Shown one piece after another: positions 1 through 64,000 of a stretch of 64,000 nucleotides of DNA. The DNA comes from an uncultured Verrucomicrobiae bacterium. GTDB taxonomy: Bacteria > Verrucomicrobiota > Verrucomicrobiia > Limisphaerales > Palsa-1400. Location: NCBI GenBank assembly GCA_963702845.1, contig OY969763.1:5472001-5536000 (forward strand). Direction: 5' to 3'. The position numbers and the translations under genes were made by a program. A model generated the notes under the pieces. It searched no databases and was not told the origin of the DNA. It saw only the letters and a program-made list of their open reading frames with translations. Each line of letters begins with the position of its first letter. Within the stretch, counting starts at the first letter, position 1.

Positions 1-279
1 GCGAAATGCTCCATACGGAGGCCGCTGGCAAACTCGGCGAGCGATTCGAGCAGGAGAAGTATCGCGCTTAATTCGTCGTGGCCGTCCAGCGGCGGGTCTG
101 CATGTGACACTTCGCTCCGTGTGAGGAACCATCAGGTTTCTCACATAAAAATCCAGCCAAACACCACTACGCGATTTCCAGCAAATGCCCGAAACGATAT
201 AGCTTCGTCGGCGCGCGCACGGGGAGTATTTGTTGATAGCCAACTGGAGGAGAGAAGCGGTTGAGCCGAGGGACTAATA

Positions 280-747
280 ATGACAGCTAGTGCCGATAGA
301 GAAAGATTTCCAATCGCTAACGCGACGCTGAAATGCGTTCTCTTCGTTGAGGACAGCGACGACGATTATGTCGTCGCCTGGCATGAGCTCAAGAAAATCA
401 AGCTATGCAACCCCGTTCGCCGTGTCCGCACTGTGGAGGAATTGTTCGATTATCTCGACGGCATGGTCGAGTACCACGACGGCAAAATATACCTGGTGCC
501 CGCCGCGATCATTCTCGATATGCGCCTACCAGGCATAGATGGTTTGCAAGTCCAGGCCATGCTGCGCACGAACATGAAATACCGGAACATTCCGATCATA
601 CCCATCAGCGGCCCTGAACGCATGACCGTGCTCAAGACTGCGCTCGAGCTCGGCGCTGACGCCTACCTGGTCAAACCAATTAACGGAGTGAGCTTCAAAT
701 ACGTCGCCAGCAAGATCAGCCTGCCGCTCCAGTTCTCCGAGGCTTGA
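280..747 (+). CDS. Single-domain response regulator (receiver)
   Basis: VLFVEDSDDD, ILDMRLP (phospho-Asp), ADAYLVKP receiver motifs. Confidence 0.85.
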   Translation: MTASADRERFPIANATLKCVLFVEDSDDDYVVAWHELKKIKLCNPVRRVRTVEELFDYLDGMVEYHDGKIYLVPAAIILDMRLPGIDGLQVQAMLRTNMKYRNIPIIPISGPERMTVLKTALELGADAYLVKPINGVSFKYVASKISLPLQFSEA

Positions 748-878
748 ATAGTCCTCTGAACAAAGGGTTTAATCTGCGCCAGTGATTTGCTGATTCTGTC
801 AAAAACATTTTGCCCCTATAGACAAAACTTTCTTTCTCGCTAGGATGGCACCTTCCAATCCGTTCAGTCCGAACTTGT

Positions 879-1370
879 ATGGCTCCCCAAAAGAAACAAG
901 TCGCTGCGCCAGTCGTTCTCTACGCCGAAGACGACCCGAATAACGTCCTTCTCCTCCAACACGCCCTCAAACGACTCACGGGCCGGCTTGATTTGCGCAT
1001 CATCAACAACGGTGACGAAGCCATCGCCTGGCTCGCCGGGCACGGTCTTTACGCCGTGCGCAAAGTTTATCCCATGCCAGCGCTGGTCATTACTGACCTG
1101 AAGATGCCGTGCAAAACTGGCTTCGACGTGCTGCGTTGGGTGCGCACCCAACCGATAAACCAACAAGTGCCCATGGTCGTGCACAGCAGTTCCATGCAGG
1201 CCGACGACGTCCTTCTTGCCCGGGCAGTCGGGGCGACGGATTACTTCGTCAAGACGCCCGATTGCGAGCCGTTGCTCGCCTTTTTGGGAAAACATTTCAA
1301 CTGCGTTACACATCCGCCTGCTCACGTTCCCAAACGCCCCAGCTCGGCTCCGCCTGTTCTGCGGGTTTAG
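879..1370 (+). CDS. Single-domain response regulator (receiver)
   Basis: LYAEDD, ITDLKMP, GATDYFVK motifs. Confidence 0.85.
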   Translation: MAPQKKQVAAPVVLYAEDDPNNVLLLQHALKRLTGRLDLRIINNGDEAIAWLAGHGLYAVRKVYPMPALVITDLKMPCKTGFDVLRWVRTQPINQQVPMVVHSSSMQADDVLLARAVGATDYFVKTPDCEPLLAFLGKHFNCVTHPPAHVPKRPSSAPPVLRV

Positions 1371-1479
1371 CCGACAAAAACATTGCACGCTAGAGGTCGC
1401 CAAATGGATTTTATAGTGTATAAAGAATTGGCTCTGGTTCTTTGACGCATATTCCCGGTGCCGAAATAGAACAACTATT

Positions 1480-2160
1480 ATGAGCACACCCATCATTTCC
1501 AAAGACCTCAGCAAACGCGCCCCCAAGAGCCCGCGCGAACGCATCGGCGGCTTCGTCATCGCAGGCCGCGCCATCGACAAATGCCGCGCCAGCCTCGACG
1601 GAACGCTCGGCAACTATCATTTCGATTGCCTGTTGGATAACGTTCTTTTCCGTTTCAAAGGCATCACCGCCGACCAATTCAAATCCGCCGTCGCCGCCGC
1701 GAAAACTTATGAAGAAGTCGCCGATTGGCTGCACGCCAACGGCACCAGCAGAACACCAGAGGAAATCAAAGCGTGGTCCGACGAGACTGAAGCTTCCAGC
1801 CTGATGAAAGACCCGGAGAAGCGCGCGTATTTCATCGAGAGTTGCTCCAGGCTGATGATGAATCCTGAAATGAACACGACGTTCGATTGGCTCGAAGCCG
1901 ACGACGCGCGCACATCCTGGCCAACCACTCCAGAAATACCGGTATCTGTTTCGAGAGCCACCGCGACCTTGCCCCCAGCCACTGGCGACCAGAACATGCA
2001 AGCGCCCGTTCCCAATTCCATGGGAGCACCGGTCTTTGGGCAACCGCGGCAAGGCATGGGTCAGCAACAAGGCCCCCGACCCAATAGACGGGGCCACAAA
2101 TCGCGCCACCCGCGTCACGACCGTCAGGCGAACTCGCGCACCCAATCGCGCGGCCGCTAG
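1480..2160 (+). CDS. DUF5069-like protein with low-complexity basic C-terminal tail
   Basis: DLSKRAPKSPRERIGG...RAIDKCRA...YHFDCLLD resembles the DUF5069 family; P/Q/R-rich tail. Confidence 0.65.
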   Translation: MSTPIISKDLSKRAPKSPRERIGGFVIAGRAIDKCRASLDGTLGNYHFDCLLDNVLFRFKGITADQFKSAVAAAKTYEEVADWLHANGTSRTPEEIKAWSDETEASSLMKDPEKRAYFIESCSRLMMNPEMNTTFDWLEADDARTSWPTTPEIPVSVSRATATLPPATGDQNMQAPVPNSMGAPVFGQPRQGMGQQQGPRPNRRGHKSRHPRHDRQANSRTQSRGR

Positions 2161-2271
2161 CAATCAATTCCGTTTAAAACCTAAAAGGTTTACGTAAGCA
2201 GTCGAGTTGTTCTCTCGGTGCTTTTGCACAGGGGGAACCATCTTCACAATCACACGCCCCCTCCCGCAGTC

Positions 2272-2309
2272 GTAACACAATTGTCACAGAACTGTTCTTT
2301 CAAAGTCAT
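2272..2309 (+). promoter_or_regulatory. Pho box (PhoB-type direct repeats, four units)
   Basis: GTAAC (2272), GTCAC (2283), GTTCT (2294), GTCAT (2305) at exact 11-bp period upstream of pstS. Confidence 0.8.
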
Positions 2310-2375
2310 GCGCGTGGGTTACAGGTAAATTGAGCGGAGAAACAGCGGTCTGACTCACGAAACCAAAGACACGAC

Positions 2376-3394
2376 ATGAAAACAACGACTCTAAAAACGC
2401 TCATCGGCGGCACACTCGCTTTGGTCACCACCTTCACTGGGTCAGCTCAACTGCTGATCAACGGCGCGGGCGCAACGTTTCCTTATCCCATTTATTCCAA
2501 ATGGTTCGATGAATACAGCAAGGTCGATCCGTCCGTCCGGTTTAACTACCAGTCGATCGGCTCCGGTGGCGGGCAAAAACAAATTCTCGAACAGACCGTC
2601 GACTTCGGCGCCTCAGATGGTCCGATGAGCGACGCGAATCTGGCCAAAGCGACCTCCAAATTGCTTCATATTCCGACAGTCGCCGGTGCCGTCGTCATCA
2701 CCTACAACCTGCCCGGGGCGCCGAAGCTGAAGCTCGACGGCCCAACCATTGCTGCAGTCTTCACGGGGGATATTTCGAAGTGGAACGATTCGAAAATCGC
2801 GTCGCTCAACCCCGACGTGAAGTTACCGAACCTCGACATCGTTGTCGTTCATCGCTCCGACGGCAGCGGAACCAGCTATATCTTCACGGACTATCTGAGC
2901 AGCGTTAGCCCCGATTGGGCCAAGCGCGTCGGCAAAAACACATCGGTCAAATGGCCGACGGGTCTCGGTGCGAAAGGGAATGAAGGCGTCGCCGGCCAGG
3001 TAAAACAACTCGAAGGCGCGATCGGCTATATCGAACTGGCCTACGCCCACCAAAATAAATTGCCCTTTGCTGATTTGAAAAACGCAGCGGGCAAAACGAT
3101 ATCGCCTTCGCTCGAATCAATCACGGAAGCGCTGGCGAACGCGCAAAATTCCGGATGACTTCCGATTTTCGATCGTCAATGCGCCCGGCGAAAACGCATA
3201 TCCGATTGCTGGCGCAACCTGGCTTCTGGTCTATCAAGCAGCAGAAGGACGCGACCAAAGGTCAGAAGCTGGTCGAATTCCTGAATTGGGCTTTGACGAA
3301 AGGTGAGACCCAAGCCGCAACTCTCGATTATGCGCCCATGCCGGATTCATTGCGTGAACGTGTTTTGGAGAGAGTTAAAACGATCAAGTATTAG
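2376..3394 (+). CDS. pstS: Phosphate ABC transporter substrate-binding protein (frameshifts near 3145 and 3240, probably sequencing errors)
   Basis: GAGATFPYP, YQSIGSGGG, DFGASD, RSDGSGTS motifs; C-terminus continues in other frames to 3394. Confidence 0.92.
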
Positions 3395-3438
3395 TTTACA
3401 GGCTAGTCACCATCTGGCCTGCAAAGTAAAAGAAACCC

Positions 3439-4416
3439 GTGAACCAATCTGCTGCCACTCCCGGTATTGCTGTCCGGCCTGAGACGTTCTCGGGCCGGCA
3501 TTTTGGCGACCGCGCGTTCAAATGGCTGACGCTTGCGATGGCAGTTTCGGTTTTTGTGTTGGTCGTCGCTGATTGGTTTCGAGTTGGCCAAAGGCTCGCA
3601 CCTGACATTGAAAAAGTTCGGGTGGACGTTTCCTGGGTGGATCGAATTGGGATCCGGTGAACGAAGAGTTCGGTGCGCTGCCGTTTATTTTCGGCACCCT
3701 CGTTTCATCTGCCATCGCGCTCATCATCGCCGTGCCTCTCAGCATCGCCACCGCAGTTTTTCTCACCGAACTAGCGCCCCGCTGGCTGCGCAAACCGCTG
3801 ACGATTTTCATCGAGTTGCTTGCGGCCGTTCCGAGCGTGATTCTCGGTTTGTGGGGAATTTTTGTGATGGTGCCGTGGTTGCGCGAACACTTGTTCCCGG
3901 TGCTTCGAAACACGTTCGGGTTTCTGCCCTTTTTCAAAGGCCCGATTTACGGCGTCAGCATGTTGGCCGGCGGCATCATCGTCGCGATCATGATTCTGCC
4001 GATCATCACTTCCGTATCGCGCGAAATCCTTCGTTCGGTGCCGGATCTGCAGCGCGAAGCCGCCTACGCGCTCGGCGCGAACGCGTTGGGAAGTCACGCG
4101 CATCGCCGTCCTGAGTTACGCGAAGAAAGGTTTGTTTGGCGCGGTGATCTTGGGTCTCGGCCGCGCGCTTGGTGAAACGATGGCCGTCACGATGGTCATC
4201 GGAAATCGTCCCGAAATCGCCAAGTCCTTGTTTGCGCCGGGCTACACTTTGGCCAGCGTCATCGCCAACGAATTTACCGAAGCGACTTCGGAAATGTATT
4301 TGAGCGCGCTGTTTGAAATTGGATTGGTGCTGCTTGCCGTCACCGTGCTGGTCAACGCCATCGCGCAGCTTTTGTTGAAAACATTTGGTGGCACATCCCC
4401 ATCGTCGCGCTCGTGA
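3439..4416 (+). CDS. pstC: Phosphate ABC transporter permease PstC (frameshifted)
   Basis: FGALPFIFGTL, ELLAAVPSVILGLWG, GRALGETMAV fragments spread over several frames. Confidence 0.9.
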
Positions 4417-4417
4417 A

Positions 4418-5270
4418 ATGAACAACGCAAATCACCATTGGCGAAAGACGAAGAATGCTGCGATGCAGGTCTGACATTATGCTGCGCCCTCGCCGTGGTA
4501 GCGCCGTTGGCGTTGATTTTTTTCCATCTGCTGAAGTCAGGCATCGGCGCGTTGAACCTGGAATTTTTCACTCACCTTCCCAAGCCCGTTGGAGAAATCG
4601 GTGGCGGCATGGCCAACGCGATTGTCGGCTCATGCGAATTGTTGTTGCTGGCGGCGCTGTTTCGGTGTGCCTGTTGGCGTGCTTGGCGGAATTTTTTTAT
4701 CGGAATACGGCGGTTCCAAACTGAACTGGTGGATTCGATTCGTGGCGGACATTTTGAACGGCGTGCCTTCGATCATTTGGGGAATCTTCGTTTACGCCCT
4801 GCATCGTCGTTCCGGCAAAAGGATTTTCGGCGCTGGCGGGTGGAGTTGTGCTCGGGTTAATGATGATTCCGTTGATCATGCGCACGACCGAAGAGGTCCT
4901 GCGCCTCGTGCCGAATGGATATCGCGAAGCGGCGCTGGCGCTGGGGATCGCGCAATGGCGTGTCATTGTGCAAATCATCGTCCGCACCGCACTGAAAGGA
5001 ATTGTCACCGGCATCCTGCTCGCGCTCGCTCGTGTGGCCGGCGAAACTGCGCCCCTGTTATTCACCGCCTTCGGCAACCGTTTCTGGAACAACCATCTCA
5101 CCGATCCCATCGCCGCACTGCCGTTGCAGATTTTCACCTATGCGATTTCGCCGTATGAAGATTGGCATCGACAAGCATGGGCGGGCGCGCTTGTGTTGCT
5201 GTTGATGGTTACTTTGCTCAGTGCCACCGTGCGGGTGCTGACGCGGGATCGTTTTGCAGAGCAAAAGTGA
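4418..5270 (+). CDS. pstA: Phosphate ABC transporter permease PstA (frameshifted)
   Basis: [36 protein letters not shown] fragments. Confidence 0.9.
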
Positions 5271-5277
5271 GCACGCC

Positions 5278-6129
5278 ATGACCGCCATCGAAGAAACCAG
5301 ATCAACCGCAATGAGAGTCGTTGTTACACCGGCGTCAAAACCTGAATCGAAGTCGGACCAGCCAGCTCTGGCAAAGTCTGCTTTTTCGATCAAAAATCTT
5401 TCGGTGTTATTCAACGACCAGCCGGTGTTGAAAAAAGTCTCGATCGACATCCGCGCAAATGCAGTCACCGCAATCATCGGTCCAAGCGGCTGCGGTAAGT
5501 CCACGTTCCTACGCGCACTCAATCGCATGCACGAACTGTCGCCGAACGCTCGCATGGAGGGCGATATTTTATTATTTGGCGAGAACATCTATTCGCCGAA
5601 AATCGAACCGGTGATGGTGCGGCGTCGCGTTGGGATGGTGTTTCAGAAATCGAATCCGTTCCCGACCATGTCCATCGCCGACAATGTCACGGTAGGCCTT
5701 CGCCTCAACGGCATGCGCGATCGTTCGATGCTCAATGCGCGGATGGAAGAGTCGTTGAAAATGTCGGCGTTGTGGGACGAAGTGAAAGATCGATTGGACG
5801 CCCCAGCGGTCAGCCTTTCAGGCGGCCAACAACAGCGGCTGTGCATTGCGCGCGCTTTGGCGGTGCGTCCCGAAGTGCTGCTGATGGACGAACCGGCGTC
5901 CGCTCTGGACCCACTCGCGACCTCTAAAATAGAGGACTTGATCATCGAACTGAAAAAGCAGTTCACGATCGTGATCGTCACGCACAACATGCAACAGGCG
6001 GCGCGCATTTCCGATTCCACGGCATTTTTCTATCTCGGTGAGTTGATCGAATACGATAAGACCGACAAAATGTTTACGAACCCCTCCAAAAAACAAACCG
6101 AAGATTACGTCACGGGCCGATTCGGCTAA
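5278..6129 (+). CDS. pstB: Phosphate ABC transporter ATPase
   Basis: [45 protein letters not shown]. Confidence 0.96.
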
Positions 6130-6137
6130 AAAGCTCT

Positions 6138-6794
6138 ATGCAACACCTCGACCAGGAAATTGCCCTGCTCAAACAACGGCTGCTCACGATGGCGAGCAAT
6201 GCCGAGTTCGCGGTCATCAACGCCGTCAAAGCATTGGTGGAACACAGCGATGATCTCGCGCGAGGCGTCCAGGAAAAAGACAGCGTCGTTGACCTTCTCG
6301 AAGTTGAGATCGACGAAATGGCCGTGCAACTGTTGTCAAAAGCGCCCCTGGCTTCCGACCTTCGGTTCATCATCGTCGCGAGCAAGATTGCGCAGAACCT
6401 CGAACGCGTTGCCGACGAAGCGACCACGATCGCCCGTCGCACTTTGGAACTGAACCAGGAACCGCAGCTCAAGGAATATATCGATATCCCGCGCATGGCC
6501 GAGATTGCGTTGGACATGTTGAAAGTGGCACTCGACGCCTTCGTGAATCGCGAGCCGGAAAAAGCGCGCACCGTCATCCCACGCGACAAGCAGGTCGATC
6601 AAATTCACAAACAATTCCAACGCGAATTGGCCAGCTACATGATTGAAAACCCCAAGAATATCACGCGCTGCCTGAACCTGATGGTCGTCTCGAAAAGTCT
6701 CGAGCGCATCGCCGACCATGCGACGAACATCGCCGAAGAGGTAGTTTATCTCTGCGAAGCCGAAGACATCCGTTACCCCAGGCAGACCCAATGA
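6138..6794 (+). CDS. phoU: Phosphate signalling protein PhoU
   Basis: Twin NLERVAD / SLERIADHATNIAE motifs; operon position. Confidence 0.95.
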   Translation: MQHLDQEIALLKQRLLTMASNAEFAVINAVKALVEHSDDLARGVQEKDSVVDLLEVEIDEMAVQLLSKAPLASDLRFIIVASKIAQNLERVADEATTIARRTLELNQEPQLKEYIDIPRMAEIALDMLKVALDAFVNREPEKARTVIPRDKQVDQIHKQFQRELASYMIENPKNITRCLNLMVVSKSLERIADHATNIAEEVVYLCEAEDIRYPRQTQ

Positions 6795-7471
6795 GCCGAA
6801 CGATCCTGATTGTTGATGACGAGCCGGATGCTCTTGAACTGGTTGCCTACAACCTCAAACAAGCTGGTTACAACGTCGTGGCCGCGAAAGATGGAGCGGA
6901 AGCGTTGGAGAAAGTGAGAAGCACCGCCCCCGACCTGATCGTGCTCGACGTCATGCTGCCGGAGATGGATGGGTTTGCCCTGTGCAGGGTTTTTAAGGGG
7001 GCTCCAGTCACGGCGGGTATTCCAATAATCATGCTCACCGCAAAAGCAGCCGAGATCGATCGCGTCCTGGGACTCGAACTCGGTGCTGACGATTACGTCA
7101 CGAAACCCTTTAGTCCGCGCGAGCTGCTGCTGCGCGTGAAAAAATTGTTACAGCGCAGCGCGGGTGGCGACAGTGGAGATCAATACAGATTCAGTAAACT
7201 CGTCATCGACGTCCCGCGCCACCTTGTCACGGTTGAGCGTCAAAAAGTCGAACTCACCGCAACAGAATTCAAGTTGTTGCTCTACTTGATCGAAGCGCGC
7301 GGCGCGGTCCGCACGCGTGAGCAGCTTCTCACACAGGTTTGGAACTACGAAAAATACGTCGACACGCGCACGGTGGATACGCACATGCGCCGGCTGCGCG
7401 ACAAACTCGGAGCCGCTGCGCAATATATTCAGACCACCCGCGGGGTCGGTTATCGCTTCGTGACTGAATGA
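6791..7471 (+). CDS. phoB: OmpR-family response regulator PhoB
   Basis: Receiver plus winged helix (RTVDTHMRRLRDKLG, RGVGY); located in pst operon. Confidence 0.85.
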   Translation: MSRTILIVDDEPDALELVAYNLKQAGYNVVAAKDGAEALEKVRSTAPDLIVLDVMLPEMDGFALCRVFKGAPVTAGIPIIMLTAKAAEIDRVLGLELGADDYVTKPFSPRELLLRVKKLLQRSAGGDSGDQYRFSKLVIDVPRHLVTVERQKVELTATEFKLLLYLIEARGAVRTREQLLTQVWNYEKYVDTRTVDTHMRRLRDKLGAAAQYIQTTRGVGYRFVTE

Positions 7472-8646
7472 TGTGGCCACTCGCAACATGTCTCGCGCTC
7501 GCTTTGGCGTTCGTGATCTATCTCCGCGAACGGCGAAGAACGCGCGACCTTCAACGCAGTCACGAAAAGCAACTCGCTACGTTGCGCGAGCAACACAAGA
7601 GCACGATCGACAAAATCCAGGCCCAGCAAAAGGCGCTCCTTAACAGCATGACTGATGGGTTGCTCGTGCTCGACGACCGAGGTGCCATTCAGATCACCAA
7701 CCGGGCTCTTCACGAATTTTTTACCGTTGCCGACGGCCTCGCTGGAAAAACTGTCTTGGAAGCATTTCGCCTCCACGAACTCGCCGAGATTGTCGATCGC
7801 CTCAAATCGCAATCACAGGTTCTGGATTACGAGGTAGAAGTTCCCGGCCTAAAGAGCCGTTGGGTTTACGTCAATGCCGCGACGATCGTTGGCGATCACA
7901 ATGAGCACTTGGGCGCGGTGCTTATCTTTCATGACGTTACGCGCCTGAAAACTCTGGAAAACACGCGTCGCGAATTCGTCGCCAATGTCAGTCACGAACT
8001 GCGCACGCCTCTGTCCATGATCAAGGGCTTTGCTGAAACATTGCTCGGCGGCGCGATGCAGGATCCTGAAGTTTCCACCAAATTCCTGCAAACCATCGAA
8101 AAACATGCCGACCGCCTTGCGCACCTGATCGAAGACCTCCTCACCATTTCCGAATTAGAGAGCGGCGACACCAGCCTGAGCATGCGTCCTGTGCATATCG
8201 TGCAACTGGTCGATGCTGTGTTCGACGACCTGCGCTCGCGCGCAGCCGTTCAGGAGATTGAATTGCGAAACGAGGTGAGTCCGGAAACCATTGTGGAAGG
8301 TGACAACGATCGGCTGAAACAAGTTTTTTGGAACCTTATCGAAAACGCAGTCAAATACGGAAAAAAAGGAGGGCAAGTCGCCGTCGCGACACAACCCGAT
8401 GACAATCAATTTATCCGCGTGATGGTGAGCGATAACGGTCGCGGCATTCCTGCGGACGCTCTGCCGAGAATATTCGAGCGGTTCTATCGCGTTGACAAAG
8501 CGCGCTCACGGGAAAGCGGCGGAACAGGCCTGGGACTCGCCATCGTCAAACACATTGTGCAAAGCCATGGCGGAAAAGTCTGGGCTGAGAGCGCAGTTGG
8601 TTGCGGTACAACATTTTGTTTCACTATCAGGGTTAGCCCTAATTGA
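7468..8646 (+). CDS. phoR: Sensor histidine kinase PhoR
   Basis: TM, PAS, EFVANVSHELRTPL H-box, FERFYRVDKARSR, GTGLGLAIVKH. Confidence 0.9.
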   Translation: MMWPLATCLALALAFVIYLRERRRTRDLQRSHEKQLATLREQHKSTIDKIQAQQKALLNSMTDGLLVLDDRGAIQITNRALHEFFTVADGLAGKTVLEAFRLHELAEIVDRLKSQSQVLDYEVEVPGLKSRWVYVNAATIVGDHNEHLGAVLIFHDVTRLKTLENTRREFVANVSHELRTPLSMIKGFAETLLGGAMQDPEVSTKFLQTIEKHADRLAHLIEDLLTISELESGDTSLSMRPVHIVQLVDAVFDDLRSRAAVQEIELRNEVSPETIVEGDNDRLKQVFWNLIENAVKYGKKGGQVAVATQPDDNQFIRVMVSDNGRGIPADALPRIFERFYRVDKARSRESGGTGLGLAIVKHIVQSHGGKVWAESAVGCGTTFCFTIRVSPN

Positions 8647-8701
8647 CATCAGGTCGTGAAAACCTTTAAATAACACCGAATCCAGAAGTCTTGTGCACGT
8701 C

Positions 8702-9538
8702 ATGTCCACGCCAAAAAGCATTCGTCTCCGAGTCAGTCGATCGAACCCTGTGCAAAATAGGTTCGCCTTTACGTTGATCGAACTACTGGTCGTTATCGCC
8801 ATCATCGCCATTCTCGCCTCGTTGTTGCTACCGGCTTTGGCGCGGGCCAAGGACCAGGCCAAAAAGGTCGGCTGTGTTAATAACTTGAAACAAATGGGGC
8901 TGGGCTCGCAAATGTATGCAGGCGATTTCAAGGGTGACCTGGTCGCGCCAACATGGATCCCAAAATACCTCGCGACATTACCTCCTAACTCCGATCGTCA
9001 CGGATCGGACGACGACCTGAACTGGTTAATGCCGCTGAGTTACGTCAAGAACGTCAAAAGTGGCGTTTGTCCTGCGACACGCAACTTCATTCGAGAGACA
9101 TGGGTAACCTATAAACCAGGGGCAAACGGTAATTTGTTGCCACAGGGCCGTTATTTGGATGACCTGACTGACAATGCCGCTAACACGACCTTGAACCACC
9201 ACAGTTACGAAGTGTTTGGGGATCTGAATATCAACGGCGTAAGCTGGAAGAAAACTGAACGGAATGTTTCCAGCCGCCTGATGAATACTTACCTTCCTTT
9301 GAAAGGCGGGCGCACCGGACCTTCCCAAATCATGATGATTGCCGACTGCGACGACAAAGCGACAGATCCTAATACTTCGCCTCTAAACAAGATAAACAAC
9401 TGGCCCGAGACGGGAAATAACCATGGAGCCCAAGGCACCTGTATGAACTTCTGCGATGGCCATGCAGCATTCATTCCGATTAAAAAGTACCCCGAGACAT
9501 GGGACATCAGCCAGGATTCAAACATCGCCATTCCGTAG
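8702..9538 (+). CDS. Prepilin-type N-terminal cleavage/methylation protein with C-terminal H-X9-DG motif
   Basis: [25 protein letters not shown]...C.NNLKQ; C-terminal [15 protein letters not shown]; start codon uncertain (8693-8702). Confidence 0.9.
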
Positions 9539-9588
9539 CTTTGTTGAAACTCCAAAATTCACGCACTCCACATCATTATACCTAAATT

Positions 9589-12500
9589 ATGAAACACCCC
9601 TACACTACACGTAACCTCGTGGCGACGATCGCTGCCGTGGCGTTGGCACTCGTGCCTTTGGCGAAAGCCACGCCGCCCGCGCACAACGTTGCTGCCGGTC
9701 TTGTAAACGTACAGATGCTTGATACGGGTACGACGGCGTCTTCGATCATCGTAACGTGCCCGCTTTCGATCAACGATTTTCGATTGCGCACAGGATCGAC
9801 TGTTGGGTCCTCTCGCATCCAGATTGGTTCCAGCTCTACGGACGATGGAACCGCTGGCGTTGTGATGTCTTGCCCGTCAGAAAACAACAAGGATTACTCC
9901 GGAGTCGTATCTGGAGGAGGATTTAGCAACGTTTGCGCAGCGGCTTATGTCGACGGAGCTAACGCGTGGAACATAGCAACCTTTGGCGTAATGGGTCTGG
10001 CTGGCGGTTCGAACCCACGGTTGAACATCAACACCGCTGGAGCCTACTTCCCGTTCAGCACCTGGATTGGCGGGTGGGTCAAAAACTCGGGCGCCACAAA
10101 CGGCGGCACGATGGATACGTACATCGGTAATACCAATATTGTCATTGGGACCAACGACCTCACCAAAGGCGGCTACGTCGACAACGGCGCTGGTATTTCA
10201 ACGATCGACTTGCGCCATCTCGGCATCGACTCGCGCGTGAGCGGTGTTCTCCTTGCTAGTGGCGCAAAAAACGAGACGGCTAATTTCGGTATCACTTCCA
10301 CGAACGTCGACGGCACTTGGAAAATCTTCATCCACGACGATGGCGCGAACACCTCGAACCACGAACAGGATCCAATCGGATGGGTGTTCATCCCCAAAAC
10401 AAACACCTCGATTATTTCCGGACGTTTCGATTCGTCAGCTAATATCGAAATCTTCAGCGGTAATACGCCACAATTTACCGTTACCAGCAACGCCCTTGGC
10501 ACATATGAACTCAAACCCATTGGTGTAGCGGCGACAAACGCCGTGCTGGTCCTGAGCCCTGAAGGTGGTCGCACGACCGCCAGTGGCGTAGCCGGTCACG
10601 ACGGCAATTTGGACAATTACGTCAGTTACCTGATGAACAACGCTAAAGACGGCTGGATCATTCAAACCCACGACTGTCCTCTCGGTGGCGTGGAATCCAT
10701 TCCCCCCGGTCAGGCAATTTGCTCGTTCGCAATTGTTCCAGGTGGCACGCCTGGTTTCACAGTGACCCCGACTAATAACATCTTCACCACTGAAAGCGCC
10801 GGAATCGCGCAATTCCAGGTTTCTCTCGACATACAGCCCACCGCAGACGTGACGATCTCCGTCAGTTCCTCAAATCCCAACGAAGGCACTACCGACGTCA
10901 ATTCATTGACATTTACCTCCGGCAACTGGAATCAGCCCCAAACCGTGACTGTCACTGGCGTGGACGACGGCGTGTCCGATGGAACGGTTTTCTACTCGAT
11001 CAATCTCGGGACTGCCTCCAGCGCTGATTCGGGCTACAACGGTTTACAACCGGCCAGTGTTAGTGTTGGAAACATCGATAACGACCCTGGTATCACCGTC
11101 ACCCCAACGAGCGGCTTGTTCACAACCGAAGCTGGTGGCACCGCTACCTTCAACGTCCATTTGAACACGCAACCGACCGACACAGTGACCATCTCCTTAA
11201 CTTCGAGTAATCCAAACGAAGGCACCGTTTCGCCGGCATCGGTCATCTTCGACCAGAACACCTGGAATCAAGATCAACTCGTCACGATCACTGGAGTAAA
11301 TGACTTCGTCCAGGATGGAGATAAGGCTTACACGATTATCACGGGTGCCGCCCAAACCACCGATCCAGCATATACGGGCAGTAACCCGCCGGACGTCTCC
11401 GTCGTAAACAAAGACAACGACGCTGTAGGCATCATTGTCAGCGCGGCTGGGCCCGACGGTTTAACAATCGTTGAAGGGCGTGGCAGCAACTATACCGTCC
11501 GCCTCAACAGCCAACCGACGCAGAATGTTACGGTCAACGTAGCGTCGAGCGACACAGCTCAGGGCGGCACCGTCTCACCTTCCGCGCTCGTCTTTACTTC
11601 GGGCAACTGGAGCAATGCGCAACCAGTCAACGTCAGCGCGACGGACGATCTCTCGATTGACGGCACGACATCCTGGTTCATTACGAACAGTGTTAGTTCA
11701 TCCGATGCCCTTTACGCAGCGCTCGCTCCTGTTCCTGTCGTAATGCACACCTTGGACAATGAGCCGACGATTACCCTTTCTCCTGTGACCACCGTCTTCG
11801 GCATCGGCAACGGCGCAGTCGGGATCGACGGTCGCGCTACAGTTTCAGACCCGAACACGTCTGTTTACACCGGCACGACTTTGACTGTCACGATCACCAA
11901 CAATGCTGCCGCCGGCGACCAACTGAGCGTGCGGAACGACGGAACAGTCGCAGGTCAAATCGGCGTCTCCGGCAACGCGATAAGTTACGGAGGCGTCACA
12001 ATAGGCACCTTTACCGCTGGCTCTGTGTCGACTCCGCTGGTGGCTACGTTCAATAGCGCCGCGACGACTACAGCAATTGAAGCAGCATTGCGCGCCGTCA
12101 CATTCAACAACCCGGGCGCTTCGCCTTCGGTGGCATTGAGGTCAGTATCCGCCGCGCTGCGTCACGCGGATGGCGGCCAGAGTTCCGCATCGGTCACCAT
12201 TCGTGTTGGCCTGTTGCGCGCCGCAGATTTCCAGGAAGGTGCCGACCACGGTTACGGTCGTTATACTGGTGAAGCCGACATCGAATTGCGTGAGGCCAAT
12301 CCCAACACCGCGTTCCCCGGCGGCAATGCCGGTAATAATATGGTCATTGACTGGCCGGATGCAGGCTCGGCCAACACCTCTGAGGTGTTGATGAGGTTTG
12401 ACAACATCTTCGGCAGCGGCCCCGGTCAGATTCCGTCGGATGCAGTCATTGCCGAAGCGTTGTTGACCTTCCACATTAATAGCGATTCTGGCGACGGCAG

Positions 12501-13647
12501 CCCACTGTATCGCATGCTGATCGATTGGGACCCGACCAACTCAACTTGGAGCAGTTTCGGCGCGGGTATAAACATTGGATCTCAATCGCAACCGACCGCT
12601 GAATCGGTTTGGGGATTGCCTGACGGCAGTGCGACCACTTTCACAAACGATTGTACGATCAGCGTCCTCGCGGACGTGAACGCGTGGTTGCGTGGCGACG
12701 CCAATCACGGTTGGGTCATGCCCGGCTGGAACGGCAACACTGACGGCACCGGCTTCAGCCCAAGCGAAGAAGCGAACATCTCATGGCGTCCTGAACTGCG
12801 TGTGTTATGGCTGCCGGCTGGCGTTTCCTCAAATAGCTTCCGCCAAAACGTCAACGGCTATACCAATGCCGTCGACACACAGATTCGCGGGAACGATCCG
12901 ACAAACGGCACCTTTGGTTTATCCGCAACGATTGGCGTTGACTGGAACGTTGTCACGCCCGGCGATCAATCTCAGGTTCTAATGCGATTCGACAACATCA
13001 TCGGCTCCGGGCCGAACCAGATTCCGCCGGGTTCACAAGTGCATGCGGCCATTCTTGATCTGACCAGCCAAAGCGGTTCGGCGCAGGGTCATGGTGGCAC
13101 ATTCCACACGATGTTGATTCCATGGAACGATACGGATTCCTTCTCCACGTTCGGCAGCGGAATTCTCGCAAACGATGTGCAGGCCAGTTCGGCAGTATCG
13201 CTTGCCGCCGGTGCCGCCGATCTGTCGTTCTTCGTCCAGGGTGGCTACCTGTCGTTTGAACTGACCGCGGACGTCGCTCAATGGGTGAGCGGCGCGAAGC
13301 CAAACTACGGTTGGGTCATCCTGCCGTGGGTCAACGGCAATGACGGTTGGTTCTTCGGCACGGCCGAAAACGCCAATGAAGGCTACCGCCCCCAACTGCG
13401 TGTCTATTACACGCCGGGAACAGTGCAGTCCCAGATCAGGATTACGTCCGCCGGTCGCACGGGCACAACCGCATTCGTGAACTTCACCGGTGCGCCGAAC
13501 ACGACCTACAGCGTCGTTCGTGCAACGACTGTTCACGGAACCTATGGTTCGATCGGCACCGCAACGACCGATGCAAACGGCATCGGCACGTTCAACGACA
13601 ACGGCTCACCAGCCGGCACGGCGTTCTACCAGGTTTCAAATCCGTAA
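9589..13647 (+). CDS. Large secreted/surface protein: signal peptide, three Calx-beta/Ig-like repeats, two DNRLRE-like domains, C-terminal tail domain
   Basis: Repeats of ...FTSGNWNQPQTVTVTG.DD; two LMRFDNI.GSGP.QIP ... N(H/Y)GWV units; T/G/N-rich. Confidence 0.75.
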   Translation: MKHPYTTRNLVATIAAVALALVPLAKATPPAHNVAAGLVNVQMLDTGTTASSIIVTCPLSINDFRLRTGSTVGSSRIQIGSSSTDDGTAGVVMSCPSENNKDYSGVVSGGGFSNVCAAAYVDGANAWNIATFGVMGLAGGSNPRLNINTAGAYFPFSTWIGGWVKNSGATNGGTMDTYIGNTNIVIGTNDLTKGGYVDNGAGISTIDLRHLGIDSRVSGVLLASGAKNETANFGITSTNVDGTWKIFIHDDGANTSNHEQDPIGWVFIPKTNTSIISGRFDSSANIEIFSGNTPQFTVTSNALGTYELKPIGVAATNAVLVLSPEGGRTTASGVAGHDGNLDNYVSYLMNNAKDGWIIQTHDCPLGGVESIPPGQAICSFAIVPGGTPGFTVTPTNNIFTTESAGIAQFQVSLDIQPTADVTISVSSSNPNEGTTDVNSLTFTSGNWNQPQTVTVTGVDDGVSDGTVFYSINLGTASSADSGYNGLQPASVSVGNIDNDPGITVTPTSGLFTTEAGGTATFNVHLNTQPTDTVTISLTSSNPNEGTVSPASVIFDQNTWNQDQLVTITGVNDFVQDGDKAYTIITGAAQTTDPAYTGSNPPDVSVVNKDNDAVGIIVSAAGPDGLTIVEGRGSNYTVRLNSQPTQNVTVNVASSDTAQGGTVSPSALVFTSGNWSNAQPVNVSATDDLSIDGTTSWFITNSVSSSDALYAALAPVPVVMHTLDNEPTITLSPVTTVFGIGNGAVGIDGRATVSDPNTSVYTGTTLTVTITNNAAAGDQLSVRNDGTVAGQIGVSGNAISYGGVTIGTFTAGSVSTPLVATFNSAATTTAIEAALRAVTFNNPGASPSVALRSVSAALRHADGGQSSASVTIRVGLLRAADFQEGADHGYGRYTGEADIELREANPNTAFPGGNAGNNMVIDWPDAGSANTSEVLMRFDNIFGSGPGQIPSDAVIAEALLTFHINSDSGDGSPLYRMLIDWDPTNSTWSSFGAGINIGSQSQPTAESVWGLPDGSATTFTNDCTISVLADVNAWLRGDANHGWVMPGWNGNTDGTGFSPSEEANISWRPELRVLWLPAGVSSNSFRQNVNGYTNAVDTQIRGNDPTNGTFGLSATIGVDWNVVTPGDQSQVLMRFDNIIGSGPNQIPPGSQVHAAILDLTSQSGSAQGHGGTFHTMLIPWNDTDSFSTFGSGILANDVQASSAVSLAAGAADLSFFVQGGYLSFELTADVAQWVSGAKPNYGWVILPWVNGNDGWFFGTAENANEGYRPQLRVYYTPGTVQSQIRITSAGRTGTTAFVNFTGAPNTTYSVVRATTVHGTYGSIGTATTDANGIGTFNDNGSPAGTAFYQVSNP

Positions 13648-13667
13648 CACACGCTAACAACAAACAA

Positions 13668-13704
13668 GAAGCAGCCGCCGTTTAAAACGGCGGCTGCTTC
13701 GTTT
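13668..13704 (+). terminator. Intrinsic terminator
   Basis: GAAGCAGCCGCCGTTT-A-AAACGGCGGCTGCTTC hairpin after stop codon. Confidence 0.8.
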
Positions 13705-13898
13705 CCGCCCAGCGTTGGAGGGCGAACAGCCCAAATCGCGCAAAGCGTCGCACGCTTGGAACCCTACAATTCAATCCCAAGCAAACCTGCCGTGTTTGAC
13801 ACGTGTCAACACCCAGCGTGTTTTCCTTTGACGCATTGTTCTGCGCTACCTAGATTGACAATCTAAATTTCGGCAAATTTATTGAAGTATATTGATTT

Positions 13899-15041
13899 AT
13901 GGAAAGTGCCACCACGCCCATTTCACCAGTGACAAAAGGACTCGATGGAGTTGTTGCCGCTCAAACGCGCCTCAGCGACGTCCGGGGTGAGCAGGGGGAG
14001 CTGATCTATTGCGGATACGACATCAACGAACTCGCGGGCAAGGTCTCCTACGAAGAAGTTGTCCACCTGCTTCATCGCAATCATTTGCCGACGCGCGATG
14101 AACTGGCGGCTTTCAAAGCCATCCTGGCTGGCGACCGCGAATTGCCCAAAGGCATTGTCGATATCCTGAAGACCGTTCCCAAAGATACGCCACCGATGGA
14201 CGCCATTCGCACGGCCGTGTCAGCCTTGGGGTGCTTTGATCCTGAGCGTGACGACAATTCGCAAGACGGCCAGCGCAGGAAAGCAATGCGACTGATCGCA
14301 CAAATCCCGATTATCACCGCCTATTTCCATCGGATTCGCCAGGGCAAAAGCATTTTGCAGCCCGACCCGAGTCTAGGCGAAGCCGCCAATTTTTTGTATT
14401 TGATGGACGGCGTCAAACCCTCGGCTGAAAAAGCCAACACGCTCGATCTGTGCTACGTCCTGCACGCCGATCACGGCATGAACGCTTCGACGTTCAGCGC
14501 GCGTGTGACCATCGCCACGTTGAGCGACATGTATTCCGCCATCACCAGCGCCATCGGCACCTTAAAAGGCCCGCTCCACGGCGGCGCTAACGAAGGTGTT
14601 ATCAAGATGCTGATGGAAATCGGCTCGCTCGATAAGGTCGACGCCTACGTGGAAGATTGTCTTGCCCAAAAGAAAAAGATCATGGGCATCGGCCATCGCG
14701 TTTACAAAACCCTCGATCCTCGTGCGCCGCACCTCAAGAAAATGGCGCAAATTCTCAGCTCAAAACTCGGCGAGCCGAAATGGATTCAGATGAGCGACCG
14801 CATCGCGGAGTTGATGCTCAAGCGCAAAAACTTGCACGCGAACGTCGATTTCTACTCAGCGACCGTTTACTACTCGCTCGACATCCCGACGGATTTGTTC
14901 ACGCCAATTTTTGCCATCGCGCGAACCGCCGGATGGACCGCGCACGTGTTGGAGCAACTCGCGGACAATCGACTCATCAGACCACAAAGCGCCTATACCG
15001 GCGCCGTGGGCTTGAAGGTCGTTCCGCTATCCGAACGTTAA
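13899..15041 (+). CDS. gltA: Citrate synthase
   Basis: LHADHGMNASTF, GPLHGGANE, MGIGHRVYK, ANVDFYS, RLIRP. Confidence 0.93.
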   Translation: MESATTPISPVTKGLDGVVAAQTRLSDVRGEQGELIYCGYDINELAGKVSYEEVVHLLHRNHLPTRDELAAFKAILAGDRELPKGIVDILKTVPKDTPPMDAIRTAVSALGCFDPERDDNSQDGQRRKAMRLIAQIPIITAYFHRIRQGKSILQPDPSLGEAANFLYLMDGVKPSAEKANTLDLCYVLHADHGMNASTFSARVTIATLSDMYSAITSAIGTLKGPLHGGANEGVIKMLMEIGSLDKVDAYVEDCLAQKKKIMGIGHRVYKTLDPRAPHLKKMAQILSSKLGEPKWIQMSDRIAELMLKRKNLHANVDFYSATVYYSLDIPTDLFTPIFAIARTAGWTAHVLEQLADNRLIRPQSAYTGAVGLKVVPLSER

Positions 15042-15047
15042 TTCCAG

Positions 15048-15320
15048 TTAGTGGTGACTGCCGCTCAAAATTGCGCTGCCAGCCCCGAAAACAATGATGA
15101 GCAACGCGATTACAACGGCAATAATGGTCAAAATAGTTGCGATCATTCCGCAAATGCGTCCAGCGTTAGTGGTGCTGCGTCCGCTTGGATCCATCAATCC
15201 GGCGTCCATTTGTTTGATGTCCCCATTTCCCATGACCCATGCTGCGATGCCGAGCGGTCCGCAAAGCACAAGACCTAAAATTCCTAAGACCAAAACCAAC
15301 GTGCCACGATGAGGTTTCAT
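15048..15320 (-). CDS. Small membrane protein (DUF4190-like)
   Basis: PHRGTLVLVLGILG...AGRICG, two hydrophobic segments. Confidence 0.7.
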   Translation of the reverse strand: MKPHRGTLVLVLGILGLVLCGPLGIAAWVMGNGDIKQMDAGLMDPSGRSTTNAGRICGMIATILTIIAVVIALLIIVFGAGSAILSGSHH

Positions 15321-15392
15321 GTTATCCTTTGTTTAGGTTGACTAACGTTGCGGTCAATTTGAGACTACCTATTCGTAGTGCAAGCTTAAAAA

Positions 15393-16598
15393 ATGAACAT
15401 TCACGAGTATCAAGCAAAGCAGCTTCTCGCCCAATACGGCGTTCCGGTCCCTCTTGGCGAAGTCGCGGACACACCCGAGGCGGCAAAAAAGATCGCTGAA
15501 AAGATTTTTGGCGCGGGCGAAAAGCTCGCCGTTATCAAGTCGCAAATCCACGCTGGTGGCCGCGGTAAGGGAACGTTCAAGAACGGTTTCAAAGGCGGCG
15601 TGAAGCTAGCCAAGAGCGCGGACGAAATCTACGAGTACGCCAAAAACATGCTCGGCCAGGTGCTCGTCACCAAGCAGACCGGCCCTGACGGTCGACTCGT
15701 CAGTAAAGTGCTCATCGCCGGCGCGCCTGAGATTAAAAAAGAATTTTATTGTGCCGCGCTGCTCGACCGCAATACCTCCAGGCCGATCATCATGGTCAGC
15801 ACCGAAGGTGGCGTGGACATCGAAGAGGTCGCCGAGAAACATCCCGAAAAGATCATTAAAGAAACGATCGATCCCGCGGCCGGTTTTTATCCGTACCAGG
15901 GCCGCAAGCTCGCGATTGCCCTCGGTTTGAAAGGCGATTTAATCGCTGCCGGTGCGAAATTTTTCGCGGCACTCTACAAAACATTCTGGGAATGCGACGC
16001 GAGCATGGTTGAAATCAACCCGCTCTGCATCGTCGTCGGTCGCGACGGAAAAGAAAGCCTTTCCGCCGTCGACGCGAAGATCGGCCTCGACGACAACGCG
16101 CTTTATCGCCACGCCAACATCCAGGCGATGCGCGACCTCGCCGAAGAAGCGCCGCTCGAAATTGAAGCGAGCAAATTCAATCTCAATTACATCAAGCTCG
16201 ATGGCAGCATCGCTTGCCTCGTCAACGGCGCTGGTCTGGCCATGGCCACCATGGACATCATCCAGCATTTCGGCGGCGAACCGGCGAACTTCCTCGACGT
16301 CGGCGGTGGCGCGAGCAAGGAACAAGTCACGGCCGCATTCAAAATCATTTTGAGCGACCCGCACGTAAAAGGAATTCTCGTGAACATTTTCGGCGGCATC
16401 ATGCAGTGCGACATCATCGCCGCAGGCATCGTTGCCGCCGTTAAAGAAACGGGTTTGAAATTGCCGCTGGTCGTTCGCCTCGAAGGCAACAATGTCCAGA
16501 TCGGTAAACAGATTCTCAAAGAATCCGGCCTGCCCATCATCAGTGGTGATTCGATGGCCGACGCCGCGCAAAAAGTTGTCAAAGCCGTTAAGGCATAA
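15393..16598 (+). CDS. sucC: Succinyl-CoA synthetase beta subunit
   Basis: [43 protein letters not shown]. Confidence 0.97.
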
Positions 16599-16606
16599 AG
16601 GGGAAA

Positions 16607-16963
16607 ATGAAAATCACCGAGATCGCTTTCTGCTGCTACGCCGTTACGGACATCGCACGCGCACGCAAATTTTACGAAGGCGTTCTCGGCCTCGAACCCA
16701 CGACCATCTCGGGTGAGCAATGGGTTGAATACGCCTGGGGCTCTTATGCTTTGGCGATTGGTTCATCGCCGCAATGGAAACCAAGTCCCGACGGTTGTTC
16801 TGCCGCACTTGAAGTCGAAGATTTCGACGCTGCCGTAAAACAGCTCCGCGACAGCAACGTAAAATTCCGCATGGAACCCTATGAAGGTCCCGTTTGCAAA
16901 ATGGTCGCCGTCTTTGACCCCGATGGCAACACCATCGTCATTCACAAGCGCAAAGGTTTATAA
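16607..16963 (+). CDS. VOC/glyoxalase family protein
   Basis: [23 protein letters not shown]. Confidence 0.85.
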
Positions 16964-16968
16964 TTTCT

Positions 16969-17868
16969 ATGGCCATTCTCGTTAACTCCGACACAAAAAT
17001 TCTCGTCCAAGGCATCACCGGCAGTTTCGGTGCGCGCCACACTCAACTCAGCATTGATTACGGCTCACAAGTCGTCGCCGGCGTCACGCCCGGCAAAGGG
17101 GGCCAGAGCTTTGAGCACAACGGCAAAAAAGTTCCCATCTTCGACAGCGTCGCCGAAGCCGCCAAACAAACCGGCGCAACCGTCTCCGCCATTTTCGTTC
17201 CGCCACCGTTCGCTGCCGATGCCATCATGGAAGCAGCCGATGCCGGGCTCGATCTCGCCGTTGCCATTACCGAAGGCATTCCGGTGAATGACATGGTCCG
17301 AGTGAAGAGCGCCATGCGCGGTAAAAAAACCCGCCTCATCGGCCCGAACTGCCCCGGCGTCGTCACACCTGGGACTGGCAAAGATTCCGCCGGCGGTTGC
17401 CGCATTGGCATCGCGCCCGGATACATTCACAAAAAGGGAAACATCGGCGTCGTCTCCCGCAGCGGCACGTTGACTTACGAAGCCGTCTGGCAACTGACCT
17501 GCCGGGGCGTTGGCCAATCCACCTGCGTCGGCATTGGTGGTGACCCAGTCAACGGCACCTCGCATTTGGACATCATCAAAATGTTCAACGATGACCCTGA
17601 AACAACTGGCATCATCATGATCGGCGAAATCGGCGGTTCCGCTGAAGAAGAAGCTGCTGAATGGATTAAGAAGAATTGCAAAAAGCCGGTCGCTGGTTTT
17701 ATCGCCGGAGCCACCGCACCCCCCGGTCGCCGCATGGGTCACGCCGGCGCCATCATCAGCGGCGGAAAAGGAACTGCGGCTGCCAAAATCGCGGCGTTTA
17801 AAGAAGCGGGTATCGGCATCGCCGCCACTCCGTCCGAAATGGCAGATACGCTGCTTAAAATGATGTAG
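16969..17868 (+). CDS. sucD: Succinyl-CoA synthetase alpha subunit
   Basis: [29 protein letters not shown]. Confidence 0.97.
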
Positions 17869-18994
17869 TCAGGATTCGGCCTTCGACTTTTTTTGCCAAC
17901 GCCGCCAGGTAACGGGCGGCGTTCTTTTTTGCTTTTTCAGTGGTCGTTATTTCCGTTAGCGCTGAGACGCTGGTAAACAATTTCTGTTTTGCTGGGACAT
18001 TTGCGGTTCCTCCAAACGCGATGCACCGCACGTGATGTTTTTTGCACAACGTCGCCAACTGTCCGACGCCTTTGCCCATAAATGTCTGTTGATCGATCGC
18101 ACCTTCACCGGTGATGACCAAATCGGCTGAACGAATGTGCGCTAACAAATTTGAATGCTTCGCAAACAGTTCGAAACCATTCGCCAGCTTCGCATCGGCA
18201 AACGCCATTAAGCCAAAACCAAGTCCACCAGCCGCACCCGCACCAGGGGATTTTGCGAGGTCGCGTCTGAACTGTCGTTTGTAAACTTTGGCCAGCTGTC
18301 CCAATGCGTTTTCGGCTAAAGCAAAATCTTCTTGGTCCAATCCTTTCTGTGGCCCGTAGACTCGTGTACAACCTTTGGGGCCGAGTAATGGATTTTTCAC
18401 GTCGACGGCTACTGTGATTTTCAACGACAACGCCGAAGTCGACTTCTCAATTCGTACCAACATCCCAAGCTGCCACCATTCATCAAGAAGTCTCGTTGGC
18501 GCGCAACTGGGACAATCATCTGATGCCAAAAATTTCCAGCCAAGCGCACGTGCCAATCCGAACCCTGCGTCGTTAGTCGCACTCCCGCCAATTCCAACTA
18601 TGCACTCCTTCGCTCCAGCGCGTGCGACGCTCTGCAAAACGCGCGCGAGGCCTAACGTATCCAACTGAAAGGGATGAAATTTCCGATGTGGCAACATCGC
18701 CAGTCCATTCACCAATGCCGCCTCAACAATCGCCGTGTGCGTTTTCGCATCCCACCACCACGCCGCTTCGATCGGTTGATGAGCGGCATCGACTGTTTCA
18801 ATAATTTGCTTTTTCGCACCAATCGCGCGTCCCATCACCTCACCGAATCCATCACCGCCGTCACTCATTGGCAGCAGCGTTAGTTTGTCGTTCGGTCGAG
18901 CCGTTTTCCATCCCCGCGCAATCGCCTTGGCCGCCTCACTGGCCGAGAGCGTGCCTTTGAACTTATCGGGTGCGATTAATACGCGTTGCGCCAT
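17855..18994 (-). CDS. Glycerate kinase family protein
   Basis: [41 protein letters not shown]. Confidence 0.92.
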
Positions 18995-19046
18995 GCGATT
19001 GATTCGAACAAAGCCGCGTCCGTTAGCAAGCGGTTTATCAAACCAA

Positions 19047-19412
19047 TCACAATTTAAGAGCGCGTAAGGCTTCGGGAAAATCTTTGCATGTCACGTTTCG
19101 CACGCTGCGACCGTAATGAAACACCGAAAGAATATTCAGCCCGATGTCCTTGTGCGAGTCGGGTATGATTCGCACGACCAACTCAATTCCAGCTGATTTG
19201 AAAAAATCCATTCTCTTCTCAAGCTCCGGCACGCATTCCTTATCCATCGATTGCAGTTGTTCCAAATCACTGAGCAGTCGGAAGTCCCGACCCAATTCTG
19301 CCACCAACGTTTGCACCTCGACGGCCTGAGCGCGCATCTCCTCGCCAGTGACGTTTCCGACGAACTTTAAATACAGCAGTCGTTGCGCCTTGTTCGCTGT
19401 CGCTAGAATCAT
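19047..19412 (-). CDS. Hypothetical protein (possible STAS/SpoIIAA-like alpha/beta fold)
   Basis: 121-aa ORF filling the gap; protein-like composition; fold is a guess. Confidence 0.55.
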   Translation of the reverse strand: MILATANKAQRLLYLKFVGNVTGEEMRAQAVEVQTLVAELGRDFRLLSDLEQLQSMDKECVPELEKRMDFFKSAGIELVVRIIPDSHKDIGLNILSVFHYGRSVRNVTCKDFPEALRALKL

Positions 19413-19506
19413 GCACCGTCAAAATAGCATAGTCCGGGCCAGTGGCGAGAGCTGTTAGGTTCGGGCTTTATCGGTTTGAGTGGACTGCGTAATCTATCGC
19501 CGCGTT

Positions 19507-20730
19507 TTGAAAATCCTTTGGCTCAAGACCGGACCGTTGCATCCGTTGGACACGGGCGGGAAGCTGCGCACCTATCACATGTTGCGCGCGTTGCGGGCGG
19601 GCAATCACGTGACGTTTTTGGCGTTATGCTCGCCGGACCAACGAGCCGCGACAGAAAAGGCCGGCGAATATTCGGACGCGCAGTGTTGGATCGATTGGCA
19701 GGAAACACCGAAACGAAGCGGACGTTTTTTTACGGAGCTCGGCGCGAATCTCGTTTTCTCAAATTTGCCCTATGTCATTTCGAAATACCGATCATCAGAA
19801 ATGGCGAACGCCATTAGGCAGTATGATATCGACCGCGAGTTTGATCTCATCATCTGCGACTTCTTAACTCCGAGCATCAACCTCTTCGCCAACGGTTGGT
19901 GGACCAAATCGCCGGTGCTCTTGTTTCAGCACAATGTCGAGTCACTGATTTGGAAGCGCCTCTACCAGACCGCGTCCGGTTTGAAGAAAGTTTACTTCCG
20001 CGACCAATGGAAGCGCATGGTCGCATTTGAAAAAAAAGCCTGCGCCGCATCGGACGCGGTGGTCGCAGTATCCGAAGAGGATGCAACGCTGTTGCGCTCG
20101 GAGCTTGGTCTCAGCAACGTGCTCGGCGCGGTTCCAACCGGTGTCGATGCCGCTGGCTTTGCGTCCTGTCGCTCGGCGAAGAAGAAGCCGAAGTCGCTGG
20201 TATTCCTGGGATCGATGGATTGGATGCCAAACATCGACGCCGTGCTGTGGTTCTGCCGCGAAATCTTTCCAGCGCTGAAAAAACGTTTTCCTGAATTAAT
20301 GCTAAGCGTCGTGGGACGCAATCCGACAGCCGAGGTCAAGCAGCTCGCCAAAACCCCCGGTGTTGAAATCACCGGAACCGTGGACGATGTAAAACCGTAC
20401 ATGGGTCAGGCCGAAGTAATGATTGTGCCCTTGCGTGTTGGTGGCGGGACGCGGGTGAAAATTTTTGAAGGGATGGCCGCTGGTTTGCCGATCGTCTCGA
20501 CGCGTATTGGCGCCGAAGGTTTGCCGGTGCGTGATGGAGAAAATATTCTCCTGGCCGATACGCCCGGTGCCATCGTCGACAAGATTACGGATCTTCTCGG
20601 AAAACTGGAATTGCGCACGAATATGGGTGCTAGTGCAGCGCGGTTCGTCACTGACAACTACAGTTGGGAATCTGCGACAAAAAAGTTCGAGGACTATTGT
20701 CACCTGACCTTAACGAAACGTTCGTTGTGA
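19507..20730 (+). CDS. Glycosyltransferase family 4
   Basis: P.DTGGKLRTY, QHNVES, FLGSMDWMPNIDA, GGGTRVKIFE...GAEG; start uncertain (19480-19507). Confidence 0.9.
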   Translation: MKILWLKTGPLHPLDTGGKLRTYHMLRALRAGNHVTFLALCSPDQRAATEKAGEYSDAQCWIDWQETPKRSGRFFTELGANLVFSNLPYVISKYRSSEMANAIRQYDIDREFDLIICDFLTPSINLFANGWWTKSPVLLFQHNVESLIWKRLYQTASGLKKVYFRDQWKRMVAFEKKACAASDAVVAVSEEDATLLRSELGLSNVLGAVPTGVDAAGFASCRSAKKKPKSLVFLGSMDWMPNIDAVLWFCREIFPALKKRFPELMLSVVGRNPTAEVKQLAKTPGVEITGTVDDVKPYMGQAEVMIVPLRVGGGTRVKIFEGMAAGLPIVSTRIGAEGLPVRDGENILLADTPGAIVDKITDLLGKLELRTNMGASAARFVTDNYSWESATKKFEDYCHLTLTKRSL

Positions 20731-20877
20731 CTGCTAAGTATTAAACAGTAATCCCTAATCGGTGCACTTCGGACGCCGCCTTATCGGAATACTGATTACT
20801 CAATACTGAATACCGGTTACCTCCTATCGCGGCTCACCCCGATTGACCGGTGTCACACACGCGGTAATGTCGCTTGT

Positions 20878-21234
20878 ATGACAATCTTAACGGACGTTTC
20901 ATCGGCGCTGCTGCGACGGGCGGTTCAATTGAAGGAGCAAATCGAGGGACTGGAGAAAGAGTTGAATAACATTCTCGGTCAAACCAGCCCTAAGCGCAGC
21001 ATGGCGATGACGCGAAGCCGCCCGGGTATCAGTCCGGCTGGACGCGCGCGGATTGTCGCCGCACAAAAACGCCGCTGGGCGATGCATCGGGCCCAGGCCA
21101 AAGCCGCAACCCGATCCAGCAGCAGCGCGCGCATAGCAACAAAAGCACCGAAAGGTGGCATCCCCCCCCAACTACGCGCCAAATTGGCCGCCCAGGCAAA
21201 AGCTCGTTGGGCCAAAGTTAAGTCGATGGGCTGA
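20878..21234 (+). CDS. Small basic protein, putative nucleoid-associated
   Basis: N-terminal coiled coil plus two R/K/A-rich ..AAQ.(R/A)RWA units. Confidence 0.7.
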   Translation: MTILTDVSSALLRRAVQLKEQIEGLEKELNNILGQTSPKRSMAMTRSRPGISPAGRARIVAAQKRRWAMHRAQAKAATRSSSSARIATKAPKGGIPPQLRAKLAAQAKARWAKVKSMG

Positions 21235-21363
21235 CCAAAAGCGTTTCGATTTCCTGCAACAGTTGCGTCCCACTCAATTCTCTAACGCCCCGACGAACGA
21301 TTCTCTGTATTCGCCGGTCGCTCGGCAGCACCTCAGCAAACGGTGACCGAGTGATGGCTCGGA

Positions 21364-21530
21364 TTAGTCACGTCGCTTTGCTGGAACAACACACCAGCCG
21401 AGACAAGCGAAGTAAATCAACACCGAAACAAGAGAGACCCACTTCCCGACCGTAAAAGCAGGCGGACGATACTCCATTTTCAAGAGATGATGGCCAGCGG
21501 CCAACGGCACTGCGCGCAAACAAAGTAATC
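21364..21530 (-). pseudogene. Remnant 3' end of a YfhO-like membrane protein
   Basis: RAVPLAAGHH...YRP..F.VGKWVS plus TM resembles a YfhO C-terminus; no upstream portion present. Confidence 0.5.
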
Positions 21531-21896
21531 CTCGAATCACCGCCCCAACCCGCGCCTGATTCACGGTGGAGATGATAAGAGTTATGTTAAATGACGGAAT
21601 TCAAAAAAGAGTTTTTAAATGGATTAGCGCGCCTTCAGACAGCCTGGAACATTGATGTCAATTAGTCCACGACAGAGCCGGGTGCGGTAACACTGAATTA
21701 AAAAACGATTTCCCTTGGATTACCGGCACTTCAGACAATGAGCGCCCCGTTGTGTCAAGTATTACACGACAGAGCTTTTACGGTTTTCCCTGAAAACAGA
21801 ACCGGCGGAACCCCGATTGTTGTTTTTGTCAAATAGTTCACTGTGGCGTTGTCCCATGAAAACCCACGACGAGTGGCCAAGAACCTTTGTGCCGCC

Positions 21897-21959
21897 ACGA
21901 TGTCTTGTACCGTTTGCAGGCCGGTGCTCGAGATCGTCTCCATAACAAAAGCAGCCTGC
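21897..21959 (+). ncRNA. Candidate leader pseudoknot, GH25 copy 1
   Basis: Hairpin with loop GCAGGC (21916-21921) complementary to GCCTGC (21954-21959). Confidence 0.55.
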
Positions 21960-21985
21960 CGACAAAAAGCAAAAAACAAAAAGCA

Positions 21986-22745
21986 ATGAAAACGATCATT
22001 AAAACCTCGTTAGGGTTGGTTGCGGGATTGGCGCTGTCGTTTACCGGCATGCAAGCCAAAGCTAACAACACGACCCACAGTCTCCTCGGCATTGATGTCT
22101 CCAGCTATCAAGGTTTCGTCACATGGGCAGCGTCCATGGTGACGGCGTAGCGTTCGCATTCGCCCGCGCCACTGAAGGAACCGCCAGCAACGACTCGGAT
22201 TTCTCCGGCAACATGAGCCGCGGCAAAAGCGCTGGTGTGAAATGGGCGCTTATCACTTCGCCTATCCAGCCGAAGGGTGCCCCAGCGTGCAGGCCAATCA
22301 CTTCTGGTCTATCGCCGGCGGCAAAATCACCGCTGACGGCAAATCAGTCATGCCGATGGTGGATTGCGAAGAATTCACTGGTGTTGGCTGCTCCGAAGGC
22401 ACCTACACCACCTGGTACAATGATTGGGCGACAGACCTCAAGACTCATTCTTCTGGCCTGCGTCCTGTCATCTATGTCAGCGCCTGCAATGCGTCTCACT
22501 TGACCACCGGCATCGCGGACTTGGGTGCATGGATTGCCGACTACAATGGCGGCAACCTGTATACCGGCAACCCATGGACCACCTGCTGTGGTGACTGCCG
22601 CTGGGGTTCCACCTCCTGCAACAACAACACCTGGACCTACTGGCAGGTCAGCTCCACTGGAGCGATCAGCGGTATCTCCGGCAACGTCGACCTCGATGCC
22701 TACAATGGCACCTTGGCCCAGTTGACCTCCTGGCAAGGTGTCTAA
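21986..22745 (+). CDS. Secreted GH25 muramidase copy 1 (two 1-nt deletions near 22127 and 22241)
   Basis: Signal peptide, GIDVSSYQG, DCE acid motif, NVDLD; mature region nearly identical to copy 2. Confidence 0.85.
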
Positions 22746-22760
22746 TCTAGTTTGAAGCAA

Positions 22761-22790
22761 GCCCGCGCGAGGCCAAAACCTCGCGCGGGT
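22761..22790 (+). terminator. Terminator hairpin after GH25 copy 1
   Basis: CCCGCGCGAGG...CCTCGCGCGGG. Confidence 0.7.
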
Positions 22791-22932
22791 CTCACATTGT
22801 CGAACCCATAAGTCGTCACAATCAACAAAAAGCAAAAAGCGCCTGAACCCAACAGGCATTTAAGCTGTTCGTTTGAAATTTTTTCAGTAGCGAAACTAAG
22901 TGCGTTAGTGATCTCTGAGTTTGAGTCCAGAG

Positions 22933-22999
22933 CGCGTGCTTTGGCGGCCTTGCAGGAGGACGCTTAAGTCCGTGAACCAAACTAAAAAACAACCTGCAA
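22933..22999 (+). ncRNA. Candidate leader pseudoknot, GH25 copy 2
   Basis: TTGCAGG (22950-22956) complementary to CCTGCAA (22993-22999). Confidence 0.55.
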
Positions 23000-23020
23000 T
23001 GACGGAAAGATAACAATAAA

Positions 23021-23785
23021 ATGAAACGCAGTACTCTAGTTACATACGCACTTGGCATTGTTGCCTCCGCAGCCCTTCTCGGTGCTACGGAAGTTCGCGC
23101 TAACAACACGACCCACAGCCTTCTCGGCATCGACGTCTCCAGCTATCAAGGTTTCATCACCTGGAGCAGCGTCAAAGGTGACGGCGTTGAGTTCGCATTC
23201 GCCCGCGCCACTGAAGGAACCGCCAGCAACGACTCGGATTTCTCCGGAAACATGACCCGCGGCAAAAGCGCTGGTGTGAAGATGGGCGCTTATCACTTCG
23301 CCTATCCAGCCGAAGGGTGCCCCAGCGTGCAGGCCAATCACTTCTGGTCTATCGCCGGCGGCAAAATCACCGCTGACGGCAAATCAGTCATGCCGATGGT
23401 GGATTGCGAAGAATTCACTGGTGTTGGCTGCTCCGAAGGCACCTACACCACCTGGTACAATGATTGGGCAACAGACCTCAAGACTCATTCTTCTGGCCTG
23501 CGTCCTGTCATCTATGTCAGCGCCTGCAATGCGTCTCACTTGACCACCGGCATCGCGGACTTGGGTGCATGGATTGCCGACTACAATGGCGGCAACCTGT
23601 ATACCGGCAACCCATGGACCACCTGCTGTGGTGACTGCCGCTGGGGTTCCACCTCCTGCAACAACAACACCTGGACCTACTGGCAGGTCAGCTCCACTGG
23701 AGCGATCAGCGGTATCTCCGGCAACGTCGACCTCGATGCCTACAATGGCACCTTGGCTGACTTGACGTCCTGGCAGGGTGTGTAA
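23021..23785 (+). CDS. Secreted GH25 muramidase copy 2
   Basis: GIDVS, ARATEG, GAYHF, MVDCEE, YWQ.SS.G...GISGNVDLD. Confidence 0.9.
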   Translation: MKRSTLVTYALGIVASAALLGATEVRANNTTHSLLGIDVSSYQGFITWSSVKGDGVEFAFARATEGTASNDSDFSGNMTRGKSAGVKMGAYHFAYPAEGCPSVQANHFWSIAGGKITADGKSVMPMVDCEEFTGVGCSEGTYTTWYNDWATDLKTHSSGLRPVIYVSACNASHLTTGIADLGAWIADYNGGNLYTGNPWTTCCGDCRWGSTSCNNNTWTYWQVSSTGAISGISGNVDLDAYNGTLADLTSWQGV

Positions 23786-23810
23786 TCCTGACCTGACTGT
23801 TTGTTAATTC

Positions 23811-23843
23811 AACCCGCGCGGATGAAAGTCCGCGCGGGTTTTT
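23811..23843 (+). terminator. Terminator after GH25 copy 2
   Basis: AACCCGCGCGGA...TCCGCGCGGGTTTTT. Confidence 0.8.
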
Positions 23844-24164
23844 ACATTCCTATCAGATTTTCGTCGACAGCCCATGTCAACAGAACCGCTACAAATCACG
23901 TTCTTTCTCACGCTCAATGAGCGTGATGTTCTTTCTCGAAAGCAGTATCAGGTTTCACCGCGAATTATTGTCAATTTAAGTTCGACACACCAATTACGCT
24001 TTTTGCTGAGTAGCGAATCCGCATAGACCTGATTGTTCCTCGGAACGGAAAAGTCCATTGTCTTGCCCGTTACCCGAGCGATAAAAAAGCACTGAACCCA
24101 CCAGCGCTCCTCCAGCGGTCCATTCGCGTGGATCTCAGTCTGATTTGAATTTGAGTCCAGAGTG

Positions 24165-24224
24165 CGTGTTCTGTACGGCGCGCAGGAAGACGTTACAGAA
24201 CACGATAAAACAAAAAAATCCTGC
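24165..24224 (+). ncRNA. Candidate leader pseudoknot, GH25 copy 3
   Basis: 11-bp stem CGTGTTCTGTA/TACAGAACACG; GCAGGA (24182-24187) complementary to TCCTGC (24219-24224). Confidence 0.6.
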
Positions 24225-24242
24225 AATGACGGAAACCACTAA

Positions 24243-25004
24243 ATGAAACGTAATCTAATACAAAAGATCCTCGGCATCTGTGCGGCTGCAACACTGCTCG
24301 GAACCACCGGCGCTCGCGCCAATAACACCACCCACAGCCTCCTCGGCGTGGACGTTTCGAGCTATCAAGGCTCAATCAACTGGAGCAGTGTTTACGGTGA
24401 CGGCGTCCGCTTCGCGTCTGCCAAAGCCACCGAGAGCACCGGTTACACCGATGCCTATTTCGCTGGCAACATGAACAACGGCAAAGCCGCAGGCTTGCAG
24501 ATGTGTGCATACCACTTCGCCCATCCTGAATCCACCTGTCCAAGTGCACAAGTGAACCACTTCTGGTCTGTCGCCGGCAGCAAGATCACCGCAGACGGCA
24601 AATCGGTTTATCCGATGGTCGACTGCGAAGTCTTCAGCGGCGTCACCTGCAGTGAAGGCACCTACACCACGTGGTACAACGACTACTCCACTGACCTGAA
24701 GGCCAAGACGGCCAACTTCCTGCACCCGGTCATCTACGTCAGCGCCTGCGCTGCCAGCCACCTGAGCACCGCGATCACGCTCTCGGCCTGGATCGCCGAC
24801 TACAACGGCGAGAACCTCTACACCGGTAATCCTTGGACCACCTGCTGCGGCGACGACCGTTGGGGTTCCACCTCCTGCAACGCCAACACCTGGACCTACT
24901 GGCAAGTCAGCAGCACCGGCGCTATCAGCGGCATCTCCGGCAACGTTGACCTCGATGCCTACAACGGCACCTTGGCTGACTTGATCTCGTGGCAAGGAGT
25001 GTAA
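24243..25004 (+). CDS. Secreted GH25 muramidase copy 3
   Basis: Same GH25 motifs (GVDVS, KATE, AYHF, DCE, VDLD). Confidence 0.9.
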   Translation: MKRNLIQKILGICAAATLLGTTGARANNTTHSLLGVDVSSYQGSINWSSVYGDGVRFASAKATESTGYTDAYFAGNMNNGKAAGLQMCAYHFAHPESTCPSAQVNHFWSVAGSKITADGKSVYPMVDCEVFSGVTCSEGTYTTWYNDYSTDLKAKTANFLHPVIYVSACAASHLSTAITLSAWIADYNGENLYTGNPWTTCCGDDRWGSTSCNANTWTYWQVSSTGAISGISGNVDLDAYNGTLADLISWQGV

Positions 25005-25028
25005 TCTGATCTGAGTTTGTTATACTGC

Positions 25029-25059
25029 ACCCGCGCGGACGCAAGTTCGCGCGGGTTTT
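25029..25059 (+). terminator. Terminator after GH25 copy 3
   Basis: ACCCGCGCGGAC-GCAA-GTTCGCGCGGGTTTT. Confidence 0.8.
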
Positions 25060-25225
25060 CTCTTTTCGGAAGGCCGGCTGAACACCATGTCAAATTTAAC
25101 ACGACACAGCACCTCAGCCTTTTGCTCACCGCCGAACCGGCTGATGCCTGATTGTTTGATTGTACCACAAAGTCCAAAGTGGGCTGTTCCCAAAACCTAA
25201 CGCCGGCAAACGATTGTCGTTCGCC

Positions 25226-25282
25226 CGAAGTTTGTCTCTGGTTGCAGACTGGACAAAGTTCGCCTACTAAAAGCACCTGCAA
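25226..25282 (+). ncRNA. Candidate leader pseudoknot, GH25 copy 4
   Basis: Stem CGAAGTTTGTC/GACAAAGTTCG; TTGCAG (25242-25247) complementary to CTGCAA (25277-25282). Confidence 0.6.
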
Positions 25283-25302
25283 AAAAGCAAAAAACAAAAA
25301 GC

Positions 25303-26052
25303 ATGAAAACCACTAAATTACTCCTTGCTGCGCTCGCGTTGTCCCTCGGGGCTACTCTGGCGCAAGCTAACAATACGACTCACAGTCTCCTCGGAATCGA
25401 CGTGTCGCACTATCAAGGCGGCATCACCTGGAGCAGTGTTTACGGCGACGGCGTCCGTTATACCTTTGCCAAAGCTGTCGAAGGCACCGGTTATACCGAC
25501 CCTAACTTCAGCTCTTACGCCAGCGGTGCTAAAGCAGCTGGTTTGAAGTTTGGCGCCTATGACTTCTGCCATCCAGAATCCGGCTGCCCAAGTGCCGAAG
25601 TCAACCACTTCTGGTCGGTTGCTGGTGGCAAGATCACCGCTGACGGCAAGTCCCTCTATCCGATGCTCGACTTGGAAGTGTTCTCCGGTGTTGCTTGCGG
25701 TGAAGGCACCTACACCGGATGGTCCAACGACTGGTCAACCGATGTCAAAGCGAAGACCGGCAACTTCCTGCATCCGGTTATCTATATCAGCGCATGCAAT
25801 TGCTCCCACCTGAGCACTGCTATCACGCTGTCTGCCTGGATTGCGGACTACAACGGCCAGAACCTCTACACCGGTAACCCGTGGAGCACCTGCTGCAGCT
25901 ACGACCGTTGGGGCTCCACCGCCTGCAATGCCAACACATGGACCTACTGGCAGGTCAGCTCGACCGGTCGCATCAGCGGCATCTCCGGCAACGTTGACCT
26001 CGATGCCTACAACGGCACCTTGGCTGAATTAACGTCCTGGCAAGGTGTTTAG
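25303..26052 (+). CDS. Secreted GH25 muramidase copy 4
   Basis: GIDVSHYQG, KAVEG, MLDLE, VDLD. Confidence 0.9.
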   Translation: MKTTKLLLAALALSLGATLAQANNTTHSLLGIDVSHYQGGITWSSVYGDGVRYTFAKAVEGTGYTDPNFSSYASGAKAAGLKFGAYDFCHPESGCPSAEVNHFWSVAGGKITADGKSLYPMLDLEVFSGVACGEGTYTGWSNDWSTDVKAKTGNFLHPVIYISACNCSHLSTAITLSAWIADYNGQNLYTGNPWSTCCSYDRWGSTACNANTWTYWQVSSTGRISGISGNVDLDAYNGTLAELTSWQGV

Positions 26053-26082
26053 TCTGGCAACCTGAAGCTGTTCCTATACTGC

Positions 26083-26115
26083 AACCCGCGCGGGTGAAAA
26101 CTCGCGCGGGTTTTT
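26083..26115 (+). terminator. Terminator after GH25 copy 4
   Basis: AACCCGCGCGGGT...ACTCGCGCGGGTTTTT. Confidence 0.8.
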
Positions 26116-26281
26116 ACGTATTCAAAACGTGCTTATCGCACTGTCGATAACAACGTGACAGGGCAGTTCAGCTTATTACTGACTGCTGAATCGACTGACG
26201 CCTGATTGTATATTTTACAGCAAGGCTCAGAGTCGCACTGTTCCAAAAAAAACCAACGTCGGCAAACTATTGTCGTTTGCC

Positions 26282-26340
26282 CGAAGTTTGTCTCTGGTTG
26301 CAGACTGGACAAATTTCGCCTCACTAAAAAGTAACTGCAA
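26282..26340 (+). ncRNA. Candidate leader pseudoknot, GH25 copy 5
   Basis: Stem CGAAGTTTGTC/GACAAATTTCG; TTGCAG (26298-26303) complementary to CTGCAA (26335-26340). Confidence 0.6.
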
Positions 26341-26358
26341 TTAAGCAAAAAACAGAAA

Positions 26359-27123
26359 ATGAAACGCACTACTCTAGTCCAAAATGCCCTTGGCATCGTC
26401 GTCGTCGCCGCCCTCACCTTGGGCGCGACCTCCCTCCGAGCTAACAATACCACGCACAGCCTCTTGGGCGTGGACGTCTCAAGCTATCAAGGCTCCATCA
26501 CCTGGAGCAGCGTCTACGGTGATGGCGTCCGTTTCGCGTCTGCCAAAGCCACCGAAAGCACCGGTTATACCGATGCTTATTTCTCCGGCAACATGAACAA
26601 CGGCAAAGCCGCCGGTTTGCAAATGTGCGCGTATCACTTCGCCCATCCCGAATCCACCTGCCCAAGCGCGCAAGTGAATCACTTCTGGGCAGTCGCCGGT
26701 AGTAAAATCACTGCGGACGGCAAGTCGATCTACCCGATGGTTGATTGCGAAGTCTTCAGCGGCGTGACCTGCGGTGAAGGCACATACAATACCTGGTACA
26801 ATGACTATGCTGCCGATCTCAAAGGCAAAACCTCATTGTTCCTGCACCCAGTCCTCTACACCAGCGCGTGCAGTGCCTGCCATCTGAGCAGCGCCACCAC
26901 GCTCTCGGCTTGGATCGCGGACTACAACGGCCAGAACCTCTACACTGGTAACCCTTGGACGACGTGCTGCTCCTGTAACGTCTGGGGCGGCGGTTGCAAT
27001 GCCAACACCTGGACCTACTGGCAGGTTAGCAGCACCGGTGCCATCAGCGGCATCTCCGGTAACGTCGACCTCGATGCCTATAACGGCACCTTGGCTGAAT
27101 TGGTGTCCTGGCAGGGTGTCTAA
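26359..27123 (+). CDS. Secreted GH25 muramidase copy 5
   Basis: Same GH25 motifs. Confidence 0.9.
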   Translation: MKRTTLVQNALGIVVVAALTLGATSLRANNTTHSLLGVDVSSYQGSITWSSVYGDGVRFASAKATESTGYTDAYFSGNMNNGKAAGLQMCAYHFAHPESTCPSAQVNHFWAVAGSKITADGKSIYPMVDCEVFSGVTCGEGTYNTWYNDYAADLKGKTSLFLHPVLYTSACSACHLSSATTLSAWIADYNGQNLYTGNPWTTCCSCNVWGGGCNANTWTYWQVSSTGAISGISGNVDLDAYNGTLAELVSWQGV

Positions 27124-27153
27124 TCCTTCCCTGACTACATTTCAAAACTGCAC

Positions 27154-27183
27154 CCCGCGCGAAGCAACACTCGCGCGGGTTTT
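27154..27183 (+). terminator. Terminator after GH25 copy 5
   Basis: CCCGCGCGA...TCGCGCGGGTTTT. Confidence 0.75.
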
Positions 27184-27313
27184 CATTTTTGCACTGTCAA
27201 GCGAACCATTACTTGTATGTCAATAATACATCTACACGCCAAATCGGGGTTTGCCTGATTGTGGTTTTGTGGGAAATGTAGAAACTCACCTCGTTCCCAA
27301 CACGAGTCCAGAG

Positions 27314-27380
27314 CGCGTGTTTCATTTTGCTTGCAGGAGCGATTTGAAAATCCGTGAAGTAAATCAGTAAATCTCCTGCA
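27314..27380 (+). ncRNA. Candidate leader pseudoknot, GH25 copy 6
   Basis: TGCAGGAG (27332-27339) complementary to CTCCTGCA (27373-27380). Confidence 0.55.
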
Positions 27381-27398
27381 TTGACCGAAAGTAGTATA

Positions 27399-28166
27399 AT
27401 GAAACGCAGTAATCTGATCAAAAACGTACTTGGACTAGTAGCTGGCGTCGCCCTCCTGGGGGCTTCGGAAGCACGCGCAAACAATACCACCCACAGCCTT
27501 CTCGGCATTGACGTCTCCAGTTTTCAAGGTTTCGTCACCTGGAGCAGCGTCAATGGTGATGGCGTTGCCTTCGCGTTCGCTCGCGCTACTGAAGGAACCG
27601 CGAGCAATGATTCCGATTTCTCCGGAAACATGACCCGAGGTAAAAGCGCAGGCGTGAAAATGGGCGCTTATCACTTCGCCTATCCAGCCGAAGGCTGCCC
27701 CTCAGTCCAAGCCAGTCACTTCTGGACTCAAGCCGGTAGCAAAATCACGGCTGATGGCAAGTCGCTCATGCCGATGGTTGACTGTGAAGAGTTCACTGGT
27801 ATCGGCTGCTCTGAAGGCACCTACACCACCTGGTACAATGATTGGGCCGCAGACCTCAAGACCCACACGACCTTGACCCTGCGTCCAGTTATTTATGTCA
27901 GCGCCTGCAATGCCTCGTTTTTGACTACCGGCATCTCGGGTTTGGGCGCTTGGATCGCCGATTACAATGGCCAAAACCTCTACACCGGCAACCCATGGAG
28001 CACCTGCTGCGGCGACGACCGTTGGGGTTCCACCTCCTGCAATGCCAACACCTGGACCTACTGGCAGGTTAGCAGCACGGGTGCCATCAGCGGCATCTCC
28101 GGTAACGTCGATCTCGATGCCTATAACGGCACCTTGGCTGATTTGACCTCCTGGCAAGGTGTGTAA
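27399..28166 (+). CDS. Secreted GH25 muramidase copy 6
   Basis: MKRS signal peptide as in copy 2; same GH25 motifs. Confidence 0.9.
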   Translation: MKRSNLIKNVLGLVAGVALLGASEARANNTTHSLLGIDVSSFQGFVTWSSVNGDGVAFAFARATEGTASNDSDFSGNMTRGKSAGVKMGAYHFAYPAEGCPSVQASHFWTQAGSKITADGKSLMPMVDCEEFTGIGCSEGTYTTWYNDWAADLKTHTTLTLRPVIYVSACNASFLTTGISGLGAWIADYNGQNLYTGNPWSTCCGDDRWGSTSCNANTWTYWQVSSTGAISGISGNVDLDAYNGTLADLTSWQGV

Positions 28167-28223
28167 GAAACAGTTTGAAGCGTCTGTTCTAATATAAAGC
28201 GTTAGGACAAGCGTCGGATTCAT

Positions 28224-28259
28224 AACCCGCGCGAGTTTTAAAATTCGCGCGGGTTTTTT
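28224..28259 (+). terminator. Terminator after GH25 copy 6
   Basis: AACCCGCGCGAGTTTTAAAATTCGCGCGGGTTTTTT. Confidence 0.85.
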
Positions 28260-28340
28260 GTGAAAATATTATCTAAAAATTTGAGAAAAATATCGCCTTA
28301 AGTGGTCTATCCGATAAACTAAAAACACATCACCGGCCCC

Positions 28341-29311
28341 ATGAAAAGTGTCCGCTATTAGCAATTTTCGTCCTGAATTCAGTTTTGATTTCGGCCTTGC
28401 TGATCCGCTTGGACCCGAATGCGCCGGTTAAACCGCCGCCTACGCCACCGAAACCTGATCGCGAGAAGACGAGTTATGCGATCGGCATGAATCTCGGCCT
28501 GCAGCGCAAACAGGCCAAGTCCGACGCCGATATCGAAGCCTTCGCCAAAGGGCTGAAGGAAACTTTTCGAAAATAAACCGACCGAGATTCCTTTCACCGA
28601 CACGATGCAGGCCATCAATGCCATGCGCACACAGCGGCACCAACGCCACCGCGCAGGAGAAGCGAATGTTTGCTTACGCCATGGGCATGCGCTGGGGCAA
28701 TCAACTTGAAAGGAAAATGCTCCCGATTGTGATACCGCTGTTGTTGTTCGGCCATAAAAGATGTCGCTGACGGCAAGCCGACTAAGATCAAGGAAGCCGA
28801 AATGCAACCTTTGCTCGAACAGGGCCGGGAGTGGTCTCTTTATATCAAAGGCGCAAAAAATCGTGAGGCAGGCGCGGCTTTTCTGGCTGCGAATGTCCAA
28901 GCAACCCGGCGTGCACAATCTCCCCGATGGCTTGCAATATCGAGTCATCAAAGAAGGCACCGGCCGGGCGGCCAGCACCCTTGGATGAACACGAAGTCCT
29001 CTTTATCAGATACAAAGGAACATTCATTGATGGTCGTGAATTTGATCATCATAACCATTTCCCGAAAAATCTCCTCGGTGGCTGGCCTGCCTGGCTTGAA
29101 GCCCTCAAACGCATGAAAGTTGGCGACAAATGGCAGGTTTATTCTCCGCCCGAGTATTCATTTGGCCGCGACGGCGACCCGTCTCGTCAATGTCGGTCCG
29201 GATACCACAGTCGTTTGGGATTTGGAAATTCGCGAAATCGTTGGTGACGATGATCCACGCTTGGGCACCGGCCGGCTCGGTCACGGTATTGCCGGACGCG
29301 ACAATCCGTAA
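28341..29311 (+). CDS. FKBP-type peptidyl-prolyl isomerase, multiply frameshifted (error-ridden CDS or pseudogene)
   Basis: Fragments KTSYAIGMNLG, LPDGLQYRVIKEGTG, YKGTFIDGREFD, EALKRMKVGDKW in different frames. Confidence 0.75.
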
Positions 29312-29397
29312 ATCGAGGTGAAAGAGTGAAGTGAAGCTGTATCCGTAAATCTACCAATTGTCGCTCTCCAATCTCATTCTGACTCACTCCTGCAGCC

Positions 29398-30393
29398 ATG
29401 ATCAAAGTTGAAAATCTCACCAAAGCGTTCGGCGCGAAAGTCGCCGTTAACAACGTCTCTTTTACCGTCGAGCGTGGTGAAGTGCTGGGATTTCTTGGCC
29501 CTAACGGCGCCGGCAAATCCACCACCATGCGCATGATCACCGGCTTTATCCCGCCGACTGATGGAAAAGTTTCCGTCGGTGGACACGACGTGGTTGAAAA
29601 TCCGATCGCCGCAAAGAAGCTCATCGGTTATTTGCCTGAAGCCGCGCCCGGTTTATGTCGACATGACGGTGAAAAGTTTTCTTACTTTCTGCGCCGAACT
29701 CAGCGGCATGCGCGGCGATGCGTTCAAGAGAGCTGTCAATCGCGCCGTCGAACTCTGCTTCCTCGAACCGGTCCTTTATCAAAGTGTCGACACACTGTCC
29801 AAAGGCTATCGCCATCGCACTTGTCTCGCGCAGTCCATCGTTCATGACCCGCCGGTCCTCGTCATGGACGAACCGACCGACGGACTTGACCCGAATCAAA
29901 AGCACGAAATCCGCACTCTCATTCGCGGATGGGTGAAAACAAAGCGATCATTTTCTCCACTCACATTCTGGAAGAAGTCGAAGCCGTTTGTTCGCGCGCC
30001 ATCATCATCGATCGCGGCCAGATTGTTGCCTCCGGAACCCCTGAAGAATTGAAGCGTCGCTCCGAACTCGGTGGTGCGGTCCGTATTTCCGTTCGCGGTA
30101 TCACCGCCCCGCAATTCGCCGACCGCCTCTCGGCCATGCCTCAAGTGCGCAAAGTCGCTGTCCTCGCCGGGAAAAACGGTGACGCCACCGTCCGCGTCTA
30201 TCCGCAGGACGGAATCGGCAAAGATCTCAACGGCGATTTTGTTCGCGGCTTGCTTGAAGCTTCGAGCTGCTGGCAAGTCCTCGATGTTCGCACCGAAGAA
30301 GGCCGTCTGGACGAAGTCTTCCGCAACCTCACGTGGTCCGACACGGTAAGAAAACCGAGCCGGCCGCGGCCGTCGCTGCTTAATAGAAACTGA
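29398..30393 (+). CDS. ABC transporter ATPase, GldA-like (frameshifted)
   Basis: GPNGAGKSTTMR, LSKGYR, MDEPTDGLDPNQ, STHILEEV. Confidence 0.85.
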
Positions 30394-30540
30394 ATCCGCT
30401 AAGAAGACCGCCCCATTTCTGCAAAACTAAGCATGATGCATAAATCGACATCGCGACAAATCGTAGCGCAGGCGAGGCCGACGTCGGCTTTCTAACCTGC
30501 GTCGCGTCGTTGCGCCTTCAGTCGTCGAATTTCTGCGGAT

Positions 30541-30633
30541 GCTACTGCAAACGGGTGCAATTTCTGATGATTTTGCACCAATTGCACCAGTCGCACTACT
30601 TGCACCAGTTGCAGTAGTTTTTTTCCCGTTTTT
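30541..30633 (+). repeat. CTACTGC...GCAGTAG element, copy A (five 9-nt units followed by T-tract)
   Basis: TTGCACCAA TTGCACCAG TCGCACTAC TTGCACCAG TTGCAGTAG TTTTTTT; similar to 59803-60016 on the minus strand. Confidence 0.75.
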
Positions 30634-30694
30634 GAAACCGCACGCACGCGTCGTTCCCTCAACATTTAACCAAATCACCTCTCTTTCTCCGAAA

Positions 30695-33307
30695 ATGAAC
30701 TCTCTCGGAAACATCAAAACCGTCGCCAAACGCGAACTCGCCAGTTATCTCACGGCGCCGCTCGCTTATATTTTCGTCGTCATCTTTCTCGCCCTCACCG
30801 GATTTTTCACCTTCTCCATGGAGGAAAATCTGTTCCAGATGGGCCAGGCGAGTTTCTACTCGTTCTTCAAATGGCACCCATGGCTCTACCTCGTTTTCGT
30901 CCCCTGCGTCGGCATGCGACTCTGGGCCGAAGAACGCCGCGTCGGCACCATTGAACTCCTGCTCACGAAACCAATCACCCCGTGGCAAGCCATCGTCGGT
31001 AAATTTCTCGCCTCCTGGATTTTCCTCGGCTGCGCGTTGTTCCTGACCTTCCCAGTCGTCATCACCGTCAATTACCTCGGCTCGCCCGACAACGGCCTGA
31101 TTCTCGCCACTTACATGGGCAGCTTTTTGATGGCCGGTACTTATCTGGCGATCAGTTGCATGACTTCCGCGATGACCCGCAATCAGGTCATCAGCTTCAT
31201 TCTCTCCCTTGTCATCTGCATGTTCCTCGTCATGTGCGGCACGCCGACGGTTACTGATTACCTTACTCGTTTTGACAAAGCCATGGCTGGTCGATCTCGT
31301 TGCTTCGCTCAGCGTCATGACGCATTTCAAGCCTTTCACCGAGGGCTGGATCGATTCGCGCGACATCATTTTCTTCATCTTGATGATGGGCTTCGTCCTG
31401 TTCACCACCGCGGTCATTCTCCGCAGTTATCAAGCGGCGAGCGATAAGCTGACCAAAGGCAAAACTTCGAGCGCTTGCTATTATTCCACCGGCGGCGTGG
31501 TCGGGATGTTTGTCGTTATGGTGGCACTTTATATTATCAGCAGCGCTGGTCAATCTGCGCGCGGACGTAACTGCTGAAAAAGTTCACACGCTCACCCCGG
31601 GAACGAGGAAAATTCTGGCGCGCCTCGATTCGCGCGTCACCATGCGCTTCTATTGCAGCCAGGGCGAAACTGGTATGCCGCCCCAATTCAAAGCCTACGC
31701 CCATCGCGTTCAGGATTTGCTCAGTGAATATGTCGACGAATCCAAAGGCAAACTGCTGCTGGAAAAATATGATCCGCAGCCCGATTCCGAATCCGAAAGC
31801 GCCGCGACCTTGAACGGGATCGAAGGTCGTCCCGGACCGAACGGCGACAAAGTTTTTCTCGGGCTTGTTCGTCACTTTGTTGAACGAAAAATTTGCTATC
31901 CCTTTCCTGTCGCCTGATCGCGAGCGTTTGCTTGAATACGATATTTCCCGTGCCATTTCCCGCGTCGCTAGCCAAACCCGTCCCGCGATTGGTATTATGA
32001 GCGGACTGAAGGTTTTCGGTGAAGCATTCAACCCGATGATGCACGCTGACCAGGCACGCCGTGAAGACTGGGCTTTCGTTGCGGAATTGAAAAAAGATTT
32101 TCTGGTCGTTTCCGTCCCGCTCAAGCGACCAATATCGATGCGCATATCAAAATGCTCGTCGTGTATCATCCCGTCAACATCACGGACGCGTCGCAATATG
32201 CGATCGATCAGTTCATTATGAACGTGGCGGCAGAGTCATGGCCTTTCTCGATCCGCACGCCTACTTCGATCAGAACCACGACCGGATGAAGAAATTTTAA
32301 TATCAGCGGCGACAACGCAGCCAAATCAACTTTGGACAAATTGCTGAAAGCCTGGGGCCTCGAACATGGACACCGATCACGTGCTCGCGGATCGCTCCTT
32401 CGCAGGCCACAACAATCAAACCGGCGACATGATGCCGACATTATTGATGATTACTGCCGCCGGTATTAACTCTAAAGAAGCGGCCACCAGCCAAATCGAT
32501 AACTTATTCGTTCCCTTCGCGGGGGTGTTCACCGGCAAACCTGTTGATGGCTTGCAACTCACGCCGCTCATTTCCTCTTCCTCAAATTCGGAGATGGTTG
32601 ACTCGCTCATAGCCACCGCCGGGCTCGACATTCTTAAAGCATTCAAACCGTCAAACCAGGAGTTCCCGATTGCGCTGCGTTTGAATGGCAAATTTAAAAC
32701 CGCATTCCCGACAAACGGTGGTTTGAAAGAATCTACTGCTGCCGGTGAAGTCATTCTCGTTGCCGATACCGATATGCTGAACGACAAGATCACCGTGCGC
32801 ATTGAGGAAGTAATGGGCCACAGGGTCACGCGCCCGCTCAACGGCAATTTGAACCTGTTCCAAAGTCTCGTCGAACAGACGTCCGGTGACGACGACCTCA
32901 TTACCTCGCGCAATCGTGCCAGCATGAACCGTCCCTTCACCCGTGTGAAAGATATGGAAGCCCGCGCCGGTCGCGTTTGGGAAGAGAAGATGCGCGAACT
33001 CGAAACCAAGAAGCGCGAGATGAAAAAGAAAGTTGACGAATTGCAGGCACAAAGCAAGCCGGGCCAAAACGTTATTCTCACCTCCCAACAGGAGCGCGAA
33101 CTCGACGAGTACCAGCGCGAGCTCGCCGTTGTCGATAAAGAGTTGAAGAAAGTCGTGAAGAATTTGCGCAAAGACACCGATGCTCTCGAGTTCCGCGCCA
33201 AGGTGCTGAACATCGGCGCCATGCCGGTGATCGTTGCACTGTCCGGAATGTGCCTGGCAGTTGTCAAAACCCGCCGTCGCACGGCATTGTTGAAACGGGT
33301 AATATGA
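30695..33307 (+). CDS. GldF-like permease apparently fused to GldG-like ABC auxiliary component (several frameshifts)
   Basis: KRELASY, MRLWAEERRVGTIELLLT; then DVTAEKVHTLTPGT, LEYDISRAI, VADTDML, C-terminal coiled coil and TM. Confidence 0.75.
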
Positions 33308-34455
33308 GCCGGAAACAATTTATTCTTGTTCTGCTGGCGCTCTGCCTTATCGGCGGAGCGGGCTTGGCGCTTTTCAAACGCAACCAGAAGACCTGGAATG
33401 TCCGCGAAGCCAAGGTCGGCGAGTTCGTGATTCCGGATTTTCACCCCAACGACGTCGCCGCGATTCACATCAAAGAGGAATCCGATTTCCGCGTCATCCG
33501 CACGAACGGCATCTGGCGTGTGCCGGATCGTTACGATTATCCTGCAAACTTCAGACAGGTCAGCGAGCTTCTGCTAGATATCAAAAAGTTGAAAGTCATG
33601 CAGTCCGAAGTCGTCGGCCAATCCTTACGTGGCCGCGTAGATTTGAACGATCCCGGCAAGGGTCCGGGCTCTGGTGAGTTGGTTGAATTCGAAGACGCCA
33701 ACGGAAAAGTCATCGCCTCCCTATTGCTTGGCCGCAGACACGACCGTAAACAAAATGAAAACGAACCGCTTGGTATGCACGGCTGGTTCGATGGCCGTTA
33801 TGTTTTAATCCCGAGTGAACCGAATAATATTCTGCTGGTTCCGAACGAACTGCCCTCGGCTGCGCCCGACCCGGGCAGCTGGGTTGATCACACCTTTTTC
33901 AAAATCGAAAACCCAAAATTCATCAGCCTGGTTTCACCTGATCCCCAGAAGAATTGGCAACTCACCCGCGAAACGCCTACGGCAAAATGGACGATGGAAG
34001 GTTTGAGCGCCGGCGAATCGCTCGACATCGAAAAACTCGCGCAGGCAACTGAGATATGGGCGTTCCCGACTTTCCTAGACATGGGTTCGAACTTGCCCCC
34101 AGCGGTCACTGGTTTGGATAAGCCGACGATTATCACGGTCGTCACGTTCGACAACCTTGCCTACACATTGAAAGTTGGAAAGCAGACCCCAGCCGGGAAT
34201 CACATTATGACCGTGTCGGTTGCCGCGGACTTTTCGGCCGGCCGCAGTCCAAGCCCGGATGAAACCCTCGAGGATAAGAAGCGACTCGATGAAGAATTTC
34301 AGGCGAAAAAGAAAACATTGGAGGAAATAGTTGCCAAAGACCGCGCTTTCGCTTCGTGGATGTTCGTTGTCGATAGCTGGCTGGATGTAGTTCTCCGCGA
34401 CCGCAGTCAGTTGGTTACGGCCAAAGCCGCAACCCAGGAAGCCAGCCGGTTTTAA
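33304..34455 (+). CDS. DUF4340-like protein
   Basis: N-terminal anchor, WRV..RYDYPAN; usual position after GldG-like genes. Confidence 0.7.
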   Translation: MSRKQFILVLLALCLIGGAGLALFKRNQKTWNVREAKVGEFVIPDFHPNDVAAIHIKEESDFRVIRTNGIWRVPDRYDYPANFRQVSELLLDIKKLKVMQSEVVGQSLRGRVDLNDPGKGPGSGELVEFEDANGKVIASLLLGRRHDRKQNENEPLGMHGWFDGRYVLIPSEPNNILLVPNELPSAAPDPGSWVDHTFFKIENPKFISLVSPDPQKNWQLTRETPTAKWTMEGLSAGESLDIEKLAQATEIWAFPTFLDMGSNLPPAVTGLDKPTIITVVTFDNLAYTLKVGKQTPAGNHIMTVSVAADFSAGRSPSPDETLEDKKRLDEEFQAKKKTLEEIVAKDRAFASWMFVVDSWLDVVLRDRSQLVTAKAATQEASRF

Positions 34456-34484
34456 GTTTTCAGCCGGTGGAACGCAGAAGAGAC

Positions 34485-35486
34485 CTACTGCTTAAAGACG
34501 CTAATTGTCACCGGCACTTCCATCAAAGGCAAAGACTGCAGCGAAGTTTCCAGCGTCACCTTTCCAGTAACAAACCCGTGCGGCACTTCGTCAATCTTCA
34601 GCACCAGATCAAAAAGTTTTCCCGGCTCCTTCGCCACCACCCGCACACTCGTCCCTTTGATGCTGCTTTTCGCGCTCTTGATTTCGACGTCGTTCCCAAG
34701 AATCGACTTGAGCTGCACGCTTTTGGAGAGCGCCGTCGCCGGATACGCTTTCAAATCATTTCCCTGGTCTGCGAACATCCAATAAACTCCTTTTGGGGTC
34801 GCCGATAATTCCCCTTCAATTTCGCCAATCACCGTAATCGTGCGCACAGGTGTGTTCCCGTATTGCGAGTTCCACAGTTTCAACGTGCCCGTAAAATGCG
34901 GTGGCACTTGCGTTGAGCGTTTCACGGTTACATTGAGCAATCCTGCCTTCTCGTCCACGGCCGCACTGATCCATTCGTGTGATGTCGTGATGCGATCGAT
35001 GCCGAGCGGCTTGTCGTCAGCGCGGGTGATCGTGAGGCCTTCGGTCGCTTCGCCTTTGTCCGCCGGCACAGATACGCGGATGCTCTTGTCGGCAATCTGA
35101 TAAACCTGGTCGTATTCCAGTTGCGTCTTCAACGTGATGCTCGCTGTCTTTGGATCATTCGAAACGATCGTGATCGTTTTCGCGCCCTTCACCATCGGAT
35201 GATCCAAATTGATCTTGTAAGTGACAACGCCACTCTCGCCTGGAGCGAGTGTGTCTGGGGTTTCTTTTGCGTCGGTGCAACCGCAACTTGGTTGGGGCGG
35301 ACCAAGCTTCAGAACGTCATCGCCAACATTTTTGAATTTGAATGACCCGGAAACGGATTCAACTCCGGCCAGATGTCCGAAGTCGAAAAAGTTCGTTTCA
35401 AACTGAATCTTTGGAATGGCCTGCAATGCCGCAGGCCAAGCCAGGCAAGCCACAGTGGCAACGAGACAAAGAGAACGAATCTTCAT
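34485..35486 (-). CDS. Secreted DUF1573-domain protein
   Basis: FDFG...FKFKNVG...PSCGCT...LAPGE...VSNDP. Confidence 0.85.
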   Translation of the reverse strand: MKIRSLCLVATVACLAWPAALQAIPKIQFETNFFDFGHLAGVESVSGSFKFKNVGDDVLKLGPPQPSCGCTDAKETPDTLAPGESGVVTYKINLDHPMVKGAKTITIVSNDPKTASITLKTQLEYDQVYQIADKSIRVSVPADKGEATEGLTITRADDKPLGIDRITTSHEWISAAVDEKAGLLNVTVKRSTQVPPHFTGTLKLWNSQYGNTPVRTITVIGEIEGELSATPKGVYWMFADQGNDLKAYPATALSKSVQLKSILGNDVEIKSAKSSIKGTSVRVVAKEPGKLFDLVLKIDEVPHGFVTGKVTLETSLQSLPLMEVPVTISVFKQ

Positions 35487-35494
35487 ACACGCGG

Positions 35495-36574
35495 TTATGG
35501 CGCCATGATGTGCAATGGAACCTCAAGTTTTGGAACCGACTCCAGCGTCGTCTCGAGGGTCACTTTGCCATCAATGAGGTTATGTGGGAGTTTTTCGAAT
35601 TTGATCACGAGGTCGAAAATCCTTCCGCCTTTGGGGACGACCTTCACGTTCAAGCCTTGGACATCAGTCGAGATCTTTTTGAATTCCACTGGCTTGCCCA
35701 GCGCAGAAACCAATTGAATGTGCCGCGACAAAGCTTGCTCCGAGTATTTAGTGATGTCATCACCCAGGTCCGCGAAAGCCCATTCCATCCGGGGCGGATC
35801 AGCGGTGATTTCGCCCTGAATCTGCCCACGAAGTTCGACTATTTTTGCCGAGTGATCGGATTGTTGCCCATTCCACAGCTCAACCTTTTCGTTAAAAAAC
35901 GATGGGGCATCCGGCGAGCGATGCACTGTGACAATAACGCGTCCCATGCTTTCCAAATGTTTCTGATTTGCATCGAACGGCGAACCGCCCGTCGGATCAT
36001 AGGCCGCGTCGAATTCAGCGGTGATCCATTGCTGTGAGGTGGAAATGTGATCGATGCCGAGGGCTTTGCCGTCCATGCGGTTGACGATAAACGTCGTCTG
36101 CACCTCGGCTTTGCCGGGCCGCAACAGCACGTTTAGTTTCGGCGGAGTTGTTTCGAACAACGGCGTGTAATCTAGCTGAATCGTGAGTTCGAGATCCGGG
36201 TTTTCGGGATCGTTCGAATGGACCTTGATAAAGCGTTGACCGCTGACGGCGTGGTCCATCTTGATACTGTAGGTCACTTGGCCTTCTGCACCGGGCGCCA
36301 GCTTGTCAGGAGAGATTTTCGCCTCGGTGCAATCGCAACTTGCCTGCGGGGCATCGAGCTTCAGTTCGGCAGTGCCGAGATTCTTGAACTTGAACGAGCC
36401 GATCAGTTTTTCCGAGGACGTGACTTTGCCGAAATCGAAGAAGTTCGTCTGAAATTTAATTTTCGGCGCTGACGGACTGGCCGCAGGAGCAGCGGTGTCA
36501 GCGGCGATGCAGAGGCAGCCGCTGGTCAACCCCAAAGTCATAAGCACAATGGTGCGACAAAGTTTTGTTTTCAT
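35495..36574 (-). CDS. Secreted DUF1573-domain protein (tandem paralog)
   Basis: FDFG...FKNLG...ASCDCT...LAPGAEG...SNDP; collinear with neighbour. Confidence 0.85.
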   Translation of the reverse strand: MKTKLCRTIVLMTLGLTSGCLCIAADTAAPAASPSAPKIKFQTNFFDFGKVTSSEKLIGSFKFKNLGTAELKLDAPQASCDCTEAKISPDKLAPGAEGQVTYSIKMDHAVSGQRFIKVHSNDPENPDLELTIQLDYTPLFETTPPKLNVLLRPGKAEVQTTFIVNRMDGKALGIDHISTSQQWITAEFDAAYDPTGGSPFDANQKHLESMGRVIVTVHRSPDAPSFFNEKVELWNGQQSDHSAKIVELRGQIQGEITADPPRMEWAFADLGDDITKYSEQALSRHIQLVSALGKPVEFKKISTDVQGLNVKVVPKGGRIFDLVIKFEKLPHNLIDGKVTLETTLESVPKLEVPLHIMAP

Positions 36575-36742
36575 GGTTAAGGTGCGTTCCATCATAAAGC
36601 AACTAGCGCCTGTAAGTGAACAAAATTTCGGTGCATACCTCGCAAATAGGGAAAACCATTAAGATGCGGTCGCGCTTCATCGTTGAAATTTATTGGCAGG
36701 AACGAAGCAAACGTTCAAAATAAGGGACAGTTCACCCGATCC

Positions 36743-38827
36743 ATGCCGGCCGTTACACAAACACTTCCGCCAAAAGCCTCCGCGTCTGCGACCGAACTGT
36801 CTCGAAGCCATTGGCACGCACGCCCGCAGATCATCATCGCGGCGCTGTTGGTGCTGGCGATTGTCGGCGTGTATGCGCAGGTCACGAAGTTCGATTTCGT
36901 CAGCGTCGACGATTTCGAATATGTCCGCGACAACTATGCCGTGAACAACGGCCTGTCCTGGGAAAGCTTCAAGTGGGCATTTACCCATAACGTCGCGGGC
37001 AACTGGCATCCGGTCACCATGCTTTCGCACATGCTTGATTGCCAAATTTACGGAGTCGTGCCGGGTGCGCATCACTACACGGCTGTTCTTCTGCACATCT
37101 CAAACACACTGCTGTTGTTTTTCCTTCTTCTGCGAATGACTCGAAGGCTGGCAAACAGCCTCTGGCCATGTGCATTTGCCGCGACACTTTTTGCATTGCA
37201 TCCGTTGCACGTCGAGTCGGTCACATGGATTTCTGAGCGCAAAGATGTGCTCAGTGGATTCTTTTTTATGCTGACGTTATGGGCGTATGTGCGCTATGCG
37301 GAAGCTTCAAGCGCCAAACGAAAAAGTGCGTCTCTGGATTTTGGCAATTGTCCCGCAACGCGGGATGGAGTTTGGAGCTTGGGACTTGGAGCGTTGAAGT
37401 GGTATGCGATTGCACTCGTGTGTTTCGCGCTTGGTCTCATGTCCAAACCGATGCTGGTCACGCTGCCTTGCGTTCTTGTGTTGCTCGATTGGTGGCCGCT
37501 CCAGCGGATCAATAAATTCAGCGTCCGTGCGTTCGGTTTAAGCGCGTTGGAAAAAATCCCATTCTTCGCGCTGACAGCCATCTTCAGTTTCATTACTGTC
37601 CATGCGCAAAAAAGCGCAAATGCGGTGGTTTCATTTCACGATTGGCCGTTGAAATCTCGGCTGGCAACGGCGGTCGTAGCATACGGGCAATACATCGGAA
37701 AAACGTTCGTGCCGACATCGCTCGGAGTCCTTTATCCGCACACCGACTTAATCAATTCGCAAGTCGCCGGGTTGACGATTCTCTTGGTTTTGATTTCGCT
37801 GGTGGCATTCCTTGTTGCCCGCAGCAAGCGTTACGCGTTCGCTGGCTGGTTCCTTTTTGTTGGTGTCTTGTTTCCTGTAAGCGGCATTGCGCAAGTTGGC
37901 GAACAGGCGTTTGCCGATCGGTTTAGTTACCTGCCGCACATTGGATTATTCATGGCAATCGGGTGGCTGTTATGCGAAGTGGCCGTCATTCGATCCAAGC
38001 TTCCGATAATCGTGGCGGCATTGGCGGCAGCTTGTATTCCAGTCACGTATTTTCAGGTGCAACATTGGTCGAACTCCGAAGCGCTCTTCCGCAACTCGCT
38101 GCGGGTTTCGGAAAAGAACGCGACGGCTCACCACTACCTCGGCGTCCTTCTTGATGCACAAGGCAAGACCAATGAAGCGATGCGGCATTTTTCGAGAGCA
38201 GTCGATTGCAATCCGGCCAACGTTATAGCGCGCTGCGGATTTGCTTATGGGTTACAAAGCCAAAACAAATTTGCCGAAGCCGCCCAGCAATACGAGGCCG
38301 CTTTGTTGGTTGAACCTGATAATGCCAAAGCTCATTACGGTCTCGCCGACACGTTGCTGAAGTTAAATCGCATCGGCGACGCCCTCACTCATTACTTACA
38401 AGCGTTGCGTATTCAGCCCGACATCGCCGGCGCACATTATCAACTCGGCACGGCCATGCTCAGCGGCAAACAAGACACTTCCGTTGCGCTTGCCTATCTG
38501 CGCAGCGCCGTCCACTTCGCGCCAGAGTGGACCGACGCATTGAACACGTTGGCTTGGGCTCTTGCCACTCACTCCGACCCGAAGGTTCGCGATGGCAAAG
38601 AAGCGGTGAAACTGGCCACGCGTGCGGTCACAATGACGCGTGGCAACGACCCGGGATTACTTGACACACTCGCGGCGTCCTATGCGGAAGCAAACAAATT
38701 TGATGATGCCGTCTATGCCGAAGAGCGCGCAATTCGGACTGCGAAGTTATCGAAGCAAACCAACGCTATCCCTGAGTTTGAATCGCATCTAAAGTCGTTC
38801 CAGGCGCAGAAACCATGGCGCGAGTAA
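36743..38827 (+). CDS. TMTC-like membrane protein (GT-C-type region plus TPR repeats)
   Basis: DD..YV, NWHPVT, HPLHVESVTWISERKDVL, MSKPM, ADRFSYLP, TPRs. Confidence 0.85.
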   Translation: MPAVTQTLPPKASASATELSRSHWHARPQIIIAALLVLAIVGVYAQVTKFDFVSVDDFEYVRDNYAVNNGLSWESFKWAFTHNVAGNWHPVTMLSHMLDCQIYGVVPGAHHYTAVLLHISNTLLLFFLLLRMTRRLANSLWPCAFAATLFALHPLHVESVTWISERKDVLSGFFFMLTLWAYVRYAEASSAKRKSASLDFGNCPATRDGVWSLGLGALKWYAIALVCFALGLMSKPMLVTLPCVLVLLDWWPLQRINKFSVRAFGLSALEKIPFFALTAIFSFITVHAQKSANAVVSFHDWPLKSRLATAVVAYGQYIGKTFVPTSLGVLYPHTDLINSQVAGLTILLVLISLVAFLVARSKRYAFAGWFLFVGVLFPVSGIAQVGEQAFADRFSYLPHIGLFMAIGWLLCEVAVIRSKLPIIVAALAAACIPVTYFQVQHWSNSEALFRNSLRVSEKNATAHHYLGVLLDAQGKTNEAMRHFSRAVDCNPANVIARCGFAYGLQSQNKFAEAAQQYEAALLVEPDNAKAHYGLADTLLKLNRIGDALTHYLQALRIQPDIAGAHYQLGTAMLSGKQDTSVALAYLRSAVHFAPEWTDALNTLAWALATHSDPKVRDGKEAVKLATRAVTMTRGNDPGLLDTLAASYAEANKFDDAVYAEERAIRTAKLSKQTNAIPEFESHLKSFQAQKPWRE

Positions 38828-38844
38828 ATTCGTCTAAGTCACCA

Positions 38845-40182
38845 ATGCGTATACGTTATTTGTTCTTTGTCGTTGTGCTGATGCTCGGTTGTATCGTTAC
38901 AAACGGCGCTTCTCGTCCGAACATCGTTTTTATTCTCACCGATGACATGGGCTACGGCGATGTGGGTTGTTACGGCGGAAAATTTGTGCCGACGCCGAAC
39001 ATTGATCGGCTGGCCACGCAAGGCACCCGGTTCACGCAATTCTATGTCGCCTCTCCGGTTTGTTCGCCATCGAGGACCGGGTTTTTGACCGGTATGTATC
39101 CGGCGCGTTGGAGGATTACGAATTATTTGCAGACTCGCGACGGCAACCGGGCGTCGGAACAAGCTGATTTCCTGGATCCCAAAGCGCCGTCGATCGCGCG
39201 CACGCTCAAAGCTGCCGGCTATGTCACAGGCCATTTCGGCAAATGGCACATGGGCGGCGGGCGAGACGTCACCAATGCGCCGCCGTTTTCAAAATACGGG
39301 TTTGATGAGCACGCGAGCACTTACGAAAGTCCCGAACCGGACCCGAACCTGACTTCGACGAATTGGATCTGGTCGGCTCACGACAAAATCAAGCGTTGGG
39401 AGCGCACCGGGTATTTCGTCGATCGGTCGCTGGATTTTCTGCGCCGCCATAAAGGCCAGCCGTGCTATGTGAACCTTTGGCCCGACGACGTACACACGCC
39501 GTGGGTGCCGCGTGGAACGGACTTGAATCAGCGGCACCATCCGGAAATTCAACGGACGTTCAAGCCGGTGCTCGCCGAGTACGACAAGCAAATGGGCCGA
39601 TTTTTGGACGGCCTGAAGAGTCTTGGATTGGAAAAAAACACGATTGTTATCTTCAGCAGTGATAACGGGCCGTTGCCGACGATGGATCGCGCGCGCGCCG
39701 GCGGGTTGCGCGGTGCGAAAGACAGCCTTTACGAGGGCGGCACACGCGAGCCGTTGATTGTTCGTTGGCCCGGCCATTTTCCTGCCGGTCGTGTGGACAC
39801 GAACGTGATCATCAGTGCGGTCGATTTCTTCCCGATGTTTTGCAAGCTGAGCGGAACGTCCCTGCCCAGCGGAGCGTTCGACGGGGAAGATATGAGCGCG
39901 AATTTTTTCGGCAAAATTGTTCAGCGCGGACATCCTCTTTTTTGGGAATACGGTCGTAACGAAACCTTCGGCTACCCAAGAGAATACCCGGGCCAAAGCA
40001 GTCCGAATGTTGCCGTGCGCGACGGCGATTGGAAGTTGCTCGTCAATGCCAATGGTTCGAATCTCGAACTCTACAATCTGCCGAATGATCAGTTGGAAAC
40101 CAACAACGTCGCTGCGAACAATCCCGAAGTTGCGAAGAGACTGAGCGCGGCTGCGTTGGCGTGGAGAAAATCCGTTCCGTAA
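38845..40182 (+). CDS. Sulfatase
   Basis: PNIVFILTDDMG, CSPSR, GKWHMG, SSDNG. Confidence 0.93.
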   Translation: MRIRYLFFVVVLMLGCIVTNGASRPNIVFILTDDMGYGDVGCYGGKFVPTPNIDRLATQGTRFTQFYVASPVCSPSRTGFLTGMYPARWRITNYLQTRDGNRASEQADFLDPKAPSIARTLKAAGYVTGHFGKWHMGGGRDVTNAPPFSKYGFDEHASTYESPEPDPNLTSTNWIWSAHDKIKRWERTGYFVDRSLDFLRRHKGQPCYVNLWPDDVHTPWVPRGTDLNQRHHPEIQRTFKPVLAEYDKQMGRFLDGLKSLGLEKNTIVIFSSDNGPLPTMDRARAGGLRGAKDSLYEGGTREPLIVRWPGHFPAGRVDTNVIISAVDFFPMFCKLSGTSLPSGAFDGEDMSANFFGKIVQRGHPLFWEYGRNETFGYPREYPGQSSPNVAVRDGDWKLLVNANGSNLELYNLPNDQLETNNVAANNPEVAKRLSAAALAWRKSVP

Positions 40183-40183
40183 C

Positions 40184-42088
40184 TTACACGGTGCGTCCGA
40201 ACTTTTTCTCCAATTCTTTGAAGTTCATTTCAATGATGGTCGGACGGCCGTGCGGACAAGTATAGGGCATCTGACAATGCCGTAAGTCCTCGATCAAATT
40301 TTCCAATTCCATTCCGGCAAGCACGTCGTTGGCTTTGACGGCGTGTCGACAAACCGTTTTTGCAATCACATGTTCGCCGAGACGCAACGTATTCACGCCC
40401 GCGCCGACGGATTTGAGGTCATCAACCAATTCCAAAATAAACCGGCGCGGATCGCTCACCTTTACAAAAGGCGGCAGGGCATCCAGCAAAAAAGTGCGCT
40501 CACCGAATTCACTGAGACCGACCCCGAGCCGGATGAGCGTCGGCAATTGTTCACGCAAAAAACTCGCATCGCGCGCGGCAAGCTCAACTGTCTCGGGCAA
40601 GAGCAGCCGTTGTGATGGCGCGCTGTCTTGTTGCTCGAGGCGCTGTAACATTTGTTCGAACAGGATGCGTTCGTGCGCGGCGTGTTGATCGAGCAGGACC
40701 AGACCGCGGTCGGATTCCAAAATGACGTACAATTTTCCGATCACACCAACCAACCTCAGCGGCACGTGCAATAATGGGACTGGGGCTTGTGATGGTTGGT
40801 TGACGATCGATGGCTGGATCGGCTGTGTTGGAATCTGAGGCGTAACTGATTCGGGCGGTTTTGGTGAAGGCCAGTTCGGCAGCGGCTTCGAAAGTTTTGG
40901 AAAATTTGGTAGCTCGATCGGTTCATGCTCCGGCGCCGAGGATGGTTGTGGTTCCAGCTTCAGAGGCGCTGGCGCGGTTGGCGCGGGAGGTTTTGCGGAT
41001 GCGATTTGCGGTGCTGCAACTGGTGCATGAAAATCCAGCAACGCTTTGCGTACCGCCCCGCTAACGATTTGCCGCACGGCACGTTCGTGATGAAATTTCA
41101 CTTCGCGCTTGGCTGGATGAATGTTCACGTCCACCTCACTTGCGTCCAATTCAATGAACAACGCGCAGACCGGATATCGGCTTTTCATCAACGCAGTGTG
41201 ATAGCCTTCGAGCAATGCGAAATTGATGCCGCGATTTTCCACAGGACGACGATTGACGAACACGTGCTGTTCATCGCGGGTTGACCGCGACACGCCGGGC
41301 GCGCCGATCAACCCCCAAACGTGCAGCGCTGGATCGACCGCCGACTCTTCCGCGGCCGCTTCTTCATCCACCGCACCAACCGGAAGGGTGCTCGTGAATG
41401 TCACCGGCAGGAGTTTCTGTTCGGCGCCGTACAATCCACGCAACCGCTCTCTCAACGCCGTGATTTTGTCTTCAGCCTTTACGCTCGGCAGTTGCCAAAG
41501 CATGCGCCCGTCTTTGATAAACTCGAAAGCAATCGCAGGATACGCCAGCGCCGCGAGGGTGAGATAATGCTGAATGTGCGCCGATTCCGTTTCTTCACTG
41601 CGCAAAAATTTCCGACGCGCTGGCAAATTGAAAAAGAGCTGTCGGACTTCAACGCTCGTGCCCGGCGCGCCGCCGCCGGCTTTGACCGTAACGATTTTGC
41701 CGCCGTTAACAATGATCTCGGTTCCTTCAATCACGCCGTCACGTTCACGGGTGTTGAGACTGAACCGGCTGACACTCGCGATGCTCGGCAACGCTTCACC
41801 TCTGAACCCCATGGTGGCGATCGCACTTAGATCTTCCGCGCGGGTAATTTTGCTGGTGGCATGGCGCTCGAGACAAAGCAGCGCGTCATCTCGGCTCATC
41901 CCGATGCCGTCGTCGCTCACACGAACAAGACTGCGACCACCGGCCTGGATCTCAACGGTGATGCGATTTGGTTTCGCATCAAGCGCATTTTCGACCAGTT
42001 CCTTGACGACGCTGGCTGGCCGCTCCACCACTTCACCGGCCGCGATCTGATTCGCGACATGTTCAGGCAAAAGACGGATGCGGTTCAC
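40184..42088 (-). CDS. mutL: DNA mismatch repair protein MutL
   Basis: NQIAAGEVVERPASVVKELVEN, GFRGEAL, DQHAAHER, CPHGRP. Confidence 0.97.
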   Translation of the reverse strand: MNRIRLLPEHVANQIAAGEVVERPASVVKELVENALDAKPNRITVEIQAGGRSLVRVSDDGIGMSRDDALLCLERHATSKITRAEDLSAIATMGFRGEALPSIASVSRFSLNTRERDGVIEGTEIIVNGGKIVTVKAGGGAPGTSVEVRQLFFNLPARRKFLRSEETESAHIQHYLTLAALAYPAIAFEFIKDGRMLWQLPSVKAEDKITALRERLRGLYGAEQKLLPVTFTSTLPVGAVDEEAAAEESAVDPALHVWGLIGAPGVSRSTRDEQHVFVNRRPVENRGINFALLEGYHTALMKSRYPVCALFIELDASEVDVNIHPAKREVKFHHERAVRQIVSGAVRKALLDFHAPVAAPQIASAKPPAPTAPAPLKLEPQPSSAPEHEPIELPNFPKLSKPLPNWPSPKPPESVTPQIPTQPIQPSIVNQPSQAPVPLLHVPLRLVGVIGKLYVILESDRGLVLLDQHAAHERILFEQMLQRLEQQDSAPSQRLLLPETVELAARDASFLREQLPTLIRLGVGLSEFGERTFLLDALPPFVKVSDPRRFILELVDDLKSVGAGVNTLRLGEHVIAKTVCRHAVKANDVLAGMELENLIEDLRHCQMPYTCPHGRPTIIEMNFKELEKKFGRTV

Positions 42089-42160
42089 AAACAAATTAAG
42101 GATTAAGAATGGAGATTTAAGAAGGAAAATCCGCGTTGCGCGCCGGATACGCGCGGGATG

Positions 42161-43267
42161 TTAATCTGGCTGAATCGGAAGCGTGAATGAAAAAACGGCG
42201 CCGCCTTTGGGCGAGTTGCGGACCGTAATTTTGCCGTGAAATTCTTCAATCGTTTTTTTGGAGATGGTCAGGCCGAGTCCCGTGCCATTCGCTTTTCCAA
42301 AAGTCACGAATGGTTGAAATAGTTTATCGGCGATCTCAGGTGCGATTCCGGTGCCAGTGTCTTCGACTTCGGTCATAACTTCGGCATCGACCGTTTTCAC
42401 CCGCACAAAAATTCGTCCACCTGATCCGGTGGCATCGGCAGCATTGCCGAACAGGTTGTAGAATACCTGGGTCAAACGCAGCGCGTTGATTTGCACCGTC
42501 ACGAATGGAATCGTGCCTTCGACCAGCACCGTCATCTCGCGCAGACCGAGTTCCTGCCGAATGTCCTCTATAATCTGTTTAACAAATTGCGCGTAGTTAA
42601 CGCGACTCAACAGGCACGACGATGTGTTGGATCCCCGAGCATATTCGAGCAATTCGTTGACCATCGTAGTGATGCGCTCGACCTGTTTCGAAATACGCGT
42701 TTTCGACGTGCTACGCGCGTCCTGCGTCGCATTCGGCATCGCGGCTATTTCTGCCGACAAGCTGATGACATGCAGCGGATTTTTGATGTCATGAACGATC
42801 GCGCTGGCAAACCGCCCAACTAAAGCGAGACGTTCAGCATCGAGCACCTCGCGAACGTATTGACGATTGAAATCGCGGAGGCGACCGCTGATTTCGCGGA
42901 CGAGCCCAATCGTCAGTTGCGGTGTGCGATTCATCATCTCGAGCAAGTCAGTGCGTGAAACGAAGTAAACCGTGGTTGTTTCCCCGGCCAACGCCGTGGC
43001 CGAACGAGGATCGCTGTCGACGACGGCCATTTCGCCAAATAACTCACCGGGTCCAAGTTTGGAAATGATTCGCAATTCACCGGAAGATGCCACCACCGCA
43101 ATGTGAACCTCGCCGCCTTTAACAACGTAAATTCCATCACCGGGATTGCCTTGTTTGAAGATGGTTTCGCCCATCCCGTAGGTGCGCTCACGGGTGACTT
43201 GGCGCAAGCTCTCGAGTTCAGCAACGGGTAATTCTCGGAACAGCTTGCAGGACTCAAGCGAAACCAT
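42161..43267 (-). CDS. Cyclic-nucleotide-binding histidine kinase
   Basis: FGEMA...PRSATA cNMP domain; HDIKNPL; GTGLGL. Confidence 0.9.
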   Translation of the reverse strand: MVSLESCKLFRELPVAELESLRQVTRERTYGMGETIFKQGNPGDGIYVVKGGEVHIAVVASSGELRIISKLGPGELFGEMAVVDSDPRSATALAGETTTVYFVSRTDLLEMMNRTPQLTIGLVREISGRLRDFNRQYVREVLDAERLALVGRFASAIVHDIKNPLHVISLSAEIAAMPNATQDARSTSKTRISKQVERITTMVNELLEYARGSNTSSCLLSRVNYAQFVKQIIEDIRQELGLREMTVLVEGTIPFVTVQINALRLTQVFYNLFGNAADATGSGGRIFVRVKTVDAEVMTEVEDTGTGIAPEIADKLFQPFVTFGKANGTGLGLTISKKTIEEFHGKITVRNSPKGGAVFSFTLPIQPD

Positions 43268-43317
43268 GCGACGAATTTATGAGATTACAGAACCGACCGA
43301 AAGCCAAAACGGTTACG

Positions 43318-44361
43318 CTAAGCGGAGCGTCGGATGTTCACCCACGTATGCACGTGGGGCGAACCGCGGAAATACCAGACCATCGCCGGTCCTTCCAATT
43401 GCCACACGTCCCAAACCCCGTCGTTGCCGATATCCATATTCTTATAGAAAGACATGTGCACGTTATCCATGCCGTTTGCCTCAATAAGCTTCATCGCTTC
43501 GTCCGCATCGGTTTTGCGGAACGGCGCGAGTAGATCCGCCATGACTTTTCGCACTTCACCTTTCTGATCGCGCGACAGGGCGCCGATCGGAATACCGGGC
43601 AACTCATTTGTGCCTTTGAGTTTCACGGTTTCGGTGCCGCGCTCGGCGCGTGGATTGCCTAGTAACGCCAATTCGCGTTGTTTCCCGTCGAGCATTTGGA
43701 ACACGTGATTGGCGCGAACGGCTTGATACCAATACACGTTGCCGGGATGCGTCGGCGCCTCGTTAAAACCTTCCGCCGCGTGCCCATAAAAAATCGGCCC
43801 GCCAAACGCCGCCCCTTCCACCGAATCACCATCGCAACGCCGCGTGCAATGCCTGCCCGTCAGCACAAATTCAAATTTCCCCGTTCCGGGTTCACCGAAC
43901 AACGCCACCGAACAGTCCTTGAAAGTTCCAGGTCCGCCGCCGTCGTGCTCCACCTGTGCAAAAACGCGCTTGGCATATTCCGGACTGTGCAGCCCATTGA
44001 AAATCTCGCCGACCATTGCCTGCTGATCGCGATTGAGTAGTTCGCCAATCGTGGTCCGGGTGATATGCCAGTTATTATCCACTTTAGAGCGCAGCGGATG
44101 ATCGAACGGGAATACAATTTTTTTGCTTTGCTCTTCCGTGAGTGATTTGAACAAAGTCGCCGACAGCGTTTCCGATGTTGGCTTGGGTTTGGCGTGAGCT
44201 GCCGTTGCCGCTGCACCACTGGCGAGAGCAGCGGCTCCGATGACGGTCGTTTTGAGGAAGTCACGGCGCGTGATGTGACAATCAGCGCATGTCGAAGAAG
44301 GCCGGGCTGTCATGTGAGTAAGATGCTCCGTACCGCAGCGCACGGCAACATGGTTTTGCAC
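43318..44361 (-). CDS. Tat-exported DUF3500-like protein
   Basis: TRRDFLK Tat motif; GPIFYGH; C-terminal PHVHTW; start uncertain. Confidence 0.7.
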   Translation of the reverse strand: MQNHVAVRCGTEHLTHMTARPSSTCADCHITRRDFLKTTVIGAAALASGAAATAAHAKPKPTSETLSATLFKSLTEEQSKKIVFPFDHPLRSKVDNNWHITRTTIGELLNRDQQAMVGEIFNGLHSPEYAKRVFAQVEHDGGGPGTFKDCSVALFGEPGTGKFEFVLTGRHCTRRCDGDSVEGAAFGGPIFYGHAAEGFNEAPTHPGNVYWYQAVRANHVFQMLDGKQRELALLGNPRAERGTETVKLKGTNELPGIPIGALSRDQKGEVRKVMADLLAPFRKTDADEAMKLIEANGMDNVHMSFYKNMDIGNDGVWDVWQLEGPAMVWYFRGSPHVHTWVNIRRSA

Positions 44362-44375
44362 GGGTTGCCAGAGGT

Positions 44376-44771
44376 CTAAGGCCCGCGCAAATATTGCACC
44401 ACATCCTGCAATTGAGGCGACTTCGCAAAAACCGTGCCTACGCCGAGTTCTGTGACGCGCCGGATGTCTCGTCCGTCATCGGAGGAACTCAACACGATCA
44501 TCTGGATTGTGGAGAATTGCGGACGGTCACGCAGCCATTCCAACACTTCAAACCCGGACTTGATCGGCATTCTCAGGTCCAGCACAAGCACATCGGGAAA
44601 TGGAAAACGCTGTCGGTCACTATACATCCCGGTGCCCAGCAGATACTCCACAACTTGCACACCGTCCCGCACCACGTAGATATCGTACGGCAATGTCGCG
44701 CGACGAAATGCGATCTGGAAGATCAACACGTCATCGGAATTGTCATCGGCCAAAAGGATTGCTTTCCGCAT
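44376..44771 (-). CDS. Single-domain response regulator
   Basis: LLADDNSDD, VLDLRMP, VLSSS. Confidence 0.85.
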   Translation of the reverse strand: MRKAILLADDNSDDVLIFQIAFRRATLPYDIYVVRDGVQVVEYLLGTGMYSDRQRFPFPDVLVLDLRMPIKSGFEVLEWLRDRPQFSTIQMIVLSSSDDGRDIRRVTELGVGTVFAKSPQLQDVVQYLRGP

Positions 44772-44894
44772 AGTCAAAAATCGTTAACTCCTTGTTAACG
44801 ACTCTTGCAGCAGAGGAATAAAATGGCAACGCACGGCGCTTCAAAATGCCCCGTCTCGCCGCCTCAGGCTTTCGCCCATGTGACAGCCGAAGAT

Positions 44895-45884
44895 TTATTT
44901 GACGAGGCCTAACTCCGCCGCCATCGCCTTCTCGTCTTTCAATTCTTTGACAGTCGCGTCGATTTTGCCGCGGCTGAAATCGTTCACCTTCAGGCCTTGG
45001 ACGATTTCCACTTTGCCCGCGATGCTGCGGGTCGGGTAAGAGCAGATAATGCCCGGCTCGATTCCGTAGCTGCCATCGGAAGGAACGCACAAGCTGTTCC
45101 AGTCGCCGGCTGGCGTCGGATGAATGATGGACTTCACTGAATCGATGGCTGCATTCGCCGCGCTGGCTGCGCTGCCTGCGCCACGCGCTTTCAAGACGGC
45201 CGTTCCGCGTTGCGCCACAGTGGTGACGAAATCGTTCTGCAACCAATTTTCATCTTTGATGACATCCATCGCCGGTTTGCCGCCTATCTTCGCATTGTAA
45301 AAGTCCGGGAACATCGTCGGGCTATGATTGCCCCAGATGGCGAGGTTCGACACCGTCGTAATATCCGCGCCGGCTTTCTTGGCCAGCTGCGCCTTGCCGC
45401 GGTTTTCGTCGAGGCGTGTCATGGCAAACCAACGGTCCTGCGAGATTTCCGGTGCGCTGCGCATCGCGATCAAACAATTCGTGTTGCACGGATTGCCGAC
45501 CACCACAATGCGCACATCCTTGGCCGCATGCTTCGCCAAAGCCTGGCCTTGTCCGGTGAAAATTTTGCCGTTAATGCCGAGCAAATCTTTGCGTTCCATT
45601 CCCGGCTTGCGTGAAACGGAACCGATTAACAGCGCCCAACTGATGCCGTTAAAACCTTCTTCCAGTTTCGAAGTTGCGTTGAGGCCTTTGAGCACGGGCG
45701 AAGCGCAGTCCAGTAATTCCATCACCACGCCTTCCATGACGGGTAAGGCTGGTTCGATGTCGACCAGATTAAGAATAATCGGCTGGTCGGTTCCGAACAC
45801 TTCGCCTGAAGCGATTCGAAACAAAATGGAATAACCGATCGCGCCCGCAGCGCCCGTCACAGCAACACGAATAGGACTTTTCAT
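44895..45884 (-). CDS. mdh: Malate dehydrogenase
   Basis: VAVTGAAGAIGY, RKPGMERKDLL, VGNPCNTN, MTRLDENR, WGNHS. Confidence 0.96.
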   Translation of the reverse strand: MKSPIRVAVTGAAGAIGYSILFRIASGEVFGTDQPIILNLVDIEPALPVMEGVVMELLDCASPVLKGLNATSKLEEGFNGISWALLIGSVSRKPGMERKDLLGINGKIFTGQGQALAKHAAKDVRIVVVGNPCNTNCLIAMRSAPEISQDRWFAMTRLDENRGKAQLAKKAGADITTVSNLAIWGNHSPTMFPDFYNAKIGGKPAMDVIKDENWLQNDFVTTVAQRGTAVLKARGAGSAASAANAAIDSVKSIIHPTPAGDWNSLCVPSDGSYGIEPGIICSYPTRSIAGKVEIVQGLKVNDFSRGKIDATVKELKDEKAMAAELGLVK

Positions 45885-46051
45885 AAAGAGTCAAAATAAT
45901 GCTGCTCTCTGTCCCGCACGCAAGCGCAATTCAATCAGTAGTTTCTCTGTTGCTTTGATAAGCATTTTGCACCGCCTTTTTTCCCTGACTCGGAAAACAA
46001 GGTTTTGTCCGTAGTCCCGCTTTGGGGGTGTTCGCTAGGATTCGGCCAACC

Positions 46052-49000
46052 ATGAGTGTTTCGCCCTTAGGGCAAGGTCTGATCACAGCTTGTCTGCTGA
46101 TCGCATCGCCAGTATTCGCGGCAACGACGTATCTGAAAATCGCCGCCACGCAACCGAGTGTATCCGGCCTCGTTTGTGTTCGTGCCATCATTAAACAATC
46201 CGACGGCACTTACGTGTCCGGCGAATGGGGAAGCTCTTCCTGGCCGAGCGTTACGATTCGCGGCAAGGCCATAAATCCGACCAACATTATCGCCGTCCCG
46301 ACTGGCACCACACAGATCACCATTGGCAAAGGCCCCGATTACTTGCCGCAAACGATCACCACAAATCTCTCACAAGCCAATGTGACGAATATTATCAGCG
46401 TCAGTCTCCAGCCTCAACTCGACTTTTATAATCGCGGTTGGCGCGGCGGTGATGCCCATTTGCATTATTATCACGGAGAAAACGAAATCACGCATTCGCC
46501 ACAGGAAGTATTCACCATGTGCGCCGCTGGCGGCATGAACTTCGCCTCACTCGCGGAAGAGCACTACGGCGCCACCACGCTTACCCGGCAGCAAATGCTC
46601 GACACCTGGAAAGTGTTCGACAACTCCGAATGCAAAATATGGGACGGGATTGAAGAACCGAAAAACCAATGGGGCCACCACGTCGCATTTCTCTACGACC
46701 CATGGGCCATCCGCAGCGCCATTCCTTATCCGTGGGGCGTCTACAATGTCCACGAGCAAGGCGGGGTCAGCTATCCGGTCCACCCTGATCGTTTTTACCC
46801 CGCTCGGCTCTACAACGGCCAATATGCTGCCTACCCACTTAACAATCATCTCAAAAGTTTCCCAATCGAAGCCCTCGCCGGCCACTTGCTCGACGCCTTC
46901 AGTGGCGTGTCCGATGAACCCTACAAACCACTCAATCTCACCTCATATGTGAAACTGCTCTCCATGGGCTACAAAATCCCGCTCATGTGCGATTCCGACT
47001 TTTGTTTCGACCGCATCAATAATGGCAACAAAGGCCTTGGTCTCTGGATGAATTATTTTCAGATGGAAGGCAACCCGCTTTCTCGCGCCGCGCTTTGTAA
47101 CGCCATTCGCAAAGGGCGTGTCATGTGTACCACCGGTCCGATGCTCTCCTTTTCGATCGACAACGCCATCAGCGGCGACACGCTTCCCGCTGACGGCGCG
47201 CAACACACGCTTCGGATCGAAGCGAGTTACAAATTCAACCCATGGACCCTCGCCTCAACAACCTTCGACGGGACCGCCCCCTGCCAAATCACGACGATTG
47301 ATCTGATCCGTAACGGCCAAATCATTCGCACGTGGAACATCAACGCTCCGACCACTTTGATTCAGACTCCAATTAGCGAACCAACCAACAACGTTTCCTA
47401 CATGGTCCGCGTCGCCGGCAATGAATCGATTTGGGTGGCCGCATACGCCAGTCCAATTTATTTCGAAAACACCCCACGCCCACGCCAGCCTTCCGTTTTC
47501 AAATCTCTTGTCCAGGGCCGCATCTATGATTCCAAAACCGGCGCAGCTCTCGCGGGGAATGTTTCCTGCGTCCGCTATGGTTTTACAAATTGGACGATCA
47601 ATGTCGGCTCGACCGGTTTGTTCCGTGCTTATGTCCCTATCGACGCCGACCTCGTCGCAACTGACGCCACCGGCCGGTCATTTACGCAAAATATTCACAA
47701 GGTCGAATCAGCCTATTCCTTCTGTCACTATCTTCCCGACAATTATCCCGACGACAAAGGCCCGGCCGTGGACGCGTTCAGTAATCTCGTCCAACAACTC
47801 AATTACGAATTCCCGCTCGGCTTCCAACTCGCCGCGTCCTACGTCCGGACAAATCTGACCAGCGACCTGGCCCTGACAAACGTCTCCATTCTGTCCGCGC
47901 CAACCGCGACTTCCGGCAAAACAACCACTGAAATTGTCATGCTGCTCGTCGACAAAACGCAGGTTCAGCCGGGCGATACCATTAATTACGCCGCCATTTT
48001 CCGCCAACCGAACAACGTCACACCAACCGAACAACTCTCGATCGTCTGGAACGGTTGGAATCCGGCTTATCCGCACATTAATACCAAGTACGAATATTCC
48101 TTCGGCGAAAATTCCGGCACAGCCGGGACAAGTATTGGCAGCGGTTTCTGGATGCGCGCCGGATCGATCGTTGTTCCAAACTGGGTTACCAACGACACCA
48201 CGACGACCGCCGCCATCGACATGTTCGTCCGCGTTATCGGATCTGTTTCTGAATCGGGCCACCTCTTGCTGCGGGTCGGGCCCACCAAACACGAACTCCT
48301 CGTCAGTTCAACTTGCGATGGCTGGCCCTCCACGTGGGGTCAGCTCGGCATTGGTCCGTGCAACTTCTATCGCGATAACGCCAACATCCGTTACGCCAAT
48401 TACCGGTCCATGTCCGTTCGCCTGAACTTCAACGGCCAAAACATCACCATTAGTCCGCTCACCGACACAACGCACGTCGCCGATGCGGATAATGCGATCT
48501 TCTACGAAAATTTTTTCTACGATGGCAACTGCGAGCCACAATACCGCAACATCCCGTTCCGCGATGCCGTCCGCACCCAACCGTCACCGCCGAACTTCAG
48601 TTCAGTTCTCATTCAAGATCCACCCGATACCACGCCACCAAACGTTGTGCTGATGGAGCCGTTCAATGGCGATCAGGTTCAGGGAGCACAACAACGGTTG
48701 TTCTATTTTATCGATGACTTCGGCCTCTCTGGCGTCAGCAATGCAAATGTGATTATTGACGGCGTTGTCCGAATTGCTGGTACCACCAGCAATCCTGTTG
48801 TGGTCAGCCTCACCTCCGGTGCGCACACCTGGCAAATCCGTGGATACGACAAAGCCGGCAACTCGGCCTTAAGCGAAATTCGCGCGATCAATGTGGTAAA
48901 CGGGGCTTCGGCTCCAACGACCCTAAAAAACTCTGCCTTTGTTCCGCCTGGGAAGTTCCGCTTTCAGTTCGATTCCGTGTCAGGCCAAAACTACACCGTC

Positions 49001-49126
49001 CAGTTCAGCACGAATACGATGACGTGGCCTACGCTGCTGCTGACGAATGCGGCGACTTCGAGTATTAACGTGACCGATCAAGTAACCGCAGTGTCACGCA
49101 TTTACCGGGTCCTGAACGGCCCGTGA
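46052..49126 (+). CDS. Secreted CehA/McbA-like (PHP-fold) metallohydrolase with Ig-like and C-terminal tail domains
   Basis: WRGGDAHLH, WGHH, VHP, DSD, GRVMCTTGP, DTTPP Ig module. Confidence 0.7.
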   Translation: MSVSPLGQGLITACLLIASPVFAATTYLKIAATQPSVSGLVCVRAIIKQSDGTYVSGEWGSSSWPSVTIRGKAINPTNIIAVPTGTTQITIGKGPDYLPQTITTNLSQANVTNIISVSLQPQLDFYNRGWRGGDAHLHYYHGENEITHSPQEVFTMCAAGGMNFASLAEEHYGATTLTRQQMLDTWKVFDNSECKIWDGIEEPKNQWGHHVAFLYDPWAIRSAIPYPWGVYNVHEQGGVSYPVHPDRFYPARLYNGQYAAYPLNNHLKSFPIEALAGHLLDAFSGVSDEPYKPLNLTSYVKLLSMGYKIPLMCDSDFCFDRINNGNKGLGLWMNYFQMEGNPLSRAALCNAIRKGRVMCTTGPMLSFSIDNAISGDTLPADGAQHTLRIEASYKFNPWTLASTTFDGTAPCQITTIDLIRNGQIIRTWNINAPTTLIQTPISEPTNNVSYMVRVAGNESIWVAAYASPIYFENTPRPRQPSVFKSLVQGRIYDSKTGAALAGNVSCVRYGFTNWTINVGSTGLFRAYVPIDADLVATDATGRSFTQNIHKVESAYSFCHYLPDNYPDDKGPAVDAFSNLVQQLNYEFPLGFQLAASYVRTNLTSDLALTNVSILSAPTATSGKTTTEIVMLLVDKTQVQPGDTINYAAIFRQPNNVTPTEQLSIVWNGWNPAYPHINTKYEYSFGENSGTAGTSIGSGFWMRAGSIVVPNWVTNDTTTTAAIDMFVRVIGSVSESGHLLLRVGPTKHELLVSSTCDGWPSTWGQLGIGPCNFYRDNANIRYANYRSMSVRLNFNGQNITISPLTDTTHVADADNAIFYENFFYDGNCEPQYRNIPFRDAVRTQPSPPNFSSVLIQDPPDTTPPNVVLMEPFNGDQVQGAQQRLFYFIDDFGLSGVSNANVIIDGVVRIAGTTSNPVVVSLTSGAHTWQIRGYDKAGNSALSEIRAINVVNGASAPTTLKNSAFVPPGKFRFQFDSVSGQNYTVQFSTNTMTWPTLLLTNAATSSINVTDQVTAVSRIYRVLNGP

Positions 49127-49134
49127 GTTTTGTG

Positions 49135-50340
49135 TTAACGAAGAACTGCGCCCGCCCCATCCACAATCTGGCAAACGCGTGGCGTCATCTCGATGCCCGA
49201 TTGCTTCGTGTAATCGCGGGCCATGTCGGCCATGAACGATTCCAAACCCAGTCGCCGCACGAGGTTGATCGTCGCGCCTCCAAATCCACCACCAGTCAAA
49301 CGCGCCCCGAGGGCTGCCGGATGTTTCCGCGCCTGCGCCACTAACAAATCCAACTCCTCCGTGCTATTCTTGAAGGAATCGCGCGAGCTGTCGTGGCTTT
49401 GGAACATGAACTGCCCGAACTGTTCGAAGTCACCATCGTGCAACGCGCGTTCGCCAAAATTCACACGCTGGATTTCTCCGACCACGTGATACGCACATTG
49501 ATACTGCCGTTCCGTCAGCTTCGATTTATTCGCGTTCAGCATCTTTGGATCAACCGCCCGTAAATTTTTCACGCCCATGGCCAAGGCGGCCGCTTCGCAT
49601 TCACGCCGCAGTTCGTTGTATTCGCCGCCGACCAGCGAGTGTTTCACGCCGGAATTACACACCACGATCGCAACGTCCCCAATCATTGGCACCAGTTCAA
49701 CCGTGAGGTTCAGAAAATCAATCAGCATCGCATGCTGCGCTTTCCCGAACAGCGAAGAAATCTGGTCGAGCAACCCTGACTTCACGCCCACAAAATTATT
49801 TTCCGCAGCCTGGCAAACCTTTGCCATCGCCAATCGCTCGTGCCGATTTAGCGTAGGCAGATGATGCTTCGCATCATGCTGGGGCGGTGCCGCCGCGCCG
49901 TTTTCCGAAATGGTGTAAGGATACATTTCCCGCACCATCAGCGCCGTCACGACCTCCAACGCCGCCGAACTGCTCATGCCCGCGCCGATCGGAACGTTTC
50001 CATGAATCGCCGCATTGAAACCGTTGAAGCCAACGCCTCGCTTGCGCAACTCATCCAAAACGCCTTTGACATAATTAGCCCACGGCGCATTTGGGTTGTG
50101 TTCGAGCCGATCGGCCAGAAAAACTTCTTTGTCAGGATACGCCGTCGAAACAAGTTCGATTCGGCCATCTTTGCGGGGCGAAGCGGCGACTTGAATGTAA
50201 CGATCCACCGCCAGCGCCAGAACGACGCCCTGATTGTAGTCAGTGTGGTTTCCTAACAACTCCAGACGACCCGGCGCTTGCACGATGTGCACCGGTGGCG
50301 CGCCGAACTTTTGCTTATAAAAGGATTCAACCTCGAGCAT
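49135..50340 (-). CDS. galK: Galactokinase
   Basis: APGRLELLGNHTDYN, PIGAGMSSSAA, GARLTGGGFGG. Confidence 0.92.
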   Translation of the reverse strand: MLEVESFYKQKFGAPPVHIVQAPGRLELLGNHTDYNQGVVLALAVDRYIQVAASPRKDGRIELVSTAYPDKEVFLADRLEHNPNAPWANYVKGVLDELRKRGVGFNGFNAAIHGNVPIGAGMSSSAALEVVTALMVREMYPYTISENGAAAPPQHDAKHHLPTLNRHERLAMAKVCQAAENNFVGVKSGLLDQISSLFGKAQHAMLIDFLNLTVELVPMIGDVAIVVCNSGVKHSLVGGEYNELRRECEAAALAMGVKNLRAVDPKMLNANKSKLTERQYQCAYHVVGEIQRVNFGERALHDGDFEQFGQFMFQSHDSSRDSFKNSTEELDLLVAQARKHPAALGARLTGGGFGGATINLVRRLGLESFMADMARDYTKQSGIEMTPRVCQIVDGAGAVLR

Positions 50341-50572
50341 GGAACAAGGTACCTGTGCCACACCTTTTCGCACCCGTAAAATCCAATTTTCCTCAATTAA
50401 AGGCGCCGAGGCGTCGCTCTGGCGCGGCCTTCCTCATTCGTCACGCAAACAATAATCGCCGCGATGTTAAGCCAATATGTTTGATTGGCATGAGAACTGT
50501 TAAGAAGGTGTGAAAGTCGCGTTGGCGAAAATTTTCTAGATACGCCGCCGCCGCGACGATAGCCTTAACTTA

Positions 50573-51910
50573 ATGAAAAAGTCCACGTCCCCTACCGCTA
50601 CACGCATGAACCGTCGTCGTTTCCTGGGCCTGGCCGGAGCCGCTGCTGCCGCGCCTATGATCGTTCCCTCGCACGTGCTTGGCCTCGGCAACTGGCCCTC
50701 GCCCAACAGCCGCATCGTCATGGGGGTTGTCGGTTGGGGCATGATGGGCCCGGGCAACACTGAGAATTTCTTGAAGGAAAAGGACTGCCAGATCGTGGCC
50801 GCGTGCGATCTCGATAAAGAAGCCCTCGGCAAAGCCGTCGACAAGGTCAACGGTCACTATAAGAACAAGGACTGCAAGGCTTACCACGATTATCGCGAAA
50901 TGATGGCCCGTCCCGATATCGACGCCGTCATGCTCGCCATTCCCGACCATTGGCATGCGCTTGCCGCCACTGAAGCCTGCCGTCAAAAGAAGGATGTTTA
51001 CGGCGAAAAACCACTCGCCCGCACCATCGTCGAACAACGCGCCATCGTTGACGCCGTCCACCGGAATCATCGCGTTTGGCAAACCGGTTCGTGGCAACGT
51101 TCCACCTCCAATTTTCACAAAGCCGCTGAGATTGTTCGCAGCGGATTCATCGGCAAAGTCAAACGTGTCGAAGTCGGCTTGCCCGATGGCCACGTCGATT
51201 TCAAACACACCAAAGACAAATGCCTGGTCAGCGAACCACCGGCACGCCTTGACTACGATATGTGGGTCGGCCCTTCCCAAATGATTCCTTACATGGAATG
51301 CCGCGTGCACATGAACTGGCGCTGGCACTACAATTTCGGCGGCGGCCAATTACTTGACTGGGTTGGCCACCACCTCGACATCGCCCATTGGGGCCTTGGT
51401 TTCGACAAGATTGGTCCGATGACCGTCGAAGGCACCGGCGAATTTCCGGAACGCAACGCCGTCTGGAACACCGCCACCAAATACCGCGTCGAAATGGAAT
51501 ACCCGCACAACGTCCACATCACGATTGCCGGCGGCCATCCCGATATTAAAAGCGGCACCAAATGGATCGGCACCGACGGTTACGTCTGGGTCGATCGTGG
51601 TGAGAAGCTCGAATGTTCGAATCCAAATTGGAAAGGCGGCGCTGATTTGCCGACGTCCATCTCCCACGTGCACCTTTACAAATCCACCAATCACCAGCGC
51701 AACTTTCTTGACTGCGTTAAATCGCGGAAAGAGACGATCACGCCCGTGGACGTGGCGCACCATTCGGCAATCCCCGGTCATCTTGGCCTCATCTCGATGC
51801 TCGTCAATCGCAAGATCCGGTGGGATTATCAAAGCGAACAAATCATCGACGACGCGGAAGCCAGCAGATATCTCGGCCGCGAATATCGCGCCCCCTGGAA
51901 ACTCGTTTAA
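50573..51910 (+). CDS. Tat-exported Gfo/Idh/MocA oxidoreductase
   Basis: NRRRFL, PDHWHA, YGEKP, DWVGHHLD. Confidence 0.92.
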   Translation: MKKSTSPTATRMNRRRFLGLAGAAAAAPMIVPSHVLGLGNWPSPNSRIVMGVVGWGMMGPGNTENFLKEKDCQIVAACDLDKEALGKAVDKVNGHYKNKDCKAYHDYREMMARPDIDAVMLAIPDHWHALAATEACRQKKDVYGEKPLARTIVEQRAIVDAVHRNHRVWQTGSWQRSTSNFHKAAEIVRSGFIGKVKRVEVGLPDGHVDFKHTKDKCLVSEPPARLDYDMWVGPSQMIPYMECRVHMNWRWHYNFGGGQLLDWVGHHLDIAHWGLGFDKIGPMTVEGTGEFPERNAVWNTATKYRVEMEYPHNVHITIAGGHPDIKSGTKWIGTDGYVWVDRGEKLECSNPNWKGGADLPTSISHVHLYKSTNHQRNFLDCVKSRKETITPVDVAHHSAIPGHLGLISMLVNRKIRWDYQSEQIIDDAEASRYLGREYRAPWKLV

Positions 51911-51930
51911 GTTTTAGTGCAAGTTCCTCG

Positions 51931-51964
51931 AAAGGACCGGCTTTTTGCCGGTCCTTTTTCTTTA
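51931..51964. terminator. Intrinsic terminator, possibly bidirectional
   Basis: AAAGGACCGGC-TTTTT-GCCGGTCCTTTTTCTTT. Confidence 0.85.
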
Positions 51965-52195
51965 TAGCAATACCATCTGCTTCGTCAGCTTATGCCGCTT
52001 TGATGTTTCATCTGCTTAGAACAGCAGAACCAAAAAATATCATCGAAATGTTTCTACTTCTGGCAACTTTCTTCTACTTCCGGCAATTAGTTGCCAAGTG
52101 GAGATAATCTGTAGAAGGAAATGTTTCTACTTTTGTCAAAGAGCGCATCCGGTTTTCTGTTTCCCGAATACCGGTAAGGGCCGGTGGCTGAGGGC

Positions 52196-52223
52196 ATTAT
52201 AACATGAAGCCACGGCGTGTCAA
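52196..52223 (-). promoter_or_regulatory. Consensus sigma70 promoter, leftward
   Basis: Minus strand reads TTGACA-16 nt-TATAAT with TG extended -10. Confidence 0.75.
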
Positions 52224-52348
52224 TGTAGTGTAGTACGCCACTGCGAAGGCGCATTCATCCGAGTCCGTCAGTGGTTAAGGGATCAAGCGACGTTCGGCAC
52301 GTTCGGCCTTTATTTTTGCCCACCAAGACCATACCTTCCATTTCGCGC

Positions 52349-53863
52349 ATGTATCATCCATCGCAAGCTGAATTCGCTGAACTCGCGAAACAAGGGAATC
52401 TGATTCCTGTGACGCGGCGCATTCTCGCGGACCTCGAAACACCGCTCTCGGCGTATCGCAAGATTCGCGGCAATGGCGAGTCGTTCCTGTTCGAATCGGT
52501 CGAAGGCGGCGAACACATCGGACGCTATTCATTCGTCGGATGCAATCCGCGCGGAATCATTCGCCAGGACGGCAACAAGGTAGAAGTGATCGAGAACGGG
52601 AAGGTGAAGGAGCGATTTACGGTCAGCCGTGAGCCGGGCGAAGGTCGCGTACGGGATGGGTTGGCCGTGATCGAGCAGGTTATGAAGGGTTATCGCCCGG
52701 TCATCGTGCCCGGCCTCCCTCGTTTCACCGGCGGCGCTGTTGGTTTTATCGGCTACGAATTTATTCACGACGTGGAACATGTTGTGCCGCGACCGCCGCA
52801 TGATGAGCTGAAAACTCCGACGATGTATTTTCTCATCGCCGATGAGCTGCTCATTTTCGATCGCGTGGCGCAGACGATTACGATTTTGGTCAATGCAGTG
52901 CTCGACGACAAAACGAAACCGGAAGATGCCTACGAGGACGCGATTGGGGAGATTGATCGTCTGGTGTCGTTACTCGAGCAGCCGTCGGAACATGTGCCGG
53001 TGAGTTTGCCGACCGAACCACCGCATGTGGATTTTCAATCCAACGTGCCGAAGCCGAAGTTTTTGGAGAATGTCCAAAACTGCAAAAAATACATCACCGC
53101 GGGCGACATCATTCAGATCGTCGGCTCGCAGCGTTTCTCCACGCCGGTTAAAGCCGCGCCACTGGACATCTATCGTGCGGCGCGGTCGATCAATCCGTCG
53201 CCATACATGTTCCTGCTGGAACTGAACGGGTTTTCGCTCGTGGGCGCATCACCAGAAATTCATGTGCGGTCCGAAGAGGGCGTCGTTGAGATTCGGCCGA
53301 TCGCCGGGACACGTCGTCGCGGCAAAACGACCGCTGAAGATGAGGCACTCGAGAAAGAGTTGCTAGCGGATCCGAAGGAGCGCGCGGAACACGTGATGCT
53401 CGTTGACCTGGCGCGAAATGATTTGGGCCGCGTTTGCGATTACGGCACCGTGCAGGTGAAGGACCTGATGATCATCGAACGTTACAGCCACGTGATGCAC
53501 ATTGTATCGCAGGTTGAAGGAAAACTTTCGGCGAACCGCACACCTTACGATTTGATGCGCGCGACGTTCCCGGCGGGCACATTGAGCGGCGCGCCGAAGA
53601 TTCGCGCGATGCAGATTATTTCTGAACTGGAACAAACGACGCGCGGGCCTTACGGCGGTTGCGTCGGATATTTTTCCTTCAACGGCAATCTCGACTGCTG
53701 CATCACCATCCGTACCGCGTTGATCAAAGACGGCAAAGCTTACGTGCAAGCCGGTGGCGGTTGGGTGAACGATTCCGAGCCGGAAGCCGAATTCCAAGAG
53801 ACCGTCAACAAAGCCAAGGCGATGCTCACCGCAGTCGCGATGGCTGAGGGCTTCTCGAAATAG
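52349..53863 (+). CDS. trpE: Anthranilate synthase component I
   Basis: FLFESVEGGE, NPSPYM, ASPE, PIAGT, KERAEHVMLVDLARND, GAPKIRAM. Confidence 0.93.
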   Translation: MYHPSQAEFAELAKQGNLIPVTRRILADLETPLSAYRKIRGNGESFLFESVEGGEHIGRYSFVGCNPRGIIRQDGNKVEVIENGKVKERFTVSREPGEGRVRDGLAVIEQVMKGYRPVIVPGLPRFTGGAVGFIGYEFIHDVEHVVPRPPHDELKTPTMYFLIADELLIFDRVAQTITILVNAVLDDKTKPEDAYEDAIGEIDRLVSLLEQPSEHVPVSLPTEPPHVDFQSNVPKPKFLENVQNCKKYITAGDIIQIVGSQRFSTPVKAAPLDIYRAARSINPSPYMFLLELNGFSLVGASPEIHVRSEEGVVEIRPIAGTRRRGKTTAEDEALEKELLADPKERAEHVMLVDLARNDLGRVCDYGTVQVKDLMIIERYSHVMHIVSQVEGKLSANRTPYDLMRATFPAGTLSGAPKIRAMQIISELEQTTRGPYGGCVGYFSFNGNLDCCITIRTALIKDGKAYVQAGGGWVNDSEPEAEFQETVNKAKAMLTAVAMAEGFSK

Positions 53864-53874
53864 CTCGCTTGAGA

Positions 53875-54513
53875 TTAGAGGTATTGGCGTCTATCAACGG
53901 CCTGGTCCAATCCTACCAACACAGTGCTGCCGGCGATCATCGGGAAGAACGACCAAAGGATCAGCACAGTCAATTGCGACAACGTCACCTCGATCACGGG
54001 CAAGATGCAAAGGAATATGACCGCTGTAATCGCCGCGCCGATAACCATGCTGCCGATGCCGAGTAAGAGCCGTACCTTTTTCGCAACGATGACGGGCAAG
54101 ATCCGCCACAAATAACAGGCCCCAATCGCGACACCAACCGTCATCACCAACGCCAGCACTCCCAAAACTTTTTCCCACGGCGTCGACGCCATGGTGCTGG
54201 AAAAGAACAAACCGTAAATTGTCATGCCCGCGTAAGTGGCGAGGCCGAAGGCGCCGATGGTCTTTTCGACCTTGTAATTGCGGAGCTTTTTCTCGAACGA
54301 CCGGTTCTTGGTGAACTCAGTTTTGATCTGAGTTGGCGAGCCCAGTTGTGCGACAGCTTTGTCAAAAGCCAGTTGGTCCGGCAACGACTGGTTTCTGTTT
54401 GCAGTAATCGCATCACGCAAGTGGCTTTCTAGTTCGGCCACCGTCTCCACGTTGACGCCGGTTCTTTGAATTTCTTCGCGCCAGAGTCCGATTGCTTGTT
54501 CGAGATTAAACAT
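53875..54513 (-). CDS. Permease-prefix-domain membrane protein 5
   Basis: MFNLEQAIGLWR...ELESHLRD...AVAQLG...EF followed by about four TM segments. Confidence 0.8.
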   Translation of the reverse strand: MFNLEQAIGLWREEIQRTGVNVETVAELESHLRDAITANRNQSLPDQLAFDKAVAQLGSPTQIKTEFTKNRSFEKKLRNYKVEKTIGAFGLATYAGMTIYGLFFSSTMASTPWEKVLGVLALVMTVGVAIGACYLWRILPVIVAKKVRLLLGIGSMVIGAAITAVIFLCILPVIEVTLSQLTVLILWSFFPMIAGSTVLVGLDQAVDRRQYL

Positions 54514-55087
54514 ATTGTTTCGGCTGTTTGTACGCGGCCCACATTCCGTAAAGGCCAATAACCGTTCCACCCGGTATCACGGGCAAGAGCAGCCAGTTTA
54601 AAACGCGACTCAATTGGCGCCCCAATTCAGGCCGGTAGCGCCGCGCAAAAAGAGTCCACACGATAAGGATCGTGTAAGCGCAGGTGATCCAAAACAGCCA
54701 TGGAATCGACCACGCGGGAAAATGTCCCATCGGCTCGTTCCACCCCTGCCCGCCAACGATTCGCCACAACGCGACACCGCAAGCAACTATCAACATGTTA
54801 TACACCGCAAATACGGCAAGCGCTGCGGTATAGACTCGATTGTGGTTCATCATACTAATGCCTTTTGTTAAACCGACTTTTGTGAATTCTGATTTGACCG
54901 CGTCTGCTCGCCCAATTTGCTTAACGGCTGCCTGGAAGGCCTGTTGAAGTTCCAGCCCGGATCGAATTCCAGCTTCAATCTCGTCGCAGAGATGACTTTC
55001 CAATTCATCAAGAACTTCGGGGTTGCAAAGGCCCGCTTTACGCATCTGGATGCGCCACTCTGCTATTGCCTGTTCGCGATCGAACAT
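54506..55087 (-). CDS. Permease-prefix-domain membrane protein 4
   Basis: MFDREQAIAEWR...ELESHL...AVKQIG...EF followed by about three TM segments. Confidence 0.8.
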   Translation of the reverse strand: MFDREQAIAEWRIQMRKAGLCNPEVLDELESHLCDEIEAGIRSGLELQQAFQAAVKQIGRADAVKSEFTKVGLTKGISMMNHNRVYTAALAVFAVYNMLIVACGVALWRIVGGQGWNEPMGHFPAWSIPWLFWITCAYTILIVWTLFARRYRPELGRQLSRVLNWLLLPVIPGGTVIGLYGMWAAYKQPKQYV

Positions 55088-55092
55088 AAGTT

Positions 55093-55569
55093 TTAGGTGC
55101 GGCTTAAGTTGTCCCCGTTCCTGCGTCCAGTTTTGAAGGCATAGACAGCCGTCGCTGCAGCGGCAAACGTAATCGTGATCCCCATGCAGAGAGGCCAAAT
55201 CTCGTCCGGTCGCCACTGGATGGCAAAATAGTTTTCCCCAGCTTGCAATGCCGCATAGTTGCGTTGTTTATGTTGGCCCAACGCAGGCAAAATGATTCCA
55301 GTGCCGATTAAAAACGCGAGGATTGCGACGCCAATTATGATTTTTCGTTTCATAGTTTGTCTTTCCACTTTCTTGAATTCGGTTCGGATAGAAACCGGAT
55401 GTCCTAGCTGTCGAACTGCGATGTCGAAAACTCTTTGATCAACATTCCCGGAACGCTCAAGTTGCTCGCGCAAGTGCAATTCCAGCTCATTCAAAGGCAC
55501 GGGGGCCTTTACTCCGGCTGTTAGCATGTGCTTGCGCCATGCTGCGATTGCTTGTTCGAGATCAAACAT
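55093..55569 (-). CDS. Permease-prefix-domain membrane protein 3
   Basis: MFDLEQAIAAWR...ELELHLRE...QLG...EF followed by two TM segments. Confidence 0.8.
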   Translation of the reverse strand: MFDLEQAIAAWRKHMLTAGVKAPVPLNELELHLREQLERSGNVDQRVFDIAVRQLGHPVSIRTEFKKVERQTMKRKIIIGVAILAFLIGTGIILPALGQHKQRNYAALQAGENYFAIQWRPDEIWPLCMGITITFAAAATAVYAFKTGRRNGDNLSRT

Positions 55570-55583
55570 GGTGTTCCTTGGGC

Positions 55584-56258
55584 TTAGTTATATTCAGGTG
55601 GAACCATTCCCCAACGCTCGCGGGCTTTACGATCCATGGACAGCGCCAGGAAGGCGCAGACACAGATCGCCATTGGAACTCCTGCCCAGACAAGCGCGAC
55701 GATCAAATTGTTAGCTGCTTCAGAGGGCGATTGGTCGATCGCATTTGTGATAACGTTCGGCAGGCCAAAGGCCGCAAGTAGTCCGAGGAGAGCTGACGTT
55801 GTCCAAGACAATCCAATCGCCCATTTACGCTGTGAGGATGAAACGTCGGGAAGATAGGGAAGTGCATAACGCCAGCCGCAGCAAACCAGGAGGACTAGCC
55901 CAATCCCAACGAAAGCAACTATCTGTTGGACGACACCCATTTGTAGTTTGAAGAAGACTAACTCGCTGCCGAAAAGCGTGGAGACGATCAACGTCAAAAG
56001 CCCGACAGAAAACCAGGACTCAAATCCGGCGCCTGTTCTTGGGCGAATTTTAGAGAATTCCTCGCGTACTTTTGGGGCCGCGCCGATTCGTTCAACCGCG
56101 CGTGAAAAAGCCAATTCAGCGTCCAGGCCGGTGCGCATCTGTTGTTCTACATCGGAACGCAAATGCTCCGTGAGTTCATCGAGGGTTGTGGAGCTTTTGA
56201 CGCCGGCAGCAAGCATTCGCCTGCGCCATTCCGAGATTTCGTTTTCGATGTTGAACAT
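55584..56258 (-). CDS. Permease-prefix-domain membrane protein 2
   Basis: MFNIENEISEWR...ELTEHLR...AVERIG...EEF followed by about four TM segments. Confidence 0.8.
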   Translation of the reverse strand: MFNIENEISEWRRRMLAAGVKSSTTLDELTEHLRSDVEQQMRTGLDAELAFSRAVERIGAAPKVREEFSKIRPRTGAGFESWFSVGLLTLIVSTLFGSELVFFKLQMGVVQQIVAFVGIGLVLLVCCGWRYALPYLPDVSSSQRKWAIGLSWTTSALLGLLAAFGLPNVITNAIDQSPSEAANNLIVALVWAGVPMAICVCAFLALSMDRKARERWGMVPPEYN

Positions 56259-56272
56259 AATCTGAGTCAAAG

Positions 56273-57346
56273 TTACGGCGCAAGTATCGCAGCAATCACT
56301 TGTTTGCCGCCAAAAATCCAGATCGCACAAGCTATGGCAATGTACGGGCCGAACGGCAGTCGAGCCGACCAATCACGACGGCGGGCAGCTATCAGACCGA
56401 CATTGACGAGAGAGCCAATTATCGAACTGACAAGCAGCGAAAAGACCACTGCCGGCCATCCTAGGAATGCGCCGATTGCCGCCATGAATTTCACATCGCC
56501 AAATCCCATTGCTTCGCGGGGTATAACCACTCCCGAAGTAGCGACCTGCAACTGTTGAAGTATTGTTGAATCGAATTTTTCATTCCCAATCTGGAGGCTT
56601 TTCGATGTCAGACGGACAGGCACGTTAACGTATGAGCGGCCCGCGAACTCGACCGCACGTGCATGTAATTCAATAGCGTCGGTTTCGCGATGAAACAAAT
56701 CTTCATAACTCATTTCATTATCCGGCAGGATCAGAGTGCTTTCCGTGAAAGTGATTTTCGTTTCTGAAAGAAAGGCTATTCGCTCGCGACCAAATGCAAG
56801 TTTGCCTGCGCGCAATATCAGATAGAGCAGCACGGCGCCAACACCCAGGCCTGTTGCGCTCTGGAGCATTCCCGCCATTAAGGTTTTTTGCTCGTGAATC
56901 TGGGGCAGAAATAGTGAGCACAGGAAACCGACAATAATGCCTCCAACAGTTATTTCATCCGGAATGATAAAACGTTTGAAATCCACCGCAGATGCGACAA
57001 TCAGCCCGGTCAAAAAAGCGCCGTAAACAATCGCAAGAGCCGGCGATTTGCCGAACAAAAACCAGCAGCTAACGAATGCACAGCCGATTAGAATCCATAC
57101 CGCCTTAAGGCGTAATGCCTGTTGCATAGGCCCGACTTTCTTAAACTCGCGTTCAAGCTCCTTCGGACATCCCATCCTCGAAACCACGACATCGAAGGCT
57201 TGTTGCGCATCGGAACAGGTCTTCATTTCTCGTTCAAAGTCGTCGCGCAAATGGCTTTCTAATTCATTGAGTGGGACCGGGCTCTTTACCCCGCCAGCCA
57301 ACATTTGCCTCCGCCATTCCGAAATTGCGCTGTCGATGTTGAACAT
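56273..57346 (-). CDS. Permease-prefix domain fused to A24 (prepilin-type) peptidase
   Basis: MFNIDSAISEWR...ELESHLRD; VDFKRFIIPD, AMGFGDVKF, LPFGPYI. Confidence 0.85.
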   Translation of the reverse strand: MFNIDSAISEWRRQMLAGGVKSPVPLNELESHLRDDFEREMKTCSDAQQAFDVVVSRMGCPKELEREFKKVGPMQQALRLKAVWILIGCAFVSCWFLFGKSPALAIVYGAFLTGLIVASAVDFKRFIIPDEITVGGIIVGFLCSLFLPQIHEQKTLMAGMLQSATGLGVGAVLLYLILRAGKLAFGRERIAFLSETKITFTESTLILPDNEMSYEDLFHRETDAIELHARAVEFAGRSYVNVPVRLTSKSLQIGNEKFDSTILQQLQVATSGVVIPREAMGFGDVKFMAAIGAFLGWPAVVFSLLVSSIIGSLVNVGLIAARRRDWSARLPFGPYIAIACAIWIFGGKQVIAAILAP

Positions 57347-57366
57347 AAATGGATTCGTTTAAGTGC

Positions 57367-57714
57367 TCACGCTTTGCCGGGCATTGGGTCTTGTCCGCCC
57401 CAGAGCTCGCTGAGCACGGATGAAATCACCGACCACTGTTCCTGTTTTTGTTTGAGGGCTTTTTTGCCGTCATTTTTCAGCGAGTAGTATTTGCGCTTGC
57501 GGCCGGTTTCGACTTCGACCCAGCGCGATTTAATCCAGCCGTTTTGTTCCATGCGATGGAGGACGGGGTAGAGCATGCCGTCGGTCCATTCGATCTTTTC
57601 GCCGGAGAGACGTTTGACTTCCTGGATGAGAGCGTAGCCGTAACTTTCGCCTTTGGCTAACAGGGACAAAATCAGAGGTTCGGTGGAGGCTGCAACTAAT
57701 TCCTTAGCTAACAT
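57367..57714 (-). CDS. PadR-family transcriptional regulator
   Basis: LILSLL..GESYGY.LI...GMLYPVLHRME..GWI.S.W...RKRKYY.L...GK. Confidence 0.93.
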   Translation of the reverse strand: MLAKELVAASTEPLILSLLAKGESYGYALIQEVKRLSGEKIEWTDGMLYPVLHRMEQNGWIKSRWVEVETGRKRKYYSLKNDGKKALKQKQEQWSVISSVLSELWGGQDPMPGKA

Positions 57715-57720
57715 AGGAGC

Positions 57721-57750
57721 ACTATACATTGTGAGGCTATGTATTGTCAA
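57721..57750 (-). promoter_or_regulatory. sigma70 promoter with overlapping palindromic operator for padR
   Basis: Minus strand TTGACA-18 nt-TATAGT, 6 nt before ATG; ATACAT-N9-ATGTAT palindrome at 57724-57744. Confidence 0.75.
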
Positions 57751-57772
57751 CACCTGTTTTTTGACAGCATTG

Positions 57773-59794
57773 TTAAGGAGATTTTTCGAGGCGTTCGAGC
57801 ATCGCGCGCGCGACGTTGCCCGCGGGATCAACGTGTGAGCGATCGTTGATTTCGACAGCGTTTCGGAGCAGCGCGATGGCTTCGGATTTTTGACCTTTCT
57901 TGATGAGGATGTCGGCCATTTGCTGTTGCGTCCAATAGGCGGCGAGGTCGCTGGGGAAACATTGCAGCGTGCGTTGAAACTCCTGCAGGGCCTGATCGGT
58001 TTTGCCGGATTGGGAGAGCGCGAGGGCGTAGTTGTAACGCGTATCGGCGAGGTTCGGTTCGTAGCGCAAGGCTTCTTCGTATTGAGAAATTGCTTCGGCC
58101 ATTTTGCCCTGTTTCTTGAGTGTGTTGGCGAGGTTGCAGTGGGCAAGGGCGTTTTCCGGTTGCAGTTCGATGGCCAATTGAAATTCCTTCACGGCATCGT
58201 CCAGCTTATTCATGTCGAGATACGCGTTGGCGAGGATGACGTGGGCATTGGCCATGCCGGGCATGATCGCGAGCGTCTCTTTCAAATGATCGATGGCCTC
58301 CTGATTCTTGCGGTTTGCCTCGTCTGATTTGCCACTGGCGCGCAAATGATCTCCTTCACTGTTCAAGATGGCCGCGAGGGCGCTGTGGACGAACCAGTTG
58401 TTTTTCGTGACGCTCAACGTGTGTTTGCAGAGTGTTTCGCCGGATTGCCAGTAGCTGACTTGTTGGTGGGCAACGGCGGCGAGGGTGGCTGTTGCCGCGA
58501 TGGCGAAAACTGCGATTGCAATCTGGATCGCGCGCCGTGTGTTAATCGTGAGTTCGCGTTTGGCGAAAAATCCTTTCAGCAAATCCGCCGCTCCGAACGC
58601 GACCATTATGAAGATGCCGATCGAAGGAATGTAGGTGTAACGATCGGCGCGGGCTTGTCCGCCGACTTGCACGATTCCAATCACCGGCACCAGCGTTACG
58701 AGATACCAGAGCCAGCCGACTAATAGATATGGACGCGAGCGCATATGCCAGAGCGTCGCGACGGTGATCGAGCCAAGGATGGCGAGGCTGCCGAGGACGT
58801 CGGAAGTTTGCCAGTTGTAGGCTTCGTGCGGGTAATAGTGCGCCAGATTGTGCGGGTAAAACATGTCCGCGAGGTAGATAACGTAGGTGACGATGGCGTT
58901 GTTGATGCGATTGGTGAAAAGGATGCGACTGGAAATTGCTCCGCCGCTTCCTTGCGCGAGGACAACGGCAATGCTCGCGCCTACGGCCATGAGAATAAAT
59001 GGGATCTTCTCGGCGACCAAACGTGGGAGCGACCGGAGGCTGAGGTTCAGGTTTGTGTTGCGATTTAGGTAGAAGCGGTTGAGCGGCCACGCGTCGAGCA
59101 GCAGAAAGAGAATGGGGGCGGAGACGAGCATTTGCTTGGACATGAGGCCGCATGCATAGGAAAGGGCGGTGAGGATGTAGAAAATGATTTTGCGGCTGGT
59201 GCGTTCGCTGACGGCGTATTTGGCGTAGGCGCAGAGTGTCAGCAGTAGAAAAAATGTGCTCAGGACGTCTTTTCGTTCGGCAACCCAGGCGACGGATTCG
59301 ACGTGCAATGGGTGAATGGCGAACAAGGCGGCGACGAATGCGCTGGGCCAAAGTTGGCGCGTCATTTTGTGCAGCAGGCCGAACAACAGCACGACGGTGG
59401 CGCTGTGGAGCAGCAAGTTCATCAAATGATGCCCGCCAGTGCCGTGGATTTGGCCGGGGAGCAGGCCGAAGTATTCGCAGTCGGCCATGTGCGAGAGCCA
59501 GGTGAGCGGATGCCAGTTGGCAGCGTAGCCGATATTGAACGCCCAACGAAATGTTTCCCAGGTCAGGCCGGAGCGGACGTGCGTGTTCAGAACGACGTAG
59601 TCGGGATCGTCGATGTCGAGCAGAGGGAAATGCGTCGTTTGCCAGTAAACGGCAAACGTGGTGGCGATCAGGGCGACAGCGAGGGCGTAAAATTGCCAAC
59701 TAAAATGTACGGCTGCAATGGGCTCGGTAGCGGGAATCGCGGTGGCACGCGGTTGTTCGCGGATAACTTTGAAGCGTCTGCCCATTCCCGCCAT
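57773..59794 (-). CDS. TMTC-like membrane protein (GT-C-type region plus TPR), paralog of 36743-38827
   Basis: DDPDYV, NWHPLT, HPLHVESVAWVAERKDVL, ADRYTYIP, TPRs. Confidence 0.85.
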   Translation of the reverse strand: MAGMGRRFKVIREQPRATAIPATEPIAAVHFSWQFYALAVALIATTFAVYWQTTHFPLLDIDDPDYVVLNTHVRSGLTWETFRWAFNIGYAANWHPLTWLSHMADCEYFGLLPGQIHGTGGHHLMNLLLHSATVVLLFGLLHKMTRQLWPSAFVAALFAIHPLHVESVAWVAERKDVLSTFFLLLTLCAYAKYAVSERTSRKIIFYILTALSYACGLMSKQMLVSAPILFLLLDAWPLNRFYLNRNTNLNLSLRSLPRLVAEKIPFILMAVGASIAVVLAQGSGGAISSRILFTNRINNAIVTYVIYLADMFYPHNLAHYYPHEAYNWQTSDVLGSLAILGSITVATLWHMRSRPYLLVGWLWYLVTLVPVIGIVQVGGQARADRYTYIPSIGIFIMVAFGAADLLKGFFAKRELTINTRRAIQIAIAVFAIAATATLAAVAHQQVSYWQSGETLCKHTLSVTKNNWFVHSALAAILNSEGDHLRASGKSDEANRKNQEAIDHLKETLAIMPGMANAHVILANAYLDMNKLDDAVKEFQLAIELQPENALAHCNLANTLKKQGKMAEAISQYEEALRYEPNLADTRYNYALALSQSGKTDQALQEFQRTLQCFPSDLAAYWTQQQMADILIKKGQKSEAIALLRNAVEINDRSHVDPAGNVARAMLERLEKSP

Positions 59795-59802
59795 TCTACT
59801 TG

Positions 59803-60016
59803 AAAAAAGCGGTAAAAAACTACTGCTAACTGGTGCTAAGTGGTGCGAACTACTGCTAAGTAGTGCTAAAAATCGGGAAGATTTAGCACCCGTTTCGCGC
59901 CCGCTTTGCAGTAGTGGTCGCAGCAATAAAAAGGGAAAAAAACTACCGCGACCTGGTGCGACTGAGTGCGACCCAGTGCGCTTTTTAGTCCAGTTGTCGC
60001 ACCCGAGTCGCAGTAG
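59803..60016 (-). repeat. Two tandem CTACTGC...GCAGTAG elements (copies B and C, 10-nt units)
   Basis: Plus-strand units ctactgctaa/ctggtgctaa/gtggtgcgaa... (59820-59869) and ctaccgcgac/ctggtgcgac/tgagtgcgac... (59943-59982), each followed by GCACCCG and GCAGTAG. Confidence 0.75.
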
Positions 60017-60214
60017 CGTTCGCCCCCGGTTGCTCTAGAAAAATTTGCATTCATGATGCGATCCTAAGCGACTGCACCAACTGAAGCTTCTTAGTGACCG
60101 GCGGATTTTATTAAGAAACGAACAGAGCGGTCGGTGAACCTCCTTGCTTGATTTTCCGCGTTGTCAAAGGTCTGGGTTAGGTCTCCAATGAGCCGTGCTT
60201 GCGAGTCCAAACCC

Positions 60215-61705
60215 ATGACAGGTAAGAGAATCATTTTGAGGAGCGGCGTCGCGTTCGTTTTCTTTGCTGCATGTCTGAACGTTGCCGCAGACGATTTCAC
60301 AAATGTCGTTTACGCCTTTTTGCAGCGGCGTGTTGAGGTTGAAAAGCGGGACATTAGTATTGTCGTTGGTCTGGTTGATGAGCAGGGGATGAAGGTGGTG
60401 AGTTGCGGAAAACTGGAGAACGGTTCGGACCAGCGCGTTGATGGTGATACAGTATTCGAGATCGGTTCGGTCACAAAGACGTTTACTGCGCTGTTGCTCG
60501 CGGACATGGTGGAACGCGGGGAAATGAAACTGGACGATGCCGTGGCGAAGTATCTGCCGGCTTCAGCGAAGTTGCCGATTCGCAACGGGAAAGAAATCAC
60601 GTTGCTACAATTGGCAACGCACACTTCCAGCCTCCCTGGCACGAGCGTGACGTGGGTGCCGAAACGCGCTGAAAATCCACGCGCCGATTATACGATAGCG
60701 AGGTTGTATGACTTTGCGTCGAACTGCAAATTGACGCGTGATCCCGGAACGAAATACGAGTATTCCACTGCTGGTATAGCGTTGCTGGGTGAGGCAATCG
60801 CACGGACGTCTGGAACAAATTATGAAGCGCTCGTGCAGGATCGCATTTGTGGTCCTTTGGGAATGGAAAGCACGCGTGTATCTCTTCCGCCACAACTTAA
60901 GAACAGACGTGCCGTCGGCCATAATTACTATGGATACGCCGTTCCTGAAACGTATTGGGGCGCGCTGATGGCTGGCGCTGCGCTGCGTTCGACTGCGAAT
61001 GATTTACTGAAGTACATCGCCGCGCAGATTGGAATGACAAAGTCTCGCCTGACGCCGGCGATTGAAAAAACGCATGTTTCCTATTTCAATGCGCATATGG
61101 ACACGGAGACTGGGCTGGAGACAGACATGGGGCTGGCCTGGATGATTGCGCACCAGTCGAACGGGAAAAGAATCGTTCAGCACGGCGGCCTGACGGACGG
61201 TTTCATTGCAGATGTTTGTTTTGATTTGGAACGGCGTCGAGGCGTCGTGGTCTTGTGCAACTCGCAAGATTTCGAGTTGTACAAACTCAGCAAACTTTTG
61301 CTCGCTAGCGACTGGCATTCGGCATCGCCAGCCACATTGGCTCTTTCCACAAAACCCTTCATTCCGTCAAAACCATGCGTCTCGACGCGCTTGGACACAA
61401 AGTCACTCAACGCCGTCACTGGCGACTATGCATTTAAACCTAGTGCAGCATTTCCAGCCGGTGCGAGTTTTAAAATTCGTTGTGAGACAGATACCCTGGT
61501 TGGGGAAGCCACAGGGCAGAACACGCCACAAGGCGCATTCGACGTTTTTGCGGAATCCGAGACAAATTTTTTCCTTAAGATTAACGGTGCTCAATTAACT
61601 TTTACAAAAGACAGCGGCGGAAAAACTTCCGGCGTTATCTACCGTAGTTATCGAGGGAAGTTTCCGGATTGTGAGGGGAGAAGGATTCCCGACCGGCGGA
61701 ATTGA
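60215..61705 (+). CDS. Serine hydrolase (beta-lactamase class C/PBP-like) with C-terminal DUF3471-like domain
   Basis: FEIGSVTK (SxxK), LATHTSSLP, YEYST, HGG. Confidence 0.88.
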   Translation: MTGKRIILRSGVAFVFFAACLNVAADDFTNVVYAFLQRRVEVEKRDISIVVGLVDEQGMKVVSCGKLENGSDQRVDGDTVFEIGSVTKTFTALLLADMVERGEMKLDDAVAKYLPASAKLPIRNGKEITLLQLATHTSSLPGTSVTWVPKRAENPRADYTIARLYDFASNCKLTRDPGTKYEYSTAGIALLGEAIARTSGTNYEALVQDRICGPLGMESTRVSLPPQLKNRRAVGHNYYGYAVPETYWGALMAGAALRSTANDLLKYIAAQIGMTKSRLTPAIEKTHVSYFNAHMDTETGLETDMGLAWMIAHQSNGKRIVQHGGLTDGFIADVCFDLERRRGVVVLCNSQDFELYKLSKLLLASDWHSASPATLALSTKPFIPSKPCVSTRLDTKSLNAVTGDYAFKPSAAFPAGASFKIRCETDTLVGEATGQNTPQGAFDVFAESETNFFLKINGAQLTFTKDSGGKTSGVIYRSYRGKFPDCEGRRIPDRRN

Positions 61706-61821
61706 CCCGTCACGTTTGAAGAAGCTTTCCACGCAAAGACGCCAGCATCCGACCTATTTTACTTCAATTAGCTACTTTGCTTAGACAAAATCGGCGGTGA
61801 GGAACGTCTTTCACCGAACAC

Positions 61822-62334
61822 ATGTCACAAGCGCCAACTCTGGAGGAACTTTATGACCAGCACGCGAGCGCTTTGTTTGGATTTCTTCTGAATTTACTGC
61901 GCAACGAAAGTGATGCGCGGGATGTGTTGCAGGAAGTTTTCACCAAGATCGCGCAGCGGCCGCAATTATTGGCGAATGTTAAAGAGGTGCGCGGGTTCCT
62001 CCTGCGACTCAGCCACAACTCCGCGATCGACGTCATCCGCCGCCAAAGCACCCGGACCCGCAACTATGAAGAGTTGGCCCGCGACTCAGTGGAGTTGTTC
62101 GCCGAAACCGCGAATCCCGATGAGCAGGTTTTTCGCGAGAACCTGACGACTGCGATGGAACAATTACCTCCGGACCAACGCGCAGTGGTTCATCTGAAAC
62201 TTTGGGAGCGACTCACGTTCGAGCAAATCGCGGAAACGCTCGATTTATCACCAAACACCGCGGCCAGCCGTTATCGTTACGCTTTAGACAAATTGCGCGA
62301 GCGGCTGCGTCCCATTTATGAAGAGATCAAATGA
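61822..62334 (+). CDS. ECF RNA polymerase sigma factor
   Basis: DARDVLQEVF region 2; LPPDQR...LTFEQIAETL...TAASRYRY region 4. Confidence 0.93.
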   Translation: MSQAPTLEELYDQHASALFGFLLNLLRNESDARDVLQEVFTKIAQRPQLLANVKEVRGFLLRLSHNSAIDVIRRQSTRTRNYEELARDSVELFAETANPDEQVFRENLTTAMEQLPPDQRAVVHLKLWERLTFEQIAETLDLSPNTAASRYRYALDKLRERLRPIYEEIK

Positions 62335-62750
62335 ACACTGACGACTTCGAAAAACGATTGCAGGAGCAGCCAATGCGGCAGGTGCCGGGACATTGGCGAG
62401 CGCAGATATTGCAGACGGCAAAACAGGTCGAGAGACGAGGGTCGAGGGTCGAGAGCCAGAATAAGGCGTCTTGGATTTATCAACTTCTTTGGCCTTGTCC
62501 GCAGGCGTGGGGGGCGTTGGCGGCCGTTTGGGTGCTGGTTCTGGTGCTGAACTTTGCGGGTTCGGAAAAAGCTGAGGTGGGTGTCGCCAAAGCGTCCGTG
62601 GAATCGCGCGAGGTGCTCATGGCCGTCAAACAACAGTCGAGATTTCGCGCCGAGTTGATGAGCGCGAGTGATACGCCTGTCGCTGAGCCGCCCAAAATGT
62701 CCGCGCCGCAATCGCGAATCGAGTCGTTCGTTTCAATGACCCGAGTGTAA
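62331..62750 (+). CDS. Putative membrane-anchored anti-sigma factor
   Basis: Overlaps the sigma stop codon (ATGA); single TM (AWGALAAVWVLVLVL). Confidence 0.7.
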   Translation: MNTDDFEKRLQEQPMRQVPGHWRAQILQTAKQVERRGSRVESQNKASWIYQLLWPCPQAWGALAAVWVLVLVLNFAGSEKAEVGVAKASVESREVLMAVKQQSRFRAELMSASDTPVAEPPKMSAPQSRIESFVSMTRV

Positions 62751-62754
62751 TCAT

Positions 62755-64000
62755 ATGGAACCGAACCCAACCAATTCATCGTCCGAACGCAAACCATTTT
62801 TCCGTCGATTTCTGTCGATTGGAGCGGCGCGGATTTTTTTATTTATCGTGGCGTGCGTTGTCACGCTGGTAGCGCTTTTTCATGCGGAAGAAAATTGGCG
62901 TGGAGCGCGGGACTGGAGGAATTACCGCCAAAAACAGATCGCCGCGGGCAAATCTATCGATCCGCTGGCGCTGGTTCCTCCGCGTGTTCCGGATGATGAG
63001 AATTTTGCGATGACACCGTTCCTTGCGCCGCTGTTAGATTTTCAACCGGGGACGCAGACGCGTCGCGATCTGGCGGCGGCGGACCGCGCTCAAACTTTCG
63101 GCGATGGCGTTCCAGATTTTCCAAAAATGCAGGGCAGCGAGTTCGAAATGGATTTGGTTGCGCTGGCTAATGAATTACGTCATCCGAAGGATGCGTCGCA
63201 ATTGAATCCGGCAAGGTTCAAGACCAATCCATATGCGGCCCCACCATTTTTTGGGATGGCGGTTCAAGGCGGGGATGTGACTGATCGCAAAGAGGCGGCG
63301 AAAGTTGTTCTAAATGGGTTCAATATGTTTTCGCCGGTCATCGAGGAATTGCGAACGGCCAGCCATCGTCCGTATGTGCGATTTAATATTGCCTACGAAA
63401 ACCCCGACAAGATCGCGATCTTGCTGCCGCACCTTGCGGTGCTGCGCCACGTTTGCCGGATTGTTAGCGCGCGCGCGACGGCGGAGTTGGCCCTGGGGCA
63501 AACGGACAAGGCGTTGGACGATGTCATTCTGGCGTTGTATCTGACGGAAGCGCCCAAGGCGGAGGCGATTGTCATTTCGCAACTGGTCCGCTTTGCCGAG
63601 CTCCACGAGGCGATACAGCCGATCAACATTGGTTTGCGGGAGCATCAGTGGTCAGACGCCGACATTCAACATTTGCAGGCGGCGCTTGATAAAATTGATT
63701 TAATTGAAGGCATCAAACTTTCACTCGACGGTGAAACGACGGTTTTCGCAGATTCATCCTTCGATCAATTGAAGGCAGCCAGGAATCCGCTGAAACTGTT
63801 GACGACTTGGGGAATGATGATGAGCGAGGGTAGGGGTATCGTGGACAATCCGTTTACTGATGTGCTTTTTTGGGTCGCGGTGCCGCGCGGGTGGTTTGAT
63901 CTTGAACAGGTGAATTATCATCGGCTGGCGGAACAGCAAATCGGATCTTCCATTGATCTGGAGCGGCGTTGTGTTTATCCCGACAAAGCCGCGCAAGGAG
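62755..64000 (+). CDS. Membrane-anchored hypothetical protein, runs off window end
   Basis: Own translation: MEPNPT...LFIVACVVTLVALFHAEENWRG...PPRVPDDENFAMTP; absent from ORF track, apparently because no stop occurs within the window. Confidence 0.8.
   Translation, partial: MEPNPTNSSSERKPFFRRFLSIGAARIFLFIVACVVTLVALFHAEENWRGARDWRNYRQKQIAAGKSIDPLALVPPRVPDDENFAMTPFLAPLLDFQPGTQTRRDLAAADRAQTFGDGVPDFPKMQGSEFEMDLVALANELRHPKDASQLNPARFKTNPYAAPPFFGMAVQGGDVTDRKEAAKVVLNGFNMFSPVIEELRTASHRPYVRFNIAYENPDKIAILLPHLAVLRHVCRIVSARATAELALGQTDKALDDVILALYLTEAPKAEAIVISQLVRFAELHEAIQPINIGLREHQWSDADIQHLQAALDKIDLIEGIKLSLDGETTVFADSSFDQLKAARNPLKLLTTWGMMMSEGRGIVDNPFTDVLFWVAVPRGWFDLEQVNYHRLAEQQIGSSIDLERRCVYPDKAAQG

Follow-up and report, generated by a model that had tools for sequence, protein, structure and literature searches.

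A candidate H-type pseudoknot conserved in the leaders of small secreted GH25 lysozyme genes in a soil Verrucomicrobium

The stretch of DNA analysed (the window, 64 kb) contains a GH25 gene array of a soil Verrucomicrobium, six genes for secreted lysozymes in a row, each with a folded leader upstream. The five intact genes match PF01183 (E 1e-28 to 1e-32) and copy 1 is a pseudogene. A preliminary description had proposed that each ATG is preceded by a hairpin whose loop carries GCAG, and by a downstream segment with CTGC complementary to that loop; this is confirmed for all six. The hairpin, P1, has 12–17 predicted pairs in constrained folds, with the GCAG-type box (P2a) inside its apical loop, and the complementary CUGC-type box (P2b) lies 9–16 nt 3′ of the hairpin. 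Pairing of the two boxes gives a helix, P2, of 6–8 bp. From the end of the 3′ box to the ATG there is an A-rich spacer of 16–26 nt, and no Shine-Dalgarno sequence is present in the spacers of the six copies. The six box pairs quoted earlier are all in the sequence, at the following positions.

21897..21937, + strand: copy 1 P1 hairpin, arms 21897-21912 and 21922-21937 (constrained fold, 13 enclosing pairs, -16.8 kcal/mol; z -3.0)
21916..21921, + strand: copy 1 P2a, GCAGGC, within the P1 loop
21954..21959, + strand: copy 1 P2b, GCCTGC, 3′ of the 16-nt linker 21938-21953
21960..21985, + strand: copy 1 A-rich spacer, up to the ATG at 21986
21986..22745, + strand: copy 1 GH25 pseudogene (relative to copy 2, two 1-nt deletions and an in-frame TAG)
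22933..22974, + strand: copy 2 P1 core (17 pairs, -16.8 kcal/mol; z -1.9)
22924-22926 with 22981-22983, + strand: three more outer pairs of copy 2 P1 predicted by the constrained fold
22950..22956, + strand: copy 2 P2a, TTGCAGG
22993..22999, + strand: copy 2 P2b, CCTGCAA
23000..23020, + strand: copy 2 spacer, containing TGACGGAAAG, up to the ATG at 23021
23021..23785, + strand: copy 2 GH25 gene, 254 aa (PF01183 E 1.2e-32)
24165..24204, + strand: copy 3 P1 hairpin, 11 contiguous pairs plus an inner helix (15 pairs, -18.2 kcal/mol; z -4.2, 0/200 shuffles as low)
24182..24187, + strand: copy 3 P2a, GCAGGA
24219..24224, + strand: copy 3 P2b, TCCTGC, 3′ of the linker ATAAAACAAAAAAA at 24205-24218
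24225..24242, + strand: copy 3 spacer, up to the ATG at 24243
24243..25004, + strand: copy 3 GH25 gene, 253 aa (PF01183 E 4.2e-28)
25226..25262, + strand: copy 4 P1 hairpin (12 pairs, -12.5 kcal/mol; z -1.25)
25242..25247, + strand: copy 4 P2a, TTGCAG
25277..25282, + strand: copy 4 P2b, CTGCAA, 3′ of the linker 25263-25276
25283..25302, + strand: copy 4 A-rich spacer, up to the ATG at 25303
25303..26052, + strand: copy 4 GH25 gene, 249 aa (PF01183 E 5.2e-28)
26282..26318, + strand: copy 5 P1 hairpin (12 contiguous pairs, -12.2 kcal/mol; z -2.5)
26296..26303, + strand: copy 5 P2a, GGTTGCAG, i.e. (GG)TTGCAG, the two outer pairs being G.U
26335..26342, + strand: copy 5 P2b, CTGCAATT, i.e. CTGCAA(TT), 3′ of the linker 26319-26334
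26343..26358, + strand: copy 5 A-rich spacer, up to the ATG at 26359
26359..27123, + strand: copy 5 GH25 gene, 254 aa (PF01183 E 3.5e-28)
27314..27356, + strand: copy 6 P1 hairpin, weak and interrupted (12 pairs, -7.3 kcal/mol; z -0.08; 21 foreign partners pair equally well or better with its arms)
27332..27339, + strand: copy 6 P2a, TGCAGGAG
27373..27380, + strand: copy 6 P2b, CTCCTGCA, 3′ of the linker 27357-27372
27381..27398, + strand: copy 6 spacer, containing TTGACCGAAAG, up to the ATG at 27399
27399..28166, + strand: copy 6 GH25 gene, 255 aa (PF01183 E 6.4e-30)

The comparative set consists of 31 leaders from the source genome, a congener and metagenomes. Across them P1 is stable (median 14 bp) and its sequence drifts freely, and P2 pairs a GCAG(GAG)-type loop box with a (CUC)CUGC-type box. 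The linker between P1 and the 3′ box is A/C-rich (A 56, C 24, G 9, U 10%; median 11.5 nt), and the element ends a median of 20 nt, range 12–64 nt, before the start codon. Unpaired segments are highly variable in sequence as well as in length (L1 0–19, L2 0–26, L3 0–27 nt), the two boxes are spaced by 24 to about 54 nt, and the extension of P2 moves from one flank of its core to the other between leaders. Since P1 and P2 cross, the arrangement is that of an H-type pseudoknot with a long stem 1. The element is thus a conserved candidate H-type pseudoknot, the simultaneous presence of both helices being predicted.

Folding of P1 has a mean z of -2.2 over 28 leaders, in eight of which none of 200 shuffles was as low. 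Its arms have no common sequence between leader classes and remain complementary: arm duplexes average -17.1 kcal/mol with their own partner against -10.7 with foreign ones (0/20000 permutations), which bears out the earlier claim of dissimilar stems with pairing retained. In an alignment not fitted to the helix, basal P1 is 77% paired, with double changes in four of five pairs. The sense strand gives the more stable P1 in 24 of 29 leaders and the antisense strand in three (p 3e-5). P1 is weak in leaders of the c6 (array copy 6), L025 and L051a type.

In single sequences P2 is no better than chance when the best helix near the ATG is compared with shuffles, of which 59/100 for c1, 33/100 for c2 and 8/100 for c6 match or beat it. 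RNAalifold nevertheless recovers it as the consensus from a MAFFT alignment made blind to structure. With 32 rows aligned to the model, 82.1% of P2 cells are paired (33–51% in slid controls), eight of nine pairs show double-sided changes with G.U intermediates, and none of 500 shuffles reaches any of the covariation measures; the bases flanking the GCAG/CTGC core do vary together, as had been suggested. One core pair is A-U 24 times, G-C three times and G.U three times; elsewhere in the core, sequence conservation is high (G-C 30/31, C-G 30/31). The five core pairs together include G.U cells, no A.C and one non-standard cell. The boxes of the three copy-1 leader orthologues are GCAGGC/GCCUGC, GCAGGC/GUCUGC and GCAGAC/GUCUGC. 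Boxes score 18.9 with their own partner and 15.9 with foreign ones (0/20000 permutations).

Rfam 15 gave no match for the window or for 20 homologous loci, in keeping with the earlier failure to recognise preQ1 or SAM-II consensus sequences and with the suspected novelty. In a covariance-model search of the organism's own genome, all six matches at E <= 0.0015 lay upstream of GH25 genes, and a search of 100 GH25-centred sources gave 26 matches at E <= 0.0075. Confident matches are confined to leaders of small secreted GH25 genes and two orphaned copies, which retain the fold without any ORF. One genome has the element at nine genes, tandem and dispersed. The motif is real and apparently a new cis-RNA of narrow distribution, and the structural reading of the preliminary description (conserved hairpin, loop-downstream pairing, covariation, no Rfam match) is supported.

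As regards leader context, the A-rich spacer (57% A and 14% G over the 30 leaders with a start codon) was seen as described. Its missing Shine-Dalgarno sequence is the genome norm and not a peculiarity of GH25 leaders, as Shine-Dalgarno core 4-mers precede only 12.6% of 1888 long ORFs. The genome has RNase E/G; searches of it turned up neither Hfq nor CsrA at the thresholds used, nor an RNase J C-terminal domain. The leaders lack a U-tract terminator, the search for sigma-70-like promoters gave none on the array's + strand, and no regulator gene was found adjoining the array.

The best explanation, to which we give about an even chance, is a sense-strand cis-acting structured leader RNA for one small secreted GH25 lysozyme subfamily. 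Somewhat more tentatively, the pseudoknot may be a constitutive or conditionally stabilised 5′-UTR module that protects the mRNA and leaves an open ribosome landing site, with regulation a further possibility. It would tie up some 25 nt of a long single-stranded A/C-rich leader and make its 5′ part compact, potentially shielding the mRNA from RNase E-type, single-strand and 5′-end dependent decay. It could also keep the upstream leader from pairing with the A-rich landing site, which in an SD-poor organism would have to remain open, the outcome being coordinated, high output of the lysozyme set. A spacer of such variable length speaks against an exact steric function at the ribosome. A plain hairpin would suffice as a 5′ stabiliser, so that P2 is not explained by this role alone. 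Conservation of the P2 core far beyond the need for pairing, while P1 drifts, suggests that the boxes are also read by something, and a recognised site fits it better than a passive fold; the reader could be tertiary contacts of the linker or a trans factor, and folding could be regulated. In one leader group CUCC of the 5′ arm can pair instead with GGAG of the box, which hints at a possible switch.

Besides the favoured stabilising fold, a protein operator and a riboswitch are possible functions. An RNA-binding protein or small RNA could recognise the GCAG(GAG) loop box or the CUCCUGCAA box and shift the balance between pseudoknot and open leader, jointly controlling translation or decay of the lysozyme mRNAs. 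The conserved P2 core beside a drifting P1, display of the box in a hairpin loop, the regulon-like set of nine genes, the orphan copies kept without an ORF and the alternative CUCC:GGAG pairing are all consistent with such an operator. It is nonetheless rather unlikely: the analysis turned up no candidate factor (at the thresholds used, neither CsrA nor Hfq is present), and no regulator gene adjoins the array. Alternatively, the pseudoknot could be an aptamer in which a small molecule, for instance a cell-wall breakdown product or a second messenger, stabilises P2. Known aptamers retain conserved unpaired nucleotides, whereas here loops and linker vary in length and sequence. Nor can an expression platform be seen: a terminator is lacking, and 12–64 nt separate the 3′ box from the ATG. 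Rfam riboswitch families give no match, even with the cut-off relaxed to E <= 10. The H-type architecture, whose A/C-rich linker might lie along the groove of stem 1, the covariation in both helices, the strict gene association and the lysM and M23 motifs, candidate cis-RNAs upstream of cell-wall hydrolase genes (Weinberg et al. 2017, PMC5737381), speak for a riboswitch, which we consider unlikely.

Two further readings dispute the pseudoknot itself. P2 might be a nested long-range helix formed only when P1 is open, or the two might be alternative states. For c2 and c6, minimum-energy folding without constraints does nest P2 around smaller hairpins, P1 is weak in the c6 type, and the predicted linker is only 0–2 nt in L007, L045 and L096, a length at which both helices could not form at once (L007, L045). 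However, P1 and P2 share no bases and do not compete for them, as the 5′ box is in the unpaired P1 loop; both covary; most leaders have a P1 no less stable than P2 (means -17.1 and -13.4 kcal/mol); and 22 of 30 leaders have a linker of 9–18 nt, which is long enough to bridge a stem of 11–15 bp. We regard lack of coexistence as improbable. More improbable still is that the inverted repeats act in DNA, as protein-binding or promoter palindromes, or reflect mere similarity of paralogues. With no sigma-70-like promoter on the + strand of the array, unusual promoter elements must sit in the intergenic regions, several conserved boxes lie upstream, and P2 alone has no strand preference in energy (13 versus 16 of 29 leaders). 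Yet core P2 pairs include G.U and not A.C, P1 prefers the sense strand, its arms stay complementary with no sequence shared between classes, box spacing varies, and the helix extension changes side.

H-type pseudoknot riboswitch aptamers include preQ1-I/II/III, SAM-II, SAM-V, guanidine-III and fluoride. Such aptamers resemble the GH25 leader in that the loop of a hairpin base-pairs with a strand further downstream, across an A-rich linker, in a 5′ leader directly upstream of the regulated gene. The GH25 element differs in its lack of an Rfam model match, its long and variable stem 1, its unconserved loops, a 3′ strand that does not lie over a ribosome-binding site and a purely hypothetical ligand. 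The likeness is architectural only. Frameshift-type pseudoknots such as that of coronavirus IBV, which stall ribosomes from within coding sequence after a slippery site, have similar proportions (stem 1 of at least ~11 bp, stem 2 of 6–7 bp, loop 1 short, linker 8 nt or longer); for the GH25 element the setting is a bacterial 5′ leader that lacks both a slippery site and an upstream ORF. Closer in position are the leader pseudoknot operators of E. coli rpsO (S15) and phage T4 gene 32, and the stabilising hairpin of the ompA 5′-UTR. These set translation or mRNA lifetime, and like the GH25 leader they lie upstream of an unstructured A/U-rich initiation region. For rpsO and gene 32 the regulator is the encoded RNA-binding protein, whereas the product here is a secreted lysozyme; an ompA-type stabiliser is defined by its terminal position, which the GH25 element may or may not share. 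The lysM-Actino, lysM-Prevotella, lysM-TM7 and M23 motifs and the c-di-AMP (ydaO) riboswitches (Weinberg et al. 2017, PMC5737381) belong to other phyla and other gene families (LysM, M23 peptidase), and the words Verrucomicrobia and lysozyme are absent from the main text of that paper. Rfam searches gave no match to them in sequence or structure. What they share with the GH25 leader is being candidate or proven 5′-UTR cis-RNAs of genes for cell-wall-degrading enzymes, found by covariation (PMC5737381).

Before each of the six tandem GH25 (lysozyme/muramidase) genes of the window (copies 1 to 6, with ATGs at 21986, 23021, 24243, 25303, 26359 and 27399) the preliminary description had placed a hairpin, here P1, with a GCAG-type box in its loop and a complementary CUGC-type box downstream, the two boxes pairing as a second helix, P2. 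All six box pairs that it quoted are in the sequence where it put them. A P1 of 12–17 predicted pairs, with the 5′ box in its apical loop, precedes every one of the six ATGs, and in each copy it is followed by a linker of 9–16 nt, the complementary 3′ box and then 16–26 nt to the ATG. Since the loop of P1 contains the 5′ box while its partner stands outside the hairpin, the two helices are predicted to cross and so to make an H-type pseudoknot. The leaders analysed number 31, and come from the source genome (G000), its congener G001, and metagenome and species-representative contigs.

Dimensions of the leader element
P1, the leader hairpin: median 14 bp
Loop 1: median 3 nt, range 0–19
P2, the helix between the boxes: median 7 bp, range 5–11
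Loop 2: median 1 nt
Linker, from P1 to the 3′ box: median 11.5 nt, range 0–27; A 56, C 24, G 9 and U 10%
Spacer, from the 3′ box to the ATG: median 20 nt, range 12–64, in leaders with a start codon

The length of the linker permits simultaneous formation of P1 and P2 in most leaders. In three (L007, L045 and L096) the predicted outer pairs of P1, if formed, leave no linker and would not allow the two helices together. Unconstrained folding of copies 2 and 6 draws P2 as a nested helix.

Evidence for P2 is weak within single sequences, the best helix near the ATG being equalled in 59 of 100 dinucleotide shuffles for copy 1, 33 of 100 for copy 2 and 8 of 100 for copy 6. A structure-blind MAFFT alignment followed by RNAalifold returned exactly the box pairing. 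That the pairing is kept while its flanks vary together, as had been proposed, was borne out in a model-aligned set of 32 rows, where 82.1% of cells are paired and 8 of the 9 pairs are changed on both sides (19 cells), in an alignment fitted to P2, which favours P2, and one that keeps the doubtful members L144 (twice) and L081. None of 500 column shuffles reached any of five measures, and sliding the partner by 1–3 columns reduced pairing to 33–51%. The core is also subject to change: leader L038 has A-U in place of G-C, L053b has U-A in place of C-G, and L053a and L068 have G-C in place of A-U, a pair that is G·U in L061, L062 and L053b. Three orthologues of the copy-1 leader have GCAGGC/GCCUGC, GCAGGC/GUCUGC and GCAGAC/GUCUGC. 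When alignment was dispensed with and each 5′ box was paired in turn with its own and with foreign 3′ regions, the own region scored 18.9 versus 15.9 (7.3 versus 6.3 bp), a difference reached in 0 of 20000 permutations, though this count, like the others for P2, ignores the kinship of sequences that are not independent and so overstates significance; the result was unchanged with the 24 distinct box pairs. On this comparative evidence P2 is a real helix.

The MAFFT alignments of all leaders and of one group of eight misplace P1 and, in part, the 3′ box. P1 being out of register there, it was tested alignment-free and on a basal helix chosen after the fact. Folding of the P1 flanks with the box kept unpaired gave a mean z of −2.2 over 28 leaders, with none of 200 shuffles as stable in 8 of them; P1 is weak (z > −1) in 7 of the 28, namely copy 6 (z = −0.08), L008, L018, L025, L053a, L144 and L062. 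The arm sequences are unlike between classes, and duplexes with the own partner average −17.1 versus −10.7 kcal/mol with foreign arms (0 of 20000 permutations); for 13 of 29 leaders there is no equally good foreign arm. The basal helix (columns 11–16 with 55–59), its columns picked post hoc from the pairing matrix and scored on an alignment fitted to P2 only, reaches 77% pairing, and 4 of its 5 pairs are changed on both sides. Of 29 leaders, 24 have the more stable P1 on the gene's strand and 3 on the other strand (p = 3e-5), a bias that is the signature of G·U pairs in the sense transcript; P2 has no strand asymmetry (13 versus 16 leaders, n = 29). On this evidence P1 is a real hairpin. Both stems of the H-type architecture thereby have support, the second, between loop and downstream segment, with covariation.

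Beyond the array, 3 of the 14 other GH25 loci read in the source genome have the leader arrangement (at 1208630, 5339113 and 491652). Each of the three genes is of the small secreted kind, and they bring to nine the small GH25 genes of this genome that have the leader; among the loci read, the multidomain GH25 genes (at least 500 aa) are without it. The congener has further copies. More leaders came from protein-alignment scans of metagenome and species-representative contigs, the metagenomic GH25 relatives being the best 80 of 442, and two rounds of covariance-model searching added L042, L058, L061, L062, L096 and two orphan copies. The first model, built on 9 close leaders, was too narrow and in the source genome recovered only copies 2, 3 and 6. 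The second gave 9 matches there at E ≤ 10, and all six of those at E ≤ 0.0015 are GH25 leaders; copies 4 and 5 came at E 4–7, L018 was missed, and a match at 2260989 (E 2.5) was rejected as lying inside a coding region. Within the family 31 genomes were searched, and two of them, G000 and G001, have a match at E ≤ 0.1. The search was also run on sampled genomes of the order, and 2 of 151 match, the second only borderline (G178, E 0.036) and rejected since it precedes an unrelated gene. The genome that holds L156 has one copy. No further occurrence was found in the other genomes searched (31 of the family, 151 sampled of the order), and by this distribution of matches the motif is rare and goes with a single GH25 subfamily, the one described here. 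In viral contigs 20 pattern matches were taken as chance, all having 20 bits or less with the second model.

The two orphans, in two relatives, are copy-1-type leaders (L180:895-981, minus strand, and L050:41-124, plus strand) in which P1 and P2 are intact and covarying. No GH25 ORF stands behind them, one having a 9-codon frame and the other none. The next GH25 leader follows about 190–230 nt downstream of them, no terminator having been seen in the interval, and from this arrangement they could be tandem leaders or stand-alone RNA.

The array occupies 21.9–28.2 kb of the window, its six genes for small secreted GH25 muramidases all on the same strand. Five are intact (249–255 aa, PF01183 at E 1e-28 to 1e-32). 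The first (21986–22745) is a pseudogene with an in-frame TAG and two 1-nt deletions relative to copy 2, to which it is 97% identical over 687 nt, the last ~500 nt being nearly identical; such near-identity despite decay suggests recent gene conversion between the two. A terminator scan gave 12 terminator-like sites, 6 on the plus strand, where four are gene ends and the remaining two are at 23908–23926 and 27242–27260. With such G+C-rich hairpins after four genes, each copy is probably a separate transcription unit with an upstream region of 270–460 nt.

Terminators of the GH25 genes (plus strand)
23811–23840: terminator with the palindromic core CCCGCGCG..CGCGCGGG
25029–25056: terminator with the same core
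27154–27179: terminator with the same core
28224–28255: terminator with the same core

The common core implies that the terminators were duplicated along with the genes. No sigma-70-like promoter was recognised by a promoter scan of the plus strand of the array, and a search for RNA runs matching 23786–27450 of the window gave none; both bear on whether P1 could be an ompA-type stabiliser, a hairpin close to the 5′ end of its transcript. [An ECF-like GAAAC-N17-CTGAnT/GAGT pattern, seen by eye only upstream of some leaders, is not general and was set aside.]

The source genome is one contig of 6.03 Mb (the window being G000:C1:5472001-5536000) and has 24 GH25 matches, including multidomain proteins of 500–860 aa. 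GH25 is strongly expanded there; three relatives (G001, G002 and G003) have 10–17 matches and most other genomes of the family 0–2. This expansion suggests a bacteriolytic or necromass-degrading lifestyle, and confinement of the leader to secreted GH25 muramidases points to coordinated control of such bacteriolytic or necromass feeding.

The intergenic regions upstream of the pseudoknot contain further conserved boxes (for instance in 25075–25225, 26130–26280 and 27190–27310).

Conserved boxes upstream of the pseudoknot
Box 1: TGTCAA-N9-ACGACA, an inverted TGTC..GACA
Box 2: CCTGATTGT, ~45–50 nt after box 1
Box 3: GTYCCCAA, ~31–33 nt after box 2
Box 4: GAGTYCAGAG, just 5′ of P1

Often the CCCAA box lies in a hairpin loop on a stem of 4–5 bp, the 3′ arm of which overlaps GAGTYCAGA. 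Other small GH25 genes have other leaders. A sister clade (loci L074, L100 (two), L133 (two), L135, L137 (two) and L155) has an 11-bp hairpin of the CATCCTTGAAC..GTTCGAGGATG type and then a long-range pairing, CTAACCG(G/T)..(C/A)CGGTTAG, with strands ~45–52 nt apart and ending ~20 nt before the ATG. In all 9 of these leaders that pairing came out as the best helix, in one of them as a shorter part (AACCGG/CCGGTT), and its eighth pair is G-C or U-A. A third small type, with an ARPLGIDVS N-terminus (L017 at G000:C1 ~2457330-2457460, and L163), is without the pseudoknot; upstream it has a palindrome (TTGCGCAAACGTTTGCG type) that is perfect and in sequence looks like a protein operator.

The preliminary description had also remarked on the lack of a clear Shine-Dalgarno sequence. 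That is true of these leaders but is not special to them: though the 16S rRNA has a normal anti-Shine-Dalgarno at its end (CACCTCCTTT), only 12.6% of 1888 long ORFs in the genome (with crude start calls) have a Shine-Dalgarno core 4-mer in front of them. With such sequences scarce genome-wide, the open A-rich start region is probably what recruits ribosomes. RNase E/G is present; at the thresholds used, searches of the single-contig genome turned up neither Hfq nor CsrA (PF02599) nor the C-terminal domain of RNase J. With neither protein found, CsrA and Hfq sites were dropped; GGA is besides missing from the loop box in copies 1, 4 and 5 and in L008, L018, L144 and L180c1. Attenuation by an intrinsic terminator finds no match in the leaders either, as none of the 12 terminator-like sites is within a P1/P2 element, none of the leaders joins a G+C-rich hairpin to a U tract and the linkers are 10% U. 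Given a Shine-Dalgarno-poor genome with RNase E/G, in which Hfq, CsrA and the RNase J domain were not found, and terminator-free leaders, the favoured reading is a folded protective or insulating 5′-UTR module, which as modelled would tie up some of a leader that is otherwise long, A/C-rich and single-stranded, protect the mRNA and insulate the start region.

A purely passive role for that module is opposed by conservation of the P2 core far beyond the needs of pairing, by the retention of the fold in two orphan copies without an ORF, and by the CUCC of one leader group, which can instead pair with the GGAG of the box. This CUCC:GGAG helix, the only one that RNAalifold returned for six leaders of the group of eight, is invariant and without covariation, and is a possible alternative pairing. 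More ambitiously, the leader might belong to a new class of regulatory RNA, as its aptamer-like core, that senses prey or cell-wall turnover (a peptidoglycan fragment or second messenger, directly or via a dedicated protein) and switches on all the secreted lysozymes of bacteriolytic soil Verrucomicrobia as one regulon, with the orphans as tandem or stand-alone sensors; this we consider unlikely. Against a riboswitch, loop 1, loop 2 and the linker differ between leaders both in length and in sequence, no conserved unpaired pocket was found in the leaders, and no expression platform is visible, there being no terminator-like site and the 3′ box ending 12–64 nt before the ATG. Two lesser candidates were also dropped. 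One is an upstream ORF after the AGGAG of the box: short TTG-started frames were seen by eye in copy 6, L025 and L051a, but the other classes do not share them, and Shine-Dalgarno use in the genome is slight. The second, a helix between the 3′ box and a GCAG in codons 3–4, has only 4 bp and is absent in copy 3.

Verrucomicrobia are abundant in soil and, to our knowledge, their gene regulation is almost unstudied. In a genome that appears to make little use of Shine-Dalgarno pairing, and where Hfq and CsrA were not found, a covariation-supported RNA element is a rare handle on post-transcriptional control in the phylum. Should the fold do no more than make the mRNA stable and leave the start site open, it could be an expression module for hosts that lack Shine-Dalgarno sequences; as the sensor of a signal it would amount to a new class of regulatory RNA for cell-wall degradation.

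The novelty supposed at the outset stood up to Rfam 15, whose covariance models gave 0 matches at the gathering threshold in the 64-kb window and none in 20 homologous loci, the preQ1, SAM-II/V, guanidine-III, fluoride, ydaO, lysM and M23 motifs included. Relaxing the threshold to E ≤ 10 over 21500–27500 gave 5 weak matches, all of them outside the leaders and far from a gathering score, and in the literature searched no RNA element before Verrucomicrobial GH25 genes was found. Judged from sequence comparison, the leader is a genuine and apparently uncatalogued cis-RNA motif with a predicted pseudoknot; its distribution is narrow and its structure well supported. The nearest functional analogues are the lysM motif, the M23 motif and the c-di-AMP riboswitches, which, according to PMC5737381, likewise precede cell-wall hydrolase genes.

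Follow-up and report, generated by a model that had tools for sequence, protein, structure and literature searches.

Single-domain GH25 muramidases are known from Streptomyces coelicolor (cellosyl, or lysozyme M1; PDB: 1JFX) and from fungi (PDB: 2X8R, 6ZMV, and 6ZM8), and antibacterial use of GH25 enzymes across domains is described in PMC4241558. The same catalytic fold is found in the phage endolysins Cpl-1, PlyB, and Psm. In Flavobacterium, the PPIase GldI accompanies the ABC proteins GldA, GldF, and GldG; PMC9127263 reports that GldA, GldF, and GldI are required for envelope-protein stability. The cargo of GldA/F/G-type transporters has been a standing question since their discovery in gliding bacteria. 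The Limisphaerales also have a housekeeping GldAFG-like/DUF4340 ABC module, and DUF4340 is treated as an ABC subunit in PMC13712998.

The locus described here carries six tandem GH25 paralogs on the forward strand at 21986–28166 of the window (the whole 64-kb stretch of DNA that was analyzed). Our preferred reading, at about even confidence, is that this old array, heading a conserved module of FKBP, GldA-GldF-GldG-like ABC, and DUF4340 genes, is a secreted bacteriolytic system. A literature search that excluded supplements (e.g., RNA motif tables) returned no prior description of the array, the GH25 expansion, the linked module, or the leader RNA.

Table 1. Features of the GH25 locus (window positions)
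Feature	Position	Strand	Remarks
Basic hypothetical protein, 118 aa	20878..21234	+	upstream neighbor of array; also in L035, L135, L092
Copy 1 leader	21873..21959	+	small hairpin P0, long hairpin P1, predicted pseudoknot P2
Copy 1 P2	21916-21921 with 21954-21959	+	GCAGGC/GCCUGC
GH25 copy 1	21986..22745	+	subtype B; two 1-nt deletions, probably assembly errors
Copy 1 3′ hairpin	22762..22789	+	CCCGCGC/GCGCGGG; no U tract
Copy 2 leader	22913..22999	+	P2 22950-22956 with 22993-22999
GH25 copy 2	23021..23785	+	254 aa, subtype B
Copy 2 3′ hairpin	23813..23838	+	U tract
Copy 3 leader	24134..24224	+	P2 24182-24187 with 24219-24224
GH25 copy 3	24243..25004	+	253 aa, subtype A; AlphaFold2 model, GH25 fold
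Copy 3 3′ hairpin	25030..25055	+	U tract
Promoter-like element CCTGATTG ... TCCCAA	25147..25193	+	inferred
Copy 4 leader	25205..25282	+	P2 25242-25247 with 25277-25282
GH25 copy 4	25303..26052	+	249 aa, subtype C
Copy 4 3′ hairpin	26085..26110	+	U tract
Copy 5 leader	26261..26340	+	P2 26298-26303 with 26335-26340
GH25 copy 5	26359..27123	+	254 aa, subtype A
Copy 5 3′ hairpin	27154..27179	+	U tract
Copy 6 leader	27298..27380	+	P2 27332-27339 with 27373-27380
GH25 copy 6	27399..28166	+	255 aa, subtype B
Copy 6 3′ hairpin	28226..28253	+	U tract
FKBP-type chaperone, two FKBP_N + altered FKBP_C	28341..29311	+	frameshifted here; intact in L108, L110
GldA-like ABC ATPase	29398..30393	+	frameshifted here; end approximate
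GldF-like ABC-2 permease fused to GldG-like DUF7088/ABC_transp_aux	30683..33307	+	frameshifted; start approximate
DUF4340 membrane-anchored protein	33250..34455	+	profile match
Two DUF1573 Ig-like secreted-type proteins	34485..36595	-	past DUF4340 gene

The array encodes single-domain GH25 muramidases

Copies 2–6 matched the PF01183 profile at 99–114 bits (cut-off 27) and the 3′ piece of copy 1 at 51.6 bits, and in copies 2–6 the profile search placed no second domain above cut-off. The initial annotation had described secreted, Cys-rich, single-domain enzymes with no cell-wall-binding domain and with intact acidic residues, and this picture, with secretion as a prediction, agrees with what was found. 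All six copies have a signal peptide of basic/hydrophobic/AxA pattern, read by eye, followed by the predicted mature N terminus NNTTHSLLG, copies 2–6 contain 7–10 Cys residues, and the DVS, DxE, and VDLD motifs are present. Alignment to 1JFX recovered equivalents of D9, D98, E100, and D198, and across 119 sequences D101 and D210 are invariant, with D11 and E103 conserved in at least 90%. We take the acidic residue of strand 1, the DxE pair, and the acidic residue of the last strand to be catalytic in GH25. When an AlphaFold2 model of copy 3 (pLDDT 95.5) was searched with Foldseek, the top matches were all GH25 enzymes (TM 0.73–0.76) with the atypical TIM-like barrel of cellosyl. Judged by profile, fold, and catalytic residues, the array products are GH25 muramidases, as first annotated, and are predicted to cleave MurNAc-GlcNAc bonds.

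The cellosyl and fungal enzymes, single-domain barrels like the array copies, gave both the best sequence match (E 2e-26) and the best fold match (E 2.7e-20, TM 0.76). The array copies differ from them in sequence (~34% identity), Cys content, diderm host, a six-copy arrangement within 21 matches, a linked chaperone-ABC module, and conserved flanking RNA elements. From the phage endolysins they are set apart by a signal peptide and by the lack of a binding domain and a holin. No holin or phage genes were found near the array, in line with the initial annotation, and the neighbors are housekeeping genes; no close relative was found in viral contigs, the one match there being distant (28%). A non-phage origin of the array genes holds. 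Atlas look-alikes of the upstream 118-aa protein are Verrucomicrobiota clusters, and DUF1573 proteins also lie near the FKBP-ABC module at five further loci (L041, L046, L113, L151, and L153).

The array is old and part of a genome-wide expansion

Six paralogs are present as first described, but copy 1 has no open frame as assembled. Relative to copy 2, it carries two 1-nt deletions, at about 22127 and 22242, which are probably assembly errors; an intact 252-aa counterpart is present in contig L036. Copies 1 and 2 show a single mismatch over 22243–22717 (~475 nt), and the assembly does carry indel errors (more than one frame was needed for 10 of 90 test genes), both of which would suit an assembly artefact, or an amplification of very recent date that matters only for dose. 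Such an explanation is extremely improbable given that the copies are only 69–93% identical, that each spacer is unique, and that independent contigs repeat the array junctions: over 1249 nt, L036 is colinear at 76% identity with the stretch that joins copy 1, its spacer, and copy 2, and L031 aligns to 25905–27969 of the window at 75%. These observations together largely refute the artefact that the initial annotation had itself raised.

The phylogeny resolves three subtypes (Table 1), and the nearest rows to copies 3 and 4 come from other organisms. Because dS between intact copies is 0.68–1.18 and dN/dS 0.08–0.25, the array is, on these substitution estimates, old and under purifying selection, the exception being copies 1 and 2, whose near-identity is recent. 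The earlier description of a dosage-amplified, diversifying array is corrected accordingly: the subtypes are old and belong to a genome-wide expansion. PF01183 matches number 21 in this genome (G000) and 17, 9, and 11 in three close relatives (G001–G003), with 0–2 in the remaining 37 of 41 genomes; Amidase_2 matches number 3–5 in G000–G003 versus 0–2 in the other 17 of 21. Such numbers go far beyond any housekeeping demand. GH25 matches are lacking altogether in 26 of 41 relatives, so members of the order can grow without the family. Tandem copies are common in the lineage (21 of 96 loci), as the initial annotation had allowed they might be; its companion possibility, that such arrays were already described, found no counterpart in the literature searched.

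These counts bear on a possible autolytic role, in which the enzymes would act in the periplasm to remodel the wall of the cell that makes them, with the ABC-DUF4340 paralog activating or positioning them by analogy with FtsEX, which activates division hydrolases. Absence from so many relatives argues against this, as do 21 matches with lectin-like or adhesin-like add-ons (dispersed paralogs bear Ig, LamG, DUF346, or FG-GAP domains), more than remodeling needs. We consider an autolytic role distinctly unlikely, even though the periplasm is the destination of Sec signal peptides, the single-domain array copies lack the C-terminal module seen on several multi-domain paralogs, and an essential DUF4340 protein is reported for Verrucomicrobium spinosum (PMC12283558), which points to envelope housekeeping. 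The glucosamine of V. spinosum peptidoglycan is largely non-acetylated, a feature linked to lysozyme resistance that also speaks against autolysis, albeit in another organism and not specifically for GH25.

A conserved FKBP-ABC-DUF4340 module follows the array

About 90 nt past the copy-6 hairpin begins a gene module that the initial annotation, in reporting no obvious immunity gene nearby, overlooked; frameshifts hide its genes. Twenty-four frameshifting indels fall across the FKBP, ATPase, and permease genes of the window, and decay of the window's own module keeps some probability. The comparison of copy number and synteny that the annotation had proposed revealed the module to be conserved in relatives; the leader RNA had been missed as well.

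Pfam matches in L108 and window proteins place ATPase, ABC-2 permease, ABC_transp_aux, and DUF4340 in one run. The best NCBIfam matches of the linked ATPase and fusion are the GldA, GldF, and GldG families, and because the intact L108 proteins score below all three cut-offs (GldA 295.9/402.6, GldF 175.8/288.5, and GldG 105.6/389.85), they are classed by profile as homologs of these proteins rather than members of the Bacteroidota equivalogs. As in Flavobacterium, an FKBP-type protein accompanies the ABC genes. The linked module differs in its usual fusion of F with G, in the addition of DUF4340, in an FKBP that carries two N-domains behind a non-lipoprotein-like signal, and in having lysozymes in place of gliding genes. 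The Limisphaerales housekeeping module (at C1:1267905-1272605 in this genome) has the same four-part architecture but forms a separate clade with F and G unfused, and none of the 16 housekeeping loci examined has an adjacent FKBP or single-domain lysozyme. At one of them (L149), a multi-domain GH25 gene lies about 4 kb away.

Twenty distinct loci have downstream DNA of 2.5 kb or more; in 16 of these, an FKBP gene lies within 1.9 kb downstream of the lysozyme, and in 15 an ABC ATPase gene lies within 3.5 kb. The 15 linked ATPases form one branch (SH-aLRT 96), as do the linked GldG parts (99), both separate from the housekeeping paralogs that those genomes also carry. Synteny and common clade reflect co-inheritance and are not evidence of physical coupling. 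The lysozymes could be a secreted bacteriolytic arsenal that leaves by general secretion, the module being a co-duplicated neighbor with no lysozyme-specific role; the linked genes have a common history through descent, the GldG-like family is present in 41/41 genomes irrespective of GH25, and many GH25 paralogs have no module next to them. Where 500 nt or more of downstream DNA is available (44 distinct loci), the next gene is neither an FKBP nor a HEAT-like gene in 11 cases, the dispersed single-domain paralogs of this genome have no module alongside, and G041 has a lysozyme without it on a 3.9-kb contig. We nevertheless regard this as unlikely. Even where the lysozymes are ~45–97% identical to copy 2, the genes stay in the order lysozyme-(HEAT-like)-FKBP-ATPase-permease, the linked ABC is a separate and often F-G-fused paralog, and the linked FKBP is distinct in architecture, with a glycine in its tail that is invariant.

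In that FKBP, two stretches match FKBP_N and one matches FKBP_C, all above cut-off. Its closest solved relatives are Mip and FkpA, and retention of their architecture argues against its acting as an immunity factor that inhibits the lysozymes, alone or with the HEAT-like protein, while the ABC removes stray enzyme. Homologs of the HEAT-like protein are present in 25 of 41 genomes, many of them without GH25, and immunity is in our view very unlikely, although the FKBP gene is directly downstream and likely co-transcribed, its product has a signal peptide, and its FKBP_C residues are altered relative to housekeeping FKBP. The stretch after the conserved FD departs from the housekeeping sequence, and PPIase activity of the linked FKBP is putative. 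The HEAT-like gene itself is optional, encodes a membrane-anchored protein, and sits between lysozyme and FKBP at some loci. Identity of the FKBP with BamJ was rejected; the weak match reflects only the shared FKBP_C domain (PMC12578637).

A proposed route for the lysozymes

In the secreted bacteriolytic system that we prefer, Sec would export each lysozyme to the periplasm, where its disulfide bonds would form. The FKBP with tandem N-domains, together with the ABC-DUF4340 paralog linked to the lysozymes, would then assist folding, retain the enzymes, and pass them on, so that the producing cell's wall is spared until they are released. Once outside, the single-domain enzymes would diffuse and cut MurNAc-GlcNAc bonds in neighboring or dead cells, either to feed or to compete. 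The bacteriolytic role first suggested is kept as the most likely reading, without its dosage and diversification part. The array may point to an unrecognized bacteriolytic or necromass-feeding lifestyle in soil Verrucomicrobiota, and it supplies a new set of compact, probably disulfide-stabilized predicted lysozymes. Because the linked ABC paralog is dispensable and the activity of the small co-inherited enzyme is easy to measure, the GH25 system makes the transporter-cargo question directly testable; if the wider proposal given below is true, the widespread GldAFG-DUF4340 family would be an ATP-driven periplasmic protein-handling machine and the lysozymes its first assayable substrate.

Predicted leader RNAs and 3′ hairpins flank each copy

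H-type pseudoknots (SAM-II, SAM-V, preQ1, and the rpsO leader) pair a hairpin loop with downstream sequence across an A/C-rich linker near the start codon. All six GH25 leaders are predicted to form a similar structure, in which the loop of a long hairpin (P1) pairs through GCAG with a downstream CUGC (P2), over an A/C-rich linker and close to the start codon. They differ from the H-type riboswitches in their long P1 of variable sequence, in a ribosome-binding-like GAAAG downstream of P2 rather than within it, and in the lack of an Rfam match (array region at E ≤ 5; 18 homologous loci at E ≤ 3). Neither a terminator nor RBS sequestration was seen in the predicted fold. The leader was found only before GH25 genes: a genome descriptor scan and nhmmer gave no convincing copy before other genes, although model searches scored 107–150 candidates per genome and do not establish genome-wide absence.

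Pseudoknots were called with a strict geometry test, replacing a loose finder that proved unspecific (at −18 kcal/mol it accepted 332 of 1970 control leaders) and served only for seed picking; the seed set is circular because seeds were chosen for a GCAG-like core. In P1, 10 of 11 pairs changed on both sides (34 distinct rows, in an alignment fitted to the P1 model). An alignment-free swap test on 39 leaders gave −16.5 kcal/mol for own versus −11.3 for cross pairings (0 of 10000 permutations), statistics that ignore relatedness among leaders. The P2 core is mostly sequence conserved with weak covariation: four of five pairs form in 33/33 rows and the fifth in 32/33, double changes were 1 and 3, and the swap test gave p = 0.085. 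Only 39 of 91 single-domain leaders passed the anchor score, z-scores from plain MFE folding were mixed across the six leaders (−0.2 to −3.0), and RNAalifold on a broad alignment recovered only a 4-pair P2 core. The covariation suggests that P1 is a conserved structured RNA, a candidate new motif absent from Rfam. A wider proposal, which we advance tentatively and consider doubtful as a whole, is that a soil Limisphaerales lineage turned bacteriolytic through dedicated lysozyme export, using a duplicated GldAFG-DUF4340 ABC and a pseudo-dimeric single-chain FKBP that have the disulfide-rich lysozymes as specific clients, and a new pseudoknot RNA class that sets expression.

A CCCGCGC...GCGCGGG hairpin lies 3′ of all six copies, and together with the predicted 5′ pseudoknot it may stabilize the mRNA and support high output. 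The initial annotation regarded each copy as a self-contained unit with its own leader and terminator; leader and hairpin are present at all six, but self-containedness is doubtful for copies 1 and 2 because the copy 1 hairpin lacks a U tract. Hairpins with three or fewer U residues account for 15 of 21 where the next gene is less than 60 nt away versus 7 of 38 elsewhere, and this loss of the U tract near the next gene is compatible with transcripts that read through into the module. Interpretation of the flanking elements as CsrA sites, integron attC sites, or ribozymes was dropped on consensus features, Rfam being the sole tool test. Scanning for the sigma-70 consensus gave no promoter for the array copies and no consensus match in the promoter-like element, which is repeated at 26201 and 27254 and in L031, L110, and L111.

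Six tandem GH25 genes and their assembly

The plus strand of the window carries six GH25 genes arranged head to tail, as the initial annotation had proposed. Copies 2–6 are open frames of 249–255 amino acids, and in a profile search they matched PF01183 at 99–114 bits with nothing else over the cut-off, in keeping with the single-domain architecture first described. In each copy, a signal peptide (judged by eye) is followed by NNTTHSLLG, the shared predicted mature N terminus. Among solved structures, cellosyl (1JFX) is the nearest (E 2e-26); its D9, D98/E100, and D198, which we take to be catalytic, align with DVS, DxE, and VDLD of the array proteins, so the acidic residues noted earlier are indeed intact. 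Mature copy 3 was modeled with AlphaFold2 (pLDDT 95.5), and the top structural matches of the model were GH25 structures (1JFX: E 2.7e-20, TM 0.76). The array enzymes are ordinary GH25 members. Judging by the labels of homologs, the organism probably belongs to Limisphaerales (Verrucomicrobiota).

Relative to copy 2, copy 1 has two 1-nt deletions. Indels are scattered through the assembly, and 10 of 90 test genes needed more than one frame. The genes directly after the array contain 24 frameshifting indels and one nonsense codon in 1530 codons, with dN/dS of about 0.05–0.15 against the homologous locus L108; the housekeeping ABC copy has the same pattern. This combination points to consensus error rather than decay, and the cell probably carries an unbroken copy 1. 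Both GldAFG-like operons of the assembly contain frameshifting indels at approximately 1 per 200–250 nt, well in excess of the genome background, and hardly any nonsense codons, and the permease region of a phosphate-transport-like gene run likewise appears split into short frames.

The initial annotation had allowed that the array itself might be an assembly artefact, which now appears highly improbable. The copies are pairwise 69%–93% identical with unique spacers, and two independent contigs repeat the layout: L036 is colinear with window 21890–23126 (76% identity) and holds an intact 252-amino-acid copy-1-type gene plus the start of a second copy, and L031 matches 25905–27969 at 75%. At least two tandem copies were present in 21 of 96 fetched loci, a set that may include duplicates.

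Coordinates of the array and associated features (window positions unless a genome or locus is named; G000, genome holding the window)
Feature	Position	Remark
GH25 copy 1	21986–22745	plus strand
GH25 copy 2	23021–23785	plus strand
GH25 copy 3	24243–25004	plus strand
GH25 copy 4	25303–26052	plus strand
GH25 copy 5	26359–27123	plus strand
GH25 copy 6	27399–28166	plus strand
Downstream module	28341–34455	broken frames
GldAFG-like operons	28341–33307; G000:C1:1267905–1272605	indel-dense
Phosphate-transport-like run	about 2376–8646	
118-aa protein	20878–21234	basic, Ala/Arg-rich
TGTCAA-led motifs (D16, D18)	21600–21780; 23876, 25088, 27197	
GH25 three-gene clusters	G000:C1:47647–54147; 1787215–1792800	multi-domain
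HEAT-like protein	L041:6874–8109; L073:1138–2346; G000:C1:2338903–2340195; 5276587–5277378	approximately 405 aa
Third leader class	L061 about 93–319; L071	

Lineage-wide expansion of GH25

In a tree of 53 mature GH25 sequences, copies 2 and 6 share a starred branch, another group holds copies 3 and 5, and three foreign proteins accompany copy 4 in a further starred branch; copy 1 groups with copy 2 by sequence. Intact copies have dS of 0.68–1.18 and dN/dS of 0.08–0.25. The leaders and signal peptides of copies 1 and 2 differ, but over 22243–22717 the two show a single mismatch, a pattern suggestive of recent gene conversion between them.

PF01183 matches number 21 in this genome and 17, 9, and 11 in its three closest relatives, compared with 0–2 in the remaining 37 of 41 genomes; Amidase_2 is also raised (3–5 versus 0–2). 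Among the dispersed paralogs are four genes with a single domain, and others are multi-domain, adding Ig, LamG, DUF346, or FG-GAP parts. The lysozyme clade of the array was found in 6 of 31 genomes within the family, and viral contigs gave only one match (28%). A literature search of article main texts found no published description of the array, the lineage-wide expansion, a dedicated ABC paralog, or the leader. Two more three-gene clusters of multi-domain GH25 (Ig/LamG; DUF346 repeats) lie elsewhere in the genome, and two genes of the second terminate in the array-type 3′ hairpin.

A linked FKBP-ABC-DUF4340 module

The broken frames after the array correspond to intact genes in relatives, encoding an FKBP in which the FKBP_N domain occurs twice, an ABC ATPase, an ABC-2 permease-DUF7088-ABC_transp_aux fusion, and a DUF4340 protein. 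The best NCBIfam matches of the ABC genes are GldA, GldF, and GldG, all below cut-off. Linkage was counted over 88 distinct loci: where at least 2.5 kb was available downstream, 16 of 20 loci had the FKBP and 15 had the ATPase, and where at least 500 nt was available, FKBP was present in 28 of 44. A membrane-anchored HEAT-like protein of roughly 405 amino acids often lies between lysozyme and FKBP, and 11 of the 44 had neither this protein nor FKBP. It belongs to an unnamed family of Verrucomicrobiota, and 25 of 41 genomes have homologs.

All 41 genomes contain the GldG-like family. Trees of the ATPase and GldG parts (30 rows, two of them near-duplicates) used L108 (77%–81% DNA identity) as a stand-in for the frameshifted window copy. 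Fifteen lysozyme-linked ATPases formed one branch (SH-aLRT 96), as did 13 linked GldG parts with one unlabelled same-genus row (99), both separate from the housekeeping copies in G000, G002, G003, and G021. The full-length tandem FKBP scored highest in G001 and G003, two close relatives, where it adjoins lysozymes; G021, a further genome, has there two FKBP genes with a single N domain. Incidental linkage of the module is considered unlikely.

Two studies describe DUF4340 as a predicted ABC subunit in SAR11 (PMC13712998) and as essential in V. spinosum (PMC12283558). The leading model, to which we give roughly even odds, is that the lysozymes would be exported to attack foreign peptidoglycan and that the linked FKBP-ABC-DUF4340 paralog would handle them while they are in the periplasm. 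That this would constitute a new protein-handling pathway is a more tentative proposal. The same ABC linkage could be read as autolysins with an activating ABC, which we consider rather unlikely, and the neighboring FKBP as serving an immunity role, which is less likely still. At L149 (G004:C69), a multi-domain GH25 lies approximately 4 kb from a housekeeping ABC-DUF4340 operon, possibly a trace of ancestral linkage.

Conserved RNA elements flank the lysozyme genes

All six leaders contain a long hairpin (P1) with GCAG in its loop and the complement CUGC 14–18 nt after the stem, and most have a small hairpin just upstream. The predicted pseudoknot helix (P2) is 6–8 bp and ends 18–26 nt before the ATG. 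A strict geometry test, designed on the array itself, was passed by all six array leaders and by 11 of the 1970 leaders genome-wide, seven of them at GH25 genes. A covariance model trained on 26 leaders yielded 40 matches across 98 sources. All 40, of which 26 were training rows, lie on the strand of the lysozyme; the matches that were checked sit before a GH25 start, and a weak one in L039 lies near a contig end. In 41 whole genomes the model gave six matches, every one before a GH25 gene. Rfam returned no match to the leader.

Across 34 distinct leader rows, in an alignment fitted to P1 and not to P2, 77.7% of cells pair compared with 69.8% in shuffles, double changes occur in 14 of 20 pairs, and the covariation score is 0.276 versus 0.156. 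An alignment-free swap test (39 leaders of 91 examined) supports P1 (−16.5 kcal/mol for own arms against −11.3 for crossed arms) and gave no clear support for P2 (p = 0.085). The purine-rich GAAAG, complementary to the 16S tail, lies outside the fold; therefore, we would favor a stabilizer or an enhancer of translation over a switch.

At the other end, the genome (6.03 Mb) has 11 occurrences of CCCGCGC...GCGCGGG, nine directly after GH25 genes; under a relaxed definition, the hairpin was found behind 59 of 77 homologous genes. Three or fewer U follow the stem in 15 of 21 hairpins with the next gene within 60 nt, and at least five in 24 of 38 with the next gene farther away. The hairpin is therefore retained even where read-through into the module is likely, which would be expected of an mRNA-stabilizing end.

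The TGTCAA-led repeats, found before the array and after several hairpins, may be −35 boxes of the minus strand or binding sites for a regulator. The 118-aa protein, from another unnamed Verrucomicrobiota family, is conserved before the array and, at a guess, possibly nucleoid associated. A second conserved leader class, before the lysozymes of L062, L084, L096, L115, L116, L117, and L125, has a hairpin followed by a long A/C-rich loop that a CTAACCG/CGGTTAG stem closes, and a third is a long near-perfect hairpin with weak miRNA-family matches under the gathering score.
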